In this document: one piece after another, positions 1-64,000 of the stretch
How positions within the stretch are numbered: the stretch's first letter is position 1
Layout: every line of letters begins with the position of its first letter
DNA from: an uncultured virus (IMG/VR IMGVR_UViG_3300023179_000063)
Taxonomy: Duplodnaviria > Heunggongvirae > Uroviricota > Caudoviricetes > Crassvirales
Length of the DNA stretch: 64,000 bases
IMG/VR virus record: IMGVR_UViG_3300023179_000063
Reading direction: 5' to 3' (one strand)
Notes under the pieces: model-generated
Seen by the model: the letters and a program-made list of their open reading frames with translations, nothing else
The model's database searches: none
Told to the model about the DNA's origin: nothing
Position numbers and translations under genes: made by a program

Positions 1-255
1 TTCTGCATTTAATACTTGAAGTTGTTTTACTGCTTCTTCAGCTAATGCTAATCTATCAACTACTTCATCGTCTAATTGATTTAACATTTCACTAAAAAAC
101 TCATAATTTCTATAATAAACATCAACCTTAGTTTTTGCAATATTACGAAATAATTTTAATTCTTCATTAGTTAATTCATTGAAATCCTTTAAAGTACCAT
201 CTTTAAGTTTCCATTTTAATTTTTTTTGTTCGTTTACTGGCAAAGTATCAGTCAT
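1..255 (-). CDS. Hypothetical protein, partial (runs off the left edge)
   Basis: ATG at 255 opens an uninterrupted frame MTDTLPVNEQKKLKWKLKDG...VKQLQVLNAE to position 1; not in the ORF track because it has no stop inside the window. Confidence 0.75.
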   Translation of the reverse strand, partial: MTDTLPVNEQKKLKWKLKDGTLKDFNELTNEELKLFRNIAKTKVDVYYRNYEFFSEMLNQLDDEVVDRLALAEEAVKQLQVLNAE

Positions 256-276
256 AATATTATTGTTTTAAGGGTT

Positions 277-305
277 AAAAAATAGGGAGATTTCTCTCCC
301 TATTT
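277..305 (-). terminator. Rho-independent terminator
   Basis: Minus strand reads AAATAGGGAGA-GAAA-TCTCCCTATTT then a T run, immediately after the stop of the 310-732 gene. Confidence 0.85.
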
Positions 306-309
306 AAAA

Positions 310-732
310 TTAAAATGCTTCAACAGCAGCAATTGTTTGTGCAGCAACTAATAAAATTTTACCACTTGCTTTAAATACTGCTTCTGGTGTTTCACCATCT
401 AATACTACAGCTGTATAAGTTGTAGCTTCTCTAACTTCACCACCATAACTGATAATTTCATAAGCTTCAGTAGTTCCTGATACAATACGACCTGGAATTT
501 CTTTACCTATAAATTTACTTACATCTTTAGGATTTGCTCCTCTCCATTCAGCTAAAGTACCATCTGCATTATGTTGTTGCCAAAATGTTCTTCTTACAGA
601 TTTACCAAATGGATTTGCTGGATTGTTAAATTCAGCTGTGTAATACTGTCTGTTTACTTTACCATCTGATCTTGCTGAACCTTCTTTTTCTGTTTTTACT
701 TCTGATACTGATACTAATCTTAATGTACTCAT
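310..732 (-). CDS. Hypothetical phage protein, beta-rich, possibly OB-fold/ssDNA-binding
   Basis: ORF track 310..789; ATG at 732 (MSTLRLVSV) with an A-rich leader is the likelier start; own terminator suggests high expression; function is a guess from the beta-strand pattern. Confidence 0.6.
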   Translation of the reverse strand: MSTLRLVSVSEVKTEKEGSARSDGKVNRQYYTAEFNNPANPFGKSVRRTFWQQHNADGTLAEWRGANPKDVSKFIGKEIPGRIVSGTTEAYEIISYGGEVREATTYTAVVLDGETPEAVFKASGKILLVAAQTIAAVEAF

Positions 733-977
733 GTTGTTTGTTGTTTTTTTTGTGTTGTTTAATAGTAATCTTTTGGTTGTTACTTTCACCTATTCATCTT
801 TTATAGAAGAGATAATATACTCTTTTAATTTTATTACATCTCTGAACATTACAGATAATAAAATTACCAATAAATAAAGAACTAAATTATTTAAATAGAT
901 TCTTTTCAATCCATTCGTAAATTAAGATTGATATAATCATTACTGCAATACATATTAAAAATATTGTTGTTGACATA

Positions 978-1208
978 TTAATACCTCCTTACTTCATTAG
1001 GAAAATCAACTTTTTCTTTCCAATAATAACTAATAGCAAAACAAAATGTTGCTAATCCTATTGAAAATGAGCATATTACTGCTACTGGTATAGGATGACA
1101 TATTATTATGCTAAGATTTGTTTTGTAAGTTATTACTACATTTTGAAGCAATGTTCCTACGAATATCATTGAAAAAGATATTCCTCCTATTAATGTGAAT
1201 ATTTTCAT
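978..1208 (-). CDS. Small membrane protein (2 TM)
   Basis: ORF track 978..1277; ATG at 1208 (MKIFTLIGG) abuts the upstream stop; two hydrophobic stretches. Confidence 0.6.
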   Translation of the reverse strand: MKIFTLIGGISFSMIFVGTLLQNVVITYKTNLSIIICHPIPVAVICSFSIGLATFCFAISYYWKEKVDFPNEVRRY

Positions 1209-1209
1209 A

Positions 1210-1446
1210 TTAAAATGATTTAAATGATAAACTACCAAAATTAGGACTAGAATTAATAATAGCTCTGATACAATCATCTCTTAATCCAGGTACTGTACCT
1301 ACTAATAATTTAGCTTTTTTTAAAGCTTTCCTATCATTTTCTGTTTTAACAAATATAGTTTTGTCTATATCTATTTTTTGAGAATTGATTTCAATTTGAA
1401 TTTGCTGTTTTCTAATTTCAGCAGTTGCAATTTCACTGTGTGTCAT
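1210..1446 (-). CDS. Hypothetical protein
   Basis: 78-aa ORF in a tightly packed minus-strand run. Confidence 0.6.
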   Translation of the reverse strand: MTHSEIATAEIRKQQIQIEINSQKIDIDKTIFVKTENDRKALKKAKLLVGTVPGLRDDCIRAIINSSPNFGSLSFKSF

Positions 1447-1463
1447 AATTTTATTTATTTAAT

Positions 1464-1946
1464 TTATTTCCAATTTATTTTAGGGCAATGTTTATTATAC
1501 CAAGATGAAGCATAATTTACTATTATATTATCTGTTGCTGTTTCTTTAATTACATATCCTACATCTTTTTTAAGCCAAAAATATCTAATAGTAAAAAATA
1601 TAGCTACAATTATAACAAATCCTCCACAAGTAGCTGCACCCCAATCATAACTATAAGCTCCAAATAACCATAATAAATAATTATATAATGTAAATATTAC
1701 TAAATAAATTCCAGCTATAAAAACATAAGCAGCTATTCCTAATCCTGTTCTAGCGTCAGTTATTTTATTGTGTTCATTATAAAATAAATTAGCTATTACT
1801 GTAGGTATTCTAAAAATAACATTTGGAATAAATAATAATACTGCTACTACTAATTTCCAAAATAAAGGACAAAGATTGTTTGGTACTGATTCTGAATATG
1901 TATAATTCCATAACCATACATACCAACTGTTTAATTTTAAATTCAT
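1464..1946 (-). CDS. Multi-pass membrane protein
   Basis: 160 aa, three long hydrophobic segments, N-terminal NLCPLFW and C-terminal HCPKINW motifs. Confidence 0.75.
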   Translation of the reverse strand: MNLKLNSWYVWLWNYTYSESVPNNLCPLFWKLVVAVLLFIPNVIFRIPTVIANLFYNEHNKITDARTGLGIAAYVFIAGIYLVIFTLYNYLLWLFGAYSYDWGAATCGGFVIIVAIFFTIRYFWLKKDVGYVIKETATDNIIVNYASSWYNKHCPKINWK

Positions 1947-1959
1947 AATTTATTGTTTT

Positions 1960-2130
1960 TTAGTGTGTTAATTGATAATAACTGTTAATGTTGTTGCAAA
2001 AATAATCTGCTTTAATTGGATCTTCTCCAACTATAATTGTTTCAATACCTGTATCTTTAATATATTCTATTGTCTTAGGTATATCATTTCCAAATGATAG
2101 TTGAAGTAATGCTATGTGTGTTTCTTTCAT
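1960..2130 (-). CDS. Small hypothetical protein (56 aa)
   Basis: Read manually: MKETHIALLQLSFGNDIPK...YQLTH; fills the gap between neighbours. Confidence 0.5.
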   Translation of the reverse strand: MKETHIALLQLSFGNDIPKTIEYIKDTGIETIIVGEDPIKADYFCNNINSYYQLTH

Positions 2131-2133
2131 ATT

Positions 2134-2337
2134 TTATTTTGTATTTAAAAATGATAAATCACCAGATATTCCTATATTAAAATAATCACCATAAGAATCT
2201 GCTATATTTTTAGGATAACCATTAGTAATACACCAATCTTTTAAATTAGTAATACTTTTATATTCTTTTTGTGTTACAGATTTAGGAAATCCATATTTCC
2301 ATCCTTCTGGAGGGTCAATTGTTATTTTATCTTTCAT
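2134..2337 (-). CDS. Hypothetical phage protein
   Basis: 67 aa with IDPPEGWKYGFPK...NGYP motif; 4-bp overlap with the upstream ORF. Confidence 0.7.
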   Translation of the reverse strand: MKDKITIDPPEGWKYGFPKSVTQKEYKSITNLKDWCITNGYPKNIADSYGDYFNIGISGDLSFLNTK

Positions 2338-2522
2338 TTTATTTTATCTTTAATATATTGTTTAACTAATTTAGCTGTTTTAGCATTTAATTTATAACAT
2401 TCTGTATTTGATTTAATTTCAAAATAAGTTTGATTTAAATCTTGATTAAATACAAATCCATTATTTAATAAATTAATAGCTGTACCATAAGAAATGTAAC
2501 TGTTAGATTTGTGATTAGTCAT
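2334..2522 (-). CDS. Hypothetical protein
   Basis: 62-aa ORF overlapping both neighbours (translational coupling). Confidence 0.55.
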   Translation of the reverse strand: MTNHKSNSYISYGTAINLLNNGFVFNQDLNQTYFEIKSNTECYKLNAKTAKLVKQYIKDKIK

Positions 2523-2685
2523 GTTTATCTTTATAATAAACTATAGCAATATAATAAGCCATAGCAGATACCCAACCTGTAAAAAAATGTGTTCCGTAAC
2601 TATCTATCATAATTACTTTTGTAAATAGTACTATCATTATAAGCATAACAATTAAAGTAGCTATAAGCCCTATTAAATATTTCAT
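2515..2685 (-). CDS. Small membrane protein (56 aa, 2 TM)
   Basis: Read manually: MKYLIGLIATLIVMLIMIVLFTKV...FFTGWVSAMAYYIAIVYYKDKHD. Confidence 0.55.
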   Translation of the reverse strand: MKYLIGLIATLIVMLIMIVLFTKVIMIDSYGTHFFTGWVSAMAYYIAIVYYKDKHD

Positions 2686-2863
2686 ATTTCTATTTGTTTA
2701 ATTTATTTTATTTAAATGTAATTTTAGAATTGTAAAGTTACGCAATAACAATCAACAGATTCTCTCACGTCTTTACAATTCTAGGTATTACAAGACCTGT
2801 TGATAATTTATACTAGACTTCTAATTTTATCAACCCACTTTTAAGTATGTGGTAACTTTTATT

Positions 2864-3088
2864 TTAATCTATTGCTTTTTCTTTTTTTTGTTCTTCTTTA
2901 ATATGAAATATAACATACATTATTAATCCACATAAAGTAAATAATTCTGCACTTACAAAGAAAAAAGTATTAGCATCTTTGTCAGGATTATTATCTGACA
3001 TTCCTCCTACAGGTATGAAAATCATAGCTGTTAATAATAGTATAATTCCACTGAAGAATACTAAAAGTGATAGTTTTTTGTAGTTCAT
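2864..3088 (-). CDS. Small membrane protein (2 TM)
   Basis: 74 aa, two TM helices with a polar loop and a charged tail. Confidence 0.65.
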   Translation of the reverse strand: MNYKKLSLLVFFSGIILLLTAMIFIPVGGMSDNNPDKDANTFFFVSAELFTLCGLIMYVIFHIKEEQKKEKAID

Positions 3089-3619
3089 ATTTGTTTTTAT
3101 TTAATTGTTTTAAAATTTAATTTCTTTAAAATATTCAGTATTGGATTTTCTTACAGCCAATGAAACCCTTGCAAGTTCACTTAATACTATCTTATCGGTT
3201 GATAGTGGTTCATACTAATATTGTGTCCCCTTTAAGTAAGTCTTACCTTAGCTTTTGCTACAATAAGGGAATAAAATGTAGTCTTTAATTGAATTTTATA
3301 TGTGTTTTCATAATTTGCTTCTGTTTCTATACAACAGATAAGACGTGAATAAAACCTATTTGTTATAGGTAATGATAAAAAACAGTATGATATTACTAAG
3401 TCGTGCTATATCATCAAGTAAGTTTTATTTATACTTAGATTACGTTATACTCCTGTTTTTATTTAATAGGGATGCTTTTTACCTATTTTCAATAGTCTTA
3501 CGGTAATTAACCGATTTACCATCATTTGCCTTATTTTAACACATTATTTAGACATTTTATCCAATCCGTTTAAGGATTGTGTGTATTTTTTTAAACTCTA
3601 CTAATAGAGTTTAATATTG

Positions 3620-3775
3620 TTAATAGCCTAATTCTGCTAAAAAACCATCTGGTGCTGTAATCATAACACTATTCTTTTGGAATGTAGTATTAATTTTTAC
3701 ATTATTATATGATGGTTGTTGCATTATTAAACAAAAGGTTATGTATTCTTCTGGTGTTAATGTTATTGTTTTCAT
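3620..3775 (-). CDS. Small hypothetical protein (51 aa)
   Basis: Read manually: MKTITLTPEEYITFCL...GFLAELGY; followed by a 10-bp hairpin at 3591-3614. Confidence 0.5.
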   Translation of the reverse strand: MKTITLTPEEYITFCLIMQQPSYNNVKINTTFQKNSVMITAPDGFLAELGY

Positions 3776-3885
3776 ATTATCCTTCATTAGTTTGATTTTC
3801 TAAACCATTAAGCTCACATTCGTTTTGTAAATCTTCATAATATTGCGTCATTAAAGTAGAATGAGAATTACAAAGAATTTTACAA

Positions 3886-4287
3886 TCATATATATAAATT
3901 ATATGGATAAACTAATTTATCAAAATCTTCTAAATAATATACTGTTCCTCCATTAAGTACAGTATCTACATTTGGATTATTTGTAAATAAATCAGCAAAT
4001 CCATTATCTTTATAATATTCATTTGCACAATCTAAAGCATTTTTTAGATTATTATATGAAATACAACTATGTGAACCATAACTATGAATTACAACTTTAT
4101 AGATATAACTATCAGGTATTATATCTCCAATATGTAATTTAATTTGTTCTTTTTCCCAATCATTTAAAGGTAAAGATAAATCTAATTCAACACTTATTAC
4201 TGATTTTGTTGTTTCATTATAGGCTGAAACAAATACTCGATTATCTATAAATAGATAAGAATTGCCATTTGGATGTTGTACTATCAT
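3886..4287 (-). CDS. Hypothetical protein
   Basis: 133-aa ORF, ATG with A-rich leader. Confidence 0.65.
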   Translation of the reverse strand: MIVQHPNGNSYLFIDNRVFVSAYNETTKSVISVELDLSLPLNDWEKEQIKLHIGDIIPDSYIYKVVIHSYGSHSCISYNNLKNALDCANEYYKDNGFADLFTNNPNVDTVLNGGTVYYLEDFDKLVYPYNLYI

Positions 4288-4592
4288 TTTGTTTAATATT
4301 TATTTAATTGTTAAATTATTCTCAGGTTGTCATAAAATTTACATAATAAAGGTTACACTATGTAGTCACCTATAATCTACAGCTTGTTTTACAACTAAAT
4401 CAGCAGTTGGCCTGCAAAGCAAGTTATATTGTCAAGAGTATGCCTCTCAAGACTCAACAGAATCTGGGTCTGTTCCAAGTTCACAATATAGTATTTCTAC
4501 TATGTACTGACTTTACAGTTATATTACATGCTAGTGAACTTTTACATTGTAATATAGTTTTGTCCTCAACATCTTGGAAAGAGTTAAGTTTT

Positions 4593-4727
4593 TTTATCCC
4601 TCTGCACTCAGTTGTAATCCACTAATCTTTAGCCACTATTGATAAGTTGGGCCAAGTACCATAATTTGTATATATGGCGGATTACAACTGCTCACCCTTG
4701 GGAAGTGAGTTATGGTGCATTAACAAA
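4593..4727 (-). ncRNA. Twister-like self-cleaving ribozyme (P1-type with a long P5 insertion)
   Basis: Minus strand: UUUGU-UAA-UGCA-CC-AUAA-CUCAC-UUCCCAAGG-GUGAG-[CAGUUGUAAUCC...GGAUUACAACUG]-AG-UGCA-GA-GGG-AUAAA. This gives P1, the L1 UAA, P2, P4, pseudoknots T1 (CCC/GGG) and T2 (CC/GG) and a 12-bp P5, in twister order. Confidence 0.75.
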
Positions 4728-4765
4728 TTTGGAAGCTTAAAGGTTTACCAACCTGAAATACATTA

Positions 4766-4978
4766 CTAAAATATGCTAGGAATAGCAATCCATTGTAAAG
4801 TAATTCCTTGATGTTCTTTAGAAACAATAACATATTGTATATTATCACCTCTTAATAACTTGTTAAAGTTTTTAGTAGTAATAAAATATGTTTCATAACT
4901 GTTATTAAAAGTGAAACAAACAGATGCTTTGTTAATGTGAACTAATTTGATTTCGTTTAAAGATAATGTTTTAAGCAT
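4766..4978 (-). CDS. Hypothetical protein
   Basis: 70-aa ORF directly upstream of the ribozyme. Confidence 0.6.
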   Translation of the reverse strand: MLKTLSLNEIKLVHINKASVCFTFNNSYETYFITTKNFNKLLRGDNIQYVIVSKEHQGITLQWIAIPSIF

Positions 4979-5192
4979 AATTGTATAAATTGTTTTTTAA
5001 AAGGTGATTGAAATGGGAAGAGAAAATGAGTAAGTATAAATTTAAAGTGAGATAATTATAATATTAAAAGGTTACTCATATTTCTATTTTCACCTGATAA
5101 TATAGCTAAATCATTGTATGACTTAACTTCTTCCTCACAATTATTTAACATTAATTTTTCCATAAAGATCTGCATAACAGATAGTAAGGATT

Positions 5193-5222
5193 AAAAAAAT
5201 ACCAATAGTTTCCTATTGGTAT
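5193..5222 (-). terminator. Rho-independent terminator
   Basis: Minus strand ATACCAATAG-GAAA-CTATTGGTAT plus a T run, just after the stop at 5231. Confidence 0.85.
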
Positions 5223-5230
5223 AATTTTAA

Positions 5231-5542
5231 TTAAGCAATGATAAAGGCATTTTTGTACCTACCATCTACATTTACTCCTACTTTCACTACATCGTTTACA
5301 GACATTTTTTGTGCATATTCTTTTACATCAGTTAAAATAGTAGCATCAAAACATTTGCCTTCATAACTAACTGCGATACTGCAAATAGAATACTCTTTTA
5401 AAGGGTCTTTTTTACTTTTGATTTCCTTGACATTCACTTTGTTTCCTATGATTTTGCAATCATATTCCATTTTTTCAATAAAATTTGTTGGGACTGAGGC
5501 CTTAATTTGTGGCTTAGTAATTTCGATTAGTTCTAATGACAT
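5231..5542 (-). CDS. Hypothetical protein, first gene of the leftward unit (possibly OB-like)
   Basis: 103-aa beta-rich ORF with its own terminator. Confidence 0.65.
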   Translation of the reverse strand: MSLELIEITKPQIKASVPTNFIEKMEYDCKIIGNKVNVKEIKSKKDPLKEYSICSIAVSYEGKCFDATILTDVKEYAQKMSVNDVVKVGVNVDGRYKNAFIIA

Positions 5543-5859
5543 TTTTTTAAGTTTTTAAAGGTTAAAATAAATTAAATTTATACTTTGCCGCCTAAGAACC
5601 TACGGAACCAAGCTGCATCGCAGTTCCTCCAGGGGTTGTTATGGGGTAGCAACCATCAACACACTCATAAAATTTAAAAAAAATTTTAAAAAAAAATTAT
5701 ATGCAATAAAATATAAAATGATTGATTTAATTTAAATTATATGTGTTTAAATATAATTCAAACTATATAAGTTTACCTATCATATTTTAGACTATAAAGA
5801 AGGTATTTACTTAATGGATTATAAATCAGCATTTTAACTTGAGATAGTAATACAGCACT

Positions 5860-5939
5860 ATTACTTCAAGTACTACAAGCTATAGTACTGAAGTACTACA
5901 AGCTGCATTACTTGAAGTATCACAAGCTGTAGTACTGAA
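5860..5939. repeat. Iteron-like palindromic repeat array (candidate replication origin)
   Basis: AAGTACTACAAGCT at 5868 and 5891, AAGTATCACAAGCT at 5915 (23-24 bp period); a 33-bp unit at 5860 and 5907; the consensus AGTACTACA-AGC-TGTAGTACT is self-complementary. Confidence 0.8.
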
Positions 5940-6051
5940 AAAGTGTCCACTAATTTATCATGTAAAGTTTTTAAACAATTTATTCACAATATATTAAGTA
6001 TTATTTTTTATAATAATGAAAAATATTACTTGTAGTAATGAAATATAGGAT

Positions 6052-6059
6052 TATCTTTG
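6052..6059 (+). promoter_or_regulatory. Bacteroidota-type sigma-A -7 promoter element
   Basis: TAtcTTTG matches TAnnTTTG, 30 nt upstream of ATG 6090. Confidence 0.6.
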
Positions 6060-6089
6060 TACCATAATTCTGAAGCAAATGAATTTAAA

Positions 6090-6377
6090 ATGTTTAGGTT
6101 TGTTAAAATGATGATAACTGAAAATAAAACTTATATAGATGAATGTAAAACAATGAGTCAAATTCATGTATATAATGAACTAATTAAAAATATGGATGAA
6201 AATCAATTGTGGTTTTCTAATTCTACTTCTAGGATAAAGATATGTGATAGTTTAAATTTATCAGATGGAAGAGTTAAGGCTATTGTTAAAGAATTAACTG
6301 ATTTAGGATTATTGCATAAAAAGATGAAAGGTATTTATTTAATATCTAAGGTATTTGTATCAACAACAAAAGAATAA
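6090..6377 (+). CDS. RepL-like winged-helix DNA-binding/replication protein
   Basis: HTH-wing pattern ICDSLNLSDGRVKAIVKELTDLGLLHKKMKGIYLISKVF resembles the RepL family, which is known in crAss-like phages; ATG 6090 is preferred over TTG 6057. Confidence 0.65.
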   Translation: MFRFVKMMITENKTYIDECKTMSQIHVYNELIKNMDENQLWFSNSTSRIKICDSLNLSDGRVKAIVKELTDLGLLHKKMKGIYLISKVFVSTTKE

Positions 6378-6378
6378 T

Positions 6379-6633
6379 ATGACATTAGAAGAAAATTTAA
6401 AAAAAGTAATTGAAATGAATCCTTATGAAATTAATATAAGGTTTGTTAAAAAGAATTTAGATATATTTGATCATCCTAACTATAAATTACAAAATGATGA
6501 TTTGCATAAAGTAGAAGATATTAATTCTAGTAATCCTGGATTTGAATACCATTTATTAATTAGAACAGAATCAGGTACTTATAGAATAGGAAGCAATGTT
6601 TCATTTCCGCCAATAAAAGAATGGTATAAATAA
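6379..6633 (+). CDS. Hypothetical protein
   Basis: ORF track 6355..6633; ATG 6379 follows the RepL-like stop. Confidence 0.6.
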   Translation: MTLEENLKKVIEMNPYEINIRFVKKNLDIFDHPNYKLQNDDLHKVEDINSSNPGFEYHLLIRTESGTYRIGSNVSFPPIKEWYK

Positions 6634-6655
6634 TATAGAAAATAATATAATACAA

Positions 6656-6937
6656 ATGAAAATTAATATGGAGAACAAACGATTTTATAAAGTAATTGGA
6701 AGTGTAACAAATGAGAATAAAAAATCTTTACGGTTAGAAAAGAATCAAGTAATAAAAATATTACCAGATGGTAAATGTTTAGTAATAGAAATACAAGAAA
6801 CTGAGTTTGAAATGTGTCTTGAGTTTTTACAAACAACAGAAAATGATGATTGGATGAAAGAACAACTTTTAAAACATTCTATAGCAGTTTTAAAATATAC
6901 TCCTTATTTAGAAATAGAAAAATTAAAAATAATATAA
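6656..6937 (+). CDS. Hypothetical protein
   Basis: 93-aa ORF in operon. Confidence 0.6.
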   Translation: MKINMENKRFYKVIGSVTNENKKSLRLEKNQVIKILPDGKCLVIEIQETEFEMCLEFLQTTENDDWMKEQLLKHSIAVLKYTPYLEIEKLKII

Positions 6938-6942
6938 TTAAT

Positions 6943-7368
6943 ATGAAAGAAGAGAACAAAATAAAATCAAAATTATCTATAGGCTCTGATGGAGTCCTTA
7001 CAGAAGTTAAGTTTAAAGAAGAAAGTAAATTTGAAGGTATTCCTAATTTAAAAGGATTTAGATTACCGTCACCTAACAGGTTGTTACTTAGACCGTTACC
7101 TCAAGAAGATGTAACTTTACCTTCTGGTGTAATTATTCCAGCATCAGCAGCTGAATATAAAGCTGTTGTAGCTTGTTCTCATCATAATTCTCCATATAAA
7201 AAAGGAGATGTAGTTGCTGTAGATGTTAATATGTTTCCTAATTTATGGGAAAATGGTAGAGAAACTCAATATAAAAACATTCCTATAGTGTATATAGAAG
7301 GAGAAGAAGTTTTAATTACTTACGAATCACATATAATTGGATGTTATGGACAACGAATTGAAGAATAG
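6943..7368 (+). CDS. groES: Phage co-chaperonin, GroES/Cpn10-like
   Basis: PSPNRLLLRP, mobile loop TLPSGVIIP, AVVA, KKGDVV, IEGEEVLITYESHIIG follow the Cpn10 pattern; ATG 6943. Confidence 0.75.
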   Translation: MKEENKIKSKLSIGSDGVLTEVKFKEESKFEGIPNLKGFRLPSPNRLLLRPLPQEDVTLPSGVIIPASAAEYKAVVACSHHNSPYKKGDVVAVDVNMFPNLWENGRETQYKNIPIVYIEGEEVLITYESHIIGCYGQRIEE

Positions 7369-7597
7369 TTTAAATGAAATAGGTATTGAATTGCCTGATG
7401 AGTTAACTGAAACTTTAGATAAACATTATGCTATTCCTTATGTTACTTTTGAAGATGGAACTAGATTATTTAAATCTTATAATCCTGAAAGACAAACTAT
7501 TGCAGGAGAAACATTTGAAGAATATAAATTTAGAAGAAAAATAATGGTTAAAGGGTTAAAGATTAGGAAGCAAGAAGGAATAAAAGAAACTAAATGA
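7346..7597 (+). CDS. Hypothetical protein
   Basis: ORF with PER...GETFEEYKFRRK motif. Confidence 0.6.
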   Translation: MDNELKNSLNEIGIELPDELTETLDKHYAIPYVTFEDGTRLFKSYNPERQTIAGETFEEYKFRRKIMVKGLKIRKQEGIKETK

Positions 7598-7740
7598 TAA
7601 TCAAGCTATTCCATACTGAACTTGAAGATGCTTTGATAACGTCAAATACTTTTTTAGATAAGTATAAACATTACAATATAGATGTAGAAGATTATATTTA
7701 TGTTGTAGAAAAAGGATTTTTACTTATTTTTGTAATATGA
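7594..7740 (+). CDS. Small hypothetical protein (48 aa)
   Basis: Read manually; ATGA overlaps with both neighbours. Confidence 0.5.
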   Translation: MIIKLFHTELEDALITSNTFLDKYKHYNIDVEDYIYVVEKGFLLIFVI

Positions 7741-7979
7741 ATCAATATAGTGAGGTATTTACAGTTCAGTATGGTTTATTTTATGATAAATGGGTAACTG
7801 TTAGTGTAGAAAAATTAGAAGATATTTATACAAGAGGTACTTATACTATTAAAGTTAGGAGAAATGATTTTCCAAATCTTTTTAAAGTTTATAATGATGC
7901 TGGTAAAATGGTTTATAATAATTATATTTATACAATAAGTGACTATATAAAAATGAAAAAGAAACTTAGATGGAAATAA
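7737..7979 (+). CDS. Hypothetical protein
   Basis: 80-aa coupled ORF. Confidence 0.55.
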   Translation: MNQYSEVFTVQYGLFYDKWVTVSVEKLEDIYTRGTYTIKVRRNDFPNLFKVYNDAGKMVYNNYIYTISDYIKMKKKLRWK

Positions 7980-8236
7980 AAAATGAGATTAAACAATTAG
8001 CTATTAAACATAATTTAACTCAAAGTGAAATTAAAAAGATTTGGCAATCTCAATTTAAATTTACTTCTTACATAATGAGTTTAGATTATAATAATAAAGA
8101 AATTGAAGAAAGAAGAAATATAAAACTTAGAGGATTTGGTACTTTTGAATTTTCTAAATATAGAGCTAAAAAAATAACAGATTTAAAACAATTAAAAGAT
8201 GATAGACAAAGAAACATTTGTAAAGAGATTACCTAA
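7970..8236 (+). CDS. HU/IHF-like DNA-binding protein
   Basis: IKQLAIKHNLTQSEIKKI helices followed by IKLRGFGTF, the HU/IHF signature. Confidence 0.8.
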   Translation: MEIKNEIKQLAIKHNLTQSEIKKIWQSQFKFTSYIMSLDYNNKEIEERRNIKLRGFGTFEFSKYRAKKITDLKQLKDDRQRNICKEIT

Positions 8237-8483
8237 AATTGATACAGAAATATCATTAATAGATATGTGTAACAATACTATTCAAACTTGTAATATAATG
8301 GATAATGAAGAGTTAGCTATTTATAAAACAATTAAAGCTCATGCTGAAAGTATTCTTCTTAGAACTATTGAACAATTAGACAAGGTAACTAATCCTGTTT
8401 ATTACAATGAACATACTAGTTTTAGAAATGAAGATTTTGAAATACCTAAATCTAAAAGACCAAGAACTAATGGTACAATTTAA
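8199..8483 (+). CDS. Hypothetical protein
   Basis: 94-aa overlapping ORF. Confidence 0.55.
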   Translation: MIDKETFVKRLPKIDTEISLIDMCNNTIQTCNIMDNEELAIYKTIKAHAESILLRTIEQLDKVTNPVYYNEHTSFRNEDFEIPKSKRPRTNGTI

Positions 8484-9240
8484 AAGGTTATATTTTGATA
8501 TTGAAGTAAGTCCTAACATAGGATTCTTTTGGCAATCAGGTTATAAACTACAAATTCCTCATAACAATATTATAAAAGAAAGAGCTATAATATGTGTATG
8601 TTATAAATGGGAACATGAAAAAGAAGTACATTCTTTAGAATGGAAAAAAGGAGATGATAAGCAATTACTTATTAAATTTCTTAAAGTTCTTAATGAAGCT
8701 GATGAAGTAGTAGGTCAAAATTCTGATAACTTTGATATTAAATGGTTAAGAACTAGATGTTTATATCATAAAATAGAAATGATGCCTACATATTCTTCTG
8801 TTGATACCTATAAATTAGCTAAACAGTATTTTAGATTTAATTCTAACAAATTAGATTATATGTCTTCTTTTTTAGGATATGGAAATAAGATACATACTGA
8901 ATATGATCTTTGGAGAAAAATAGTTTTAGATAATGACGCTAAATCTATGCAATTAATGGTTAAGTATTGTAAAAAAGATGTTCTTTTAACTGAAAAAGTT
9001 CATCAAACAATGAAAAACTATACTAAACATAAAACTCATGTTGGAGTAGCTATGGGAGAAACTAAAATAGATTGCCCTGAATGTGGTTCAGATCATATTC
9101 AATCTAGAGGGTATGCTATAACAGCTGTAGGAACAAAATTTAAAAGATGTCAATGTCAAAATTGTGGCAAATGGTATCGAATTAATCTTAATGTTTATAA
9201 TAAAGCAATATCAATTAAAAATAATAAAGCAATAGTATGA
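8470..9240 (+). CDS. RNase H-like (DEDD) 3'-5' exonuclease with C-terminal Zn ribbon
   Basis: ExoI FDIEV, ExoII GQNSDNFD, ExoIII YCKKDV; CPECGS...CQNCG zinc ribbon; ATG 8470. Confidence 0.85.
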   Translation: MVQFKRLYFDIEVSPNIGFFWQSGYKLQIPHNNIIKERAIICVCYKWEHEKEVHSLEWKKGDDKQLLIKFLKVLNEADEVVGQNSDNFDIKWLRTRCLYHKIEMMPTYSSVDTYKLAKQYFRFNSNKLDYMSSFLGYGNKIHTEYDLWRKIVLDNDAKSMQLMVKYCKKDVLLTEKVHQTMKNYTKHKTHVGVAMGETKIDCPECGSDHIQSRGYAITAVGTKFKRCQCQNCGKWYRINLNVYNKAISIKNNKAIV

Positions 9241-9509
9241 AATTTGTAACTTTACCAATATTATGTGAACTTGAAGATGAAGATACTTCTTATAATGATT
9301 TGTTAGATGAACTTAATCTTCAAGGAGATAAAGAAAGATTTTGGAAAGATATTTCTTTTAATAAAAAAATATTAGAAGAAGAAATGCTTTCTATTGAACC
9401 TAGAAAAAACAATGATGAAAATTCGTTAATGACTTTTTATGGAGGTTCAACTTTAATTGTAGATTTAAGTCTTAAAGAATTAAAAGATGTTTTAAATGAT
9501 ACCATCTAA
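9237..9509 (+). CDS. Hypothetical protein
   Basis: 90-aa acidic coupled ORF. Confidence 0.6.
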   Translation: MKFVTLPILCELEDEDTSYNDLLDELNLQGDKERFWKDISFNKKILEEEMLSIEPRKNNDENSLMTFYGGSTLIVDLSLKELKDVLNDTI

Positions 9510-9798
9510 ATTTAAAATACTAGGACATGAAATTGAAGTAGTAATAGATAACCAATATTGCCATGATCACGAATGTCAAGGTAGATTTTTAGAATGGGAT
9601 AATAAAATAATATTAGCTGATAGATATAAAACAGTTAGAAGTTGGAGAAAGTATAAACAATCTATTGTTGAACATACTTTTTACCATGAATTAGCTCATT
9701 GTTTGTTATATTATACTGGAAACAAGATATGGTTAAATGAACAATTAGTAGATACAGTAGGAGGTTTACTTCATCAATATAATTTGACAAAAGAATGA
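9496..9798 (+). CDS. Minimal zincin-like metalloprotein (HExxH)
   Basis: TFYHELAHCLL with a downstream NEQLVD third ligand. Confidence 0.65.
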   Translation: MIPSKFKILGHEIEVVIDNQYCHDHECQGRFLEWDNKIILADRYKTVRSWRKYKQSIVEHTFYHELAHCLLYYTGNKIWLNEQLVDTVGGLLHQYNLTKE

Positions 9799-10421
9799 AA
9801 TTATTAGCAGTAGATAAAGAAATGAATGTGGAAATAGAACCACATTGTTACGAAATAGAAGAATTTAAAAATGTTATTAAACGAATTAAAAAGACTCGAG
9901 GTGATACTGACGGAAGAAAGAAAGAATTGGCTAAAAAAGAACTTGCTTATGTTTATCACATGGCTTCTAATGATTCTATTTATGCTAATTTTTCGGAACG
10001 AGATAGACATTTTAATCTTTTAAATGATGTATTTGGAGATTCTAGTTATAAAATAGATGCTGAAGTTAAATTAGCTATTGAAAAGTATAAAGAGTTAAAT
10101 ATTACTCCAGCTTTAAAGCTAATTGTAACACTTACAGAAACTTTACATAAAACTGATAAAATTATTAAAGCTATTATTGAACAATTAGAAGAAAATTTAG
10201 AAAATAATACTCATAAACAACAATATGTTAAAATGGGCAATGCTGTTAAAACTGGTGTTCAAATAACTGTTGATGATATTAACTGTTTAATGGATGTAGG
10301 CAAAAGAGTACCTTTAATGTTAACAGAATTAGAAGGATTACAAAAGAAAGTAGAAAAAGAAAAAGAAGAAAAAGCTTCAAGAATAAAAGGAAAGCTAGAA
10401 GTAAGTAATAGAGAAAGATAA
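9795..10421 (+). CDS. Conserved crAss-like protein upstream of TerL (candidate small terminase subunit)
   Basis: 208 aa, helical, KELAYVY motif; stop overlaps the TerL start. Confidence 0.55.
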   Translation: MKLLAVDKEMNVEIEPHCYEIEEFKNVIKRIKKTRGDTDGRKKELAKKELAYVYHMASNDSIYANFSERDRHFNLLNDVFGDSSYKIDAEVKLAIEKYKELNITPALKLIVTLTETLHKTDKIIKAIIEQLEENLENNTHKQQYVKMGNAVKTGVQITVDDINCLMDVGKRVPLMLTELEGLQKKVEKEKEEKASRIKGKLEVSNRER

Positions 10422-12442
10422 TGAGTTTAGATATAGGTATATACGGAATTAATACAAATGATTTCAGACGTCCAGCTATTGAGTTTTTAAAAACTGGTAG
10501 ATATATTGGTGCTGAAAAGAACAGCAGAGAATATAATAACTATTGGGATGAACAAGAATACTATTGTAAAAATGGTTATTCTGTTGGTGGTGTAAAAATT
10601 ACTGGAGAACATTATTTTTATCTTAATTTTTGTCAGATAGTTTTAAAAAGAGATTTATTTGGTGAAACAACTAAGTCAAATAGAGTCAAACAAACTAAAT
10701 TATTAACATTTCCTGATTTCTGGGATAGTGATTGGTATTATTTTACTGAATGTGAAGCTGCTAAAAATGAAGGTCAGCACGTTATTGTTTTAAAACCTAG
10801 ACGTAGAGGATATTCATTTAAAAATGCAGCTAAAACTGCTTATAATTATAGCTTTTTTAGAAACTCTACTTCACTTATTATAGCTGAACAATCAGGTTAT
10901 GCTGAAGAAACATTGTTAATGGCTGCTGCTTATCTTGATTTTTTAATAAAGCATACAGATTTTGGTAAATCTAGGATAGTAGATAAACCTAGAAGTCATT
11001 TAGAATCAGGATTTAATGAAATATTACCTGATGGTCGAAGAGTAATTTCTGGTTACAGGTCTAAAATACTATCTTTAACTTCTAAAAACAATCCTGACGT
11101 AGCAAGGGGTAAAGATGCTAACGTAATTCTTTTTGAAGAAGCAGGTTCTTTTACTAATTTAAAATCTACTTACTTAGCTACACTTCCAACCGTACAAGCT
11201 GGAACAGGTGTTTCTGGTCAAATTTTTTGTTATGGAACTGGAGGTGACTTTAGTGGTGGTATTGTAGACTTTGAAGATATGTTCTATAATCCTGAACCTT
11301 ACAACTTTAGATCTTTTGATAATTCTTGGGAAGAAGGAATGTCAGGAACTAAAATAGGTTATTTTTTACCAGATTATTATTCAAAAGATGGTTTTATAGA
11401 TAATAATGGTAATTCTAAAACTAAAGAAGCATTAGCTTTTATTGAAGCTGAAGTAGAAAGAGTTAAAAGAACTTCTAAAGATTCTAATACTATTGATAAG
11501 GTATTAAGTGAAAATCCTAGAAAACCATCTGAAGCTTTTATTAAATCTTCAAGTAATATTTTTCCTAAAGCTGAAATACAATCTCAAATTAATAGAATTA
11601 AATCAGAAAGATCACTTCAATTTTTAGGTACAACAGGTAGATTAGTTGTTAATTCTTCTAATATACTTGAATGGCAACCTACTACTGATGTTAAACCTAT
11701 TTTAAATTTTCCTGTTAAAAAAGATGTAGATGGAGAAGGATGTATTATTGTTTATCAACCTCCTTATAAGAATGGAAATGAAACTCCACATGATTTATAT
11801 TTTATTTGTCATGACCCGTATGCTACTGATAATGAGAATGGTCAATCTTTAGGTGCTTGTTATGTAATTAAAAGAATTAATAATTTTAGTAAACCTTACG
11901 ATTTAATTGTAGCTGAATATGTAGCTAGACCTAAATCACAAGATGAATATAATTATAATTTGTTTAATTTAGCTAAACATTACAATGCTAAAATAGTATT
12001 TGAAAATGATAGAGGAAATGTTATAGAATATGCTAGAAGAACTCATCAATTAGGATGGCTTCAAGAAGAGCTAGACATTTTTGATAAAGATGGTGGATTA
12101 AAAGGTAAGTTAAATAGAAAATACGGATACTCAATGTCTAATAAAGAACTTAAAAGACAATGTGCTTTATATTTTAGAGATTGGTTACTTACTGAAAGAG
12201 AAAAAGATATAAATGGAAATGTAGAATTAAATCTACATAAAATTTATTCTATTCCTTTATTAGATGAAATTCTTAAATTTAATTATGAAGGAAACTTTGA
12301 TAGAGTCCTTAGTTTATTTGGAGCTATGCTTTATAAACAACAATTAAATTTAAAACCACCTCCTGAACAAGAAGACAAGTATATATACAATGATGAGTTC
12401 TTTAATAGATTCAAATTTGTTAATAATCAAAACTTATATTAG
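10421..12442 (+). CDS. terL: Terminase large subunit
   Basis: ITGEHYFYLNF, Walker A KPRRRGYS, Walker B ILFEEAG, YGTGG, nuclease acidic motifs HDPY / FENDR / NFDRV, as in crAss-like TerL. Confidence 0.95.
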   Translation: MSLDIGIYGINTNDFRRPAIEFLKTGRYIGAEKNSREYNNYWDEQEYYCKNGYSVGGVKITGEHYFYLNFCQIVLKRDLFGETTKSNRVKQTKLLTFPDFWDSDWYYFTECEAAKNEGQHVIVLKPRRRGYSFKNAAKTAYNYSFFRNSTSLIIAEQSGYAEETLLMAAAYLDFLIKHTDFGKSRIVDKPRSHLESGFNEILPDGRRVISGYRSKILSLTSKNNPDVARGKDANVILFEEAGSFTNLKSTYLATLPTVQAGTGVSGQIFCYGTGGDFSGGIVDFEDMFYNPEPYNFRSFDNSWEEGMSGTKIGYFLPDYYSKDGFIDNNGNSKTKEALAFIEAEVERVKRTSKDSNTIDKVLSENPRKPSEAFIKSSSNIFPKAEIQSQINRIKSERSLQFLGTTGRLVVNSSNILEWQPTTDVKPILNFPVKKDVDGEGCIIVYQPPYKNGNETPHDLYFICHDPYATDNENGQSLGACYVIKRINNFSKPYDLIVAEYVARPKSQDEYNYNLFNLAKHYNAKIVFENDRGNVIEYARRTHQLGWLQEELDIFDKDGGLKGKLNRKYGYSMSNKELKRQCALYFRDWLLTEREKDINGNVELNLHKIYSIPLLDEILKFNYEGNFDRVLSLFGAMLYKQQLNLKPPPEQEDKYIYNDEFFNRFKFVNNQNLY

Positions 12443-12447
12443 ATTTG
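12440..12447 (+). promoter_or_regulatory. Bacteroidota-type -7 promoter element
   Basis: TAgaTTTG 18 nt upstream of the portal ATG. Confidence 0.55.
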
Positions 12448-12465
12448 TAACTAAAATATTTAAAA

Positions 12466-14766
12466 ATGAGTGAAGTTCAATATATTTCTGATATACCAAA
12501 TCAGAACATAAGTTATGCTGCTAAAATAAAAGATGATTATGACTGGGGTAGGAAGACTATGCTTGCTTATATCCAAAGATCTTCATTTTCTACTAACACT
12601 TATAAAATGTGGTTAAAGAAACTATATGACTATTATAATGGACATATAGATATTGAAGACTACAAATTAGTAACAGCTCCTTTTGGTAAAGAAATTGAAG
12701 GAGATTGGGCTGATGTTAAAAACTATCCTATTATTAAACCTAAAGTAGATTTATTAAGAGGAGAATTTAGTAAAAGACCTAAAGACATGACAGTATATGT
12801 TGTTAACGATGATGTTAATAGCAAAATGCTAGAAGAATTAAATAAACAAATTAACGATAACCTTGAACAGCAATTTATAAATACTTTAAATGCTCAAGGT
12901 GTAGATACTGGTATTCCTTCTCAAGAAATACCTACTCCAGAATATATTAAAGAACAATTTGAATCTAGTTATAGAGATAAAAGAGCTATTAACGGTCAAC
13001 ATGCTATTAATTTTATTAGTCAATATAATAAATTAGATGAAATATTTGATGTTGCTTGGTTTGATTGGATGGCAACTGGTGAAGTATATAGTAAAAAAGG
13101 AATTGAACATAATGAAGTATTTTTAGAAGTTGTAAATCCTTTAGATATTGATTATGATAAAGATCCTGATTTACAGTTTATTGAAGATGGAGATTGGGTA
13201 GTAAGAAGAAAATATATGTTACCTTCTTCTATTATAGATATTTTCTATGATGATTTAACAATGGATGAAATAAATCAAATAGAAACTTTAGCTATTCAAG
13301 GTCCAGCTTTTTCAACTACATCACCTTTTCTTTATGATAGAACAGTTCCTTTTAAAGCTTATTCTAGATTAATAGAAGTTCTTCATGTAGAATGGAAAAG
13401 TAAAAAGAAGATTGGCATTGTAGATTTTGTAGATGAAATGGGACAACCTCAATCTTTAGAAGTTACTGAAGATTATACAAAAACAGAAGGGCAAACTCTT
13501 AAATGGTATTGGGTAAATGAAGTATGGGAAGGTTATAGAATAGGTACTACTTTGTATAAAAGAATTAGAGCTTTACAAAACCAAAGAAATTCTATAGATA
13601 ATCCTTCTAAATGTAAACTATCTTATAATGGTAGGGTATTTTCTAATAGAAATTCAAGAAATATATCAATGGTTACTTTAGGTATTCCATATCAAGTACT
13701 TTATAATGCTACTATGCACAGGTTAAAACTGGCTATGGCTAAAATGAAAGATGATATGGTTATTTTAGATCTTAATCTTAAACCTAAAAATTGGGATATA
13801 GATAAGTGGATGTTGATGGCTGATCAAACTTCTATTATGTTTGCTGATTATGCTAAAGAAGGAGTTAATAGAAATAATAATACTCAATCTAGATTACAAA
13901 TAGCATCTTCAACTATCCAAGCTTATATAGAATTACTTAGATTTATTAAACAAGAATGGGATGAAGTATGTGGTATTACTAAACAAAGAGAAGGTCAAAT
14001 AACTTCTTCTGAAACAGTAGGTGGAGTAGAAAGAGCTGTAGTTCAATCTTCTTTAATTACTGAAGTTTACTTTGCTTACTTTGATCAATTTAAAGAAAGA
14101 GAATATCAAGGATTAATTGATTGGTCTAAATTAGCTTGGATTAATGGTAAGAAAACTAGCTTTGTAATGCCTGAAACAGCTAAAACTATTTATATGGATA
14201 TAGATGGTATAGAACATTCTGAATCAGAATATGGAATATTTGTAGCTAAATCTAGTAAATTACAAGAAAAAATTAAAATGGTTCAGTCTATAGCTCAACC
14301 TTTAGCACAGAATGGTACACCAGGTTCAACTATTGTTGAACTACTTGAATCTGATAATCTTGCTGATATTAAGATGAAGTTAAGATCAGCTGAAGCTAAA
14401 ATGCAAGAATATTCTCAAATGAAAGAAAAAGCTCAACAAGAACATGAACAACAAGTAGTTCAAATGCAGAGTGAAATGGCAGATAAAAATCAACAATATG
14501 TTCTTGAGCAAATTGATAGAAAAGGTGAATGGGATATGAGAAAAACAGAACTTACTGCTTTAGGTATGGATGAAGGAGATGATAACACAGCTATTCAAAA
14601 AGCTATGATTGAGGCAGGTCTTAAAGAAAAAGAACTTCAAATTAAAAATAGAGAAATAGAACAAAAAGAAATTGAAGGTCAAAGAAAAGCTCAAACAGAA
14701 AAATATAAAGCAGATAAATCTTTACAAGTAGCAAAAGAAAATAAACAAAATGTCAAAAAAACATAA
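12466..14766 (+). CDS. Portal protein
   Basis: 766 aa after TerL; NYPIIKPKVDLLRGE, WYWVNEVWEGYRIG, GITKQREGQI and a coiled-coil C-terminus typical of crAss-like portals. Confidence 0.92.
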   Translation: MSEVQYISDIPNQNISYAAKIKDDYDWGRKTMLAYIQRSSFSTNTYKMWLKKLYDYYNGHIDIEDYKLVTAPFGKEIEGDWADVKNYPIIKPKVDLLRGEFSKRPKDMTVYVVNDDVNSKMLEELNKQINDNLEQQFINTLNAQGVDTGIPSQEIPTPEYIKEQFESSYRDKRAINGQHAINFISQYNKLDEIFDVAWFDWMATGEVYSKKGIEHNEVFLEVVNPLDIDYDKDPDLQFIEDGDWVVRRKYMLPSSIIDIFYDDLTMDEINQIETLAIQGPAFSTTSPFLYDRTVPFKAYSRLIEVLHVEWKSKKKIGIVDFVDEMGQPQSLEVTEDYTKTEGQTLKWYWVNEVWEGYRIGTTLYKRIRALQNQRNSIDNPSKCKLSYNGRVFSNRNSRNISMVTLGIPYQVLYNATMHRLKLAMAKMKDDMVILDLNLKPKNWDIDKWMLMADQTSIMFADYAKEGVNRNNNTQSRLQIASSTIQAYIELLRFIKQEWDEVCGITKQREGQITSSETVGGVERAVVQSSLITEVYFAYFDQFKEREYQGLIDWSKLAWINGKKTSFVMPETAKTIYMDIDGIEHSESEYGIFVAKSSKLQEKIKMVQSIAQPLAQNGTPGSTIVELLESDNLADIKMKLRSAEAKMQEYSQMKEKAQQEHEQQVVQMQSEMADKNQQYVLEQIDRKGEWDMRKTELTALGMDEGDDNTAIQKAMIEAGLKEKELQIKNREIEQKEIEGQRKAQTEKYKADKSLQVAKENKQNVKKT

Positions 14767-15562
14767 TAAAGTTTATATTTATACATTAAGTGATTGTAGA
14801 AATCCTGAAATAGTTAAATATGTAGGTAAAACTCAATATTTAACAGAAAGATTAAAACAACATCAAAGATCTGCTTTTAATAGATATAGTAAAGTTTCTT
14901 TATGGATAAAGAATATATTATTAGAAAAAAGTAATATTGTTTTAAATGTTATAGATGAAGTAGAAGAAAATAATTGGCAAAAAGCAGAAATAGCATATAT
15001 AAAATTATATAAAAGTTTTGGGGCAAATTTAGTAAATACTGCAATTGGAGGAAATGATACTTCTTATATGAGAAACTATAAGAAAAAAGGAAGAAAAAAT
15101 TTAAAACAATCTAAATTAATGATTGGTAATACTATATGGAAAAATGTAACTCAAAAAACAAGAATAATATCTGCTAAAAAAGCAAATATTACTAAGTCTA
15201 AAAATAAACATTTATATAAAATAAAAATATTATCAGAAAATACTAAAGAAAAAATAAAAAATGTTTTATTACAAAATAGTTTAAATTTGTCAAAAAGTGT
15301 AGTAGAAATAGATTATAATTTTAAAGTTATAAATAAATATAATAGTGTATCTGAAGCAGAAAGATTGCTAAATTTATCAGGAATTAATCAAGTATGTTTA
15401 AATAAAAGATGTTTTATAAAAAAAAGATTATTTATGTTTGAAAATTTTACAGAACAAGATAAAATAGATAAAGTAAATTTTATATTATCTAAAAAAAGAA
15501 CATTTAACATATATAATAAACAACTACAAAGTGATATAAATAATTACTCAATTAAAAAGTAG
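14750..15562 (+). CDS. Free-standing GIY-YIG homing endonuclease with NUMOD-type C-terminus
   Basis: VYIYTL...KYVGKT...RLKQH...E...YI...LVN..GG nuclease pattern; C-terminal YNSVSEAERLL...INQVC (NUMOD1/IENR-like); extreme A bias. Confidence 0.85.
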   Translation: MSKKHNKVYIYTLSDCRNPEIVKYVGKTQYLTERLKQHQRSAFNRYSKVSLWIKNILLEKSNIVLNVIDEVEENNWQKAEIAYIKLYKSFGANLVNTAIGGNDTSYMRNYKKKGRKNLKQSKLMIGNTIWKNVTQKTRIISAKKANITKSKNKHLYKIKILSENTKEKIKNVLLQNSLNLSKSVVEIDYNFKVINKYNSVSEAERLLNLSGINQVCLNKRCFIKKRLFMFENFTEQDKIDKVNFILSKKRTFNIYNKQLQSDINNYSIKK

Positions 15563-15594
15563 TTTAATAGTATAGAAATAAATTTAATAAATAT

Positions 15595-15602
15595 TAATTT
15601 TG
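15595..15602 (+). promoter_or_regulatory. Bacteroidota-type -7 promoter element
   Basis: TAatTTTG 8 nt upstream of ATG 15611. Confidence 0.45.
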
Positions 15603-15610
15603 AATAGAAA

Positions 15611-16726
15611 ATGAAAGATGAAAGTAAAGGAATATCAGCTCCTGACTCAATGGTAGAAGGACTTGATGATGTTTTAAATGATGTACCTAATATTGTTCCT
15701 ATTGAACAAGAACAACTAGGTGATGATGTTAAAACAGATGATGAATCAGTTGAAACTGAAACTAAAAAAAGAGGAAGACCTGCTAAACAAAAAGAAGAAA
15801 CAAAAGCAGAAGAACCTGAAAAAGTTAAAGAATCTGTTAAAGAAGATTTTAAAACTGAAGAAGAAGAACCTGAAGAAAATTCAGAAGAGTCTTTAATTAA
15901 AACAATAGCTAGTAAATTAGGTATTGAATTAGGAGAAGATGATGAATTTGAAGATTCTGAAGAAGGTTTAATAGCTTTTACTGAAAGAGCTGGTAAAGAA
16001 TTTGCCGATCAACAGTTAAATAGCTTCTTTGAAGAACATCCTGATTTAGGAGAAATTTTTGATTATGTAATGTTAGGTGGTAATGTAGAAGATTATTACA
16101 AAGCTATAACACCTGAAATAGATTACAAATCAATAGATATTGATAATGAATCAGTACAAAAATCTGTTTTAAAAACTCTTTATAGAAATAATGGGTATTC
16201 AGATGAACAGATAACAAAGAAACTTGATAAATTTGAAATAGCTGGTATATTAAAAGAAGAAGCAGAAGAAGCTTCAATATTATTAGCTAAAGCTCAAGAA
16301 AAAGAAAAAGGTGCTCTAATAGAAAATCAACGTAGAGAAGCTGAACAGTCTAGACAACGTCAAGCTAGAATATGGGGAGAAATGGAGCAAATAGTTAAAA
16401 ATCGTAAAGTACAAGATTTTGAGATACCTGTATCTGAAATTCAATCTACTTTAGATTATATGAAAAAACCTGTTAAAAACGGAATGAGTCAATGGCAAAT
16501 TGATCAAAACGATTTAACACTTGAAGATAGAGCTGCTCTAGCTTTCTTTATGAAAAATAAAGGTAAACTAGGTAAGTATATTAATCAAGCTGCAACTACT
16601 CAAAGAGTATCAACTTTAAGAAGTAAGTTGACAGGAGGTAAAACAACGATGAAAAGTGGAACTGGGAATGATAGCATAAATACTAATGATGATATAGTAT
16701 TTGATGCAAGACCCACTAAAAAATAA
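15611..16726 (+). CDS. Putative capsid scaffolding/assembly protein
   Basis: Highly acidic, low-complexity N-terminus and helical C-terminus, between portal and major capsid (conserved crAss-like position). Confidence 0.7.
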   Translation: MKDESKGISAPDSMVEGLDDVLNDVPNIVPIEQEQLGDDVKTDDESVETETKKRGRPAKQKEETKAEEPEKVKESVKEDFKTEEEEPEENSEESLIKTIASKLGIELGEDDEFEDSEEGLIAFTERAGKEFADQQLNSFFEEHPDLGEIFDYVMLGGNVEDYYKAITPEIDYKSIDIDNESVQKSVLKTLYRNNGYSDEQITKKLDKFEIAGILKEEAEEASILLAKAQEKEKGALIENQRREAEQSRQRQARIWGEMEQIVKNRKVQDFEIPVSEIQSTLDYMKKPVKNGMSQWQIDQNDLTLEDRAALAFFMKNKGKLGKYINQAATTQRVSTLRSKLTGGKTTMKSGTGNDSINTNDDIVFDARPTKK

Positions 16727-16753
16727 AACTTTTAAAAACAAATATAAATAAAC

Positions 16754-18187
16754 ATGGCTCAATTAGTATTCGACCAACAATGGAACGAACAAATGAAAAC
16801 CAACGATACATCTTTAGCAAAGATGTTGATGTTGAAACCTGACCAATTATCTCCAGTATTAACATATCTTATGGGAGATGAAAGTCAAAGATTTCCTCTC
16901 ATGTACCTTTCTGAAGGTATGAAAGCAATGAAAGAAATAGAAGGTGATGAGTATGAATATGACGTAATTGGACGTCTATTCAAAGCTATTCCTTTAGCAG
17001 AAACTGTATCAACTGCAAATTCTGGTATTGGTTATTCTACTTTTACTATTAAATTTCAAGAAAAATTATTTCCTAAAGATTACACAATCTTAACTCCTAA
17101 TGGTTATCAATTAACAGTAGTAGGTGAACCTTACCAAACAAATGGTTTGTGGAGCTTTCCTGTAAAATTAGTAGCTAAAAACAGTTCACAGTTTTTACCT
17201 TCTTCTGAATTAACTGCTGGTAACTTGTTCTCATTAGGTTGGGCAGCTGTAGCATCATTTGGTTCAACTGGTAATGAGTCAGTTTCTACTGCTCCTTATA
17301 AAGTGAGAGGTGATATTACTACTCTTCGTAAATCTTACAAATGGGAAGGTAATGTAAAATATCGTTCTACTGTAACTGTAAAACTTCCTACTTCTGGTGG
17401 TGGAGAAAAATCTTTATGGTGGCCGTATGAAGAATACCAACATAATTTATCATTCCGTCAAGAATGTGAAACTAACTATTGGTACTCAACTTCAAATCGT
17501 GATGCTTCAGGTATCGTTAACGAAAGAGATGTTAATGGTAATCCTATTGTAAGAGGTTCAGGTATTCTTGAGCAAATAATGAACAAAGATACTTTTGGTA
17601 CTTTGACAGTAGATAAAATTCATCAAACAATTCGTAGTACTTTCTACGGTATGTCTGATGCTTCTAATAAAGTTGTAACAATCTTTACTGGTATTGGTGG
17701 TCGTCAAGAATTTGATGATGCTATGAAAGCAGATTTAGCAGCTAGAAGTTACATCAAATTAACTGATGCTCAATTTGTTACTGGTTCTGGTTATTCATTA
17801 GCTTTAGGTGGATACTTTGATATGTATCAGCACGTTGATGGTTACAAAATTATAATCAAAACTGCATCTATTTTTGATAATGGACCTCAAGCTTTAGCGT
17901 CACCTAGACATCCTAAAACTGGTTTACCATTAGAATCACATAGATTAGTATTTGTTGATACATCTACTTATAACGGTGAAAACAACCTTGTAATGGTAAC
18001 TAAAAAAGGCCGTTCAATGGTAAGAGCAGTTGTTAAAGGTATGAATGAAGTATCAGCTAATTTAACTGGTAATGATTCAATTGCAACTGATAAAGATGCA
18101 AGTTCAATTCACTTTATGAAAGCTGGTCAAGTAGTTCTTAGACGTTTCAATACTTCTATCGACCTACGTTGTGTAGCTGGATTGTAG
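16754..18187 (+). CDS. Major capsid protein
   Basis: 477 aa; FPLMYLSEG, TTLRKSY, E..YWYS, GSGILEQI, FTGIGG..EFD motifs of crAss-like MCP; optimised codons and a strong downstream terminator. Confidence 0.92.
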   Translation: MAQLVFDQQWNEQMKTNDTSLAKMLMLKPDQLSPVLTYLMGDESQRFPLMYLSEGMKAMKEIEGDEYEYDVIGRLFKAIPLAETVSTANSGIGYSTFTIKFQEKLFPKDYTILTPNGYQLTVVGEPYQTNGLWSFPVKLVAKNSSQFLPSSELTAGNLFSLGWAAVASFGSTGNESVSTAPYKVRGDITTLRKSYKWEGNVKYRSTVTVKLPTSGGGEKSLWWPYEEYQHNLSFRQECETNYWYSTSNRDASGIVNERDVNGNPIVRGSGILEQIMNKDTFGTLTVDKIHQTIRSTFYGMSDASNKVVTIFTGIGGRQEFDDAMKADLAARSYIKLTDAQFVTGSGYSLALGGYFDMYQHVDGYKIIIKTASIFDNGPQALASPRHPKTGLPLESHRLVFVDTSTYNGENNLVMVTKKGRSMVRAVVKGMNEVSANLTGNDSIATDKDASSIHFMKAGQVVLRRFNTSIDLRCVAGL

Positions 18188-18196
18188 TATAAAATT

Positions 18197-18225
18197 AAAC
18201 TAGGAGTAGAAATACTCCTAGTTTT
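18197..18225 (+). terminator. Rho-independent terminator
   Basis: AAACTAGGAGTA-GAAA-TACTCCTAGTTT(T). Confidence 0.85.
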
Positions 18226-18228
18226 ATA

Positions 18229-18303
18229 TTGAGTTGTAGTGTTAATGGCAGCACAAAATACGATGGAGTGTTTTAGCTGGGGTTCGATTCCCTGCCCTCA
18301 ACA
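18229..18303 (+). ncRNA. Degenerate tRNA-like element (no assignable anticodon)
   Basis: TAGTGT-TAATGGCA-GCAC D-arm, GGGG-TTCGATT-CCCT T-arm, partial acceptor stem TTGAG/CTCAA; anticodon arm AAAATAC-GATGGA-GTGTTTT is non-canonical. Confidence 0.6.
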
Positions 18304-18326
18304 AACTTAGAAAAAAAGAAAAAAAG

Positions 18327-19205
18327 ATGATTAAGATTCAACGAAAAGAGTACAAAAGACCCGGTTTTGCTAAACAATTAGCTTCGGAGTCTGTAGCAAT
18401 TATTGGTTCATACATGACTAAAACAGGTCAATCAGGTTGTGGACTATCATTGGAAGAAAAGAAAAAATGGATGCCTTTAATTTTAGCTATTGATAGTAAA
18501 GATATAGCTTTTTTAAAAGAGGTTAATAAGTACTTTGACACTATGTCCATTAATGTTCCTTATGAAGGAGTTAGTTTAGATGAAACAATAGGAGAAGATG
18601 GAGAACCTAATAATGTAGAAGAATTTATTAAATATAGATTCATTATGGGTCATCCGTATGTAGCTAAAGATCCTCAAGCAGCTGAAGCTGATGAAAAGAA
18701 ACTATTTTACATAGAAAATGCTGAAGCTGAACTTCAAGCTAAATCTAAGAAAATTGGTAAATCTACTAAAGCTTATATTGAGTTAGGTAAATTAATTGAA
18801 AATGAAGTTAAGATAGATTGGATACTTAGAGCATTATCTGTTAAGCATACTTCTATTGGTTCTATTGATAAAATAGCTTCAATGAAAAAAGCTGAAAAAG
18901 AAGTAGCTTTAGAAGAAATTGTTAAAAAAGATCCAGATTTCTTTATTACTTTAACATCAGATGATACTTTAGAATATAGAGCTGAAGTAGCTTCTATGGT
19001 TGAAGCAGGTATTTTTCAAAGAGTAGGAAACGACTATATTAATGGTACAGAAAATTTAGGAGATATAAATGCTGTAATAGCTTTCTTTAAAAATCCTAAT
19101 GAATCTGAAAAAGTAGTAATATTAAAAGCTAAACTTAAACAATTCGGTAAAGAATTAAAAAGAGAAGTTAAAGAAGAAATAAAATCTAAAAAAATAAAAG
19201 AATAG
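18327..19205 (+). CDS. Conserved crAss-like capsid-module protein (function unknown)
   Basis: 292 aa directly after MCP; EFIKYRF..HPYVA and LG......FFKNP.N patterns; positional assignment. Confidence 0.65.
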   Translation: MIKIQRKEYKRPGFAKQLASESVAIIGSYMTKTGQSGCGLSLEEKKKWMPLILAIDSKDIAFLKEVNKYFDTMSINVPYEGVSLDETIGEDGEPNNVEEFIKYRFIMGHPYVAKDPQAAEADEKKLFYIENAEAELQAKSKKIGKSTKAYIELGKLIENEVKIDWILRALSVKHTSIGSIDKIASMKKAEKEVALEEIVKKDPDFFITLTSDDTLEYRAEVASMVEAGIFQRVGNDYINGTENLGDINAVIAFFKNPNESEKVVILKAKLKQFGKELKREVKEEIKSKKIKE

Positions 19206-19224
19206 GGTCAAACCTATTCTTTTT
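19196..19224 (+). terminator. Rho-independent terminator
   Basis: AAAAGAATAGG-GTCAAA-CCTATTCTTTT(T) spanning the stop codon. Confidence 0.7.
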
Positions 19225-19232
19225 ATAAAATT

Positions 19233-20678
19233 ATGAGTAATATAAAAGAATGGCATATATTGTTGGACCAAGAATTAAATAAAGTAAATTCTGCTTTATA
19301 TGATATTCTGACTCCTCAAGAAAAAGACATAGCTTTCAATAAAAATATTGAAAGATTTGTTAAAGAAAGATATGGTGCTAATTCTAATGCTAAACAAAAA
19401 GGTTTTGAGCAATCTCAAAAAAGAATAGATGATTTAAGAGAGTTAGTTAAGATTAATTATAGTTTAACTGCTTATAAACCTAGTGTTGATGATATTGATT
19501 ATAATTCAATGGTAAAAGCAGAACTTCCTTCTGATTATTGTTTATCAGTAAACACAAGAAGTCAAATTAGTTATGTTGATTGTGGAACTTTTACTTATCA
19601 AGAAGTTCCTAAAAACGAATACTATTCTGTATTACCTGTTAGTTCTTTTGTTAATACAAATTGGGGAACAACTAGATTAAAAACATTTTTATATAAAAAT
19701 CCAGATGTTTATTATCTTGTTTCAGCAGCTGGTCCAGGAGCTCCAGGTTATAATATTTTTTATATGACAACTAATTTAGCTGCTATTAATTGGAGTGTTA
19801 ATGACCCAATTGTTTTTGTTACAAAAGGAGGAACCGATTCAAACATTCAAATAGGAACAACTTATTATATAAAAACTATTACTTCTTCTAGTATGACTAT
19901 TTCTGCTAGCCTAGTTGCAGGAGTTGCAGGTCCAGAATTTCAACTTAATGGTACTTTAACAAATACAACTGGAATTAAAAATTTAGGTGCAAATCCATCA
20001 AATGTAGATGTAGTAATAGGAACAGATTTAAATATGACTAATGCTTCTGTTTATACAACTGAAGATAATAGTTATATGACTTCTGTAATTACAGATTTCT
20101 TAAAAAATGGTTGGAATGGTTTTTCAGGTACAGTAAATTCTGTAACATATAATTATAAATCTAAAGATTTTGAATTTTATTTTGAAAGATATAAAGATTT
20201 GTATTTTGCTAATAGTATTATTATAGTTTATAAAGGAAGTAATAGTGTTATACCAATTTGGAGTTATTCAACTAATTCAGGTTCTACTTATACAAATTTA
20301 ACTAATAATACTTACACATTAACAACGTATGTTTTAGGTGGAACAAATATGACAACCTCTAATAAACAAGTACAAGAAGATGATTTGTTTGCTTTGCAAC
20401 AAGACCCTTTTAATGCTACTTATTATGAGTTTCCTTTATGTTTCTTTAGTGGCAATGAATTAAACACTTATATTAATATAAATGATTTTGTTGTAAATAA
20501 AACTATTTTGTCTTACATTCGTAAACCAAAAACTGTATCTTATTATTTAGATATAAATTGTGATTTACCTGAATTTACTCATAATGAAATATTAAGTATG
20601 ACAGCTTCTTATTTACTTGAAGAGTTTGAAGCAGGAAGATATAAAACACATCAAGAAACAGTAATAACAAATGAATAA
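19233..20678 (+). CDS. Tail ring protein with a large internal insertion
   Basis: N-terminal KGFEQSQKRIDDLRELV and C-terminal YIRKP...CDLPEFTHNEI of crAss-like ring proteins. Confidence 0.75.
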   Translation: MSNIKEWHILLDQELNKVNSALYDILTPQEKDIAFNKNIERFVKERYGANSNAKQKGFEQSQKRIDDLRELVKINYSLTAYKPSVDDIDYNSMVKAELPSDYCLSVNTRSQISYVDCGTFTYQEVPKNEYYSVLPVSSFVNTNWGTTRLKTFLYKNPDVYYLVSAAGPGAPGYNIFYMTTNLAAINWSVNDPIVFVTKGGTDSNIQIGTTYYIKTITSSSMTISASLVAGVAGPEFQLNGTLTNTTGIKNLGANPSNVDVVIGTDLNMTNASVYTTEDNSYMTSVITDFLKNGWNGFSGTVNSVTYNYKSKDFEFYFERYKDLYFANSIIIVYKGSNSVIPIWSYSTNSGSTYTNLTNNTYTLTTYVLGGTNMTTSNKQVQEDDLFALQQDPFNATYYEFPLCFFSGNELNTYININDFVVNKTILSYIRKPKTVSYYLDINCDLPEFTHNEILSMTASYLLEEFEAGRYKTHQETVITNE

Positions 20679-20722
20679 ATTTTTAAATTCAATAAATAAA
20701 TAACAATTAAACAAACAAAAAA

Positions 20723-22063
20723 ATGTCAAAAACAGTTTTCATTGGAAATGCTTCAGCTTACACTACAGCAGCCAACCCAAATTTATTAGCAGCTGGAGAA
20801 ATTGGAGTTTACTCTATTGCAACTAATGGTACTTTTACTTTGCTTACAAGTACTGCTACTTCAGCTCAAAAACTATTACCTTTAATGATAGCTCAAGGTA
20901 TTGCTTCAGGTACTACTACTAACTTTAGAAGTGTAACTCTTCAACCAAGAAGTGTAATTGCTGGATCAGTTCCTGCCACTGCTACTCCTTTTTCTGCTGC
21001 TATTCCTAATATCTATACAATAGGTTTTTCAGGAGTTTCAGGTGATGCAAACACAATTGTAGCTACTACTGCTGGTACTTATGGTATTAATATTAATAAC
21101 ATGAGTAAAGGTATTCCTCCTTTTCCTTACACAAGTTGGAACAAGTCTTACCCAGCTGCCCCTACTGCTTTAACTGTAGGTTACGATATGATGAAAGGTA
21201 TTAATGCTAATACTTTAAATAATATTGCTACTGGTGCTTTACCTGAAGAAACTTTTGTATGGGCTTCTTTAGTATGTAATGATGCAGCTACACAATTAGC
21301 TACTTCTGGTTCTGTTAGTATTACAGGTACAGTAACTAATGGTTCAACAGCTGTAACTTTATCTGGTACTCCAGCTGCTTTGTTAGTTTCTGGTTCTTAT
21401 GTAAGAATTGGTAATGCTACTACTAATGTTGGTGCTCCTATTTATAAAGTATTATCAAATACTGGTACTTCTTTAGTTTTAGATTCTCCTTATGTTAATT
21501 CAGCTGTACCTGTAGGAACTTCAATATCATCTGTACCTATGGGAACAATTACTCCAAGTACTGTAATAGGTGTTAGATTTGTAGCTTGGGGTAATTCTTT
21601 TAACGGTATTCCTGTAACTCAATTAACTCCTAATAAACAAATATTTGTTTATGCTTCAGGTAATTTATTTGATTTAGGAAGTGTAATTACAACAAATACT
21701 GTTGTACCTAGACCTTATTTATTGTCAACAGGTTTACCAACTACAGGTGTTTATTTTGAAGGACAAGGATTAGGTTATCAAGTACAAAAAGAAGAATTTA
21801 TTTCTATGGGTTACTTTGGTTTTAACAATAAAGTATTTTTACCTTTTTCTAATCCTTATTATGCTTTGGCAACATCTAATTATGATGGTTTTGCATTTAA
21901 GTATAACGGTTATTGGGAAGATAAAACAGCTCAAGGTATTGGAAGACAAGAAACTTCAGAAATAGAAATATTTTGTATAACATCTACTCCTCCGACCCCG
22001 GCTGCTGGATCTACTTTAGCTGCTGCTGTTGTACCTGCAATTATAGCTGCTTATGCTGCTTAG
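20723..22063 (+). CDS. Virion structural protein (auxiliary capsid/decoration-like)
   Basis: 446 aa, Ala/Thr/Gly-rich, LAAGEIGVY start, EGQG.GYQVQKEE near the C-terminus; own terminator. Confidence 0.6.
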   Translation: MSKTVFIGNASAYTTAANPNLLAAGEIGVYSIATNGTFTLLTSTATSAQKLLPLMIAQGIASGTTTNFRSVTLQPRSVIAGSVPATATPFSAAIPNIYTIGFSGVSGDANTIVATTAGTYGININNMSKGIPPFPYTSWNKSYPAAPTALTVGYDMMKGINANTLNNIATGALPEETFVWASLVCNDAATQLATSGSVSITGTVTNGSTAVTLSGTPAALLVSGSYVRIGNATTNVGAPIYKVLSNTGTSLVLDSPYVNSAVPVGTSISSVPMGTITPSTVIGVRFVAWGNSFNGIPVTQLTPNKQIFVYASGNLFDLGSVITTNTVVPRPYLLSTGLPTTGVYFEGQGLGYQVQKEEFISMGYFGFNNKVFLPFSNPYYALATSNYDGFAFKYNGYWEDKTAQGIGRQETSEIEIFCITSTPPTPAAGSTLAAAVVPAIIAAYAA

Positions 22064-22086
22064 TAATGTGTTTTTATAATTAAATT

Positions 22087-22115
22087 AAAAGAGGATAGAA
22101 ATATCCTCTTTTTTT
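22087..22115 (+). terminator. Rho-independent terminator
   Basis: AAAAGAGGATA-GAAA-TATCCTCTTTT then further T. Confidence 0.88.
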
Positions 22116-22131
22116 ATTTAATATTATATGT

Positions 22132-22139
22132 TACATTTG
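22132..22139 (+). promoter_or_regulatory. Bacteroidota-type -7 promoter element
   Basis: TAcaTTTG between the terminator and ATG 22160. Confidence 0.6.
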
Positions 22140-22159
22140 TATCTCAAAATATTATTAAA

Positions 22160-22612
22160 ATGAATATAGATAAATCAAATACTTCTATACCTGTTGGAAC
22201 AGATAAAATTACTGTTAATAGACAAGATGTATCCGAATATACTTGTACTTTAGATAGACTTATACCTTATAATTATAAAGTTTATAGAGCAAGTTTTTCT
22301 CAATCTGGAATAGTTGGAGAAAGTGTAACAGGTACTATTTTTGAAAATACAATTGGTGATATTGTTTGGACTTATAGTTCAGCAGGTGTTTATTATGGAA
22401 CTTTAGCTAATGCTTTTCCTGCTTCTAAATTGTTTTTACCTATTCCTGTTAAAGGTTTTTATCTTATTAATTCAGTAGGAACAGGTTTAGGATATTACAC
22501 TTTATATAGAGTAAATAATAATCAAATTGTACTTCAAAGTTATAATAATAGTGATGTTTCTACTGATGGAATATTATCAAATGCACCAATAGAAATAAGA
22601 GTTTATAATTAA
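22160..22612 (+). CDS. Putative structural/fibre-tip protein
   Basis: YKVYRA..SQSG...ENTIGDIVW....GVY...DG.L...PIEIRVY beta domain. Confidence 0.55.
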   Translation: MNIDKSNTSIPVGTDKITVNRQDVSEYTCTLDRLIPYNYKVYRASFSQSGIVGESVTGTIFENTIGDIVWTYSSAGVYYGTLANAFPASKLFLPIPVKGFYLINSVGTGLGYYTLYRVNNNQIVLQSYNNSDVSTDGILSNAPIEIRVYN

Positions 22613-22616
22613 TATT

Positions 22617-23402
22617 ATGGCATTACAAGTAAGAACTAGACTAACACCAGGTTATGATTGGAAAAGTATCTTAGTAGAAGATATTACTGGAACAGGTATA
22701 ACTGGTTATGGAAGTAATCAAGATCCTTCTCCATACAGAGAAGCATCAGCAGATGGTACAGATATTCAAGGTACTATAATCTGGGTAACTTCTCCTAGTG
22801 ACAATATAACTCCTATAGTTTTAACTAGTACTCAAGCATATAATGTTGTAATTAGTGGTAAAGTTATTAATAATACAACATTAGGATTTTTAATTGATGA
22901 ACCTTTAGAAGATGGTTTATGGAAAATAGAATATGCTCCTAGATTTATTTCAAGTGTTTATGGATTAACTAGAGTAGGTACAACAGATGTTTTTGCTTTT
23001 GCATCAAATGGTTATTTAAATTATGTAAATGCTACACATATTTATCATGTTGCTAACAATGCTTATTATCCTATTATTGCTTTAGATAAAAGTAATTCTA
23101 AAATTACAATAACAGGAGTACCTACTGGTACAAGTTTATCTTCTGGGTATCACATAGTATATAATGCTCCTTTATATGTTCCTATTGCTAGAGAAATTAA
23201 AGAATGTTTAGATGCTAAAGTAGCTGATTTATCTGTATGTGACTGTGGATGTTTAGAACTTCAAACTATTAAATTAGTAAATATGTATTTATTATACGAT
23301 GCTATGTTTGATAATTGTGTAGCTAACAATGTTACTAAAGCACAACAGATATTTGATTTATTAACAACTTATTGTGATAAAGATTGTGGCTGTAACAGTT
23401 AA
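22617..23402 (+). CDS. Putative tail hub protein (Cys-rich C-terminus)
   Basis: DITG N-terminus, DGLWKIEY, C-terminal C..CDCGC...C...CGC; position as for crAss-like hub proteins. Confidence 0.55.
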   Translation: MALQVRTRLTPGYDWKSILVEDITGTGITGYGSNQDPSPYREASADGTDIQGTIIWVTSPSDNITPIVLTSTQAYNVVISGKVINNTTLGFLIDEPLEDGLWKIEYAPRFISSVYGLTRVGTTDVFAFASNGYLNYVNATHIYHVANNAYYPIIALDKSNSKITITGVPTGTSLSSGYHIVYNAPLYVPIAREIKECLDAKVADLSVCDCGCLELQTIKLVNMYLLYDAMFDNCVANNVTKAQQIFDLLTTYCDKDCGCNS

Positions 23403-23664
23403 TATATATAATAACGATCAATTAAAAATAGTATCTAATATACTTGATGCTAATTTTATTAGGTACTCTAATGGTACTTATAATTACTATGCTTATGGTT
23501 TAAATTGTAAACATTTATGTATAGTATATAAACTTTATTTAGCTAAAAGAATTTTAGCAGATTGGACTCAAAATATGAATGGAGAAGTAGGAACTAACTA
23601 TAATTCTATTACTGATGAACAATTTACTAATATTTTAGTTGATGCTTTAAATTATTGTAATTAA
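23374..23664 (+). CDS. Putative second tail hub protein
   Basis: Small ORF overlapping the previous one, YG.NC motif; start uncertain (GTG). Confidence 0.45.
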   Translation: MIKIVAVTVNIYNNDQLKIVSNILDANFIRYSNGTYNYYAYGLNCKHLCIVYKLYLAKRILADWTQNMNGEVGTNYNSITDEQFTNILVDALNYCN

Positions 23665-23669
23665 ATTTG
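23662..23669 (+). promoter_or_regulatory. Bacteroidota-type -7 promoter element
   Basis: TAaaTTTG 8 nt upstream of ATG 23678. Confidence 0.45.
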
Positions 23670-23677
23670 TAAATAAA

Positions 23678-23953
23678 ATGACAAAAACAGACGAACTTTT
23701 ATTAATAACTTACCAATTGTGGTATTCAAGTATAGCAACTACTCCTGTAACAGCTACTGCTTCTTTAACTGGGACTTTAACTGCATTACCTGATGTGCCT
23801 TGTAAAGCTGTTACTTTTTTAACTGCTTGTAATGTTTCAGCTAATAATGGGGCTACTATTGCAATTGGACCTGGATTAAACTTTCCTTGTCAAAATACTA
23901 ATCAACTTTCTGTATCTGGTTCAGGTACTCTTAACTATATAATTTTAAGATAA
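23678..23953 (+). CDS. Small structural protein (fibre-associated)
   Basis: 91 aa, Thr/Ala-rich beta pattern, coupled to the fibre gene. Confidence 0.5.
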   Translation: MTKTDELLLITYQLWYSSIATTPVTATASLTGTLTALPDVPCKAVTFLTACNVSANNGATIAIGPGLNFPCQNTNQLSVSGSGTLNYIILR

Positions 23954-25767
23954 TGTCAAAGTTTATAACATCCGATCCTCCATATAATGCTGGGTTATAC
24001 CCAACTTCAGCTGGTTTTTTAGAATTAGCTAATGGTGTTGCTTTATCTTCTACATTAACAAATGTTACAGACCAGTTAAATAACGCTTCTACTTTATATT
24101 TAAGTACAGAACAAGTAAAAATAGGAACAACAGCTAATGATAATCCTTTAGCTTTATTTGGTTTATCTGGGTTATCGGCTATTTTTAATACTAATCTTAT
24201 AAGTGTTGAAGATAAAACATTTACTTTTCCTAATGCAAATATGACATTTGCTGGTATTAATATTGATCAAACTTTTACTGGAAGACAAACTTTTAATTCA
24301 GGAAATTTAATAATATCTGCAAAATCTGGAAACACTGGTAGTTATACTATTAAAGGTGAAGGTATTAATAATCAAGTATCATTAACTTTACCTAATATTA
24401 CAGCAGATGATACTTTTGCTTTATTAGGAACTAATCAAAACTTTGCTGCTCAAGTAAGTGCTCAATCTTTTAGGCTTACTGGAACAGGAGGTGCTGGACA
24501 TTTGCATTTGTTATTTCAAAGTGGAGATCCTACCCTAGCTAGTGCTACTACTACTGTATTGTATGGTGATAATGCTGGAAATTTAAGACTTAAAAACGGA
24601 GCAAACAATCGTACTACTACATTTAGCACGTCAGCTAATGGACAAGATAGTACTTATACATTTCCAAACGTAGCTTCAACAACTTTAGCTGGTTTATCTG
24701 TAGCACAAACATTTACTGCAACGCAAACAATATCAAATATTAAATTAGGGCCATCTGCCGGAGTAGGAGGTACATTAAATTTAGGTGATGGTGGTAATGG
24801 TTCGTCTATTTTAGCAGCAGGTCTTCAAATGTACAATTTTAGTTCAAGACATCGTTTTGATGGAGATGGTACAGGTTCAGCATTTGTAGGTAATGTATAT
24901 ATTGGTGCTAATTCTGCTGCTTCTGCAAGACTTCATATTAAAAGTGATGGTAGTAGTAGTGTATTTAGAATAGATAATTCTACACCCCAAAGACTTTTTG
25001 AAGTAGACAATAATAACAGATTTATACTAGGAAACAGCGGCTTACTATTTAGTTGGGCTAACAATAATTTTGCACTTACTAGTCAACTAGCTTCTGGATA
25101 TTCTTATATATTTGGAAATGCCAACACAAAATCATCTGCTTCATCAGCTATGGGTACATTTCAATTAAATGAAACCGTATCAAATCCAAGTGGTTCATCG
25201 GCAGCATATAGAGGTATTGAATTAAATTATACTATAAATAATTCATCTGGTGCAGTAAGTGGAACAGCAACAGGTATATTCTTAAATGCTACTGAAACAG
25301 GAAGTGGTTTAAATGGAATGACTCATAACTTAATAGATTTGCAAACAACCGTAAGTGGTGTTACTGCAAGTAAATTTAAGGTAAATAGTTTAGGTGAACC
25401 TTCTTTTAGTTCAGCTAATGTAACAATGACTTCTTCAACTTTTTCATTTAGTAATGGTATTTTTTCTCCAGATTCTTTTACAAGATGGGGAGGTGGTGGA
25501 TATATGTATGCAAATGTCATAACTAATTGTAGATTTCATGTTAATACAGGAGGGCTGAATGTTGAAGTAAATGCTAGTACAGCTCAAAATGCTTCTGCAA
25601 TACTTCAATTAACAAGTACAACAAAAGGTTTTTTACCGCCAGTAATGACAACTACGCAAAAAAATGCAATATCTTCCCCAGCAACAGGCTTAATCATATT
25701 TGATAGTACGCTTGGCAAACTTTGTGTTTATGGGGGAGCAGCATGGCAAACAGTAACATCAGTATAA
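23953..25767 (+). CDS. Tail fibre / receptor-binding protein
   Basis: 604 aa, Gly/Ser/Thr/Asn-rich, repeated T(F/L)PN...T(F/L)A.....QTFT fibre units, C-terminal SAILQLTSTTKGFLPPVMTTTQKNAISSPATGLIIFD...W. Confidence 0.8.
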   Translation: MSKFITSDPPYNAGLYPTSAGFLELANGVALSSTLTNVTDQLNNASTLYLSTEQVKIGTTANDNPLALFGLSGLSAIFNTNLISVEDKTFTFPNANMTFAGINIDQTFTGRQTFNSGNLIISAKSGNTGSYTIKGEGINNQVSLTLPNITADDTFALLGTNQNFAAQVSAQSFRLTGTGGAGHLHLLFQSGDPTLASATTTVLYGDNAGNLRLKNGANNRTTTFSTSANGQDSTYTFPNVASTTLAGLSVAQTFTATQTISNIKLGPSAGVGGTLNLGDGGNGSSILAAGLQMYNFSSRHRFDGDGTGSAFVGNVYIGANSAASARLHIKSDGSSSVFRIDNSTPQRLFEVDNNNRFILGNSGLLFSWANNNFALTSQLASGYSYIFGNANTKSSASSAMGTFQLNETVSNPSGSSAAYRGIELNYTINNSSGAVSGTATGIFLNATETGSGLNGMTHNLIDLQTTVSGVTASKFKVNSLGEPSFSSANVTMTSSTFSFSNGIFSPDSFTRWGGGGYMYANVITNCRFHVNTGGLNVEVNASTAQNASAILQLTSTTKGFLPPVMTTTQKNAISSPATGLIIFDSTLGKLCVYGGAAWQTVTSV

Positions 25768-25779
25768 ATTATATAAAAC

Positions 25780-26076
25780 ATGATAACATTAGATAAACCG
25801 AGTTTTATCTTCACATCAGAAGACACTCAAACAAACAGAAAAATAAGTGAATTAAGTATTAATGTAACTCAATACTTAGGCTTTGTAGAAAAACCTCAAG
25901 GTTTTATAAACTCTACAATTAATTCAGATTTTGGTCAATTGTCAGAATTAAGTATGACAATGGAAGACACTGAATTTAGAGGTAAAGATGTTTTAGCTGA
26001 ATTGCATAGAATTTATTTAAAAAAATTAGAAAGTTTGAATCCAAATATTAAATTTGCAGATACATACAACAAATAA
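25780..26076 (+). CDS. Hypothetical protein (possible fibre chaperone)
   Basis: 98-aa ORF directly after the fibre gene. Confidence 0.55.
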   Translation: MITLDKPSFIFTSEDTQTNRKISELSINVTQYLGFVEKPQGFINSTINSDFGQLSELSMTMEDTEFRGKDVLAELHRIYLKKLESLNPNIKFADTYNK

Positions 26077-26077
26077 T

Positions 26078-26242
26078 ATGAAAAAATATAATTTAGAATT
26101 ATCAGAAGAAGAATTACAATTAGTTATGTTTGGATTAGGTAAATTACCAGCTGAACAAAGTTTAAATTTAATCTTCAAAGTAAAAGAAGAATACACAAAA
26201 CAAAATCAACCTATTGTTGCATCTGATAAAGATGAAGAATAA
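26078..26242 (+). CDS. Small helical protein (fibre-chaperone-like)
   Basis: MKKYNLELSEEELQLVMFGLGKLPAEQSLNLIFKVK; ATG 26078. Confidence 0.55.
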   Translation: MKKYNLELSEEELQLVMFGLGKLPAEQSLNLIFKVKEEYTKQNQPIVASDKDEE

Positions 26243-26243
26243 T

Positions 26244-26441
26244 ATGCAAAACTTAGAGCCTCAAACCAATTCATTGTATTGTGTTATAATAGCTTTTATG
26301 TTTTATTTTTTGCAGTATTTGTTAAATCATACTCCAGAATTACAACTAATAGCTATTACCATTACTATTATTTCTGGTAGCATTGCTATATTTTTAAATA
26401 TTCCAAAACTTATTAAACTTATTAAATCTTTTTTTCAATGA
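26244..26441 (+). CDS. Putative holin/antiholin (2 TM)
   Basis: Two TM segments and a basic C-terminus, upstream of the endolysin. Confidence 0.55.
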   Translation: MQNLEPQTNSLYCVIIAFMFYFLQYLLNHTPELQLIAITITIISGSIAIFLNIPKLIKLIKSFFQ

Positions 26442-26656
26442 AACATATATCTTTTAAAAACAACCCTTACACTACTATATTAGGATTAATAGTTACTTTA
26501 ATAGGACTATCTTTATTTACACTTCCTTATTTTATAGAGTTACAAGAAAATGTTGAATGGTATCAATCAGCAGGTTGTTTTGCAGTAGGTATTTTGTTAT
26601 TATTAAGTCCTGATACTTTATTAGGAATAATTAAAAAAAGATCAGATAGTATATGA
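26438..26656 (+). CDS. Putative holin (2 TM)
   Basis: NPYTTILG-TM...TM-PD, basic tail, ATGA-coupled to the endolysin. Confidence 0.6.
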   Translation: MKHISFKNNPYTTILGLIVTLIGLSLFTLPYFIELQENVEWYQSAGCFAVGILLLLSPDTLLGIIKKRSDSI

Positions 26657-27063
26657 TAAGTAAACATATTTCAGAAGAAGAAGCTACTGTTAGTCCAACA
26701 AGTTTAAGATTAGGAATAAATAATACTCCTACTCCTGAAATACTTGAAGCTATGAAATTAGTAGCTAATAAATGTTTTGAACCTTTAAGAGAATGGTATA
26801 AAAAACCAATAAAGATTAATTCTTTTTATAGATCTCCAGCTCTTAATAAAGCTGTAGGTGGAGCTGACAAACCTATTAGTCAACATACTAAAGGTCAAGC
26901 AATTGATTTATCAGCAGGTTCTAAAGAAGAAAATAAAAAACTATATGATTGGTGTAAAGCTAATTTAGAATTTGATCAACTGATTTGGGAATACGGAGGC
27001 ACTTGGATTCATATAAGTTATAAAGCTGTTGGCAATAGAAAAATGGTATTTAATGTAGGATAA
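26653..27063 (+). CDS. Endolysin, peptidase M15A family
   Basis: INSFYRS, SQHTKGQAIDL and WIHISY zinc-binding motifs. Confidence 0.9.
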   Translation: MISKHISEEEATVSPTSLRLGINNTPTPEILEAMKLVANKCFEPLREWYKKPIKINSFYRSPALNKAVGGADKPISQHTKGQAIDLSAGSKEENKKLYDWCKANLEFDQLIWEYGGTWIHISYKAVGNRKMVFNVG

Positions 27064-27178
27064 TGACATTAGACGAAAAAATTATTTATCTTGAAAAATG
27101 TTTAATAATATTTAAACCTGAAGATGAAGAAATGAAACTAATGTTAGATATAATTAAAGATATAAGGAGTTTAATAAA

Positions 27179-27496
27179 ATGATAGAATTTGGTATATTAA
27201 ATGTATTAATATTTGTTTATCTTAAAGCTATAATGGATCTTACTGTACATAAAGATTATTTTAAAAAATGGGGTTATAGTAAATTCTTTTGGAAAGAAAC
27301 TGTTGAGGCTACTAAAACAACTTGGTTTCATAAATACTTTCCAATGTTTTATGATATATGGCATTTATCTACTTTTTTACAAATATGTCAAATTTGTTTA
27401 TTGTTAGCTATACCTTGTCATAATCCTTATTGTTTTCCTGTATTTTTAATATTTGGTGGATTAACTTTTAACTTTTTATACGGTCAAGCAAAATGA
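27179..27496 (+). CDS. Membrane protein in lysis cassette
   Basis: Three hydrophobic segments, FYDIWHL motif. Confidence 0.55.
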   Translation: MIEFGILNVLIFVYLKAIMDLTVHKDYFKKWGYSKFFWKETVEATKTTWFHKYFPMFYDIWHLSTFLQICQICLLLAIPCHNPYCFPVFLIFGGLTFNFLYGQAK

Positions 27497-27942
27497 AATA
27501 CTTATTAATTTTATTACTATTTTGTTCATGTTCAGCAGAATATCATTTAAGACAAGCCATTAAACTTAATCCTAAATTAGGAGATTCAGCAATTAAATAT
27601 GTTCCTTATATTAAAGATACTACTATTTATGTAAAAATTTATGTTAAAGGAGATAGTACAACACAAAACAGTAAACAAATTATTGATTCTTTGCAAAGAG
27701 TTTTTAATGATAGTTTTACAACAGTTTATCAATTAGTTGATTCTTTAGGAAATGTTAAAACTAATGTTGTAAGAAAACCTTTTTATGTTCATGATAGTAT
27801 CAATATAATTATTCGTGATACTATTCAGACAAAATGTCCACCTCAAATAATTGTACAAGAAGGATATAACAAAATGTGGTTTTGGTTATTAATTGCTATA
27901 TTTGTAGGAATATATGGACTTACTATATATTTAATTAAATGA
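27493..27942 (+). CDS. Putative unimolecular spanin (u-spanin)
   Basis: N-terminal lipoprotein signal MKYLLILLLFCSC, beta-rich periplasmic part, C-terminal TM helix; lies downstream of the endolysin. Confidence 0.65.
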   Translation: MKYLLILLLFCSCSAEYHLRQAIKLNPKLGDSAIKYVPYIKDTTIYVKIYVKGDSTTQNSKQIIDSLQRVFNDSFTTVYQLVDSLGNVKTNVVRKPFYVHDSINIIIRDTIQTKCPPQIIVQEGYNKMWFWLLIAIFVGIYGLTIYLIK

Positions 27943-27981
27943 CTGAAGAAAAAATTAAAAATATAAGAAAGGGAAATAAAA

Positions 27982-28650
27982 TTGAGTTCTAAAAGTGAAA
28001 TCGTCTACAACATATTAAACCTTATGGTAGGAGGAAGAATTTCTGATGATTTTCTTCCAAGTTATCAACAAATGTCTTTTATTGTTGATTATAAAAGAGC
28101 ACAATATTTAAGACAAGATCAAACTAAAAACTATTTTGATAATGATTTTTATTATCAAGATTTAGGTTGTTTAGAGTTAGTTAAAGTAGATAGAGCTGAA
28201 TGTTGTGAAATAGATTTAGGATGTGATGTTTTAAAAACTAAAATAAAATTACCTGATGCTTTAAGATTTGAACAAAGATTAGCTATTAAAGTTAATGCTG
28301 TTGATAAAGCTACTAGATTTCAAATTATATTACCTGAAAGAGCACAATTTGTATCTTCAAGTAAATATGGTTCATTTGCTATTAGATGTTATTGGTTAAA
28401 CGGTTATTTGTATTTTCCTTTTAATGAAGAACTTACAAGAATAAATGTAAGACAAGTTTTAGCTAAACCTACTGATGCTAAAAAATTTACTTGTGGAGAT
28501 GGTCCTTGTTTTACAGATAATTCTGAATATCCTTTACCTGCTGATATTATAGATTTAATTACTAAAGATATTATAAACACTGAAGCAAAAGCCTTATTGA
28601 TGACAATACCAGATTCAGAAAACGATGCTACAAGTACGGACAAAGGATAG
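27982..28650 (+). CDS. Tail ring protein
   Basis: QDLGCLELVKVD..ECC...C..LKT...LP, NGYLY, C...SEYPLP motifs of crAss-like ring proteins; TTG start. Confidence 0.7.
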   Translation: MSSKSEIVYNILNLMVGGRISDDFLPSYQQMSFIVDYKRAQYLRQDQTKNYFDNDFYYQDLGCLELVKVDRAECCEIDLGCDVLKTKIKLPDALRFEQRLAIKVNAVDKATRFQIILPERAQFVSSSKYGSFAIRCYWLNGYLYFPFNEELTRINVRQVLAKPTDAKKFTCGDGPCFTDNSEYPLPADIIDLITKDIINTEAKALLMTIPDSENDATSTDKG

Positions 28651-29119
28651 TTACGAATATTATAAAGAAAAAAATAAATCTGAAATATTATATAGTGTTT
28701 ATAAAGACATTATAGATGTCTTAAATTTTAAAGTTACGTCAGAAATCATAAAAGGTGAGAAATTTGTCATGCCTTACAGATTAGGACAAATATATGCAGT
28801 TAGAGCTGACAGGGCTTTTAAGCTAAATAAATTAGGTAAACCTAAAATGTTAATAGATTTTGGCAATACTAATAAATTAAAAAAAGAAGGTAAACTAGCT
28901 AAAGATAAATTTGTTTATTATACAAGTCCTGAATATTGTTTTATTAAATGGTCATTAGCTGGAGCTAGAGTTTCTGGTATTTTTGCTTATGTTTTTAAAC
29001 CTTCTAAAACAAATGGTGTAGAAAGTAAAGTAGGATTTATGAATAGATTTTATAGTTTTGTAAACTCCAATGAGCTTAATTCACTTATTTACCCTAAAGA
29101 AAAGAAAAAAATAAAATAA
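28625..29119 (+). CDS. IHF-like protein of the tail module
   Basis: IIKGEKFVMPYRLGQI, IDFGNT, IKW...Y.FKP; conserved crAss-like position before the tubular/ring gene. Confidence 0.6.
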   Translation: MLQVRTKDSYEYYKEKNKSEILYSVYKDIIDVLNFKVTSEIIKGEKFVMPYRLGQIYAVRADRAFKLNKLGKPKMLIDFGNTNKLKKEGKLAKDKFVYYTSPEYCFIKWSLAGARVSGIFAYVFKPSKTNGVESKVGFMNRFYSFVNSNELNSLIYPKEKKKIK

Positions 29120-29127
29120 GAAAATAG

Positions 29128-29135
29128 TATATTTG
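29128..29135 (+). promoter_or_regulatory. Bacteroidota-type -7 promoter element
   Basis: TAtaTTTG 18 nt upstream of ATG 29154. Confidence 0.6.
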
Positions 29136-29153
29136 CTAAAAATATATTAAACT

Positions 29154-29885
29154 ATGATGTACAGGTCTGTAAGCTCTAAAAGAGTTATTGATAAAGTTTT
29201 TGGAGCTTTTGGCAATATAATTTCTCAACATTCTGATAGATTAATAGGAGAATCTGTATCTTGGATAGGTATGGCATTAGAAGGAATTGGTTCTACAGCT
29301 CCTTTAGAAAACATTACAAAAAACTTTGAAGTTAAAAATGGTAGAGTATATTTACCTGATTGTCTTTATCTTATAAAAGCAGTTGCTTATAAAGACTCTT
29401 GGTTATTATACGGTTCTCAAACTTTTAATTATGACTTACATTGTACTGATTGTGTAAATGAAAAAGTAATTAAAAATGATTTTTCATATATTGTTAATAA
29501 CGGTTATATATCTACAAGTGTTCCAGACGGAGATCATATTTGTATAATGTATCAAGCATTTCCTGTTGATGATGATGGGTTCCCACTTATTCCAGACCAC
29601 TATGCTGTTAATGAAGCTTTGTTTTGGTATATTACTAAAAATTTAATGTTAGGTGGATTTTCTCATCCTGATAAATCTATTAATTATATGCTTGCTGAAC
29701 AACAATGGTTAAAATACTGTACTCAAGCTGAAAACGAAACTTCAATGTTTGACATACCTAAAATGCAATCATTTATCAATCAATGGGTTCAACTTATACC
29801 TAAAATTGATAGTTACAAAACATTTTTTCAAGATTCAAATAAACAAGAAGTATTTATTAATCAAGATTTTAGAACTATTAGATAA
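29154..29885 (+). CDS. Tail tubular / ring protein (P22 gp4-like position)
   Basis: W...ALE.IG, V.N.R..LP, Y.AFPVDDDGFPLIPD....EAL.WYI, W..YC.QA. Confidence 0.8.
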   Translation: MMYRSVSSKRVIDKVFGAFGNIISQHSDRLIGESVSWIGMALEGIGSTAPLENITKNFEVKNGRVYLPDCLYLIKAVAYKDSWLLYGSQTFNYDLHCTDCVNEKVIKNDFSYIVNNGYISTSVPDGDHICIMYQAFPVDDDGFPLIPDHYAVNEALFWYITKNLMLGGFSHPDKSINYMLAEQQWLKYCTQAENETSMFDIPKMQSFINQWVQLIPKIDSYKTFFQDSNKQEVFINQDFRTIR

Positions 29886-32800
29886 TGAAAGTATTTACAA
29901 TAAACACAGACGTTGATCCACAAAATCAACCAGAAAATACTTCAAGATTAAATGTTAATGTTAATGTTAATGCTGAAGTAGGAGGAATAACTAATGATTC
30001 AGGTTTTGTTGAATTAAGTGAATATAATAAATATATTAATGATTCTGGAACATCTTCTCAACAAAATAAAATTTGTATAGGTAAAATATTACTTCCTGAT
30101 AATAGAATATGTTTATTTAGTTATTTTAATCCTCAACCTAATAATGTACTAATTACTGATATTAATCCTTACGGAGAAATAGGTGTTCTTCAAAATGATA
30201 GCTATACTCCTGTAATGAGAGATGGTAATTATTCATTAAAATTTGACCCTAATTTTCCTATTGAAGGAACAGCTAAAACAAATAGTTTAGGAGAAACTAT
30301 TGTTTATTTTACTGATAACAATACGGCTCCTAAATGGTTAAATTTAACTACACCTCAATTACCTTTAGATAATTTATTAAATTTTGCAGCTTCTAATTAT
30401 AGTCAATTATTATATTTTCCTTCTTATACTCAATCTAATATTCATTTAGATTCTGTATCAACAGGTGGTGGAAATGTTCCTACTGGTACTTACATACCTT
30501 TTATTGCTTGGGCTGATGAAAATTATAATGATTCTCCTGTTATACTTCCAGGAAATGTAATTTCTATTGGTGGAGGTACTTTTCCTAGTCAACAATATGA
30601 TGGTGCAGTTCAAGGTACTAATTCAGGTAAATCTTTTATTTTAAGAATAAATGCTGCTGATTTAAATACTAATTATAATTATGTACATTTATATCTTGTT
30701 CATAGAGTAGGAACAGTTGATAAAGTTTATGATTATGGATTTACAAGTTATGAAACAAGTAATGATTTAAAAATAACTGTATCAACTTTAGATAATCTTA
30801 CAACTGTAGATTTAGAAACACTTACTGTTAAATCACCTTATTATAAAACAATTAAATCTATTACTCAATTAGATGATGTAATGTATTTAGCTAATTTAAA
30901 AGCTAGAGAAGATTTTGATTTTCAACCTTATGTAAATGGAATAATAGTAGATTGTGTTACAAAAGAAGTAGATGTTAATAATGATTTTACTAATTATAGA
31001 AATGAAGTAACTATTTACGATGATAAATCTTTTATGTGGGATGAAGTTTATGCTATATATGCTTCATATACTATACAAGATGAATTTGGTACTTATGAAA
31101 CTAAAGCTTATCATATACCTGGAAGACCTGGATATACAGTAGATTTATTAAAATCAGTTGGTGGAACTTATCCACTTGGAGAATACAATAAAATTATTGA
31201 TTATCTTCCTTTAGGTTATACTGTAGATCCTTGGGTTTGGAATGGAGGGGATCTTAATACAGATACAAGTCCAGCTTCTCAATTATATCATGTCAATAAT
31301 AATGCTAAAGTATTTCATGCTTTTCCTTGTGGTTATAATAGTAATGTTACAAATATTTATGGTATAACTGGAGCTAATGGTAAATCTAATATGTCGTATT
31401 GGGAAAATGAAAATGAAATATATCCTAATACTGATAGTTGGAAAGTATTAAATAGTTCTGGTACATTATTATATGATAATAGAAATCAAAAAGTAAGACA
31501 TCATAAATTTCCTCATCCTTCTAAAGTAGAAAGTACTACTTTAACTCCTAAATTTATGCACAATTCAGCTGCTACAACTCCAGCTGGTTATTGGCCTACT
31601 AATATTTTAGGTATTAAACTTAAAAATATTCAAACACCTCCAGGTTTTGCAGGTAAAATTAAAAAAATAAATATTTATTATGCTAAAAGAACTATTAATA
31701 ATAGAACAATTTTAGGACAATCATTAGGTATTTATAATAATACTATGACATATCAAGGTTATTCATACGGTCCTAATATGACAGGAGCTACCCCTTCTTA
31801 TGGATCAGAAAATTGGACTGTTCATGTTGGAGGAAACATTCAAATAAATAATCAACATATAGGACTCAGCACTACATATCCACTCTTTGAACGTATTAAA
31901 TTTGAACCAAAAGATACATTTATTAAATGTTCTCCTTTTGATATAGTATCAAATGATACTACTATTCAAGGAGTAACCCATATAACTCAATTATATATAT
32001 TAAGTGCTAATTATAAATATATTAGTGGAAATAAAGGAGGAACTACATCTACTTCTGCTGGCCTTATTGCTGCTAGTACTAGTTGGTATTGGAGTCCTTG
32101 GGACACTAATACAAATACTAATATTAATATTAATGTTCCAAATTATTCACAATTTATAAGAAAAGTTAAAAAAGGTAATTTAATGGAATCAGTTCCTAAT
32201 TATCCTAATTTAGATAGTAAAGGAAAGCCACAGGCTGAATTTAATGCTGGATTGTATGGATACTCTAAACAAGTTAATCATTATCGTTCAGATAAAACAG
32301 CTTTGTTTGAATTGCATAATAGTGGTTTGTCTGATGGATCTTCTTTTGCTACTTTTAATCAAGGAATATGGGATGGACATACTCCAGATATGAATGGAAC
32401 TAATAGTTTATTTGAAACTTATATTCCTTTAATTAATTTAAATCAATTTAAACAAAATGTTTATTTTAATTTTTCAGAACAAGAATTAGTATATTTAGGA
32501 GAAAGCTTTACTTTTGGTGGAACAGTAAATGATATTTATAAAGGTGATACTTTTACTAATTTATATGGGTATAGGTCAGTAACTGATTTAGCACCAATAA
32601 TTAATCCAAACGATGTTCCAGAAAATAGAAGAAATGTATCTTTAGAATTAAAGTTTCTTCATTTTTTTACTTGTCAATCTACTTCTAATATTAATTATAG
32701 AAATAGTGGTACTAATAGTTATGATATATATTATCCTAAATCATCAGCTTTTGATGTATTAGGTGTACCTTTAATGGGAGGAGGGTTAGGATTAGCTAAT

Positions 32801-34621
32801 TATTACGGTTATAATAAAGATTATTCAAGAGGTTCTGATATTATACAACCTATGATTAGTGGATTTATTAATACTAAATTATCTACAGAGTTTCCTACTA
32901 GAATACATAGAACTGTTAAAAACAATCCTGAATCAACTATTGATTATTTTAGAGTATTATTAACTGGTGATTATATAGACTTAGAAAAACTTAAAGGTTC
33001 TATTTGGGCTATACGTTCTTATAATAACAGATTAGCTATTCTTTTTGAAGACACTATTAGATTAACTTTAGGTAGAGAAGTAATGAAAACATCTGCTACT
33101 GATGCTTACATTGGTTCTGGAGATATATTTTCTGTTAAACCTGTAGATGTATTAACTACTGATGGAGGTTATGGAGGATGTACAAGTCAATTTTCTATTT
33201 GTAATACTCCTTATGGATTATTTTTTCCTGATTTAAGAAGAGGTAAAGTATTTTTATTAGGAGAAGGATTAGAAGAAATATCTAAAAATGGAAACTTTAA
33301 TTTCTTTAGAGATAATATGGAAATTACTGTTGTTAATTCTGTTTTAAATTTATTTAATAATCAACAACAATTTGTTTATGGTACAAGTTATGTAGTAAAT
33401 AAAATAGTTATTTATCAAAATAAAGTATATAAATGTTTAATAAATAATAATAATACAATTCCTACATATACAACTAATTGGGAAGAAATTTATGACTTAA
33501 CTAATTTTAATATATTAGGTTCTGATTCAGTTTATTTAGGATTTAGAGGTTCTTATGACCCTGTATATAAAAGATATGTATTATCTAAATATGATGTAGA
33601 ATTAACTCAAACATTTATAACTAATTTTAAAGGATATTATGATGCTACTATTACTTATACATCTGGTATAGTATTTAAAGATAATATTCTTCAAATTAGA
33701 CAATCAGATGGAGAAGGAGGATTTATATGGGCTAATTTTTATTTTAATTCTACATTTTCAACTTATTATACTCCTTCATATTGGACTTATGCTTATTACC
33801 CTGATTATAAAGGTTGGGTATCATATCATACTTATTATCCAGAAGTAATATTTAATTCTAATGATTCTATTTATTCTTCATTTAAAAATAAACTATATAG
33901 ACATAACTCAACTGATTTAACTATTTATTATGGATTTCCAGAAGAAAGTATAGTTGAACCTATTTTTAATTCTCCTCAAGATATAGTTAAAAAGTTATCT
34001 TCTATTCAAATAGAAACTAAAATGACTACTAAAGAAACTGGTTATCCAGCTTTAGATTATTTAGGTACTTTTGATACTTATCAAGGATATACAGCTAATC
34101 AAATGGGTAAAGAAACAACTATTACTAATGAAGATAGAGCTAGAAATGTAGAAGGATATTATAATGTAAATGAATTTAGAGATTATACAGCTGATAATAA
34201 TTTAGCTATATTTTTAAAAGGAATACTAAAACCTTTTAGTTCTAATATCAATTTAAATAAACATTTTAGTAAACTAAGAAGATTAGTAGGTTATTGGATA
34301 GGAGTTAGATTTAAGTTTAAAAATAATAATTCTAAAGCTATTACTTATAATGATGCTGTTTATGCTTCTGGTATATTATCAATTAATAATCCTAATATTG
34401 AAATAACTAAAGAAGATATTTTAATAGTGTCTTATGTTCCTTCTATTGTAGATATTTTTAAAACAAGTTCAATTAGTAAAATAGGAAATGTTTATTATTT
34501 AACTGGAGTATTTAAAAGTGGAAACACATCATCTCCTAGTATAACAAGTATTTCTAAAGTAATACCAACAAGATTAACACTATTAAACACATATTCATCA
34601 GTAACTAAAAATATAAGATAA
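29885..34621 (+). CDS. Tail muzzle / stabilization protein
   Basis: 1578 aa; VYFTDN...PKWLN, DEVYA.Y, YHIPGR, VRHHKFP, TPYG.FF.D...GKVFL, W.SYH.Y.P motifs of crAss-like muzzle proteins. Confidence 0.85.
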   Translation: MKVFTINTDVDPQNQPENTSRLNVNVNVNAEVGGITNDSGFVELSEYNKYINDSGTSSQQNKICIGKILLPDNRICLFSYFNPQPNNVLITDINPYGEIGVLQNDSYTPVMRDGNYSLKFDPNFPIEGTAKTNSLGETIVYFTDNNTAPKWLNLTTPQLPLDNLLNFAASNYSQLLYFPSYTQSNIHLDSVSTGGGNVPTGTYIPFIAWADENYNDSPVILPGNVISIGGGTFPSQQYDGAVQGTNSGKSFILRINAADLNTNYNYVHLYLVHRVGTVDKVYDYGFTSYETSNDLKITVSTLDNLTTVDLETLTVKSPYYKTIKSITQLDDVMYLANLKAREDFDFQPYVNGIIVDCVTKEVDVNNDFTNYRNEVTIYDDKSFMWDEVYAIYASYTIQDEFGTYETKAYHIPGRPGYTVDLLKSVGGTYPLGEYNKIIDYLPLGYTVDPWVWNGGDLNTDTSPASQLYHVNNNAKVFHAFPCGYNSNVTNIYGITGANGKSNMSYWENENEIYPNTDSWKVLNSSGTLLYDNRNQKVRHHKFPHPSKVESTTLTPKFMHNSAATTPAGYWPTNILGIKLKNIQTPPGFAGKIKKINIYYAKRTINNRTILGQSLGIYNNTMTYQGYSYGPNMTGATPSYGSENWTVHVGGNIQINNQHIGLSTTYPLFERIKFEPKDTFIKCSPFDIVSNDTTIQGVTHITQLYILSANYKYISGNKGGTTSTSAGLIAASTSWYWSPWDTNTNTNININVPNYSQFIRKVKKGNLMESVPNYPNLDSKGKPQAEFNAGLYGYSKQVNHYRSDKTALFELHNSGLSDGSSFATFNQGIWDGHTPDMNGTNSLFETYIPLINLNQFKQNVYFNFSEQELVYLGESFTFGGTVNDIYKGDTFTNLYGYRSVTDLAPIINPNDVPENRRNVSLELKFLHFFTCQSTSNINYRNSGTNSYDIYYPKSSAFDVLGVPLMGGGLGLANYYGYNKDYSRGSDIIQPMISGFINTKLSTEFPTRIHRTVKNNPESTIDYFRVLLTGDYIDLEKLKGSIWAIRSYNNRLAILFEDTIRLTLGREVMKTSATDAYIGSGDIFSVKPVDVLTTDGGYGGCTSQFSICNTPYGLFFPDLRRGKVFLLGEGLEEISKNGNFNFFRDNMEITVVNSVLNLFNNQQQFVYGTSYVVNKIVIYQNKVYKCLINNNNTIPTYTTNWEEIYDLTNFNILGSDSVYLGFRGSYDPVYKRYVLSKYDVELTQTFITNFKGYYDATITYTSGIVFKDNILQIRQSDGEGGFIWANFYFNSTFSTYYTPSYWTYAYYPDYKGWVSYHTYYPEVIFNSNDSIYSSFKNKLYRHNSTDLTIYYGFPEESIVEPIFNSPQDIVKKLSSIQIETKMTTKETGYPALDYLGTFDTYQGYTANQMGKETTITNEDRARNVEGYYNVNEFRDYTADNNLAIFLKGILKPFSSNINLNKHFSKLRRLVGYWIGVRFKFKNNNSKAITYNDAVYASGILSINNPNIEITKEDILIVSYVPSIVDIFKTSSISKIGNVYYLTGVFKSGNTSSPSITSISKVIPTRLTLLNTYSSVTKNIR

Positions 34622-35007
34622 TGAAATTAACAGAAAGATTAAAACCAGCAGCATCTAAAACTAATATTCCACAATTAGTATCAGAATTACTTGAGTCAGT
34701 AACAATTATACATAAGTTCCATTTAAAATCTAAATCTTATGCTGAACATAAAGCTTTACAAAAGTTTTATGAAGGAATAGGAGATTTAGCTGATACTTTA
34801 TTTGAAACATCTGCTTGGCAAAATAACTCAATAGAAATACCTGCTCCTACTATAAATGATGTTACTCCTGTAAATTATTTAATAAAATTAGCTACTTTTG
34901 TAGAACAAGTACGATTAGCTACAACTTATTCTGATTTACAAAATCAAATGGATGAAGTTAAAACATTAATTTTTGGTACTTTGTATAAATTAAATAATTT
35001 AAAATAA
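34621..35007 (+). CDS. Ferritin/Dps-like four-helix protein (DUF5856-like)
   Basis: HKFHL..KSYAEHKAL..FYE.I.DLAD..FE ... LQNQMDEV..LI..TLYKL. Confidence 0.75.
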   Translation: MKLTERLKPAASKTNIPQLVSELLESVTIIHKFHLKSKSYAEHKALQKFYEGIGDLADTLFETSAWQNNSIEIPAPTINDVTPVNYLIKLATFVEQVRLATTYSDLQNQMDEVKTLIFGTLYKLNNLK

Positions 35008-35009
35008 TT

Positions 35010-38000
35010 ATGGGTAAATCTAATATGATTAAAAGAGCAGATGGTAGTTATTCTAAACACGGACTTTGGGATTCTATAAGAGAAAATAAAGGTTCTGGTA
35101 AAGCACCTACTAAAGAGATGCTTAAACAAGAAAAGAAGATTAAAGCTAAATATCCTGATGGTGGAAAAGTAGATAATATTAATAATGTACCTATTCCTTC
35201 TCCTTTTCCATCTAAACAAAATTTTAAATTTAAAAATTATCAAGATTTAAAAACATTACCAGTTAAATTAAATAGTAATAATTTTAATCCATATACAAAT
35301 ATTCCTGATAAAAAAATTATAGGTTCTGAAGATTATAAAGATCCATTAGCTAATATTTTAAATCAAACAATATCTGATCAAACTAATTTAGGTAGAGGAT
35401 ATAATATAGGTTCAGAAATTTTAAATTCTTATGAAAATCCTTATTTAAAAACTATTAATAGTGGATTAGAATTAGTTAAATCAAAAACTCCAATTATAGG
35501 AGATTTATTAATTAATACTGGTCAAGAAGCTTTATCTGGAGTAGATAATTATTTAAAAAATAATAATGATTATAATTCAAGACTTCATGATAAAATTAAA
35601 AATATGAAATATAAAAATGGTGGAACTATCCACATCAATCCTGAAAACAAAGGTAAATTTAATGCTACTAAAAAAGCTACAGGTAAAACTACTGAAGAAT
35701 TAACTCATAGTAAAAATCCTGTAACTAAGAAAAGAGCTATTTTTTCTCAAAATGCTGCTAAATGGAAACATGCTGAAGGAGGGGAAATTGACCCTAAAAA
35801 CAGTTTTGGTTTAACAGGTAACTATTCTAGAAACCCTAATTCTGAAGCCATAGAATCTAATTATAAATTAGCTGCTGATTATCAAAGAAGATTAGGTAAT
35901 TTTAATACAGGTTTAAATGCAAACTTAGGTTTTAATCAAACTATGCCTTTAAATACTGAAGTTCCTGTTATGACTCCTATGATTGTTCCTGATGCTAATG
36001 TAGGATTAAATGTAGGTTATGATAGAAACAATAGTAACTTTAATGGTAGTTTTAACTATAATCCTATAAATCAAGGTATTAACGCTGAAGTTACATATAG
36101 AAGAAGATTTGCTGAAGGAGGAAGAACTCCAATAAAAGTAACAGACCCTAATGACCCTAGATTAAGGGCTTATAATGATAGTAATTATATACATAAACTG
36201 TCAGGAGAAACATTAAAAGCAATGTATAAAGAAACACCTGACCAATGGAGAAAAAGAAAAGAAACAGGATTAACCGATGAAGCATGGGGTCATTTTCAGA
36301 ATTTAATAGAGTTAAATAAAGGTAAAGTAATATTGCCTATAGGTAGGTATAAACATACAATCGATGATGGTACAAATATTCAAGATAGAGAAGTAGGTAT
36401 TTTTGCTAAACCTGTTCAACCTTATGTTTATCAAAAGCCAATAGAAGGAAGTGTAGGTAGAGATGTTCCTAAAGTTAATAAACCTATTGTTAAACAACCA
36501 GTTAAACCTTCTTATAAAGATTTTGTTAAAACAGCTAATCCTGATTATTTAGCAGATGATTATGATTTAAAACAAGCTTATAATAAATTACCATTAAGTA
36601 CAATGCAAGCATGGGCTAAAGACCCTGAAAACAATCATTTACCTGATACTTATAAATTACCTAATCATCCTACATTTAGTAATGAAAGTAAATATTATAA
36701 AGAAGGTATGCCAGCAGTTAAGTGGGAAGGAGATAAACCAATACCAATTAATCAAAAATTTGTTGAACAAGTAAAACCTACTTATACAAGTCCTAAACAA
36801 TTATATCAAGGTAGAGAATTTATGGATAGTACTCAATTAAGACCAGGTTATTATCATCCAGAAGAAATAACAGAAAGAATGAAAGACCCTAATAAAAAAT
36901 TTGCTGGAGGAGGAAGAGTTTTACCTAAATATGGTCTTGGTGACTGGCTAAATAAAAATAAAGCTGGAGTTGGAGCTGGCTTAGGATTTGCTGGAGATAC
37001 TACTAATTTATTATTTGATAATAATGTATTTGGTACTCGTAATAAAGTAACTGATTCTGAAGGTAATGAATTAGGAGAAGCTCAATCTGATGCTGGATCT
37101 CAAACTCAAGGTGCTTTAAGTGGAGCTTTAAAAGGAGCTTCTGCTGGAGCTGCATTAGGTCCTTGGGGAATGGCAGGAGGAGCTTTAATTGGAGGAGTAG
37201 CTGGTTTTTTAACAGCTGATACTGGAGCTGAAGATAAATTAAATCAAATTAAAAAAGAAAGAGATGCTCAAATTAGTTTTAAAAATATTTTAGGTAAAGG
37301 CCCGATAGGAAATAATGCTATTCAAACTAATAGTTTAGCTTTATCTGCTTATGGAGGATATATAAATAAAAAATATGCTGCTGGAGGTATGAAAACTTTA
37401 AATCAAGATCATCCTGAAGCTACTGAAGAAGTAGAACTTGGAGAATCAGCTATGTTACCTAATGGTATGAATTTAGCTTTTGGAGGTGAAACTCATGAAA
37501 ACGGTGGTTTAGAAACTAATCTTCCTGAAGGAACTAGAATATTTAGTGATAGAGTTAAATCTGGTAAAAGAACTATAGCTTCTATTGCTAAACCTATTCA
37601 AAATAAAATAGAAAAATTAAAAGACAATAATTCTAAAGCTGGACAAAATACTGTTAAACTATTTGAAAATCAATTAGATAACTTATTTAATGAGCAAGAA
37701 GAAATAAAACAAATTGAAGATATGAAACAACAACGTAAATATTTTGCAAAAGGTGGATTAGTTAAATATAGTGGAGAAGATGGTATGCCTGGTGTTATTG
37801 AAAAACCTTTTATGTTAAGATATAATGGACAACCTAATTATGTTCCTACTAATTCAACTGAAACCAGATTACCTTTTGGAACTTCTCAAACTTCTATGAT
37901 GACTGCACCAATGAATGATGGTACAGCTATTTATAATAATCCTTATTTAAAACCTGAAGATATTCAAAATCAAATGATATTGAATCAAAATAATAGAAAT

Positions 38001-39983
38001 GAATTAGTTAAAACTTTAACATCTAAAAATCCTTCCTCTCCTGTAATAGTAGACCCAACATCAACCTATACAGATAATCCTGGAAATTTAATTCCAGAAG
38101 ATAAACCTAGATTTAATAAAGGAGATATAGGAATGGCAGGTGCTTTAGGTACTTCTTTAATAGGAAACTTAATTCAAAGAAGTAATTTAAATAAAGTTGC
38201 TCCACCTAGAACATTAATAGCCCCTACATTTACAGCAGGTAGAACTCCTATTAATGCAGATTATTCTGCTGATTTACAAGCAGCTGATAATCAATTTAAT
38301 GCTGCTAGAAGAGGTGTTATGCTGAATAGTGGAAACTACTCTACTCAAGCTGGTAATTTAGGTCAATTAAGAGCTGAACAATTAAGAAACAGAAGTAAGA
38401 TTCTTCAAAATCAAAATAATGCTAATGTTGCTTTAATGAATGAATATCAAAAAGAACAAGCAGATGCAGCTAATAAAAATGCAGCTTCTAATTATGCTAC
38501 TGATCAAGCTAATATGGAAAACTTGTATAACTATAATTTATGGAAAACAGGTCAAACTAATGCTGCTGATGCAAGTGCTTTTAATACTTCTGGTCAAATG
38601 TTTAATAACATGGTAACTGGTCAAAATCAATTAGATGCAGCTGAAATGTATAGAAGAATGTATGCTCAAAAAGTACAAGATGATTTAGCTTTTAAGAAAG
38701 CAATGGGTGGTTATATTCCTTCAAAATCTGAAGGAGATGAAAATTGGGTTTTAGAAAGTAGAACTCCTAGAAATTATTTTGCTAAAGGTGGGACTGTATA
38801 TTCTCAAAAATTACAAAAACAACTTAACCAACCAACTATTAATAATGCAGCTGCTATGGATGCTGAATATGCTTCTTATTTAAACAAAGAAGGGCAACCA
38901 ACACAAAATACTTTTAAATCTAAAATAACTGGATTAGATTATAAAGTATTACCTAGAAGTGAAAAAGATTTATATGCTGCTAATTTATGGAAAGACACAC
39001 ATAATACAGCTCCTACTAAAAAACAAGTAGAAGCAACTAAAAAAGCTTTAGAAGGTAAAAAAACTTCATCACCTGGAGCTAATTTAGCTAAAATGATGAA
39101 TGATAAATTTAGTGTATCTAATCAAGAAGCTAGTTTAGTAAATGCTGTAAATGCTGATAGAGAAGATAATATGTCTTATTTACCTTCAGAATATGAAAAT
39201 AATAAATTAAATCAAGGATTAACTCGTCAACAAGTTGAAAATATACCTCTAGCAACAGGAAAAGCTGAATATTATGATATGTCTGATTTTATCCCTTCAA
39301 AAGGTGCTTTAATGGGAGGAGCTGCTTTAGCAGGATTAGGATTTGGTTATCTTAAAAAACAAGCAATGAAAGAATTACCTAATGTTTTAGAAGCTGGTAT
39401 TAAAATGGGTACTAAAGCTTCAAAACATGGATTAAGTGATGTTGCTGAAACTACAGCTGAAAGAACTGCTAGAGGTATTTCTGAATGGAAAAATAAAACT
39501 AAAGCAATTCCAGGTTTAGAAGAATATTATGAAAAGAAAGCTAAAAACTTTACTTCTCCATCTACTAGAGTTAGAGATATTGAAGGAAGTTATACAAGAT
39601 CTTTAAATCCAGCTAAACAACAAAGTAAATTAGCAGCAGCAAAAGAACAAAAATTACTTCCTGGAGCTACAAAAACTTCTATTGATTTAGAAGATGAAGG
39701 ATTTGCTTTAGCATTTGACAGAAAACAACAAATGAATAAATTAAATTCTAAATTAAATATTGCTGAAGGTGCTGACAAATATACAAAACCAGCTTTAAAA
39801 AGATTAGAAAAAAAACTAGATGATTTAGAAATTCCTAATTTTTCTATTCAAAAAACTAGATTAAAAAATCAAATGAAAAAAGCTGTAGAAAATGGAGATA
39901 AAGCTACATATAATAAAACTTATAGAAAGTTTACAGATTTATTAACTAAAGGTGAAAAAGAATTTTTAAATAGTAATGATTAA
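35010..39983 (+). CDS. Virion cargo/ejection protein 1 (mosaic)
   Basis: 1657 aa; glycine-zipper TM (GALSGALKGASAGAALGPWGMAGGALIGGVAG), EVE.GE...GGETHENGG...IFSD core; first gene of the cargo block. Confidence 0.7.
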   Translation: MGKSNMIKRADGSYSKHGLWDSIRENKGSGKAPTKEMLKQEKKIKAKYPDGGKVDNINNVPIPSPFPSKQNFKFKNYQDLKTLPVKLNSNNFNPYTNIPDKKIIGSEDYKDPLANILNQTISDQTNLGRGYNIGSEILNSYENPYLKTINSGLELVKSKTPIIGDLLINTGQEALSGVDNYLKNNNDYNSRLHDKIKNMKYKNGGTIHINPENKGKFNATKKATGKTTEELTHSKNPVTKKRAIFSQNAAKWKHAEGGEIDPKNSFGLTGNYSRNPNSEAIESNYKLAADYQRRLGNFNTGLNANLGFNQTMPLNTEVPVMTPMIVPDANVGLNVGYDRNNSNFNGSFNYNPINQGINAEVTYRRRFAEGGRTPIKVTDPNDPRLRAYNDSNYIHKLSGETLKAMYKETPDQWRKRKETGLTDEAWGHFQNLIELNKGKVILPIGRYKHTIDDGTNIQDREVGIFAKPVQPYVYQKPIEGSVGRDVPKVNKPIVKQPVKPSYKDFVKTANPDYLADDYDLKQAYNKLPLSTMQAWAKDPENNHLPDTYKLPNHPTFSNESKYYKEGMPAVKWEGDKPIPINQKFVEQVKPTYTSPKQLYQGREFMDSTQLRPGYYHPEEITERMKDPNKKFAGGGRVLPKYGLGDWLNKNKAGVGAGLGFAGDTTNLLFDNNVFGTRNKVTDSEGNELGEAQSDAGSQTQGALSGALKGASAGAALGPWGMAGGALIGGVAGFLTADTGAEDKLNQIKKERDAQISFKNILGKGPIGNNAIQTNSLALSAYGGYINKKYAAGGMKTLNQDHPEATEEVELGESAMLPNGMNLAFGGETHENGGLETNLPEGTRIFSDRVKSGKRTIASIAKPIQNKIEKLKDNNSKAGQNTVKLFENQLDNLFNEQEEIKQIEDMKQQRKYFAKGGLVKYSGEDGMPGVIEKPFMLRYNGQPNYVPTNSTETRLPFGTSQTSMMTAPMNDGTAIYNNPYLKPEDIQNQMILNQNNRNELVKTLTSKNPSSPVIVDPTSTYTDNPGNLIPEDKPRFNKGDIGMAGALGTSLIGNLIQRSNLNKVAPPRTLIAPTFTAGRTPINADYSADLQAADNQFNAARRGVMLNSGNYSTQAGNLGQLRAEQLRNRSKILQNQNNANVALMNEYQKEQADAANKNAASNYATDQANMENLYNYNLWKTGQTNAADASAFNTSGQMFNNMVTGQNQLDAAEMYRRMYAQKVQDDLAFKKAMGGYIPSKSEGDENWVLESRTPRNYFAKGGTVYSQKLQKQLNQPTINNAAAMDAEYASYLNKEGQPTQNTFKSKITGLDYKVLPRSEKDLYAANLWKDTHNTAPTKKQVEATKKALEGKKTSSPGANLAKMMNDKFSVSNQEASLVNAVNADREDNMSYLPSEYENNKLNQGLTRQQVENIPLATGKAEYYDMSDFIPSKGALMGGAALAGLGFGYLKKQAMKELPNVLEAGIKMGTKASKHGLSDVAETTAERTARGISEWKNKTKAIPGLEEYYEKKAKNFTSPSTRVRDIEGSYTRSLNPAKQQSKLAAAKEQKLLPGATKTSIDLEDEGFALAFDRKQQMNKLNSKLNIAEGADKYTKPALKRLEKKLDDLEIPNFSIQKTRLKNQMKKAVENGDKATYNKTYRKFTDLLTKGEKEFLNSND

Positions 39984-40015
39984 ATAACTCCTAATAGAAT
40001 AGTATTCTATTACTG

Positions 40016-40047
40016 ACCCTATCAATAAAATGATAGGGTTTCTTTTT
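40016..40047 (+). terminator. Rho-independent terminator
   Basis: ACCCTATCA-ATAAAA-TGATAGGGT-TTCTTTTT. Confidence 0.75.
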
Positions 40048-40059
40048 ATATAAAAGTTG

Positions 40060-40067
40060 TATATTTG
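40060..40067 (+). promoter_or_regulatory. Bacteroidota-type -7 promoter element
   Basis: TAtaTTTG between the terminator and ATG 40090. Confidence 0.6.
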
Positions 40068-40089
40068 CATTTATAAAATATACTAAATT

Positions 40090-42114
40090 ATGCTGAACTT
40101 CGAGTCTGCCAAATATGTTGACCCAAAAGTGCAAATAGCACCAAGAGAACTTCCTGTAGAGGAAATGATGAAAGTAGGTAATGTCCTACAAGATAGATTT
40201 GATAAATCTATGGAGAATGAAACTAAAACTCAAGCTTTATTTAGAAAACTAAAAGCTTCTTCTAATCCTGCCGACCATGCAGTTGCAGATCAAATAATGA
40301 GTAATTATAATCAAAGACTTAAAGATAGAGCTACAAATGGTAGGTATCAAGATATGTTATGGCAAACTCAACAAGATGCTATGGATGTTGCTGGTATGTA
40401 TGAAGGTCTTTCTAATAGAGCTAAACAAATAGCTGAATATGAAAAAGCTATAGATTTAAATACAGTTAATTCTCCTGAAATTAAAAAACTTCAAAAAGAA
40501 AAATATAGAAAAAGTATTATGCAATCTCAATTTGATCCTGAAAAAAGAATATTACAAGGATTAGATGTGTCTGCACCTAATATTGTTAATGCTTTTGATT
40601 ATGAAAAACACATGATGGATTTAGCAGGACAATGGAAACCTGATACTAGAGGGTCTAAAACTGTTAAAGAAGTTTGGATACCAAAAGGTGCTAAAGCTCC
40701 TGATGGTTCTATTTCTCCTGGTTCTAATTATAAAGTTTTAGATAATAGATTTACAGAACAAGTAAAAGCTGAAGATTTAAGAAATCATTTAGAAAAATCA
40801 GCATTAAGTAATGAAATGTTACAAGCTGCTTTAAAACAAGATAGAGAAGTTTATGGAGATGATATAGCTTTTCAAAGATACCATAATGCTATTAATGCTG
40901 CTATTGATGCTAAAGCTTATATTAAACAATTAGAAAATGAACATAGTGCTGAAATGACTGTACCTAAAACAAATGGTCAAGGAGATGGGTATGGTGAACA
41001 ACAAAATCCTCAACCTACTAAAATTGCAGATACTAGAAATATTGATAATGCAGCATCTCCTTTATCTAAAAGTGTAAATGAAACTTTAACTGATTATAAT
41101 AAAAATATTGATGTATCGTATGAAAATTTTAAAAGTGGTAAATCAGACAACGCTGTTAAAAATAGAGAAGTAATTAGTATGTTTACTACATATTTAATGA
41201 ATAAAATACCTGAATTAGAAAAATCTAATAACGATAAAGATAAAAAATTACTTAAAAATATTAATACTGGAGCTTGGAATACCGACTGGAAGGATGAAGG
41301 TAATCCTGGAAATGCTTTCTATACTGCATATACAAAAATAGCAAGAGGTAAACCAGAAACTTTAACTTCTATGGAATATAATAAAATAATGGATCTCATG
41401 AAAGATCAAAATATATCTTATAATTATGCTCCTAAAGTATATAATACAAATGACCCAAATTATAAAGCTAGAAATTTAGCAGAATTTGGAACTTTAGTAT
41501 TAGATACAAACGGAGAATATGATCCATTAAAAGCTATTAATCAGATGAATTATAAAGCTTTTAATAATCCAAATGGATTAGCTATTAAAAAAACTGGTGC
41601 ATTAGAAAAAGGAGAAAACACTGCACTTGGAGGAGCTTCTTCTAGAGGATGGAAATATTTAGACCCTATTACAAATTCTGTTAAAGATTTAAATACTTTA
41701 ATAGATGAGTTACCAAATGCAACAACTAATTTAACAGTTTCAGGAATACCTGATCCTTCGTCATTAATGACTGCTAATGAAAACCATAGAGAAGGTAGTA
41801 ATACTAGTTATTTTGGAAATGGATATGTAGTTAATTTTATAGACAAGAACGGGCAAGAAAGAGATATTATAATAGGAAATCCTTCTGAAGTAAATACAGG
41901 TAATGCTCAAGTTGCTAATTTAAGTAGATTTGCAAAAGGTATTCACGGAACTGAAACAGTAAATTTAAAAGTAGGAAATGAAGAAATGTCTTTTAAAGTA
42001 AGAGGAGAAGGAGATAAAGTAGTTGTATCAAGTGGTAAACAATCTCGAAAATTTACTTCAGATGAATATATTCAATGGTTAAAAGATGTAATTCAACCTA
42101 ATAAAACAAATTAA
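40090..42114 (+). CDS. Virion cargo/ejection protein 2
   Basis: 674 aa, helical N-terminus (YVDP...LP.E.M..VG..LQ.RFD), between cargo 1 and the RNA polymerase. Confidence 0.6.
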   Translation: MLNFESAKYVDPKVQIAPRELPVEEMMKVGNVLQDRFDKSMENETKTQALFRKLKASSNPADHAVADQIMSNYNQRLKDRATNGRYQDMLWQTQQDAMDVAGMYEGLSNRAKQIAEYEKAIDLNTVNSPEIKKLQKEKYRKSIMQSQFDPEKRILQGLDVSAPNIVNAFDYEKHMMDLAGQWKPDTRGSKTVKEVWIPKGAKAPDGSISPGSNYKVLDNRFTEQVKAEDLRNHLEKSALSNEMLQAALKQDREVYGDDIAFQRYHNAINAAIDAKAYIKQLENEHSAEMTVPKTNGQGDGYGEQQNPQPTKIADTRNIDNAASPLSKSVNETLTDYNKNIDVSYENFKSGKSDNAVKNREVISMFTTYLMNKIPELEKSNNDKDKKLLKNINTGAWNTDWKDEGNPGNAFYTAYTKIARGKPETLTSMEYNKIMDLMKDQNISYNYAPKVYNTNDPNYKARNLAEFGTLVLDTNGEYDPLKAINQMNYKAFNNPNGLAIKKTGALEKGENTALGGASSRGWKYLDPITNSVKDLNTLIDELPNATTNLTVSGIPDPSSLMTANENHREGSNTSYFGNGYVVNFIDKNGQERDIIIGNPSEVNTGNAQVANLSRFAKGIHGTETVNLKVGNEEMSFKVRGEGDKVVVSSGKQSRKFTSDEYIQWLKDVIQPNKTN

Positions 42115-42119
42115 TTAAA

Positions 42120-45100
42120 ATGGCTAAAAAAATTAAAACTCCAGTAAAAGAGTTAATAGATTATTATTTATCAAAAGATAATACTAATGAGTATTTAGGA
42201 AAACCAGTTACTGAAGCTCCTATTCCAAGATTAGGAGGACCTCAAGTAGAAGAAAATGAATGGTCTAGATATGATAAAAATTCTTATTTTAATGAAAATT
42301 TAGAAGAAAGAAGAAGTAGAAATCAAGATGGTTGGGATGCTTTTGGAATAGGAGCAGCCAGATTATTAGGACAAGGAATAACTAAAACAGCGGCTGGAGC
42401 AGGAATGGTAGCTGGTTTATTTGGAATTGATAATAGTAATGAAAAATATCTTAATGAAAATTCAAATTTTTCACAAAAAATAGCAGCCTGGATAGCAGGA
42501 GCCGCTGATAATGGATTAGCTGTTGTAGCTAATGAATTAGAAAAAAATTTAATTGATGCTACACCTTTATACAATAGTACAGCAGATAAAGAAGCTAATA
42601 AAGCCAGTATGTTTAATAATTTAACAGATGGTGATTTTTGGGCAGGAGAAGGAGTAGATGCTGCTGCATTTTTATTAAGTGCATATTTAACAGGTGGAGC
42701 TGCAACGGAAGCTAATATTGGAGGCAAAATAGCTTCTACTTTAGCTAAAGGAAAAATATTTGGTTCTAACATAAATAAAATAGCTAAATTAACAAATCAA
42801 GCTACTGCTACTGCTTTACAAACAGCTTCTGAATCTATGTTTGAAGCTAAAGATGTTAGAGATTCATTAAGAGAACAAAAAGCTCAAGAAAAATATAGTC
42901 TTCCTTTTGAAAGTTTAAATCCACAACAACAAAATGAAATTAATGTTGAAGTGGCTCCAGCTGCTGCAAAAACATTTGCTTTAAATACAGCAGCTTTAAT
43001 TGTTCCTAACTTTTTTGAAATGGGTCAATTAATGAAAAAAGCAGGTAGAACTGTAGGTACTGTTGAAGGGTTAGCTGCTAAAGGGTTATCTACTGTTGAA
43101 AAGGAAATAGGTGATAAAGTATTATGGAATACACTTCCTTTAGGTAAAGTAGGTAAAGCTCTTAATAAATTTGCTAATACTAAAATTGGAGCTGGGTTTA
43201 ATAATGCTTTAGTATCTATGGGTAGAGAAGGATTATATGAAGAAAATATTCAAACAGCTATTTCTAATTTAATGGAAAGTGATCCTGATGCTTCTATAAC
43301 AGATATAGGTAAAATAGCAAAAGGAATGTATAATAATTTCAGTTCTGAAGAAGGTAAAAAATCTATGTTATTAGGATCTTTAATAGGAGGTTTAGCAGGA
43401 GGTATATCAGGAGGAATAGAATATTCTAGGAATAAAGAAAGACAAAAAAATGCTATTACAGCAAGTGCTATATCAGGACATAATTTATTTAAAGCTAATA
43501 ATCCTTATGAAATAGAAACTTATGAAGAAATAGTTGATGGTAAACCTGTTAAAAAAACTAGATATAAATTAGATGAAAATGGTCAACCTATTATAGATAG
43601 TGCTAAAATGAAATCTATTATTGCCGATAAAGATCATTTAGAATATTTAGATGACATAGCAACTTTAGCTGAAGAAAAAGGAGATAATGTATTAGCTAAT
43701 ATAGCTAAAAGTCATTCTATGGCTAAATGGGTTAAATCTCATTTTGATACTGGAACAGAAAATTTATTACAAGATAAAATAGATTATTTAAAAGAACTAT
43801 CTGATCAAGAATTATTAGAACAAGGAATAGATCCAAATAAAAAAAACGAATATATAAGTAGATTAGAAAATAAAACTAAAGAATTTACAGCTTTAGCTAA
43901 TCAAATAGGAGGATCTTTATTATCAAGAGATAATAGTAAAGAAGGAGCTAAAAAATTTAATGCTAGAAAATCTGAATTATATAATATTGGAGTTACATTA
44001 TCTTCAGTTAGAGAAGAAAAAGCTAGGCTAGAAGAAGAAAAAGCTAGATTAAGTTCATCTCCTGAATCTACTATTCTTGCTGAAAAACAATTAGCTTATG
44101 CTGATTTAAAAATTAAAGAATTAACTGAAGCTGAAAATAAATTCAATGAAGAATTTAAAAAAATAGCTGATTTTAAAAATGGTCAAGATTATTTTAATAA
44201 TGATTATAAAAAATCTATTGTAGAAAAAATAGATGATATAGACCATGCTACTGTAACTTTAGATGAATTTAATGCTTATGAAAATTCTAAACTATATAAA
44301 TCTGAATTAGGATTAAAAGCAGATAATATAGAATCTGAATTTTTTGAAAAAGGAATAGATGAAAGATTGCAAAATGAACCACTAGAAAACATATTAGATG
44401 ATTTAGAATATTTAGATGCTTCTATTACTCAATCAACTAAAGATAAATTACAATCTATAGAAGAAGCTAAAACTCAAAATTTAGATAGTCTTGAATCTGC
44501 TATTATTGACATACAAAATGGAGAAGAACCTAATGCTCCTCAAGAAATAATAGATGAAGCTAATTCTTTTTTTGATGAAAATGGAGATATTGATTCAGAT
44601 AAATTAGAAGAATTTCAAAATGCTCAAAAAATAAATGCTTCTAATTTAAATAAAATTTCTAATTTACCTATAAAAGAAAAACAAGAAGTTACTAAAAAAA
44701 CAAGTAAAGAAAAAATATTAGAAAAATTTACTAAAACTATTAAAGGAATTACTTTTAATGCTGAAAATAATGATGATTACGATAATGTAAAAGAAATTGA
44801 AACAGCTATAAAAAAATTACAAAATTTTATAAAAGTTCTTAAAGAAAAAAATGATGAGGATTATAGAGATGTTATAACTACTTATGAAAATGATTTAATA
44901 CAATTAGAACAATTATTAATTAAGGTAAAAGAAAGACTTAATGATAAAGCTCTTCAACAAGAAAAATTCGTTCAAGAAAATTTAAATAATATGATTTCTT
45001 CATTTGGAATTAATGAAGAAGGGGCTATTATTAACAAAGAAATATATGATATAATTAAAGATATTTTAGGAGATGAAATTTTAAATCTAAAAGAAAAACT

Positions 45101-48100
45101 TAAAGATTTATCTCTATGGGGTAAAATAGGTTATTTAACTCAATTACAAGATATTGTAAAAAGTAAAATAACTGATGAACAATTAGAACAATTAAAAACT
45201 ATTCAAAAAAGTCTTTCAAATGAAGTTGTTTTTGAAATTAAAGAATATGTAAAAGAAACAGGACAATTATCTGATACACTTATAAATCTTATAACTAAAT
45301 TTTATAGTTCAAATCCTAAATTACTATTTATAGATGTTATAAAATTAATTCAAAAATATTCAGAAGATAAAAATAATCCTTTTAACATTTTTTTTAAAGA
45401 TTTAAACTTTAATAATTTATATAATAAATTACTAACAACTAATGTTGAGGTTAGGGGTTCGTTAGACAAAGCTAAATCTATTTTTAATACACATTATCAA
45501 GTTTTAAATTTATCTAATTTAATTTCTAGTATTGATAGTAAATATAATAGTGTTACAGAAATAGTTACAGAAAATGCTATTAATACTGAAAAAGATATTA
45601 TAACTCCTTCTAATCAACAATTGTTTGCTATTAGAGATTTAGTTAAATTCTTTTTTAGTAAATTAAATAATACTGGATTTGGTAATTTTGCTTATTTAAA
45701 AGGGTATGCTGGTACAGGAAAAACAAACATTGTATTAAAATGGTTTTGTAAATTATCAGGTTTAAAACAAGATGAAATTTTTGCAGTTGGACATAATAAA
45801 TACTCAAGTGAAGCTATTAATAAATCAATAGGTTCTCCTAAAATTAATACAATTGAAAATCTTTTAGAAGGATTAAGTACAAATTCTTTAAATAATATTA
45901 AAGTTCTTATTATAGATGAAATAAATGGATTAAGTAAAAAAGAATTGTTGAATTTAACTAATTTAGTTACTAATTATAATAATTTAAATAAAACATCTAT
46001 TAAAATTATAGGTTTAGGAGATCCTAATCAAATAACAGTTAATGAATCTTTTGCTCCTTTAGAAGAATTATTTGCTACTCCAGAAATGTCTAATATGACA
46101 ATGATAACACCTTTAACTATTCGTTATAGAAGTAATGTTCAAGCTGTTGTAGATGCTCAAGATATTTTTATGGATAATAGTAAAGATATGGTAAAAGAAG
46201 GAATTTACTTATTTACTAATTCAGATAATTCATTAGGTGCATCTGGAAGTATAGCTAGTGATAGTATTGAAAAAATATTAAAAACTAAAGATATAAATGA
46301 TGGTAAAACAAGAGCTGTAATAGTTCATCCATCTGATGTTGAAGAATGGAAAAATAAAAATTTAGGAATAGAAGTAGTTAGCTATGTTGATGTTCAAGGA
46401 AGAACTATTGATGAAGTATATGTAGCAATTAATAATAATAGATTTGATAATTCATTAGCTTTTAATAAAGCTATGTACACAGCAACATCAAGAGCAACAA
46501 ATTTTATATTTATCCAAGGTATTCCTTCTACAGTAGTTGTAGATAATAGTATTAATAATAATGCTCAAAAAAATACTGCTCAATTAGCTGAAGCTAAAAA
46601 AGAATTTGCTCAAAATAGAAAAGATGAAGGAGAACAATTAGATGTAGAAATTAAAATTGTACCTCCGCCTACAACTCCACCTCCCTCAGACCCGGATCCA
46701 GAAAAAGATGAAGAAATTATAGATGATGAAGAAGAGGAAGAAGAGGAAGAAGAACCTGAACCGACAGGTGGTGGATCACCTTTAAATCCAAATTCTATTA
46801 ATTTAAAATACCCTACTAATGAAGCTTTATCAGGTAATGCTTTTGAAAAAATAAAACCTGTTGAAGTTGGAGAAGCTATTGTTTTTATACCTGTTAAAAA
46901 TAAACAAGGATTTTCAAGTATAGGTGTATTTGTAGATAGAGGAAATGGTAAGTTTATTCAAGTAGCTTTATTATCTCAAGAAGAATTAAATAATCCTCCA
47001 GTAGATAAAATAGATATATATAATAAATTTAAAGAAAGTTTAAATAAAAATTATACAGAATTTGTAACTAAAGATGGATATTTAAATGTGGCTCCAGGAA
47101 GTAGTTTAAATATTTTAGCTCAAGGTAAATTAGAAAATGTATCTAAATTAAAATATTACTATAAAAAAATAGGAGAAACATTTGATTGGAAAACTTTATT
47201 TGCTAAATTTAGAGAAGGATTTTTTAATACATCAGAAAGTAATAATTCTAAAATAGAAAAATCTAAAATTAGAGTATTTACAACAGCTGAAATTCGTGCT
47301 TTAAACGGTCCTAAATTAAAACCAGGAGTACCTTATGCTGTTATTACTTCTCCTACTCAACAAGGTGGAGTTGTAAATAACGATCAATATATTGAATTAG
47401 AAAGAAAAAAATTAAATAAAGATACTCATGGATTTATGATAGCTCCTTTATTACAATTTTTAGATAAATATTTTCAATTTAAATCACAATTTCCTGAATT
47501 AACTACTAATGAAATAGCAGATTTAATTGAAGCTAAAGATGATTATTTAGGAACTTTACTATCTAAATTAAATTCTAAATATCAAACTTCATATATTTTT
47601 ACTAATGAACAAAAAGAATTAAAAAAAGAAATTGATGAATTACTATTTAAACCTTTAGAACCATCAGATTTAGAATTTAAAAAGAAGATGAAAGTAAAAA
47701 ATACTGTTTCTCCTTTTATGGTCCTTGATTCAGAAGGTAAACAAAAAGAAATTAACGGTACTATAGTAAAAGTTAACGATAAAACAGTTGAAGTAAAAGT
47801 TGAAGATAAAGTTATAGAAGTTAACAAAGAAGATTTACAACCTGTTATTAAAAGAAAATCAGGTAAAGCACAAAATATATTTAATTTAATTGCTCAAGGA
47901 AATAGAACTTCTAATGGATATATTATTAGAACTACTTATGTTGATAATGGAATACAAAAAAGTAGAGGTAAAAGTCTATTACCAAGAACTGAAGATGAAG
48001 ATCCTAATATTTTATTAGAAAAATTTAATAATTTAGATGTTAAAAAACAATCTAAAATTTTAAATAAATTTAAAGAAAATTATGGTAAAGAATTTAATCC

Positions 48101-51100
48101 TGATAGTTTTACAAAGCAAGACATAGTTAATTTATTAAAATTTGTAAATTATAGTATGAGTTATAATGAACTTTTAAATATATTAAAAATTCAAAATAAT
48201 GGAGATATTAGTGATTTAAAAGTTCCTATACCAATTAATTCTAAAATAGCTGATGGTATATCTACAAAAGAATTTGATTATTCAGAAAATTATATACCTA
48301 CTGATTTAGATAAATTATTATTTGAAGATAGGTTAGAAAAAATTACTCCTACTTCAATATCAGTAAGTATTGATGGAGAAGTTAAATCTAGTAATAATGC
48401 TTCTATTTCTTTTAATGATAATACGGCATCATCTTGGGAAGATGAAGAAGATGATGATGAACCATTAACTAGATTATTACTTAAATCAAATACTTCTAAA
48501 TTAGGTAAAAGATTAAAATCTTTAGATTTATTATCTTATTTACAATCTATTGATAAAACATTAACTGCTGAAGAAATCAAATTTGTTACAGAAGCTGAGT
48601 TATTAAAATTAACTGAAGGCAAAGAAGCTTGGGGATTGTTTAGAGATGGAATTATTTATTTGTCTGAAGATAATTTTGAAGCTTTTGAAAATGTTGGAAG
48701 ACATGAATTATTTCATAGAATTTTTAATATGATGTTAACTCCATCTCAACAAAAACTTGTTTACAATAAAGCTATTGAAGAATTTGGATTACCGTCAGAT
48801 ACTTCTTTAATAGAAATAGAAGAATTGTTAGCTAGAAAATATCAAGAATGGAGGCAAGGTTCTAAAATAAATTCTTTTTTTACTATTTTATTTAATAAAA
48901 TTAAAAAGTTTTTAGGTATGGCTGTAAATATTGTGCCTGATATAAATACTTTTTTTACAAATATTGAACAAGGACAATTTAATGAAGTTATAAATAATGT
49001 TGATGGTACATCACGTTCTTATAATGATATTAGAAAAGATTTTGGTACTGCTATAAATTTTAGAAGGGCTGAACAATATATAATACAAAAATTAAATAGT
49101 TATCAAAATAAATATTATAATGAAGATAATATTAATAAAGGTAAAATACCAGAAAGTCTTGAAAAAACTTTTAGTTTAATTTTTGAACGTATAAATAAAG
49201 ATATAGATAAACTTTTAGCTAAAACTGATTTAACTGTAGAAGAAAAAGAAGATTTAGAATTTTTAAGTATAATTAAAAATCCTAGAATTTATGAAAATTT
49301 AGTAAAGGATTTATTTGAAGGATTTGATCCAAGCATTATTAAAAGAAAAAAATCAATTAATACTTTAACTACAGATAATCAAGAAATTATATCTTCTGAA
49401 AGTTGGGGTAATGAAATAGATGATGGAGAATTAAAAGATCATCAAGCTAAATTAGCTCTTAAAGTAAAACAATTTTTATCTACTATTATAAATAATAAAA
49501 CTAAGAGTCAAGTATCTCCTGGATATGTATATACTGTTTGTTTAAAGTTATTAACTAATATACCTGTAGAAAATAAAGAAAAGTTTTTAAAGATTTTAAA
49601 TGACAGAGTAAAAGAAGATTATTCTGAAAGTAATTCTAATATTAAAGCAATTATAGAAAGAATAGAAAATTTAGCTATTTGGGCTTACATGACTAATTAT
49701 TTAAATAATCCTATTCCAACTACTACAATTTTTGATACTTTTAATAGTTTTAATAATAATGGAGAAATAATTAAAAGAGAAAAAGATGAAACTAATTTTA
49801 ATTTTTTTAGACGAATATCTGATAAATCAGGAATTGATTTAAAAATGTTAAGTGTACTCTACTTAAAATATGATGCTCAACAAAGTTTGATTTCATTGAC
49901 TGTTCAAACAGGAAGTTTATATGAACAAAATGTTTTTTTTGGAGAAAATGGTTATTCTGATGGAGAATATTTTCAAGCTTTTAAAAATGCTGTAAGAGAT
50001 AATGAAGTAGTTAATTCTAAAAATAATATTATATCGGCCTTATCTAAAATATTAGTTTCAACTGATGTACCTAAATTAATTAAAGATATTAATAAAATTA
50101 AAAAAGGAATTGAAGAAGAACAAAGAAATTTTATTATTGATAATTTACAAAGTACTTTTAATATTTTACTAAGTTCTGAAGTTAAATTAGATGCTAAAAA
50201 TACCTTAGAAGATATGTTAATAGTATTAAATCATTGGAATACTGTTAAAGTTAATGATAAAGCTGAATACTTTGAAAGAGAAGCTTTAGATCATATTTCA
50301 GGAGCTGTTACAAGATTAGCTAAATTAGAATTAACAGGAGAAACATCTTACAGAGCAGGTTCATATAGAAGAACTGATGGTAAAACAGCTTATTTACATA
50401 CTTTATCTAGTAATGCTATAAATATTTTACAATCATTTATAAATGAAAAATTATTTCCTAAAAATAGTTTATATCTTAATAATCCAATATATAAATTAAA
50501 TGTTTTTCAAACAGGTATTAATAAAATTTATAATTATGTAAATTTTGACGGTGTTGTTGATAAAGATAGAAACAAAGAAGCTATTAGATATAAAAGTGAA
50601 ACTGAAAAAGATTGGTTAGATAGAAACTTTAAATATTTTTTCTTATCTCATAATAAACAAACAAATGGAAAATATGTTCAACAATTTTTAACTATATCAA
50701 ATAAACCAAATATTGTAGGAGCTGAAATAAACTTTTTAGATTGGAATAAAATACAGGAATCTATTGAAACTATTTTAAAACAACAATCTTTAAGAAACTT
50801 TAAAGGAGTTAAATATAGACAAAATTTAAATGTTTTCGATTCAATACTTAAAAGAGATAGTAAATTATCTGATACTCAATATGCTTCAGAAATTATAAAA
50901 GCTATTAAAGGAAAAAATTTAAAATCATTAATTAGTACAGAAAACTATATAGCATTATCAAATTTAAATAGTGCTATAAAAAAATATAGTGATAAAAATA
51001 TTGGAATGATGGCTGAAACTAATTCTGTAGAAGAATTAAAAGATATAGCTACAAATGAATTATTGGCTCTATATTATGCTAACTTTTTTGTTAATTCTAA

Positions 51101-54100
51101 TCAATTAAATCAATTAGTAGCTGGAGATGAAAGTTTCTATAAAAATTCATTTGATGTCATTAAACGTATGTCTATAGTTTTTGCTAATGGATACAAAGGA
51201 TTTGTAGAAAACAGTTTTGGTTTACCTAAAGAATATAGAACTCTTGTAGCTAAAGATGTAGAAGGAATGTTAGGAGAAGACTATGTTAAATTTTTAAAAA
51301 TACATGGTGCTAAATATGATTTAACAGATGCACAAGGTTATATGACTCCTAAAAGAGCTGCTCAAATAAGAAAAGCTTATGGAGAATCTTTAAAACTAGG
51401 TAATGTATTAAAACCAGTACATTTTGAAATTGATGAAAATGGAATACCTAGAGCTGTAAAATATTCTTCTATAGAATTAACCGATGAACTATGTAAAATG
51501 TTTCCTAGATTAGCTCAAGTAAGAAAAATGTTAGAAGATAACAATATAGATGAAATGGTTTTTAAATCTGCTGTTAAAGTAGGATTACCTTTAGAATTAA
51601 CTGTTCCAAATGATGATGGAAGTTTACCAGAAATTAATCCTAATAGTATTTTAACTTTACAAAATAGTAGTTATAGAATACAGTCTAATCCTGAACATAA
51701 TGTAGATGAAGATGAAATTGCATATCCTACTCAATTAGGATATTTTGCTAATTTTAGTGGGGCTAATACTGAAGTTGCTAATAAAATGTTTGATGCTATG
51801 ACTAAATTAATGAATAATGGTTTATACGAATTATTAGGTAAATTAGGATTGAGAAAAAGATTTTTAGATGATGAAAGTATTAAATTAACTTTAGAAAGAG
51901 CTAGAAATTCTGTTAGAAAATTTTTAGTTAAAAAAGAAGTTGATAAACAATCAGAAAGACAAAATGCTTTTTTAAATAATCCTAAACTTGGTATCAATAC
52001 TCCATTTTTAGTTAAAAAAGCTATTACAGAATTAGCTGCTGGTTTTACTAAAGCTACTGTAGGAATTAAACTTCCTGGTTCTGGATTAGTATTACAATCT
52101 GCTTATGGTACAGCTACTTATATAAATGCTGAAGGAAAAGAAGTTACTTCAGAATTAAAATGGAGAGATAAAGATGGATGTGCAGAAGTAGTATTACCAG
52201 ATATGTGGAAAGGTAAATTTAAAATAGGAGATAGTATTTTATTTGATACAATGGTAGGATTCCGTATTCCAGCTACTGAACTACACTCAGCAGTTCCTTT
52301 AAAAGTAGTAGGTTTTTATCCTAATAATAAAAATGTAATTATTGCTCCTGCTCAAATTGTTTATTTCCACGGTTCCGATTATGACGTAGATAAATTATAT
52401 GTTATGAGGAGAGAAATTTCTAATAATACTGTTAAATTATCTGATGGAACTATATTACATAAAGAAGGAGATGTAGTAGGTTATAAAGGAAATGAAAAAA
52501 ATGAAAATTTTGAACAGGATTTAGTACAATTATTAGCTGAAACTCAAATTAAATTAGTTGAAGCTAAATTAAAAAAAGATTCTAATTTAAAAACTCTTAT
52601 TTCTGTTTATAAATCTTTAATTGAATTACAAAATCTTTATTATAAAAATGTAATAGTAGATTCTTTTTTTAGTATTACTACAAATAAAGTAAATGAAGAA
52701 TTAATGATGTCACCTATTTCAATGGAAAGATTTAAAGGAATGGGTAAAGAAAATGAAACAGCTTTTGATTTAGTAGCAAGATTAAATGGTTTTAATTTAA
52801 AAAAACCTAAAAGAAGTGATTTTGATACAAATGAACAATTTGAAATAGAACAAGATAAATGGATTGATGAAAGAAATAAAGTAATTTTTAAAGAAAGAAA
52901 TTTATATGATTTAGAAGATCAAATGTTAATGCACAAAGATAATTTTAGTGGTACTAAACTTACTGGTTCATTTGCAAATATGGCTAAAACTATTGCTTAT
53001 TTCTTTCAATCTACAACAGATAATAAATATCCTATATTAAAAAAAGAAAATCATATTACTATAAATGGTAAAACTTATGAAGGATTAGATTATTATGAAA
53101 ATAGTGAACCTATAATTGTTAATTATGATAAAGACGGAAATCCAGTTTATTCTAAACCTATTATAACAGAAACAATAGATTCGTTAGTAAATGCTGCTAT
53201 TGATAATGTTAAAGAACAAATACTTTCTAGTATTGGATTTACTAATAATACAGGTAGTATAGCTATCTCATTAATTTCTATGGGTATTCCTTTAAATGAT
53301 GTTGTTAGAATAATGGTTTCTCCAGCTGCTAAAAGTATAAATACTGCTAATGGATTTAAAAAAGGATATGATTTAACTTTATCACAAATAAATGATAAAT
53401 TAGCTACATTATTAAATTTTAAAGATTATTCAGAATTATCAGAAGAAACTAAAACTAATCTACTAAAAGAAGTTGAAAAAATTGATATTACATCTGATAT
53501 GTTAGAAAAGAATATTAATAAAAATATTCAAGAAATGAATAAACAAGAACTTTTAGAACAAAAAGCAATTTTATTAAAAATAATATCTAAAGGAGATGAT
53601 ATAGCTTCTAGTTTAGGAGATGGAGTAACAGCATTTGGAGTATTAAAAGGATTTGATATAACATTACATGGTATGCAAAATGTTTTAGATAGTTTTGATA
53701 ATATGTGGGATGATCAAACTAATACTAAAAATTCTAAATTTATATTTGAAAATGTTAATCCTATAAAACTTCCTCATATTAATAAAGCTTTTTATATTTT
53801 AAAAACATTAAAATCTAATATAGAACGATTATTTTTTGTAGAAAATAAAGCATTACAAAAACTATCTTTTAGTGTATTAGGAACTTCAGGAGTAAAAATA
53901 TGGGATAGAATAGAAGGAGAAACTGCTTTAAAAATAAGAGAAAATTTCATACATTATTTTATGACAGGTCTAAAATACACTACCCCAGAAGGATATGAAA
54001 TCAGTCATGATATGACTAATGAAGAAATGTATGAAATTGCTGGAAAAGAATATATAGGAAATGAAGCTTGGAATAAAAGATTTGTTGATCAAGTATTAAA

Positions 54101-55040
54101 ATTAAAATTAGAAAATCCTTCCAATTTATTTTTAAAGAAACTATCTGTTAATAAATATGGTCAATTAGTATTTCCTTCATTAAAAAATGTAAAACAAGCT
54201 GATATTTTAGCTTATCAAAGTGACTTTGAAAAATTAGCTGTTAATGGGGTATTTACTGAATTACAATATAATTTTGTTAAATATGCTGTATTAAATCAAG
54301 GACTTTCATTTGGAGCTTCTAACTTTTCATTAATTTTGCCTGATAAAATTTATGAGCCTTTAATGGAAGAGTTTAATAGGTCTTTAACTGAATTAACAGC
54401 AAATTCTGATAGTTTTGAAAAGAAATTATCTCAAGTATTATCTAATTTTACTGTACAATATTTATTAAACAATGGAGATAGGATATTAACTAAAGTAAAA
54501 TTCCAAGACACGACACCAGGCCTTAATGGTAATATTTTTGTTCCTAAAGATGCTTTAAAAGAACCTGTATTATATTTAAAAGTAGGTACTAAAATGTATT
54601 ATAATGTAGGAGAAGAAGCTACTAACTGGAAATATGCTGAAATAGGTTATTTTTCAAGATATACTCAATATCAATTTAAAGATAAATTATTTGAAGAAAA
54701 CTATAGTTTAAATAAAGCTTTTGATTCTTCAGTTGTAACATTAAAAGTTAAAAATAATAAGCCTAAAAACAATATCTTTGAAAATTCAAATGAATATGTT
54801 AAAGGTCAAAAAATAAGACTTGTTAATTATTCTGATATATCAAGATTAAATATGATAGAATATACTATAGATGAGGTTACTAAAAAAGGAGATAAATATT
54901 CATATAAATTAGTTAATTCTCAAGAAGTTAGTACTATTTTAACTGATTCTGAAATTATCGAATCTAAAGAATTTAAACAATTAGTTGCAGATGGTATGAT
55001 ACCTGAAGTAGCATTACAAAAAATTAAAAATAAATGTTAA
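42120..55040 (+). CDS. Giant virion RNA polymerase polyprotein (membrane-like N-terminus, SF1 helicase, zincin, two-barrel RNAP)
   Basis: 4306 aa; catalytic GSDYDVDKL (52371-52397), GFRIP, LTDAQGY; helicase GYAGTGKT / IIDE / GDPNQ / YRS / VQGRT / YTATSRA; HELFH zincin. Confidence 0.9.
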   Translation: MAKKIKTPVKELIDYYLSKDNTNEYLGKPVTEAPIPRLGGPQVEENEWSRYDKNSYFNENLEERRSRNQDGWDAFGIGAARLLGQGITKTAAGAGMVAGLFGIDNSNEKYLNENSNFSQKIAAWIAGAADNGLAVVANELEKNLIDATPLYNSTADKEANKASMFNNLTDGDFWAGEGVDAAAFLLSAYLTGGAATEANIGGKIASTLAKGKIFGSNINKIAKLTNQATATALQTASESMFEAKDVRDSLREQKAQEKYSLPFESLNPQQQNEINVEVAPAAAKTFALNTAALIVPNFFEMGQLMKKAGRTVGTVEGLAAKGLSTVEKEIGDKVLWNTLPLGKVGKALNKFANTKIGAGFNNALVSMGREGLYEENIQTAISNLMESDPDASITDIGKIAKGMYNNFSSEEGKKSMLLGSLIGGLAGGISGGIEYSRNKERQKNAITASAISGHNLFKANNPYEIETYEEIVDGKPVKKTRYKLDENGQPIIDSAKMKSIIADKDHLEYLDDIATLAEEKGDNVLANIAKSHSMAKWVKSHFDTGTENLLQDKIDYLKELSDQELLEQGIDPNKKNEYISRLENKTKEFTALANQIGGSLLSRDNSKEGAKKFNARKSELYNIGVTLSSVREEKARLEEEKARLSSSPESTILAEKQLAYADLKIKELTEAENKFNEEFKKIADFKNGQDYFNNDYKKSIVEKIDDIDHATVTLDEFNAYENSKLYKSELGLKADNIESEFFEKGIDERLQNEPLENILDDLEYLDASITQSTKDKLQSIEEAKTQNLDSLESAIIDIQNGEEPNAPQEIIDEANSFFDENGDIDSDKLEEFQNAQKINASNLNKISNLPIKEKQEVTKKTSKEKILEKFTKTIKGITFNAENNDDYDNVKEIETAIKKLQNFIKVLKEKNDEDYRDVITTYENDLIQLEQLLIKVKERLNDKALQQEKFVQENLNNMISSFGINEEGAIINKEIYDIIKDILGDEILNLKEKLKDLSLWGKIGYLTQLQDIVKSKITDEQLEQLKTIQKSLSNEVVFEIKEYVKETGQLSDTLINLITKFYSSNPKLLFIDVIKLIQKYSEDKNNPFNIFFKDLNFNNLYNKLLTTNVEVRGSLDKAKSIFNTHYQVLNLSNLISSIDSKYNSVTEIVTENAINTEKDIITPSNQQLFAIRDLVKFFFSKLNNTGFGNFAYLKGYAGTGKTNIVLKWFCKLSGLKQDEIFAVGHNKYSSEAINKSIGSPKINTIENLLEGLSTNSLNNIKVLIIDEINGLSKKELLNLTNLVTNYNNLNKTSIKIIGLGDPNQITVNESFAPLEELFATPEMSNMTMITPLTIRYRSNVQAVVDAQDIFMDNSKDMVKEGIYLFTNSDNSLGASGSIASDSIEKILKTKDINDGKTRAVIVHPSDVEEWKNKNLGIEVVSYVDVQGRTIDEVYVAINNNRFDNSLAFNKAMYTATSRATNFIFIQGIPSTVVVDNSINNNAQKNTAQLAEAKKEFAQNRKDEGEQLDVEIKIVPPPTTPPPSDPDPEKDEEIIDDEEEEEEEEEPEPTGGGSPLNPNSINLKYPTNEALSGNAFEKIKPVEVGEAIVFIPVKNKQGFSSIGVFVDRGNGKFIQVALLSQEELNNPPVDKIDIYNKFKESLNKNYTEFVTKDGYLNVAPGSSLNILAQGKLENVSKLKYYYKKIGETFDWKTLFAKFREGFFNTSESNNSKIEKSKIRVFTTAEIRALNGPKLKPGVPYAVITSPTQQGGVVNNDQYIELERKKLNKDTHGFMIAPLLQFLDKYFQFKSQFPELTTNEIADLIEAKDDYLGTLLSKLNSKYQTSYIFTNEQKELKKEIDELLFKPLEPSDLEFKKKMKVKNTVSPFMVLDSEGKQKEINGTIVKVNDKTVEVKVEDKVIEVNKEDLQPVIKRKSGKAQNIFNLIAQGNRTSNGYIIRTTYVDNGIQKSRGKSLLPRTEDEDPNILLEKFNNLDVKKQSKILNKFKENYGKEFNPDSFTKQDIVNLLKFVNYSMSYNELLNILKIQNNGDISDLKVPIPINSKIADGISTKEFDYSENYIPTDLDKLLFEDRLEKITPTSISVSIDGEVKSSNNASISFNDNTASSWEDEEDDDEPLTRLLLKSNTSKLGKRLKSLDLLSYLQSIDKTLTAEEIKFVTEAELLKLTEGKEAWGLFRDGIIYLSEDNFEAFENVGRHELFHRIFNMMLTPSQQKLVYNKAIEEFGLPSDTSLIEIEELLARKYQEWRQGSKINSFFTILFNKIKKFLGMAVNIVPDINTFFTNIEQGQFNEVINNVDGTSRSYNDIRKDFGTAINFRRAEQYIIQKLNSYQNKYYNEDNINKGKIPESLEKTFSLIFERINKDIDKLLAKTDLTVEEKEDLEFLSIIKNPRIYENLVKDLFEGFDPSIIKRKKSINTLTTDNQEIISSESWGNEIDDGELKDHQAKLALKVKQFLSTIINNKTKSQVSPGYVYTVCLKLLTNIPVENKEKFLKILNDRVKEDYSESNSNIKAIIERIENLAIWAYMTNYLNNPIPTTTIFDTFNSFNNNGEIIKREKDETNFNFFRRISDKSGIDLKMLSVLYLKYDAQQSLISLTVQTGSLYEQNVFFGENGYSDGEYFQAFKNAVRDNEVVNSKNNIISALSKILVSTDVPKLIKDINKIKKGIEEEQRNFIIDNLQSTFNILLSSEVKLDAKNTLEDMLIVLNHWNTVKVNDKAEYFEREALDHISGAVTRLAKLELTGETSYRAGSYRRTDGKTAYLHTLSSNAINILQSFINEKLFPKNSLYLNNPIYKLNVFQTGINKIYNYVNFDGVVDKDRNKEAIRYKSETEKDWLDRNFKYFFLSHNKQTNGKYVQQFLTISNKPNIVGAEINFLDWNKIQESIETILKQQSLRNFKGVKYRQNLNVFDSILKRDSKLSDTQYASEIIKAIKGKNLKSLISTENYIALSNLNSAIKKYSDKNIGMMAETNSVEELKDIATNELLALYYANFFVNSNQLNQLVAGDESFYKNSFDVIKRMSIVFANGYKGFVENSFGLPKEYRTLVAKDVEGMLGEDYVKFLKIHGAKYDLTDAQGYMTPKRAAQIRKAYGESLKLGNVLKPVHFEIDENGIPRAVKYSSIELTDELCKMFPRLAQVRKMLEDNNIDEMVFKSAVKVGLPLELTVPNDDGSLPEINPNSILTLQNSSYRIQSNPEHNVDEDEIAYPTQLGYFANFSGANTEVANKMFDAMTKLMNNGLYELLGKLGLRKRFLDDESIKLTLERARNSVRKFLVKKEVDKQSERQNAFLNNPKLGINTPFLVKKAITELAAGFTKATVGIKLPGSGLVLQSAYGTATYINAEGKEVTSELKWRDKDGCAEVVLPDMWKGKFKIGDSILFDTMVGFRIPATELHSAVPLKVVGFYPNNKNVIIAPAQIVYFHGSDYDVDKLYVMRREISNNTVKLSDGTILHKEGDVVGYKGNEKNENFEQDLVQLLAETQIKLVEAKLKKDSNLKTLISVYKSLIELQNLYYKNVIVDSFFSITTNKVNEELMMSPISMERFKGMGKENETAFDLVARLNGFNLKKPKRSDFDTNEQFEIEQDKWIDERNKVIFKERNLYDLEDQMLMHKDNFSGTKLTGSFANMAKTIAYFFQSTTDNKYPILKKENHITINGKTYEGLDYYENSEPIIVNYDKDGNPVYSKPIITETIDSLVNAAIDNVKEQILSSIGFTNNTGSIAISLISMGIPLNDVVRIMVSPAAKSINTANGFKKGYDLTLSQINDKLATLLNFKDYSELSEETKTNLLKEVEKIDITSDMLEKNINKNIQEMNKQELLEQKAILLKIISKGDDIASSLGDGVTAFGVLKGFDITLHGMQNVLDSFDNMWDDQTNTKNSKFIFENVNPIKLPHINKAFYILKTLKSNIERLFFVENKALQKLSFSVLGTSGVKIWDRIEGETALKIRENFIHYFMTGLKYTTPEGYEISHDMTNEEMYEIAGKEYIGNEAWNKRFVDQVLKLKLENPSNLFLKKLSVNKYGQLVFPSLKNVKQADILAYQSDFEKLAVNGVFTELQYNFVKYAVLNQGLSFGASNFSLILPDKIYEPLMEEFNRSLTELTANSDSFEKKLSQVLSNFTVQYLLNNGDRILTKVKFQDTTPGLNGNIFVPKDALKEPVLYLKVGTKMYYNVGEEATNWKYAEIGYFSRYTQYQFKDKLFEENYSLNKAFDSSVVTLKVKNNKPKNNIFENSNEYVKGQKIRLVNYSDISRLNMIEYTIDEVTKKGDKYSYKLVNSQEVSTILTDSEIIESKEFKQLVADGMIPEVALQKIKNKC

Positions 55041-55041
55041 T

Positions 55042-58000
55042 ATGAGCTTTTGTCCTAATAAATCATCTTCACAATATAAAGCATTAGTTTCTCAATTAGG
55101 GGAAATTGATGCTTATAATGCTTGGTATTTAAAAAATAAAGCATTATTATCTGATACTCCTATGCCTGTTAAACCAGGAGTAGAAGAACTATTTGATTCT
55201 AATCAAGAGCTTGCTAATCAAGTATATGAAGCTTTAGGAATAATTGTACCAACTAATGTAAAAGTTAAAGGTAAAGTTTTGTATGCTGGTAAAGAGTATC
55301 CTAATACTTTTCAAATTACATTTCAGAATAATGATAATAAATATATAGGATTTGCTAAAATAAACAATCAAAACATTGATTCTATAGAATTACAACCTGA
55401 ATTTAGAAAACAAGGATTAGGTACAGAAATTTATGTATTATTAGGAGAAGAACTTGCTAAAAATAATATTACTCTTGAGTCAGCTTATTATACAGGTTCT
55501 CAACTAACTCAACAAGCTAAGGCTACTTGGGAATCATTAGTTAAAAAAGGATACGCAATAAAAACAGAAAACAATTACAAATTTGTAAGTAAAGCACAAC
55601 AAAAACAACAAGCTCAACAACTATACTCTCGATATCTTGATACAACACAAAATCAATTTATATCTTCAAATGATAAAGTAGTATTTGGTCACCCTACTAT
55701 TGGTAAAAGTTTCTTAAAGAAACAAGGAGAAGATAAATTTATTTCTTTAGATGATGATTATGCTACAGAAATAAATAATAAAGTAAAAGAGATAGCTGAT
55801 AAATATAATGTAACAGCTTATCAAGTTAAAGATGGTGGTACTCAAAAATGGAATAATGAGTATAATCAAATGATGCAAGAAATGTTTAATGTTGCAAAAC
55901 AAAAAGCTATTTCTGAAAACAAAACTTTATTTACTTCTAACACTAACCTGTTAAAAAACAACGCAGATTCTTTTGATAAAGTTATAAATCTTACAAATGT
56001 AGAATTTGAAAAAAGAATACAAGAAAGAGGAGCCAAATATGATATTAAAGAATGGAAATCTCAAATTAATGAAGCTATTTCTAAAATACCTACAAGTAAA
56101 GTAATAAATACTGATAAGTATCTTTCTGATTTATTTATAACACCACAACAAAAACAACAAGCTCTACAACTATACTCTCAATACTTAGATACTGTATTTC
56201 CTAATAGTAAAGTAAAGGATATTGTTTATCATGGTAGTAATCAAAAAATAAATCAATTTGAAGTTAGAAAAGAACCTTTAATACATTTTGGTTCTAAAAA
56301 TGCAGCTTTACAAAGAGGTGATGTACTAAATCAAGTTATTCTTAATATCAAAGATTTACAAACTATTAAAGATGGTATGTGGTTTTTAGGTACAGATGAA
56401 GGAGGACTACTTAAAGAATTACTTGATAGAAATATTTTAACTATTGAAGAAGTAAAAAGTATCAATAAAACTAAAAATGAAGCTATTCAACAATCTCCAT
56501 ATTTTCATGAAAATTATAGAATGGCTATACCCGAAGGAGAAAAAGCAGGTAATAAAAAGCTTCAAGAAATATTAGGGGGTAAAGATATTGGATTTGAATA
56601 TAAAAATTTTAGTGAAGATACAGGTAGTACAAGTTATGCAGTACCAAGTCAAGAACAAATTCACATACTTGGTAGTAAACAAGATATAGAAGGATTTAAA
56701 GAGTTTGTTAAAAAATCTAATGAACCAATTATACCTTCAATTGAAGAAGCTAATAATTTATTACAAAACAAACCAATGTTTAGTATTGCTGATCCAAATA
56801 TTAAATACGAACAAGAATATAAACTTTTATTAAAACAATATCCTAATTTATTAGATTCTAATTATTCTCCTAGTATAATTAAAAAACTAATTACACAAAT
56901 TAATAATGCTTTTACTACATTAGTTGCAACAGCTACTCAATCTATTGAATCAGGTGGATTATTTGATAAGATTAAAATTTCTAAAAAAATAGAAAGTCCT
57001 AAAATTGTAAATGAATATTTAATAGAAAGACTTCAAAAAATGTTTCCTAAAACAAAAGTTAAACTATTGTCAATAGAAGAAGCTTATAATTTAATAGGAG
57101 AAGATGCTTATAATGCAAATAGTTTTATTTTAAAAGATACAGTTTATATTTTAAGAGATAAAATAAATAATGAAACTATTATTGAAGAATTTTTACATCC
57201 TTTTGTAGAATATTTATTTCAAAATAATAATGATTTATATTTAAATCTTGAAAAAGAAGCAATGCTAGATGAAACTTTAAAAAAATCTATTAGTAGTAGA
57301 TATTCTAAATTTAGTGTAGTTGATAAAAAGAAAGAAATGGTTACACAAAAGTTAGCCGAATTATTAAATGAAGAATTTAAAAACAAACCTAAAAATATTA
57401 ATGAATTAAGACAGTTACTTCAAACTATTTATAAGGAATTGTCAAATTTTTTTTACAGGGTGTTTGGAGGAAAAAACTATATAGATTTTAATAATTTATC
57501 TACTACAATGTCTTTAGATACTTTAGTACAAATTATGAATACAGAAGATGTTGTTCTTCCTGTAGAGTATATCAATAGACCTACATATAGCATTATTGAT
57601 GATATTAAAAATCAAGTACATAAAGAAGGATTTAAATTAAAAGATGATAAATATGTTGATATAAATGGTAATACTTATGAAAGATTAACTGAATGGGTAA
57701 GAAATACTTTTAGTAAAAATAAAGGAAAAACAACTTTAACTTTTGCTACTTATAAAGCTAATGCTATATTTAAAAAAGAAACAAAAACAATAGTTAATGG
57801 AGTTGAAACAATTAAATTACCTAATGGAGTAGATATTTCTTTAGAAGATTTAATTGTTATGATTGTCAGAGAAATGGAAACGGCTAAAATTTATGGTACA
57901 TTAGCTCATAAAATGATGGATATATGTATTAAAAATTTAATGGGAATTAATACAGATATTTTAAGAAATGAATTAAAAACATTAGCTGCTGGTGGAACTG

Positions 58001-60978
58001 ATTATGACCCTATTGATTTAGATAAATTTGATTGGATTGAAGTAAATATTGAAAGAATTTTAGCTAAATCAGGAATTATTATTAAAGATGATAGATTAGA
58101 TAGTAAACAATTAGATAAAATAGAATCTGAATTACCTTACATTTTAAAAGAATTAGGTATTGGAACAACTATAGATGGGTTGTTAGAACATAATGATGGT
58201 TATTTATCTATTAGAGATTGGAAAACTGGTAGGATTTTAAACGATCAAATGACATCAGATGTAATGCTTTACGGTAATCAATCTGAAATAATAAGAGATA
58301 GTAAATTAGATAGAGCTAAATTAGAAGTTGTATTAAGAGCATTAATGATTAAATATCAAAATCCTACAGCTAAATTTAGACAATTATCTATAGAATATCT
58401 TAATAGAAATACTTTAGTTGAAACAATGAATATTGATTTAGATATTTATTTAGCTCAATTACATGATTATTTTAGAGAAAATGACCCTAAATTATTTGAA
58501 GATTTTAAAAATAAAGGATTATTTGATAAAAGAAATTATGGTATTAAAATAGTAGAAAATGATGAAAAAACTTCTGAAACTAAAGAAGAACAATTAAAAG
58601 CTTTAAATGATTCTATAGCTATTTTAAAAAATCAAGCAGATGTAGAAAAAGACCCTTATCTTAGAAGTCAATATAGAAATCAATTAGCTAAATTAAGTAA
58701 AGAAAGATTAGATTTAGAACAAATTATTCCTCATTCTTTAGATAGTATTGATTCTCAAGTCGGTAAATGGAAAAAATGGACTGGAGATTTAAAGTCTGTT
58801 TCTCAACCTATTATACAATCTTTTAGTAGATTACTCAATAAAAATACTTATGATTATAACATGGAAGTAAAAGCTTTACATCGTGAATTTGATGTATTGC
58901 AAAAAAAATTAATGGATGAACATGGAGTAAATTTTAAAAATACATTATTAAAATACAAAACTAAAGATAATAGTGGATTATATGATTTTATGTGGGTTTT
59001 AAAAGATAAATCAACTGTTAAAGGTTATTTTAAAGTTACACCAGATGATAAAGCAGAATGGGCTAAATTAACTGATACTCAAAAAGAATATATTAATTTT
59101 TTTACTAAAAATATTGAAGAATTATATAATGAAGTTGGTAGTAAAGTAGTATATAAAGATATTCATGGTTATAAAAAAACTAATTTTGATATAGCTAAAA
59201 TTCCTAAAAAATTAGAATCTGATTTTATGCCTAGAACTTTTATGGATTTAGGAGATTTTATAGAAGTAAATGGAGTAAATAAATCAACAGCTATATTTGA
59301 ATGGAATCAATATAAAAGACAATTTTTTAAAAGTGAATTTTATGCTAACAATTCATTTGAAGCAATGCCATTTAAAAATATGGGATCAGATGCTATTATA
59401 GGAGGACAAATGCACTCTTTTAATGCTGAATTAGCTTTTAAATCTTTTACTCAAAATTTAATTAAAAAGAAACATTTAGATGAAGTTCATAATATTGGAG
59501 TAGGATTAACTAATTATTTTAGAAATGAAAATCAAGAAGAAAATGCTGAATTTTTAGAAAGTAGAATACTGATAGAAATTTTAGATGCTAAATTAAAAAC
59601 TAAATTAAGTAAAAAAGTATTTTCTTATGTATCTAAAAAAACAAATAGACTTATTGAAGTAGATTCAGATGCTATTTTTGATACATTAAGAAATGCTGTT
59701 ACAGCTGGAACTATGTGGTTAAAACCTGGGGCCGCTGCTAAAAATGCAGTTTTATTACTTATTACAAATCATAAAAAAGGATTATTAGGATCAATTAGTA
59801 AAAAATTTGGAGTTAATCCTGACGATATAGATTTTAGTGAAAAAGATTTACTAGAAGCTGAATTAGAATGGGCTAAAATGCAAAAAGATAGACTTACAAA
59901 AACTCCTAATAAATTAGATTTATTATTAAAAGAATTTAATTATTTACCTGAATATTATGATTTTGCTGCTCATAAATCACAAATGATGTCAGAAAGAAAT
60001 AAATTACTTAATCAAGATCATTTATATTTATTACATTCATTTTTTGAAGATTGGGGAACAACTTCAATTTTAACAGCTATGTTAATACATCAAAAAAATA
60101 AAAAGACTGGAAAAAGTATTTTAGATAGCTATGAAGTAGAAGATGGTAAAGCTGTTTGGAAAGGTGGTATAAGAGGTAAAAGACAAGATGGAACAGTAAT
60201 AGAAGGAATAACTTATGAAGAAATGAGCAAATATAAAAAAATAGGAGCTACTTTAACAGGTAACTATCGTAAATCAGAAAGAGGAGCAATAGAATTATAT
60301 GCTTTAGGAAGAGTAGTTATGCAGTTTAAAAGATTTGTTCCTCAACAATTATATAATTTATTACAATCAAAACAAGAATTAGATTCTTATGGTAAATTTA
60401 TTGAGCTTACTGATGAAAATGGAAATGTACAACTAAGTAAAGATGGAGAAACTATTTATTCTTGGAAACCTGATGTAGTAGAAGGACGTTATAGAGTAAT
60501 GTTAAAATTTTTATTAAATGCAGTACATATATTAAATAATCCTTCTTATAATTTTAAAAACCTTTCTTCAAGACAAAAACAAGAAGTTATAAGTACTTTT
60601 ATGATGGTTATACAAATGGCTTTAACTGCTGCTACTTATGCTGTTTTATTTGACGATGATGAAGAAGAAACGTATTTAGCTAAAACTTATTTAAGACTTA
60701 CTAATGATTTATCAGATGGTATGTATCCAACAGATATGTTAAATAACTTTTTATCAACATCTTTACCTAAAAAAGCTTATGATGTTGCTAAAGCTTCTTC
60801 AGAATTTTTATTTGGTATTACTACTGGAGAAAGAACTCAAAAAGGTTATGTTAGAGGAGAATTACAATTGTCTAAAAATTTACCTATTTTTTCTTCTATT
60901 TATGAAATAGATAAAATTAATGATAATATTAAAAATGGTAAAGCTTTTGGATTAACAGGATACCAAGACGAAGAATAA
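55042..60978 (+). CDS. Giant virion cargo protein 3, polyvalent (GNAT, P-loop, ART-like, metallopeptidase-like, PD-(D/E)XK)
   Basis: 1978 aa; EFRKQGLG, GHPTIGKS, IVYHGS...IHFG, IIEEFLHPF, YGTLAH...IDGLL...DWKTG; C-terminal GRVVMQFKRF...EGRYR. Confidence 0.75.
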   Translation: MSFCPNKSSSQYKALVSQLGEIDAYNAWYLKNKALLSDTPMPVKPGVEELFDSNQELANQVYEALGIIVPTNVKVKGKVLYAGKEYPNTFQITFQNNDNKYIGFAKINNQNIDSIELQPEFRKQGLGTEIYVLLGEELAKNNITLESAYYTGSQLTQQAKATWESLVKKGYAIKTENNYKFVSKAQQKQQAQQLYSRYLDTTQNQFISSNDKVVFGHPTIGKSFLKKQGEDKFISLDDDYATEINNKVKEIADKYNVTAYQVKDGGTQKWNNEYNQMMQEMFNVAKQKAISENKTLFTSNTNLLKNNADSFDKVINLTNVEFEKRIQERGAKYDIKEWKSQINEAISKIPTSKVINTDKYLSDLFITPQQKQQALQLYSQYLDTVFPNSKVKDIVYHGSNQKINQFEVRKEPLIHFGSKNAALQRGDVLNQVILNIKDLQTIKDGMWFLGTDEGGLLKELLDRNILTIEEVKSINKTKNEAIQQSPYFHENYRMAIPEGEKAGNKKLQEILGGKDIGFEYKNFSEDTGSTSYAVPSQEQIHILGSKQDIEGFKEFVKKSNEPIIPSIEEANNLLQNKPMFSIADPNIKYEQEYKLLLKQYPNLLDSNYSPSIIKKLITQINNAFTTLVATATQSIESGGLFDKIKISKKIESPKIVNEYLIERLQKMFPKTKVKLLSIEEAYNLIGEDAYNANSFILKDTVYILRDKINNETIIEEFLHPFVEYLFQNNNDLYLNLEKEAMLDETLKKSISSRYSKFSVVDKKKEMVTQKLAELLNEEFKNKPKNINELRQLLQTIYKELSNFFYRVFGGKNYIDFNNLSTTMSLDTLVQIMNTEDVVLPVEYINRPTYSIIDDIKNQVHKEGFKLKDDKYVDINGNTYERLTEWVRNTFSKNKGKTTLTFATYKANAIFKKETKTIVNGVETIKLPNGVDISLEDLIVMIVREMETAKIYGTLAHKMMDICIKNLMGINTDILRNELKTLAAGGTDYDPIDLDKFDWIEVNIERILAKSGIIIKDDRLDSKQLDKIESELPYILKELGIGTTIDGLLEHNDGYLSIRDWKTGRILNDQMTSDVMLYGNQSEIIRDSKLDRAKLEVVLRALMIKYQNPTAKFRQLSIEYLNRNTLVETMNIDLDIYLAQLHDYFRENDPKLFEDFKNKGLFDKRNYGIKIVENDEKTSETKEEQLKALNDSIAILKNQADVEKDPYLRSQYRNQLAKLSKERLDLEQIIPHSLDSIDSQVGKWKKWTGDLKSVSQPIIQSFSRLLNKNTYDYNMEVKALHREFDVLQKKLMDEHGVNFKNTLLKYKTKDNSGLYDFMWVLKDKSTVKGYFKVTPDDKAEWAKLTDTQKEYINFFTKNIEELYNEVGSKVVYKDIHGYKKTNFDIAKIPKKLESDFMPRTFMDLGDFIEVNGVNKSTAIFEWNQYKRQFFKSEFYANNSFEAMPFKNMGSDAIIGGQMHSFNAELAFKSFTQNLIKKKHLDEVHNIGVGLTNYFRNENQEENAEFLESRILIEILDAKLKTKLSKKVFSYVSKKTNRLIEVDSDAIFDTLRNAVTAGTMWLKPGAAAKNAVLLLITNHKKGLLGSISKKFGVNPDDIDFSEKDLLEAELEWAKMQKDRLTKTPNKLDLLLKEFNYLPEYYDFAAHKSQMMSERNKLLNQDHLYLLHSFFEDWGTTSILTAMLIHQKNKKTGKSILDSYEVEDGKAVWKGGIRGKRQDGTVIEGITYEEMSKYKKIGATLTGNYRKSERGAIELYALGRVVMQFKRFVPQQLYNLLQSKQELDSYGKFIELTDENGNVQLSKDGETIYSWKPDVVEGRYRVMLKFLLNAVHILNNPSYNFKNLSSRQKQEVISTFMMVIQMALTAATYAVLFDDDEEETYLAKTYLRLTNDLSDGMYPTDMLNNFLSTSLPKKAYDVAKASSEFLFGITTGERTQKGYVRGELQLSKNLPIFSSIYEIDKINDNIKNGKAFGLTGYQDEE
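55597..56192 (+). repeat. Pair of 47-bp in-frame direct repeats (55597-55643 and 56146-56192)
   Basis: caacaaaaacaacaagctc(a/t)acaactatactctc(g/a)ata...gatac, 42/47 identical, 549 bp apart; encode QQKQQA(Q/L)QLYS(R/Q)YLDT. Confidence 0.9.
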
Positions 60979-61009
60979 AAAAATAGGAGAAAGTAATTCT
61001 CCTATTTTT
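60979..61009. terminator. Bidirectional terminator between convergent units
   Basis: 13-bp stem AAAAATAGGAGAA-AGTAA-TTCTCCTATTTTT with A/T tracts on both sides. Confidence 0.85.
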
Positions 61010-61013
61010 AATT

Positions 61014-61235
61014 TTAATTATTAGGTTCTATTTTAAGTGGACAATTTAGTTTAGTTTCTTCTATACAATCAGGTGCTGATATAACAGATGTATAAATTAT
61101 CTCTTGTGTTTCTCTACCTCTTATTGTGTCATGTTGATAAGTAATATGTCTAAGACAATTATTTTTCATAACACAATGTATATTGTTACTTGTAATACCT
61201 GTACAACGGGAAGTATCATTATTTAATAATTTCAT
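61014..61235 (-). CDS. Small Cys-rich hypothetical protein
   Basis: D.SRC.G.....C..KNNCLR...C...C pattern. Confidence 0.6.
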   Translation of the reverse strand: MKLLNNDTSRCTGITSNNIHCVMKNNCLRHITYQHDTIRGRETQEIIYTSVISAPDCIEETKLNCPLKIEPNN

Positions 61236-61999
61236 ATTTCTTTTGTTTTAAATTTACTAATATCTAAATCTTTTTTAATAATTAAACTTTTATAAGTTTT
61301 ATAAAATTCATCTATTCCTATTTCTTCAGTAAAGTATTTAATATATTCTCTTAATATTATTGTACTAAACTCAATATTAATTAAATTAGCTGTTTGTTTA
61401 ATTCCTTCAGCATATTTAACACCTTTACCTGGAAGACCTTTTACGTTATTATGATTACCAGTTATCATTTGACTCCAAAAATTAAATTCTTCTTGCTCTT
61501 TAGTAGTAGTAATCCAAGCTTCTTTTCTCCAATTGTAATGAGTACCTTCAGTTCCTAATATATCAGAATCTATTGCACATATAAAACTATCAGGTGTTTG
61601 TTTATAAAAAGATACTACAAATTCATCTACTTCATAATCATTAGCTGTAAAAATGTTATATCTTTTTATTAAATCTTCTTTAACAAACTGCCACCATTTA
61701 GGACTTATAGTTGGCCTATTTTGTTTATAATCAGAATTATATTTTAATTTAGATTGAATTGTATTTTTACCTTTTATAAAACCTATATATTCAGTACAAC
61801 CTGATTTAGATAAAATACTATTCATTACAAAATCAACTGATTCAATAAGTTGTTCTTCTGTTTTATCTATATAAACTAACTTATTGTTTTCTTTTTGGTA
61901 TATAGGATTACCTAATTCATCAACTCCTATTTCAATTTTAATACCTGCACCTATACTAAAGGCAACAGAATCCATGTCTATAACTGCTATTTTATTCAT
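61232..61999 (-). CDS. 5'-3' exonuclease / flap endonuclease (T7 gp6/T5-like)
   Basis: AVIDMDS, YKQNR, YEVDE, IDSD, QMITG...N.KGLPGKG (H3TH); ATG 61999 preferred. Confidence 0.85.
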   Translation of the reverse strand: MNKIAVIDMDSVAFSIGAGIKIEIGVDELGNPIYQKENNKLVYIDKTEEQLIESVDFVMNSILSKSGCTEYIGFIKGKNTIQSKLKYNSDYKQNRPTISPKWWQFVKEDLIKRYNIFTANDYEVDEFVVSFYKQTPDSFICAIDSDILGTEGTHYNWRKEAWITTTKEQEEFNFWSQMITGNHNNVKGLPGKGVKYAEGIKQTANLINIEFSTIILREYIKYFTEEIGIDEFYKTYKSLIIKKDLDISKFKTKEI

Positions 62000-62150
62000 A
62001 ATGTGTTGATAAATAATCAAGTAAATATTTAGCATAAGTTACTAAATATTCTTGATTATTAAATGTAAATTGTGTTTCTTGTTTAATGATAGCTTCTTCG
62101 TATGCTTGTTGAAACTGTTCAAATTTGTCTTGATTAAATAATTGTGTCAT
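61992..62150 (-). CDS. Small hypothetical protein (52 aa)
   Basis: Read manually: MTQLFNQDKFEQFQQAYEEA...F.FNNQEYLVTYAKYLLDYL. Confidence 0.6.
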   Translation of the reverse strand: MTQLFNQDKFEQFQQAYEEAIIKQETQFTFNNQEYLVTYAKYLLDYLSTHYE

Positions 62151-62157
62151 ATTAATT

Positions 62158-64000
62158 TTATTTTTGCCAGTACGAATTTACGGAACAATCAACAATAACT
62201 GGAACTTCTTTTAAAACTTTTTTAGCTGCATTTACCATTAATTCGTCTAATTTAATTTTCCATTCAAATGCTTGATTTTCATGACATTCAGTCTGTATTT
62301 CATCATATACGGCTAATATAATTTTACAATTCCAATTATTTTTAAATATTTCTTCTTGTACATCTATTAAGGCTTGTTTTATAATATCTCCGTTTGTACC
62401 TTGTATAGGACTGTTTTTAGAAGCTCTTTCAATAGACCCTAATAATTTAAAATCATCAGTATCTACTGCAAATTCCCATTCTGGAAACCATCTTATCCTA
62501 CCATAAGGTAAAGCTGTTTTTATAAATCCTCTTTTCTTACCTAAATTACCTAATCCATTTAAGAATTTTTCTACTTTAGGTACTGCTGCAAAAAACTTAT
62601 TAATAATTTCTTTAGCTTGTTTTACAGAAATATCCATAGTGTCAGCTAATTTGTATTCTGACATACCATAAGCTAAACCAAAATTAATAGTTTTTTGTAC
62701 ATCTCTGTAAGTTACACCTTTTTTAAATGGAGTTTCTTTTTTTACATCTTCAATAGGTATATCAAATGTCATTGAACATAGAACAGAATGTAAATCTTGA
62801 CCTTCTTTAAAAGCATTTAACCAAACTTCATCTTTACTAAATTCAGCTATAATACGAAGCTCCATACCACTAAAATCACCACCTACTATTTTATAACCTG
62901 TTTCAGGAATAAAACAACTTCTAATAACTTTAGCTAAATCTCCTTTAGAAGGAATTTGATTTAAATTAGGTTCAGATACTGATATTCTACCAGTACTAAG
63001 AATTTGCCAGATATTAGCTCTAATTCTAGAATCTTCATCTACAAACTTTAAAAAGCCTTCACCAAATGAAGTTTTAAGTTTAGTAAATTTAGTGTAGGAT
63101 AATAAAGTTTTAATTAATGAATGTTTATTTTTAATTCTTTGAAGTTCTCTATCTCCAACTGATTCTAAAGTTGGTTCAATAGCTTTACATATATCTAACT
63201 TTTGTTGATTAGAAGACCAATTAATTTTAGATTCTTCTTCAAAATCAAACATTTTTAATTGAGTGTATTTAGGTCTAAATGAAATAAATTTATCATCAGT
63301 TTTAATAATGTTATCTAATTCATCTTCTAATTTAGTTGCTTCTAAATTAACTGTTTTAATAACTTCTTTCCATTTTAAAGTGTCTAATTTAACACCATTA
63401 AATTCCATTAAAGTAAATACTTTTACAACTTCATTTTCAAGATTTAAAACATTTATTAAATCTAATTCTAATAACTTAGTAATTTGAGCCATCATTATAT
63501 TTTCTAAATAAACAACATCATCTGCTGCATATTTAATAACTCTAGAATTTAAACCTACTTTATGAATTTCTCCTCTAACTGTTTTATCTAATTTAACATT
63601 ACAGTATTTTAAAGTTAATTCATCTAATCCTAAATTTCTAACATCTATACCAGTTGTTAAAATACATTCAGCTAAAAACGTATCATATATTTGCATTGAC
63701 CAAATATTAATACCATGTTTTAATAAGAATCTACCATCAAATTTAAAATTTTGTAAAAGAAACAATTTATTTGGGTTTTCAAAGTAAGTTGAAAATAACT
63801 TAATAGGAAATGAATCAGCTTCTATTACATATTGATTATTTTTATCTCCAAATTGGTAACAAAGAAGATCTCCTTTAATAGCACTAAAACCAGTAGTTTC
63901 TGTGTCAAATCCTATTATGTTATTTTCATCTAACCATTGATAAACTTCTGAAATATCTGTATCTTTTATATTTGGATTAGTAAAAAGTTGTTTATTTTTA
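62158..64000 (-). CDS. polA: DNA polymerase family A with 3'-5' exonuclease (5'-partial)
   Basis: Frame is open to the window edge: ExoI GFDTETTG, ExoII NFKFD, ExoIII YAADD; TGRIS..EPNLNQIP; motif A DFSGMELR; motif B R...KTINFGLAYG; motif C VYDEI. Confidence 0.93.
   Translation of the reverse strand, partial: KNKQLFTNPNIKDTDISEVYQWLDENNIIGFDTETTGFSAIKGDLLCYQFGDKNNQYVIEADSFPIKLFSTYFENPNKLFLLQNFKFDGRFLLKHGINIWSMQIYDTFLAECILTTGIDVRNLGLDELTLKYCNVKLDKTVRGEIHKVGLNSRVIKYAADDVVYLENIMMAQITKLLELDLINVLNLENEVVKVFTLMEFNGVKLDTLKWKEVIKTVNLEATKLEDELDNIIKTDDKFISFRPKYTQLKMFDFEEESKINWSSNQQKLDICKAIEPTLESVGDRELQRIKNKHSLIKTLLSYTKFTKLKTSFGEGFLKFVDEDSRIRANIWQILSTGRISVSEPNLNQIPSKGDLAKVIRSCFIPETGYKIVGGDFSGMELRIIAEFSKDEVWLNAFKEGQDLHSVLCSMTFDIPIEDVKKETPFKKGVTYRDVQKTINFGLAYGMSEYKLADTMDISVKQAKEIINKFFAAVPKVEKFLNGLGNLGKKRGFIKTALPYGRIRWFPEWEFAVDTDDFKLLGSIERASKNSPIQGTNGDIIKQALIDVQEEIFKNNWNCKIILAVYDEIQTECHENQAFEWKIKLDELMVNAAKKVLKEVPVIVDCSVNSYWQK

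Follow-up and report, generated by a model that had tools for sequence, protein, structure and literature searches.

Does the short gene-free interval at positions 4593 to 4727 encode an RNA that cuts itself? It lies in a window of 64,000 nucleotides, the whole stretch of DNA analysed here, which is part of a crAss-like phage (ORFs of 4306, 1978, 1657 and 1578 aa; G+C content about 26%). PHROG matches identified a terminase, a portal and a major head protein, and the best relatives of the terminase, at 38% identity or less, belong to crAss-like phages of Bacteroides, Flavobacterium and Cellulophaga. Near-complete related contigs measure 96-117 kb and one of them has terminal repeats. The interval is found inside a leftward block of small ORFs, about 0.8-1.3 kb from a divergent region (5543-6056). 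ORF 4766..4978 (minus strand) lies upstream, the next minus-strand ORF begins at 4287, and the flanking ORFs, all on the strand of the element and presumed to be early genes in the first-pass annotation described next, matched no PHROG or Pfam family.

A first-pass annotation had listed the parts of a twister ribozyme on the minus strand. On reading this strand, each of its coordinates proved correct: the 135 bases from 4727 to 4593 hold the full set of twister elements, in order. The data described below indicate that this RNA is probably a twister-class ribozyme of type P1 whose P5 arm is enlarged and whose self-cleavage is predicted.

Anatomy of the minus-strand RNA

The features are given in the 5′ to 3′ direction of the RNA.

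4741..4754, minus strand: weak hairpin AGGUU-GGUA-AACCU, 13 nt upstream of P1
4723..4727, minus strand: P1 5′ strand UUUGU, pairs with AUAAA (4597-4593)
4720..4722, minus strand: L1 U-A-A, with the predicted scissile bond U4722/A4721 of the twister consensus
4715..4719, minus strand: P2 5′ strand UGCAC; the first-pass annotation assigned the final C (4715) to T2
4714, minus strand: T2 C, partner G4697 of L4
Between C4714 and P4, minus strand: 4-nt linker
4705..4709, minus strand: P4 5′ strand CUCAC, pairs with GUGAG
4696..4704, minus strand: L4 UUCCCAAGG, 9 nt
4700-4702, minus strand: T1 5′ strand CCC, within L4, complementary to GGG 4600-4598
4696-4697, minus strand: T2 3′ strand GG, within L4
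4691..4695, minus strand: P4 3′ strand GUGAG
4679..4690, minus strand: P5 5′ strand CAGUUGUAAUCC, perfect 12-bp stem with 4620-4609
4621..4678, minus strand: P5 insert ('cargo'), 58 nt, two hairpins in the MFE fold
4609..4620, minus strand: P5 3′ strand GGAUUACAACUG
4608, minus strand: A, between the P5 3′ strand and P2′
4603..4607, minus strand: P2 3′ strand GUGCA
4601..4602, minus strand: conserved G4602-A4601 preceding T1; by position, the G is the twister catalytic guanine
4598..4600, minus strand: T1 3′ strand GGG
4593..4597, minus strand: P1 3′ strand AUAAA

The minimum free energy fold recovers P1, P2, P4 and P5 with a z score of -3.94, and none of 200 shuffled sequences folded as well. 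P5 had been described as a perfect 12-bp stem carrying extra sequence, and indeed 4690-4679 pairs with 4620-4609 around 58 nt. The claim that L4 is one nucleotide longer than in canonical twisters also stood: it has 9 nt here and 8 nt in the rice twister, whose P4/L4 reads CCGGTCCCAAGCCCGG (PMC11662667, available part). Cleavage had been placed about 45 nt after the stop of the upstream ORF, and this stop was found 44 nt before U4722. The position of the cut, U4722|A4721, is predicted from the twister consensus in the available text of PMC5408937, and a catalytic role of G4602 is predicted from the same text and from that of PMC6154101. The weak hairpin at 4741..4754 may be a P0-like or a 3′-end hairpin, an uncertain assignment; the 45 nt upstream of the element have a minimum free energy of just -4.5 kcal/mol.

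Relatives of the element and covariation of its helices and pseudoknots

The element is present once in the window. At least 120 phage contigs of IMG/VR contain its exact P4-L4-P4′ 19-mer. Among the matches listed, the 3′ core followed at no more than 500 nt in 111 of 120 loci, which represent 100 distinct elements; the remaining nine listed loci corresponded to contig ends or indels. The conserved core reads UAAUGCACCA-(2-3 nt)-CUCAC-UUCCCAAGG-GUGAG-CAGUUGUAAU...variable...AUUACAACUG-AGUGCA-GA-GGG and is near-identical among otherwise unrelated contigs. The L4 9-mer by itself is not enriched (6 matches with one mismatch or less versus 6.4 expected). Because the element is conserved in at least 120 viral contigs and covaries as described below, it lies far beyond chance. 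No match to 4250-4800 was obtained by blastn against 50,697 GenBank phage records. In prokaryote genomes, taken one per species, the 19-mer occurred in six MAG contigs, five with the full element; the sixth, an Acidobacteriaceae chromosome contig, had the 19-mer only. No description of this phage family was found in the literature searched; supplements such as the descriptors of PMC11662667 could bear on earlier sightings of such variants.

Covariation was evaluated on two alignments. In a MAFFT alignment of 58 elements, P4 and T1 were invariant because the search pattern had fixed both, and changes on both sides were observed for 6 of 6 pairs of P1, 2 of 5 of P2 and 9 of 12 of P5. A covariance model (R1) was then built from the family with T1 excluded. 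It found additional divergent copies adjoining the main ones, in which P4 is compensated throughout: UCAGC/GCUGA, CCUGU/ACAGG, CUUAG/CUAAG and CCUGA/UCAGG. The main set is a model alignment of 111 rows that pools pattern-selected sets; 102 rows are distinct and, the rows being related, all counts given below are numbers of sequences and not of independent events.

Over the whole structure, 90.2% of the cells were paired in the 102 distinct sequences versus 77.3% after shuffling (0 of 500 shuffles as high), and 27-45% in slid registers. Both sides change in 28 of 32 pairs. All five pairs covary in P2 (99.2% of cells paired) and in P4 (98.8%), as do nine of the twelve P5 pairs, the basal 4 bp of P5 being near-invariant. 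All six P1 pairs covary as well, with 69.6% of cells paired; contiguous pairing in P1 averages 2.74 bp versus 1.25 ± 0.11 bp with shuffled partners, and 46 of 95 members have a weak P1 (0-2 contiguous bp). G-U pairs are common, as illustrated by the U-G at the first P1 pair in 32 sequences. Their frequency fixes the strand and favours RNA over DNA. Judged by comparative analysis, these data show that P1, P2, P4 and P5 form and that the key unpaired twister bases, considered below, are conserved.

T1 was evaluated by scans of IMG/VR using L4 sequences with one C of the CCC changed. The scans were anchored on L4 and the P5 base, and the 3′ partner was left free. To count as a family member, a hit had to have at least 4 bp in P4 and to include the 3′ P5 strand; with chance matches removed, 1 of 22, 28 of 53 and 24 of 48 hits were kept from the three scans. 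L4 variant UUCACAAGG was accompanied by GAGUG in 27 of 27 members, and 20 of the 23 members with UUCCAAAGG had GAUGG, the other three having GCUGG, GAGGG and GAAGG. The single member with UUGCCAAGG had GAGGC, and a neighbouring copy combines UUUCCAAGG with GAGGA. In the 102 distinct rows, the first T1 pair is C-G in 92, G-C in 1, U-A in 1 and U-G in 1; the second is C-G in 70, A-U in 24 and U-G in 1; the third is C-G in 72, A-U in 18, U-A in 1 and unpaired in 3. T1 thus consists of three Watson-Crick pairs, all covarying, with 98.9% of cells paired. Since T1 is absent from model R1, these counts are not fitted to it. On this covariation, L4 is shown to pair with the GGG following the G-A, forming pseudoknot T1. 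The twister fold and the key base positions proposed in the first-pass annotation are therefore borne out by the covariation of the relatives, T1 included.

The situation of T2 is different. The pair C4714-G4697 is constant (94 of 95 cells) and, since it never varies, it is uninformative on T2 either way; when the first G of the L4 GG was changed in a further IMG/VR scan, none of the 22 hits was a family member. The preceding base, C4715, can be compared with two partners. With its L4 partner the combinations are C-G (66), U-G (26) and U-A (3), while with G4607, as a fifth P2 pair, they are C-G (69), U-A (26) and U-G (3), a much clearer covariation. From these counts, C4715 appears to covary mainly with G4607 as a fifth P2 pair that competes with the first T2 pair, and the two pairings may alternate. 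The reading of T2 as CC/GG through an unusual compensatory change accordingly finds no firm support: the first C covaries mainly with G4607, and a CC is within the norm because the 5′ strand of T2 is 'NC' in known twisters, according to the available part of PMC11662667.

Comparison with known self-cleaving RNAs and predicted cleavage

In the published twister consensus (available parts of PMC5408937 and PMC6154101), an adenine is highly conserved and a uridine less so, a guanine is conserved as well, and an A-A contact supplements T1; the conservation found here agrees with that description. In the 102 distinct rows, the base 5′ of the predicted cut is U in 94, C in 4 and A in 3, and each of the two following positions is A in 98. 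The base preceding T1 is G in 95 rows and the next one A in 97. In L4, the A-A is kept in 99 and 98 rows and the G in 98. Overall, the cleavage-site A, the G-A and the L4 A-A are retained in 93-97% of the relatives. Rows with deviant key bases are mostly truncated or degenerate second copies, and a few copies have changed catalytic bases (the G has become A in L021 and U in L265, for example).

The check proposed at first, a search with the Rfam twister P1, P3 and P5 models, turned out negative: none of them scores the element, even at E≤10. Rfam 15 gave no hit on the window at gathering thresholds. At E≤10, the twister models returned nothing on window 4500-4800, on a copy with a 39-nt P5 region or on the natural 74-nt minimal copy (L125:5014-5087), and RF03160, a model of 68 positions with a gathering score of 67.2 bits, matched none of five contigs. 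The miss is likely due to the missing P3, the obligatory P5, the extra L4 base and the different P4 closing pair. P3 is present in 78% of known twisters and P5 in 1% (available part of PMC6154101). The element has the twister fold and we class it as twister-like; by the Rfam criterion it is not a member.

The resemblance to twister type P1 (RF03160) extends over the complete order of elements: P1, U|AA, P2, T2 strand, P4, L4 (U-CCC-AA-G-N), P4′, P2′, G-A, T1 strand and P1′, as given in the available parts of PMC5408937, PMC6154101 and PMC11662667. Common to both are a T1 of three Watson-Crick pairs, the conserved adenine 3′ of the scissile bond with a less conserved U 5′ of it, and the conserved guanine at the P2 base. 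Twisters also have an optional P5 and an optional upstream hairpin, P0, which is resembled by a hairpin directly before P1 that is enriched in the phage family: 40 of 91 relatives have one of -8 kcal/mol or below upstream, versus 19 of 91 on the downstream side and 9 of 91 for shuffled sequences. On the other hand, an additional U at its 5′ end brings the L4 of the phage element to 9 nt, the first T2 base is engaged in a fifth, covarying P2 pair, and the family always has a P5 and no P3, against the frequencies of 1% and 78% quoted above from PMC6154101. Its P5 combines a near-invariant base with an interchangeable structured insert of 21-182 nt, its stem sequences are unusually conserved, and its hosts are crAss-like phages. 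We conclude that the element is probably a variant of the twister class and one member of a large family, well conserved in sequence, that occurs in uncultured crAss-like phages and is absent from the Rfam models.

Two other classes were compared. Twister-sister has a P4 loop sequence and an overall outline that resemble twister and, as described in the available part of PMC6154101, it is without the double-pseudoknot fold. This identity was rejected, since T1 is present and covaries here and no Rfam twister-sister hit was obtained. Hatchet (RF02678), a self-cleaving RNA with a different fold and consensus, occurs in the same phage regions. Among 50 related contigs, five, of which two represent the same region, had a Hatchet above the Rfam cut-off, 0.9-1.4 kb upstream of the element and on its strand (L008:399-533 (+), G026:34706-34842, G017:2447-2609 and G006/G027:30306-30438; 78-82 bits for a cut-off of 51). 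In the window itself, Rfam detected no Hatchet at gathering thresholds. The association agrees with the known clustering of ribozyme classes (PMC5408937, available part). Hammerhead_II was found in 0 of 50 contigs, a result of little weight because the control genomes were equally silent.

If the element behaves as a twister, its fold would juxtapose A4721 and G4602 and allow self-cleavage between U4722 and A4721. The upstream message would be freed with a 2′,3′-cyclic phosphate, and the downstream RNA would start with a 5′-OH followed by the compact ribozyme and the P5 insert; this 5′-OH may confer the resistance to decay that the first-pass annotation proposed. Processing of the leftward small-gene transcript would then be its most likely role. 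About 94% of tested natural twisters cleave, and L4 length and the presence of P5 had little effect on the tested twisters (both from the available part of PMC11662667).

The P5 arm, alternative readings and genomic setting

In P5, conservation drops outward from the basal 4 bp. The insert beyond the 10-bp P5 base ranges from 21 to 182 nt (median 64.5), and 150 distinct elements fall into 119 insert clusters. When two elements share an insert type, both flanks differ in 35 of 43 pairs; when they share the upstream flank, the insert differs in 56 of 63 pairs, and even among the 8 pairs that agree in both flanks, 7 have different inserts. The insert type of the window occurs in four other contexts (L338/L348, L345, L355), where a G-C to A-U change preserves one hairpin and the P5 extension differs by two complementary base pairs. 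On the strength of these pair counts and compensatory changes, the P5 inserts are structured modules that are under selection and are exchanged. A Rfam gathering scan for known RNA families in the long inserts of 20 loci found solely a separate Hatchet ribozyme. An antisense target of the window's insert inside the window was considered and rejected, the best match having E = 0.16.

Two kinds of relatives differ markedly in this arm. The minimal copy L125:5014-5087 (+), of 74 nt, has the full core with P4 CUUAG/CUAAG and a P5 consisting of CAGU-AACU-ACUG. 'Zipped' neighbouring copies (L069:2531-2681, L069:1997-2215, L069:1637-1760 and L010:369-447, minus strand) keep P4, P5 and the 3′ strand, and a tetraloop replaces L4. 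In these copies the 5′ strand and GUGCAGAGGG form one continuous helix that closes L1. All share the P5 base and some the same P4, and one folds with z = -5.1. One complete phage of 110.5 kb (L069) has four elements within about 1.3 kb. The 'zipped' relatives can form neither T1 nor an open cleavage site.

These observations allow a broader proposal, which we put forward tentatively and regard as possible rather than likely: the twister core would be a universal 'frame' through which crAss-like phages express interchangeable structured P5 modules. Self-cleavage would trim the 5′ end and turn each module into a compact 5′-OH RNA; the modules might act in trans, for instance as host-directed decoys or regulators, and phages would exchange them by recombining across the invariant core. 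This proposal is compatible with the 119 insert types found in 150 elements, the insert-flank swaps, the compensated hairpins and the 'zipped' frames with the same P5 base.

The same features bear on a reading in which the RNA is twister-shaped and cleavage is not its selected role. The frame would hold or stabilise the P5 insert, as in a small RNA or a protein-binding RNA, and cleavage would be slow or incidental. The sequence of the P5 base is indeed conserved beyond the needs of a plain stem, its basal 4 bp being near-invariant; the inserts are structured and swapped as modules, and the Rfam twister models fail. Such a role would leave unexplained why unpaired bases serving catalysis only (the A 3′ of the cut, the G-A and the L4 A-A) are kept in 93-97% of the relatives, why compensatory changes maintain T1, and why the minimal copy, with almost no insert, retains the whole core; the Hatchet neighbour in 5 of 50 contigs also argues for cleavage. 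The 'zipped' relatives, which retain P4 and P5 without L1, L4 and T1, are the main reason for granting this reading some weight, since the function that they share with the element may not need cleavage. We nevertheless consider it improbable.

A DNA-level element was also weighed, the core being a recombination or cassette-exchange site, folded as hairpin DNA like integron attC, and the variable middle its cargo. Insert changes in 7 of 8 same-flank pairs, the recurrence of one insert amid unrelated flanks (35 of 43 pairs) and the near-identity of the core could all be read in this way, but ordinary homologous recombination across a conserved core can explain the exchange. The frequent G-U pairs are strand-specific and would be A-C mismatches on the other strand, a covarying loop-to-loop pseudoknot is meaningless for duplex DNA, and recombinases do not recur among the neighbours, the 59 scanned downstream genes being diverse. 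We hold this explanation to be very unlikely. Finally, chance resemblance in an AT-rich spacer, to which the chance frequency of the L4 9-mer and the lack of an Rfam hit might point, is refuted by the conservation in at least 120 contigs, the unbiased T1 scans and the covariation of all helices and T1, together with the z score of -3.94.

The preferred reading remains that of a self-cleaving, twister-class RNA. Should the element cleave, the standard catalogue would be blind to an entire branch of twisters, common in uncultured crAss-like phages and always with a large P5, and ribozyme surveys of viral data would therefore undercount twisters. The natural covariants of three T1 and five P4 pairs, the minimal form and the 'zipped' relatives provide a ready-made mutational series. 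The available part of a review still calls the biological role of twisters speculative (PMC5408937), and the swappable structured P5 inserts raise a testable question on the use of self-cleaving ribozymes to phages.

The genes around the relatives were compared. No recurrent neighbour gene emerged from the 59 scanned downstream proteins; phrog_850 ('RNA-binding protein') lies directly downstream in 3 of 59 loci (L030:838-2121, L063:1333-2283 and L076:1807-3018), and the two of these genes scanned against Pfam (L030 and L076) have DUF2828 and DUF7788. In a crude ORF census, 70 of 101 cases had their nearest downstream ORF on the strand of the element, at a median distance of 71 nt; upstream, the picture was ambiguous, with 47 on the same strand and 54 on the opposite one. 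A link with tRNA genes was rejected: the window has no tRNA, one lies within 1.5 kb in 5 of 60 loci, and a suspected tRNA after L036 was not borne out. A scan for sigma-70 promoters was uninformative (18 sites versus 19.7 expected).

Several other features of the window were recorded. Directly after ORF 5231..5542, positions 5199-5222 (minus strand) form a terminator-like hairpin of 10 bp with a T run after it, which would place the twister in the next transcription unit or on a read-through transcript. About 10 nt past P1′, after an A-rich spacer, another hairpin occupies 4553-4581 (minus strand; CUUAACUCUU..AAGAUGUUGAG); it is common to the downstream flanks of L034 and L112, which carry different P5 inserts. 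In the gene-free region 5543-6056, three tandem copies of a partly palindromic unit of 22-23 nt, AAGTACTACAAGCTATAGTACT, are located at 5868-5936 and could be an operator, origin or promoter array. The DNA polymerase is apparently split into exonuclease-subunit and polymerase genes on opposite strands, at 8407-9237 (+) and 62158-63762 (-). The ORF of 4306 aa at 42120-55037 (+) is followed by that of 1978 aa, neither having a PHROG match. Directly after the portal gene, ORF 14750-15559 (+) gave a weak match to GIY-YIG homing endonucleases (E = 8e-7).

Follow-up and report, generated by a model that had tools for sequence, protein, structure and literature searches.

The locus considered here, a stretch of 64,000 nucleotides from an uncultured virus (IMG/VR record IMGVR_UViG_3300023179_000063; called the window below, at its whole length), encodes in one reading frame both the catalytic motif of a virion RNA polymerase (RNAP) and an ordered set of superfamily 1 (SF1) helicase motifs, and thus raises the question of whether the helicase is a working enzyme, to which part of the chain it belongs, and what it may do when the genome enters the cell. 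The original prediction, made from the DNA letters, saw in it a membrane-anchored machine in which the helicase unwinds or pulls the incoming DNA and feeds template to the polymerase.

The window has a G+C content of ~25-30% and carries a predicted crAss-type virion signature, composed of TerL, portal and MCP (PHROGs E-values of 2e-124, 2.7e-127 and 7.2e-76, respectively), of tail ring proteins encoded by ORFs lying upstream (Pfam CrAss_Ring_1, 3.4e-41; Ring_2, 1.2e-27; Ring_3_4, 1.9e-6) and of the muzzle protein. TerL shares ~35-38% identity with classified Crassvirales among the 15 matches listed, and stays below 60% against every one of the 159 matching records; because of this low identity to classified members, the window is assigned to a distant crAss-like phage. 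A tRNA scan of the window found none, and a search of genome contigs with the helicase profile described below yielded one locus, located in a Bacteroidetes MAG on a contig of 96 kb, which is insufficient for naming the host; Bacteroidota are the likely hosts of this lineage.

The giant ORF, whose product is referred to as P0001, follows the domain order gp67-like N-terminus, SF1 helicase, HExxH, gp66-like RNA polymerase, the gp names being those of phage phi14:2. The features of the window that are relevant to the discussion are the following (residue numbers refer to P0001 unless otherwise stated):

29885..34621, plus strand: crassvirus muzzle protein gene (Pfam crAss_MUZ, E 1.4e-23), marker of the tail/cargo block, upstream of the giant ORF
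42120..55040, plus strand: giant ORF, 4,306 aa, a single unbroken reading frame
42264..44222, plus strand: gp67-like region, aa 49-701 (BLASTP against phi14:2 gp67 aa 52-675)
45597..46544, plus strand: compact core of the SF1 helicase, aa ~1160-1475, bearing the ordered motifs Q, I, II, III, IV, V and VI
45606-45620, plus strand: Q motif PSNQQ, aa 1163
45702-45725, plus strand: Walker A (motif I) GYAGTGKT, aa 1195
45909-45920, plus strand: Walker B (motif II) IIDE, aa 1264
46017-46031, plus strand: motif III GDPNQ, aa 1300
46122-46133, plus strand: motif IV RYRS, aa 1335
46392-46418, plus strand: motif V VQGRTIDEV, aa 1425
46476-46496, plus strand: motif VI YTATSRA, aa 1453
46548..46799, plus strand: long helix (aa ~1477-1510), then disordered acidic Pro/Glu linker (aa ~1510-1560), from the second structural model and composition
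46797..47399, plus strand: beta-rich domain past the linker, aa ~1560-1760 (second model, strands at model residues 447-479, pLDDT ~70-88)
48702..48716, plus strand: HELFH, a zincin-type HExxH, aa 2195-2199 (pattern match)
50991..52406, plus strand: gp66-like RNAP region, aa 2958-3429 (BLASTP against phi14:2 gp66 aa 838-1370)
52377-52391, plus strand: catalytic DYDVD, aa 3420, aligned to DFDID 1361-1365 of phi14:2 gp66
55035..55037, plus strand: codon of the C-terminal Cys, final residue of P0001 and one of only five Cys in its 4,306 aa
55042..60978, plus strand: downstream ORF, 1,978 aa, in the position of phi14:2 gp65 and with a PD-(D/E)XK-like motif
58156-58230, plus strand: this PD-(D/E)XK-like motif, aa 1039-1063 of the downstream ORF

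The gene order following the tail genes is the same as in the gp67-gp66-gp65 block of phi14:2, and two regions of P0001 are homologous to proteins of that block: aa 49-701 match the N-terminal third of gp67, a structural protein of the virion (BLASTP E 8e-24, 25% identity over 697 columns), and the RNAP region matches gp66 (E 3e-14, 545 columns), this second alignment ending at the catalytic motif. The C-terminal 1,506 aa also match annotated crAss RNA polymerases (tblastn, best E 8e-12). According to the available text of Drobysheva et al. (bioRxiv 10.1101/2020.03.07.982082), polymerases of the crAss type have Ile or Val at position 4 of DxDxD; with Val at this position and in a gp66-homologous region, the DYDVD of P0001 is that of a putative crAss virion RNAP. 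The two systems differ in that phi14:2 uses three separate genes whereas in the window one chain of 4,306 aa spans the gp67-like and gp66-like parts, and in that the HExxH of phi14:2 is found in gp65, downstream of the RNAP, whereas that of the window lies upstream of it; proteins of the phi14:2 type are, in some phages, described as one polyprotein that is probably cleaved (in the text available of the same preprint). Since the virion proteins of phi14:2 have been detected by mass spectrometry (annotation notes), the homology of P0001 to them and its synteny downstream of the muzzle suggest that it is packaged in the virion and injected. A PHROGs search with the whole of P0001 returned no family, and no Pfam match above cut-off was obtained for the N-terminal 1,139 aa, for aa 1481-2094 or for aa 2095-2394.

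The gp67-like module contains Gly/Ala-rich hydrophobic segments (aa ~76-433, for instance aa 415-433), conserved and common to phi14:2 gp67. The original prediction had placed such helices just before the helicase; the segments exist, yet they lie ~700 residues upstream of it. The usual hydropathy threshold for a transmembrane segment is 1.6. Kyte-Doolittle maxima over 19 residues are just 1.26 and 1.43 in these segments, and no 19-residue window in the N-terminal third of P0001 attains 1.6; with these maxima below the threshold, transmembrane anchoring was dropped, and hydropathy gives the membrane-anchored machine no support.

As to the helicase itself, the seven motifs and the DYDVD were found in a single ORF, in the order and at each of the positions originally proposed. 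Pfam assigns the region to AAA_30 (E 1.6e-7, 31.7 bits) and to Viral_helicase1 (E 4.9e-5, 23.7 bits), both above the respective cut-offs. A single-sequence phmmer search of the PDB gave no match at E<=1; a profile built from an alignment of 17 relatives (A1, with 20 invariant columns) matches solved helicases of the Pif1 and Dda type, the best being 9kwf (E 2.6e-10), with Candida Pif1 at 1.6e-7. Domain-wise structure prediction, proposed at the outset as a check, returned a confident SF1 fold (AlphaFold2, aa 1140-1480, pLDDT 88.2, pTM 0.84) made of two RecA-like domains, 1A and 2A, with the motifs lining the cleft between them; Foldseek retrieved Upf1, T4 Dda, RecD2, RecD and Pif1, each with probability 1.00 and with T4 Dda as top match. 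The domain is thus almost certainly an SF1 helicase/translocase core. PADLOC reported a weak similarity to AbiO (E 3.6e-7); it covers the generic P-loop half alone, and a defence link of the helicase on this ground was not accepted.

The subfamily to which the core belongs is less straightforward. In the SF1B helicases BsPif1, RecD2 and Dda an SH3-like domain 2B is inserted within 2A between motifs IV and V, and domain 1B contributes a pin; the 2B of BsPif1 (aa 251-354, ~104 aa) is needed for unwinding (PMC4824106, in the part of the text available). The model of the P0001 core shows neither pin nor SH3-like 2B: the gap between motifs IV and V amounts to 89 aa, in which DSSP finds beta-alpha units of 2A only, and the core, embedded in a chain of 4,306 aa unlike T4 Dda, Deinococcus radiodurans RecD2 and Pif1, is ~100 residues shorter than these (PDB 3UPU, 3GPL, 7OTJ, 5FHD). 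The distance from Walker A to motif VI is 256 aa in P0001 and 254-300 aa among its relatives (51 of 58 sequences, in which three patterns were found). Because there is no room for a full 2B, the domain is placed in a compact clade of SF1 whose closest neighbour is SF1B, and not, as the RecD/Dda-like label proposed initially would have it, in the Dda/RecD/Pif1 group. The 89-residue gap and the lack of pin and 2B also imply that the core may translocate without unwinding, unless the flanking regions supply the wedge.

What follows the core is a long helix and then the Pro/Glu linker, which begins at 46662 and is as acidic and proline-rich as the prediction had it (14 E and 12 P in the 51 residues of aa 1510-1560). 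In a second model, covering aa 1140-1760 (pLDDT 78, pTM 0.58), the helix occupies model residues 338-371, and residues 371-415 have pLDDT values of 30-34. The beta-rich domain past the linker has conserved columns in a second alignment (A2); it has no Pfam match, and an ESM Atlas search with aa 1560-1859 gave no usable match. The HExxH region is likewise devoid of Pfam matches; the strict pattern is found in 41 of 58 relatives and, wherever all three elements could be located, it lies between helicase and DxDxD.

The helicase is not a peculiarity of one contig. When its region was searched against proteins of 2,368-7,536 aa, 57 long relatives from other assemblies were recovered, and in every row where the patterns could be located the helicase comes first, then HExxH, then DxDxD. 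In the alignment of P0001 with these 57, in which identity to the window protein falls to 28-30%, the residues Q1167, A1197-G1198, G1200-K1201, D1266-E1267, G1300-D-P-x-Q1304, R1337, Q1426-G-x-T1429, Y1453 and S1457-R1458 are kept in 56-58 of the 58 sequences; that catalytic residues are near-invariant at such divergence argues for an enzyme under selection and not a relic. The A1 profile, run against 1.84 billion representative proteins, gave 6,220 matches at E<=1e-3, 504 at E<=1e-10 and 241 at E<=1e-30, the last being clusters at 50% identity. Among 28 IMG/VR loci retrieved with the same profile, helicase and DxDxD share one ORF in 19, seven are incomplete or ambiguous, and in the other two (L026 and L030) a helicase ORF of 2,783-2,832 aa is followed by a DxDxD in another ORF ~5 kb downstream; a search of IMG/VR with a single domain in place of the alignment produced seven pattern matches, none of which was confirmed. 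Starting from the other end of the chain, an A1-type helicase was found in 106 of the 120 best-matching long proteins related to the RNAP region, upstream of DxDxD in all 104 for which both were located, the other 14 starting with the RNAP part; this search covered proteins of 2,368-7,536 aa, so that shorter stand-alone polymerases are not counted. Helicase-RNAP joins are common, occurring in many phages known only as uncultured sequences and in some of the reference phages, and the 57 long proteins, the IMG/VR loci and the RNAP relatives bear out that the fusion is no assembly artefact.

The polymerase is not the constant partner. DxDxD is present in the same chain in 69 of the best 150 A1 matches and absent from 81, which are mainly proteins shorter than 3,600 aa; P0027, P0032 and similar proteins of 2,500-2,900 aa stop ~125 residues past HExxH, which indicates that the stable unit consists of gp67-like module, helicase and HExxH, the fusion to the polymerase being variable. 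Where the chain is split, helicase and HExxH remain in one protein with the gp67-like part, apart from the polymerase. The idea of an RNAP-helicase fusion is then right in that one reading frame holds both, and has to be amended in that what the helicase is regularly joined to is the gp67-like/HExxH module. A search among shorter proteins gave 13 matches, mainly fragments or split forms of 1,000-2,350 aa, and no clear stand-alone helicase family; nearly all listed relatives of the window-type helicase are giant cargo proteins or pieces thereof, and aa 961-1627 matched none of 50,697 phage records in a tblastn search at E 1e-5. In the window lineage the helicase is nearly universal (106 of the 120 RNAP relatives) and a conserved and selected part of the gp67-like protein.

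No Pfam helicase and no helicase motif was found in gp67, gp66 and gp65 of phi14:2, nor a Pfam helicase or helicase motif set in the three cargo proteins of cr128_1 (crAss001-like), the sole P-loop-like pattern of these cargo proteins being GAMIPGKS, which stands isolated towards the C-terminal end of cr128_1 gp52; it follows that polymerases of this family can do without a helicase in cis. In Suoliviridae, cr118_1 gp14 (YP_010110531.1, 4,946 aa, annotated 'exonuclease V') and cr50_1 gp059 (YP_010110216.1, 4,774 aa, annotated 'DNA helicase') each join HExxH, DFDID and an SF1 helicase with intact Walker A, but here the helicase occupies the very C-terminal end (aa ~4250-4910), after DFDID, whereas in the window it precedes DxDxD. 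This C-terminal helicase is Dda-like (E 4e-12 to T4 dda, with counterparts in 1,369 of the same 50,697 phage records) and aligns to that of the window with 27% identity over 145 residues only. In a maximum-likelihood tree of 21 rows (14 of the 17 A1 sequences and seven others) a branch with 100/100 support sets the window type apart from the Dda-like helicases, both those of Suoliviridae and the stand-alone ones; the branches being long and the tree unrooted, it is likely, short of proven, that a helicase joined the cargo/RNAP set more than once, by two separate captures.

A search of literature text found no paper describing a helicase in crAss RNAP/cargo proteins, in keeping with the earlier statement that no characterised example was known, and the word 'helicase' is absent from Bayfield 2023 and from the 2023 Crassvirales review. 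Printed mention of an SF1 helicase domain in the crAss RNAP block nonetheless exists: the extracted text of Supplementary Figure 13 of Yutin 2021 places one in the transcription block of Zeta. In the available main text of that paper, helicases are named in just two contexts, the list of abbreviations for conserved genes and the replication block. That the fusion might prove already common with another function had been named as grounds for abandoning the prediction; the joins are common and one has been drawn, but no characterised example was found in the literature searched. What is new here is a variant of the crAss cargo/RNAP polyproteins with accessory domains, a class already known.

We tentatively favour the reading, possible though short of probable, that the injected helicase opens the entering genome for the co-injected RNAP. 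The chain, or pieces cut from it (possibly by the HExxH region), would leave the particle before the DNA or together with it and refold in the cell, ejection and refolding of cargo proteins being described in the available text of Bayfield 2023; driven by ATP, the helicase would then act on the entering phage genome, exposing single-stranded template or clearing bound proteins, so that the polymerase could begin early transcription, perhaps with help from the PD-(D/E)XK-like cargo protein encoded next to it. Every step of this scheme, from packaging and ejection to refolding and work on the incoming DNA, is inferred. Behind the transcription-assist reading stand the template preference of gp66, a parallel with QDE-1 and the likely repeated recruitment of helicases into the cargo set. 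The phi14:2 enzyme transcribes single-stranded or denatured DNA well and double-stranded DNA poorly, so that the activity on ssDNA given in the original prediction is substantiated and its functional idea is reasonable; the two-barrel RNAP QDE-1, related to gp66, needs the RecQ helicase QDE-3 and the ssDNA-binding protein RPA in order to synthesise RNA on ssDNA (both points from the available text of bioRxiv 10.1101/2020.03.07.982082), although the Neurospora RNAi proteins are separate, involve another helicase superfamily and serve a eukaryotic silencing pathway. Against it speak the cultured phages devoid of the helicase, the split relatives, which place helicase and RNAP on different polypeptides, the missing 2B and pin, and the fact that no membrane span is predicted; moreover, SF1B enzymes move on ssDNA, whereas the entering genome is duplex. 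A more ambitious version, in which SF1 motor, protease-like module, two-barrel RNAP and PD-(D/E)XK nuclease, produced as one or two very long chains, form a self-sufficient start-up machine whose motor, with or without the nuclease, turns the leading genome end into an ssDNA template, must be considered unlikely in all its parts together.

An unlikely alternative to transcription assistance is that an injected helicase-nuclease serves host takeover or counter-defence, degrading or remodelling host DNA, stripping proteins from it or resecting the phage genome end. The next ORF carries a PD-(D/E)XK-like motif, and in relatives of at least 5,500 aa, where helicase and DxDxD stand on one chain in all 22 representatives, this downstream part is joined into the same chain as well (PF12705 listed); in the window, however, the match of the downstream ORF to PDDEXK_1 (E 3.6e-4, 21 bits) is slightly below the Pfam cut-off of 22, no similarity to known anti-defence proteins was found, and the weak AbiO similarity that could be cited in favour is the generic P-loop match mentioned above.

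Two further roles are improbable. The first, corresponding to the pulling of incoming DNA in the original prediction, is a genome-entry motor that the gp67-like N-terminus, within an ejectosome, tethers to the envelope and that pulls the genome in. It would fit the fixed partnership with the gp67-like module rather than with the RNAP and the conserved Gly-rich segments shared with phi14:2 gp67, and N4-like phages offer a precedent for ejection proteins forming a DNA-ejectosome (PMC13434306, available text); against it, the hydropathy maxima remain under the transmembrane threshold, SF1 cores follow single strands and not duplex DNA, and phi14:2 and phages of the crAss001 type manage entry with no domain of this kind. 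The second, equally doubtful, is that of a Dda-like helper of early replication or recombination, delivered with the genome and joined to the cargo merely for packaging. T4 Dda, the best structural match, is a replication/recombination helicase, and the Suoliviridae C-terminal domain groups with stand-alone phage Dda-like helicases; the window-type domain, instead, had no counterpart in the tblastn search of phage records, its listed relatives are nearly all giant cargo proteins or pieces thereof, unlike a replication gene, and it sits in the structural/cargo block and not in the replication block. Finally, that the module is degenerate or a purely structural ATPase relic, or that it stems from faulty assembly or annotation, is very hard to credit: the missing PHROG and single-sequence PDB matches are outweighed by nearly invariant catalytic residues in 58 sequences, a confident fold and the same architecture on many independent contigs.

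Returning to transcription assistance, a practical advantage is that the helicase core is small (~320 residues) and separately expressible; moreover, the annotation of RefSeq Suoliviridae genomes can be corrected, in which RNAP-bearing cargo proteins of 4,700-4,950 aa are labelled just 'DNA helicase' or 'exonuclease V'. A helicase in the putatively injected set of a whole lineage is a concrete candidate for the activity that gives a crAss virion RNAP its template, and a further candidate for the same activity is the unrelated helicase that Suoliviridae carry on their polymerase chain. If the start-up machine were real, it would explain how crAss virion polymerases start on dsDNA in the window lineage, and Suoliviridae, having independently acquired a Dda-like helicase, would have arrived at a convergent solution to the same problem.

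The last residue of the giant helicase-RNA polymerase protein is a cysteine (codon at 55035-55037), one of only five in its 4,306 residues, and the same kind of ending is found in many of its relatives: of 139 that exceed 2,300 aa, 84 have a cysteine within the final four residues. In phage phi14:2, where the corresponding cargo proteins are separate, cysteine is the C-terminal residue of gp67 and the penultimate residue of gp66, the virion RNA polymerase; the split helicase-HExxH relatives, whose chain stops ahead of the polymerase, have the same type of ending. A cysteine at the ends of modules could serve as a signal for packaging, tethering or processing. No such ending was found in chains terminating with the gp65-like, PD-(D/E)XK part, which in the window belongs to the next cargo-block gene:

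55042-60978, 1,978-aa cargo-block protein with a PD-(D/E)XK-like D...DxK motif at 58156-58230

The match of this protein to Pfam PDDEXK_1 lies slightly below the cut-off; in relatives of at least 5,500 aa, the PD-(D/E)XK-like part is joined to the helicase-RNA polymerase chain.

Other genes of the window are the following:

8407-9240, + strand, separate 3'-5' exonuclease-type protein (phrog_403; DNA_pol_B_exo2)
14750-15562, GIY-YIG homing-endonuclease-like ORF (Pfam GIY-YIG, E 4.5e-6; PHROG 5123)
26653-27063, Peptidase_M15_3 ORF (E 1.4e-15)
34621-35007, 128-aa ORF (DUF5856, E 3.2e-16; phrog_858)
62158-63765, - strand, family A DNA polymerase

The exonuclease-type and polymerase genes lie at opposite ends of the window and on opposite strands; the sign of the GC skew flips at about 6 kb and again at about 61 kb, coinciding with the switch in gene strand. 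The GIY-YIG ORF is directly 3' of the portal gene, whose end it overlaps by 17 bases, the Peptidase_M15_3 ORF, whose product is likely an endolysin or cell-wall hydrolase, is located within the tail gene block, and the DUF5856 ORF, overlapping the muzzle stop by one base, is placed between the muzzle and cargo genes.

Among the relatives, a polymerase-first protein of 2,496 aa (P0191), listed as a Chitinophaga caeni hypothetical protein, is found on a 5.28-Mb contig, which suggests a crAss-like element integrated into, or co-assembled with, a Bacteroidota chromosome.

Follow-up and report, generated by a model that had tools for sequence, protein, structure and literature searches.

The 64,000-nt stretch of DNA analysed here (hereafter the window), from a freshwater crAss-like phage, carries an open reading frame (ORF) at 55042-60978 on the plus strand (1978 aa), in which a leader is followed by motif A, a GNAT-like domain, motif B, a P-loop kinase, a second motif B, an ART-PolyVal-type ADP-ribosyltransferase (ART), motif C and a 1421-aa body. 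In relatives, the same linkers flank dozens of other modules, which suggests that host-modifying enzymes are exchanged among these phages in the manner of cassettes. We propose, with a probability of roughly 60%, that the motifs are helical linkers serving as homologous-recombination anchors, and that the array was gained in a gp49/g065-type cargo protein whose enzymes would hit the host early.

The sequence-only reading of this DNA had placed three enzyme-like domains in frame. Translation from position 55168 recovered the residues it quoted; all three segments share one frame, and this frame of ORF 55042-60978 covers the three domains. The ORF begins 2 nt past the stop codon of a giant ORF (42120..55040, plus strand, 4306 aa) that terminates in ...KIKNKC, with Cys as final residue, and encodes a crAss-type cargo protein resembling RNA polymerase (RNAP) subunits. 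By tblastn, residues 2138-2374 of this protein match crAss-like phage genes named 'putative RNA-polymerase subunit' (E 1e-6 to 3e-8), and SF1-helicase-type Pfam matches were found at residues 1190-1463; no PHROGs family was obtained for either giant protein (4306 and 1978 aa). Terminase, portal and major capsid genes of crAss type lie upstream together with the RNAP-subunit-like ORF, on the same strand as the array ORF, and the ORFs after 60978 (61232-62035 and 62158-63999) run on the opposite strand. The leader (55042..55167, plus strand, residues 1-42, MSFCPNKSS...) is kept in orthologues with and without the array: the leader region is 78% identical to that of the relative L001 over 67 aa (residues 1-67), and the leader was found as well in the array-less orthologues L005-L007. 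A comparable protein start, MSIICPN, is present in the gut phage cr55_1. The ORF list of the window contained no small gene after each cassette, and a scan of 24 window ORFs brought up no integrase-like family. The CpG observed/expected ratio was alike (0.13-0.24) in cassettes, body and upstream gene, with a count of 1 per cassette.

Motif A, the left delimiter (VKPGVEELFDSNQELANQVYEALG; 55168..55239, plus strand), formed an identity peak of approximately 0.9 when the N-terminus was compared by BLAST with 150 relatives, and motif C, the right delimiter (HILGSKQDIEGFKEFVK; 56662..56712, plus strand), a peak of 0.8-1.0 coinciding with a predicted helix. Motif B is present in two copies, SKAQQKQQAQQLYSRYLDT (55588..55644, plus strand) and FITPQQKQQALQLYSQYLDT (56134..56193, plus strand), both predicted to be helical. 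For copy 2 the helix covers model residues 4-21 (10-residue block means 90, 91 and 88 over residues 1-30), and conservation past this copy extends through VFPNSKVKDIVYHG to approximately position 56238. At the nucleotide level the repeats B1 (55595-55643) and B2 (56144-56192) are identical at 44 of 49 positions (90%) with a start-to-start distance of 549 nt, or 183 codons, which is essentially the 47-bp repeat (42/47, 549 bp apart) described previously. This was the best 49-mer pair of the array ORF (20 codon shuffles of the ORF gave 33-35), and the peptide QQKQQAxQLYSxYLDT was absent from every other frame of the window. The notion of one identical repeat at the junctions thus holds for the duplicated B1 and B2, but the array as a whole is framed by three motif types rather than one. 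An AGGAG sequence within motif A, resembling a Shine-Dalgarno site, was weighed as a possible internal start signal and rejected, as no in-frame start codon follows. Bacteroidota use Shine-Dalgarno-like sites little.

Cassette 1 (55240..55587, plus strand, residues 67-182) encodes a putative GNAT-like acetyltransferase domain. The window copy scored below the Pfam cut-off in three GNAT families (E 0.002-0.009, 16.7-19 bits), and 3 of 11 GNAT-like relatives matched Acetyltransf_1 (best E 2.6e-5). A profile of the 11 relatives matched solved GNATs, namely RibT (E 6.9e-4) and a RimI-type enzyme (E 4.4e-3), and acetyltransferases made up most of its 29 rows with E<=1; at the family level, this profile match supports the GNAT assignment. 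The sequence RKQGLG in cassette 1 presumably represents the GNAT signature Q/RxxGxG/A. Cassette 2 (55645..56133, plus strand, residues 202-364, Walker A GHPTIGKS) encodes a predicted P-loop, NMP-kinase-like domain. Its model (pLDDT 89.5) retrieved by Foldseek, among the rows listed, nearly exclusively P-loop kinases (probability 0.72-0.99, E 2.9e-3 to 3.6e-2), including shikimate, adenylate, dephospho-CoA, thymidylate and polynucleotide kinases and Fap7, besides one GH18-like row. A profile search of PDB sequences returned a single match, for the P-loop only (9m8o Gp15, E 9.9e-4), and the Lys, Asp and Arg columns are invariant in the alignment of kinase cassettes. Walker A and the modelled fold together argue for the P-loop kinase call of the sequence-only reading.

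Cassette 3 (56194..56661, plus strand, residues 385-540) encodes an ART-PolyVal-type domain whose predicted model has the ART fold. The window copy fell under the gathering cut-off of Pfam ART-PolyVal (PF18760; 14.4 bits vs 31.2, E 0.069), and a profile search of PDB sequences was weak (best E 0.32). Among 36 aligned ART relatives, 25 matched ART-PolyVal at E<=0.01 (best 4.6e-12), and relatives passing the cut-off were P0040 (48.5 bits), P0086 (43.3) and P0041 (40.0). The family is ART-PolyVal, and the window copy is a divergent member as judged by alignment; the ART assignment is supported at the family level by the fold of the model and the Pfam matches of relatives. An H-Y-D active site is described for polyvalent-type ARTs in the available text of PMC5512222. 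In the H-Y-E/D clade of ART folds the catalytic residues are a His in strand 1, an aromatic residue in strand 2 and an acidic one in strand 5. The window ART keeps the His of YHG, the Phe of HFG and the Glu of QEQIHILG. A MAFFT alignment places Q at the column where 27 of 36 members carry Asp, and it is possible that the catalytic Asp has shifted to D151 of the alignment sequence, within GKDIGFEY. Relatives of cassette 3 in other contexts were 73% identical in L048 and 64-81% identical in L004.

Residues 1-573 matched 1112 proteins of 84-5649 aa at E<=1e-3, with the domains at widely differing positions, and hidden Markov models (HMMs) for A, B and C gave 272, 234 and 285 matches in 324 proteins or ORFs. 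The motif carriers, hundreds of proteins, belong to uncultured AT-rich crAss-like phages. As the loci partly overlap, the subsequent counts were made on unique segments. Tabulation of the contents between the linkers, which had been set as a test of the cassette idea, revealed a variable slot: 154 unique A-to-B segments fell into 55 BLAST clusters, with 41 kinase segments (cassette 2 among them), 35 GNAT-like segments (including cassette 1) and 39 singletons, and no Pfam family was found at E<=1e-3 for 33 of 37 locus-derived representatives of this slot content, designated X. In the B-to-C slot, 120 of 124 unique segments formed one cluster, almost all ART. Swappable cassettes are therefore borne out for the A-to-B content, while the ART is a near-constant partner and not another free cassette. 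The usual unit is A-X-B-ART-C with a single X; B passes directly into C in 19 motif pairs, and arrays with a second B, like that of the window, are rare, accounting for 2 adjacent motif pairs in the count. The single-X form is exemplified by P0025, arranged leader-A-GNAT-B-ART, with a copy of the same GNAT type that is 71% identical to cassette 1. In 'empty' units, A contributes its first half and B its second half to an uninterrupted element at the N-terminus of the ART (ELFDSNPELA-xIGTxx-QYSQYLD...VKDIVYHG; 33 of 36 unique A-to-C segments), indicating that X sits within this element and looks like a domain inserted into a loop.

An invariant domain order was not seen among orthologues, in which arrays differ or are missing, with breaks at the motifs. 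L001 has the layout leader-A-[348 aa with HELIH]-B-kinase-C-body, and in L005, L006 and L007 the leader is fused directly to the body. P0040 is nearly identical to the window protein in leader (39/42), motif A (21/24), motif C (17/17) and body (1388/1421, 97.7%), and its interior from A to C contains an unrelated X and an ART identical at 24 of 116 positions. A search for P0040 DNA in viral contigs gave distant ART units (full-length ART region at best 45% identical, short partial matches to 84%) and in metagenome contigs none, so that the P0040 breakpoints are known at the protein level. The kinase is 87% identical to that of L001 in amino acids and 89% in nucleotides, compared to 48% and 62% for the body and 53% and 66% for the upstream giant gene; towards L003 the values are 91% and 92% for the kinase, 39% for the ART and 24% for the protein after C. 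Across the 210 pairs formed by 21 kinase+ART units, identity in the kinase did not correlate with identity in the ART (r = -0.10), and all 30 pairs with kinase identity >=80% showed ART identity <=40%, a result that is partly built in because the library of relatives holds one protein per 50%-identity cluster and thus drops pairs alike in both modules. In openly accessible full-text literature the motif strings were absent, and no description of the linkers was found among the papers listed on crAss-like phages with ART, polyvalent proteins and domain shuffling, or in the available text of PMC7886860 and PMC11054128.

The DNA of the motifs is conserved beyond codon bias. The scan patterns for motif DNA were left degenerate at synonymous sites, and rare codons were nevertheless almost fixed. 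Leu was encoded by CTA in 41/54 and 39/53 instances (window usage 5.8%), the former among 54 unique motif A instances in which Gly was GGG in 38/52 (window usage 3.1%); Glu was GAG in 30/36 among 86 unique motif C instances (4.6%), and Thr was ACC in 29/45 (1.8%). Choices among equally common codons were fixed too (Ile ATA 39/40, Val GTT 28/29), and Ser was TCT in 55/56 or AGT in 27/31. Codon homozygosity in the B and C columns of the ART alignment was mostly 0.8-1.0 (several columns 0.4-0.7) vs 0.3-0.5 expected. Motif columns had a mean of 0.73 (n=20) vs 0.60 for kinase-interior columns (n=18), a modest difference (one-sided Mann-Whitney p = 0.023) against columns from just 12 fairly close sequences. 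The motifs are, in addition, strongly conserved at the peptide level and modelled with confidence as helices, so they are likely to have a function in the protein too, and it could be the main cause of their persistence.

The body (56713..60978, plus strand, residues 558-1978) is of the gp49/g065 type of RNAP-associated cargo protein and contains a PD-(D/E)XK-like stretch (57871-58236, plus strand, residues 944-1065; PDDEXK_1 E 6.6e-5, 23.4 bits vs a cut-off of 22). Compared by hhalign with crAss001 gp49 and phi14:2 g065, a 6-sequence body profile gave a probability of 98.3 (E 1.8e-14) and a 3-sequence profile 97.0 (E 8e-11), the homologous part being the C-terminal approximately 400 residues; a body HMM matched a 2007-aa protein of cr55_1 (E 7.8e-13). 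A 5-sequence HMM had also matched gp49 (E 4.4e-12), but that match depended on L002 and L003, and BLAST shows no link between the bodies of these two relatives and the window. A plain HMM from three bodies matched none of gp49, g065 and the cr55_1 protein, and tblastn of residues 561-1978 against GenBank phages gave no match. Plain searches having failed, detection of the homology to gp49 needed profiles. The genes for gp49 and g065 likewise lie directly after a giant RNAP gene, and, by profile homology and position, ORF 55042-60978 encodes their counterpart. Detection of crAss001 gp49 in virions by mass spectrometry is reported in the available text of PMC10172136, and the phi14:2 GenBank record annotates g065 from MS/MS proteomics. 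Homology of the body to two reported virion proteins makes injection plausible, and by this analogy the protein is probably injected with the phage DNA. With the N-terminal 573 aa as query, 50,697 GenBank phage records contained no A, B, C or array, and the kinase part alone matched, in 5 records. The cr55_1 orthologue has kinase-like and ART-like N-terminal domains without A, B or C, so the architecture itself does not depend on the motifs.

It is extremely improbable that the double B is an assembly artefact, created by short-read assemblers that mis-joined cassettes of co-occurring phages at common motifs. The contigs of all lake runs do break at B1, B2 and C, and other phages of the same samples share those words. 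However, in the independent run X2, which belongs to another study than the probable source, the array region is covered without mismatches by four overlapping contigs of similar word depth (573, 524, 536 and 570), and their overlaps fall inside B1, B2 and C, spanning positions at which B1 and B2 differ; contigs of this run sharing motifs only have a depth of approximately 20-110. The lower depth of the kinase and ART contigs (524 and 536 vs 570-573) is unusable as evidence. Similar B-to-kinase junctions in L001, P0017, P0039 and others also argue against an artefact. As far as contigs can show, the arrangement is not a chimera. The lake runs further contain contigs of other phages that have motif DNA alone in common with the array stretch, with A-to-B joints of different content and one B-to-C joint with 14 other letters in between; this shared motif DNA constitutes an opportunity for exchange. 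No recombinant molecule was seen, and a joint corresponding to a 549-nt deletion was not found in the contigs of four runs (X2-X5), which says nothing about its absence since contigs drop rare variants.

According to the mechanism we favor, an in-frame array of three enzyme modules would have been gained between the 42-aa leader and the conserved body, with X as a free slot that is filled by at least 55 unrelated domain clusters. Co-infecting phages would exchange, add and lose modules, always in frame, by homologous recombination at motif DNA that is nearly identical even between otherwise distant phages. The second B of the window may be the scar of an added kinase cassette, and recombination between B1 and B2 would give back the usual single-X form. 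The protein would be packed and injected, with its enzymes acting on host targets early in infection, and an anti-host function is what we infer for them. The repeats had previously been taken for recombination anchors or linkers; the variable slot, the mosaic orthologues and the motif DNA largely support this view, and recombination as the mechanism is itself deduced from mosaicism. In a more specific version, which we hold tentatively and at somewhat less than even odds, freshwater crAss-like phages would practice a recombinase-free in-frame exchange in which cassettes with their own conserved ends dock into a fixed slot before the ART of injected gp49/gp50 proteins; these ends would be NxVYEALGF, from the latter half of A, and ITPQQKQQA, the opening half of B. 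Homing endonucleases adjoin some motif junctions, for instance in L004, and may drive cassette exchange.

The motifs may instead persist for a protein-level reason, with exchange as a side effect, if they are helices of the ART module forming a hairpin that holds the insert, or a handle for packing in the capsid or for threading through the tail. Such an explanation, doubtful yet deserving some weight, is consistent with the confident helices predicted for B and C, with the loop-inserted appearance of X in the ART N-terminal element of empty units, and with the helical segments of the gp45 cargo bound within the tail barrel in the available text of PMC10172136. Protein-level constraint alone, however, does not explain fixed rare or equally common codons amid unrelated neighbours, nor does it account for 87-91% identical kinases in 24-48% identical surroundings; the two explanations do not exclude each other. 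Quite unlikely is a polyprotein with the motifs as cleavage sites, at which a protease of phage or host origin would release the single enzymes, either ahead of packing or once injected. Autoproteolytic domain release through zincin-type peptidase domains is proposed for polyvalent proteins (PMC5512222, available text), and HELIH occurs in the 348-aa cassette of L001 and HEFIH in the L048 body; yet no peptidase family was detected in the window protein, the L001 cassette has no Pfam match, helical motifs of 17-25 residues exceed the usual length of a cleavage site, and conservation at the DNA level is left unexplained. Very unlikely, too, is that the rare codons are conserved because they pause translation between domains and so aid co-translational folding, with no relation to recombination: the rare codons CTA, ACC, GGG, GAG and TAC do gather in the linkers, but pausing does not predict fixation among equally common codons (as for Ile and Val) and leaves the mosaic identity pattern unexplained.

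The first minutes of infection are thought to be decided by injected multi-enzyme proteins. If exchange at recombination-anchoring linkers is true, the at least 55 domain clusters, most without a known family, would represent a large and unexplored store of enzymes injected for host takeover or against host defences. Three motifs conserved down to synonymous positions, a slot of dozens of unrelated and mostly unannotated domains, and strains 97.7% identical across the rest of the protein that bear different modules provide a concrete, testable grammar for how this toolkit may be renewed. The motifs can serve as simple queries for collecting candidate effectors from viromes and permit a testable prediction on recombination breakpoints. 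They also call for caution, as short-read assemblies of such phages break at the motifs and could mis-join there.

In polymorphic toxins (CdiA with VENN, Rhs with DPxGL, prophage MuF-toxins), a short conserved motif separates the constant region from an enzymatic domain that varies, and recombination between strains swaps the latter. The window array would work in a like manner but is, by this comparison, not a member: the variable domain of polymorphic toxins is C-terminal and accompanied by an immunity gene, whereas the window cassettes are internal, in frame, without adjacent immunity gene and can be stacked, they ride on a cargo protein of a lytic-type phage, and orphan cassettes were not observed. 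Integrons likewise gather in one slot many cassettes that are unrelated but share conserved ends. Unlike integrons, the window shows no integrase-like family among the 24 ORFs scanned and no attC-like element, its repeats are coding linkers with the cassettes within one ORF, and exchange would use general homologous recombination. T4 Alt, which is carried in the phage head as an ART and modifies host proteins after injection (PMC5512222, available text), is a functional precedent; it is described there as a single-domain internal protein of the R-S-E clade, whereas the window ART is a cassette in a giant protein. Closest are the polyvalent proteins of phages and conjugative elements, which according to the available text of PMC5512222 also join ART, GNAT, kinase and nuclease-like enzymes in one polypeptide, are also linked to a virion RNAP module and are predicted to accompany the DNA into the host. 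The window protein likewise combines disparate activities in one polypeptide (GNAT-like, P-loop kinase, ART-fold and the PD-(D/E)XK-like stretch) in a phage late/virion gene context, with terminase, portal, capsid and RNAP-like genes upstream. Recombinational variability is raised in the same text for one kinase-bearing polyvalent system, and the words 'linker' and 'crAss' occur 0 times in the part available. Unlike the proteins described there, the window modules are framed by three motifs conserved to synonymous sites in an A-X-B-ART-C grammar, and their carrier is of the crAss-type gp49 or gp50 pair. The array is thus of the polyvalent-protein kind, set apart from the description by Iyer et al. 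(2017) by its motif-framed slot grammar.

The array of enzyme modules lies between the leader (residues 1-42) and the body (residues 558-1978) of a 1978-aa protein encoded at 55042-60978 on the + strand. What the sequence-only reading had described there, i.e. a peptide, three in-frame segments and a repeat, was all recovered in the translation or DNA of the window. The two repeat copies (55595-55643 and 56144-56192) span 49 nt, of which 44 are identical, with a spacing of 549 nt; when the codons of the ORF were shuffled 20 times, the best 49-mer pair reached 33-35 matches, versus the 44 observed. The folds that had been proposed fared unequally. The P-loop kinase was supported: the module carries the Walker A motif GHPTIGKS, its predicted model is confident (pLDDT 89.5), and P-loop kinases make up nearly all of the listed Foldseek matches (probabilities 0.72-0.99, with weak E-values of 2.9e-3 and up). 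The first module is only probably a GNAT acetyltransferase, the window copy staying under the Pfam cut-offs of three GNAT families (E 0.002-0.009); solved GNATs are matched by a profile built from 11 relatives (RibT, 6.9e-4; RimI-type enzyme, 4.4e-3). In the ADP-ribosyltransferase-like module (ART; ART-PolyVal type) of the window, a Gln is aligned at an acidic position conserved in 27 of 36 relatives, which may bear on the activity of this copy.

Residues 1-573 of the protein, used as query against 1.84 billion representatives, matched 1112 proteins (E<=1e-3) with lengths from 84 to 5649 aa and matching parts at widely differing positions. Conservation along the query forms four sharp peaks, corresponding to three motifs, of which B occurs twice in the window: A, [IV]KPGVxELFxSNPELANxVYEALGF; B, ITPQQKQQAxQLYSQYLDTIFPDSKVKDIVYHG; and C, HILGSKQDIEGFKEFV. 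Motifs B and C are predicted to be helices. When motif HMMs were run over 150 listed proteins and over ORFs from loci retrieved with degenerate DNA patterns, the usual unit was A-X-B-ART-C, where X denotes the module in the A-to-B slot. Adjacent motif pairs in this set were AB (209), BC (186), AC (40) and BB (2), so the double B of the window is unusual. The repeats had been proposed to delimit exchangeable cassettes, with variable content expected between them. This stands for the A-to-B slot, whose 154 unique segments (duplicates removed) fall into 55 BLAST clusters (kinase, 41 segments; GNAT-like, 35; singletons, 39), but not for the B-to-C slot, where one cluster, almost all ART, holds 120 of 124 segments (duplicates removed); nor is a double B common.

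No Pfam family was matched at E<=1e-3 by 33 of 37 locus-derived X representatives; those with Pfam names include AAA_33/Zeta-toxin-like kinases and a SLOG/deoxyribosyltransferase-like domain, and DUF7831 is among the families named for whole proteins. Of the 36 unique A-to-C segments, 33 have nothing in the slot, and 'xIGTxx' connects the front half of A to the back half of B; X is therefore best regarded as inserted into an N-terminal element of the ART module. The 80 loci contain 77 unique ORFs with motifs, in which the unit is N-proximal in long ORFs (26), C-proximal (16) or in short ORFs (14), the remaining 21 being unplaced. A B-like motif and a conserved tail close many giant or fragmentary relatives (P0012, P0015, P0058, P0082, L004:103-9132, and ORFs of L086 and L095); the tail stops at ...KKCN, ...KKCS or ...NNCN, and C-terminal-side arrays directly precede it. 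When PDB was searched with the GNAT-family profile, the top match was colicin S4 (3few, residues 178-219, E 9.9e-5); it covers profile positions 17-57, about where motif A ends, and not the GNAT core, and is possibly due to chance.

Domain order, whose invariance would have spoken against exchange, varies among orthologues: the same leader and body occur with different arrays, and the breaks fall at the motifs. The window array consists of GNAT, kinase and ART, while in the orthologue at locus L001 a HELIH-bearing module of 348 aa precedes the kinase, which is followed by C without any ART. This HELIH module (residues 73-420; L041:1545-2585, - strand) occupies the A-to-B slot; it matched no Pfam family at E<=0.01 and may possibly be a zincin-type peptidase. 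An array is missing from three further loci (L005, L006 and L007), where the leader runs into 'EPVIPTVEQAKKLL', which corresponds to 'NEPIIPSIEEANNLL' just past motif C in the window. The protein P0040 is the most telling of these orthologues: it is identical to the window protein at 39/42 leader, 21/24 motif A, 17/17 motif C and 1388/1421 body residues, while its interior has an unrelated 126-aa module as X, an ART with 24/116 identical residues and no kinase. Every module of the window recurs elsewhere in another combination: the GNAT type in P0025 (leader-A-GNAT-B-ART; listed at 71% identity), the kinase type in L001 as B-kinase-C and in L003 as A-kinase-B-ART, and the ART type in L048 (73% identical; leader-B-ART-C) and in L004 (64-81% identical), where it heads a separate ORF downstream of a GIY-YIG homing endonuclease gene. 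The latter gene (L004:9123-9800, +; GIY-YIG and NUMOD3, Pfam 4.1e-10 and 8.3e-7) sits between a giant ORF with the terminal B-like tail and the separate ART-first ORF; a GIY-YIG-like ORF of the window (14750-15562) lies away from the array. The human-gut Suoliviridae phage cr55_1 (L218, MT774376.1, 11719-17742) encodes an orthologous protein of 2007 aa with a similar leader (MSIICPN...), a kinase-like domain 35% identical to that of the window and then, as judged by eye, an ART-like domain; none of motifs A, B and C was found in it.

Identity between window and relatives is mosaic. Relative to L001, the kinase is 87% identical in amino acids (89% in nucleotides), the body 48% (62%) and the upstream giant protein 53% (66%); relative to L003, the kinase is 91% identical (92% in nucleotides), the ART 39% and the protein after C 24% in amino acids. 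Across 21 units with both modules (210 pairs), kinase and ART identity were uncorrelated (r = -0.10), and in each of the 30 pairs whose kinases shared 80% identity or more, the ARTs shared 40% or less. Only the existence of such discordant pairs counts, since the library contained one protein per 50% cluster and pairs alike in both parts were thereby removed. CpG depletion does not set the cassettes apart, the observed/expected ratio being 0.13-0.24 in cassettes, body and upstream gene.

The DNA of the motifs is almost invariant, although the scan patterns were degenerate at all synonymous sites and no codon was therefore favoured by the search. Rare codons are nearly fixed in them: Leu CTA (41/54 for motif A, 39/53 for motif B, versus 5.8% of Leu codons in window genes), Thr ACC (29/45 versus 1.8%), Gly GGG (38/52 versus 3.1%) and Glu GAG (30/36 versus 4.6%). 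In the ART alignment, residues of B and C with four to six codons mostly showed a codon homozygosity of 0.8-1.0, with several columns at 0.4-0.7 (expected, 0.3-0.5); mean homozygosity was 0.73 in motifs versus 0.60 in conserved kinase columns (p = 0.023), a weak control of 12 fairly close sequences.

These data are best accounted for by motifs that act as helical linkers and, in their DNA, as the homology through which co-infecting phages would exchange, gain or lose enzyme modules in frame. On this account, B-kinase-B of the window would represent a gained kinase cassette. The main rival is a protein-level role of the helices (scaffolding, packing or threading), which is also likely and could act besides exchange. 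It is less likely that the motifs are cleavage sites, or that their rare codons are pause codons; as to the latter, the choice between equally common codons is fixed in the motifs too (e.g. Ile ATA 39/40, Val GTT 28/29).

An assembly error behind the arrangement is likewise less likely than module exchange. The stretch is present in freshwater and lake metagenome runs, and in the lake run X2 the array region is covered by overlapping contigs free of mismatches at word depths of 524-573, with contig ends inside B1, B2 (the two B copies) and C. Other contigs, from rarer phages, have nothing but motif DNA in common with the window and diverge beyond it; among them are A-to-B joints that enclose different content and one B-to-C joint interrupted by just 14 other letters. 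These contigs thus support the arrangement of the window and show that partners for exchange co-occur with this phage. A joint skipping 549 nt did not appear in the contigs of four runs, where such a deletion would not be expected to show. The motif B DNA pattern had only 3 matches in 185,579 species genomes, and the motif therefore seems essentially viral. Two of these are contigs of a MAG labelled Nitrososphaeraceae (L221 and L222), an archaeal label probably reflecting misbinned phage contigs; the third (L223), in a MAG labelled Flavobacterium sp., makes Flavobacterium a plausible host, as a lead only.

The window (26.6% GC) derives from a crAss-like phage: its genes for the large terminase, portal and major capsid protein are of crAss type (PHROGs E 2e-124, 2.7e-127 and 7.2e-76, respectively), and a block of giant ORFs follows on the same strand. 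The array-bearing ORF starts 2 nt past the stop of a 4306-aa ORF (42120-55040), residues 2138-2374 of which are similar to genes annotated as 'RNA-polymerase subunit' in crAss-like phages. Homology links the body to gp49 of crAss001 and g065 of phi14:2 (hhalign probability 98.3, E 1.8e-14, 401 columns; 97.0 with just three query sequences), and all three proteins occupy the same position after the RNAP gene. A passage of the crAss001 atlas places gp49 among the virion proteins detected by mass spectrometry and proposes that cargo proteins are ejected through the tail partially unfolded (PMC10172136); g065 is annotated from MS/MS proteomics in the phi14:2 record. Taken together, homology, position and these virion data make it likely that the window protein is delivered into the host with the phage DNA.

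Further features were seen in these giant proteins. The 4306-aa protein contains an SF1-helicase-type P-loop domain (45687-46508, residues 1190-1463; AAA_30 1.6e-7, Viral_helicase1 4.9e-5), and the conserved body a PD-(D/E)XK nuclease-like stretch (57871-58236, residues 944-1065; PDDEXK_1 E 6.6e-5, 23.4 bits versus a cut-off of 22), with a PDDEXK_1 match in P0040 too. Cysteines number 5 in the 4306-aa protein, one being the very last residue (...KIKNKC; junction at 55036-55053), 2 in the 1978-aa protein, one at position 4 (MSFC...), and none in the ORFs at 35010-39983 and 40090-42114.

The window protein counts as polyvalent as Iyer et al. 2017 (PMC5512222) use the term; they associated virion RNAP modules with domains of the ART, GNAT and kinase kinds and suggested recombinational variability for one system. 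Judging from searches of openly available full texts, three aspects seem new to print: a set of three motifs with conservation at the nucleotide level, the slot grammar A-X-B-ART-C, and the scale of slot content in crAss-type cargo proteins. In the way they work, motifs A, B and C resemble the pre-toxin motifs of polymorphic toxins; the window protein lacks the features that define such toxins.
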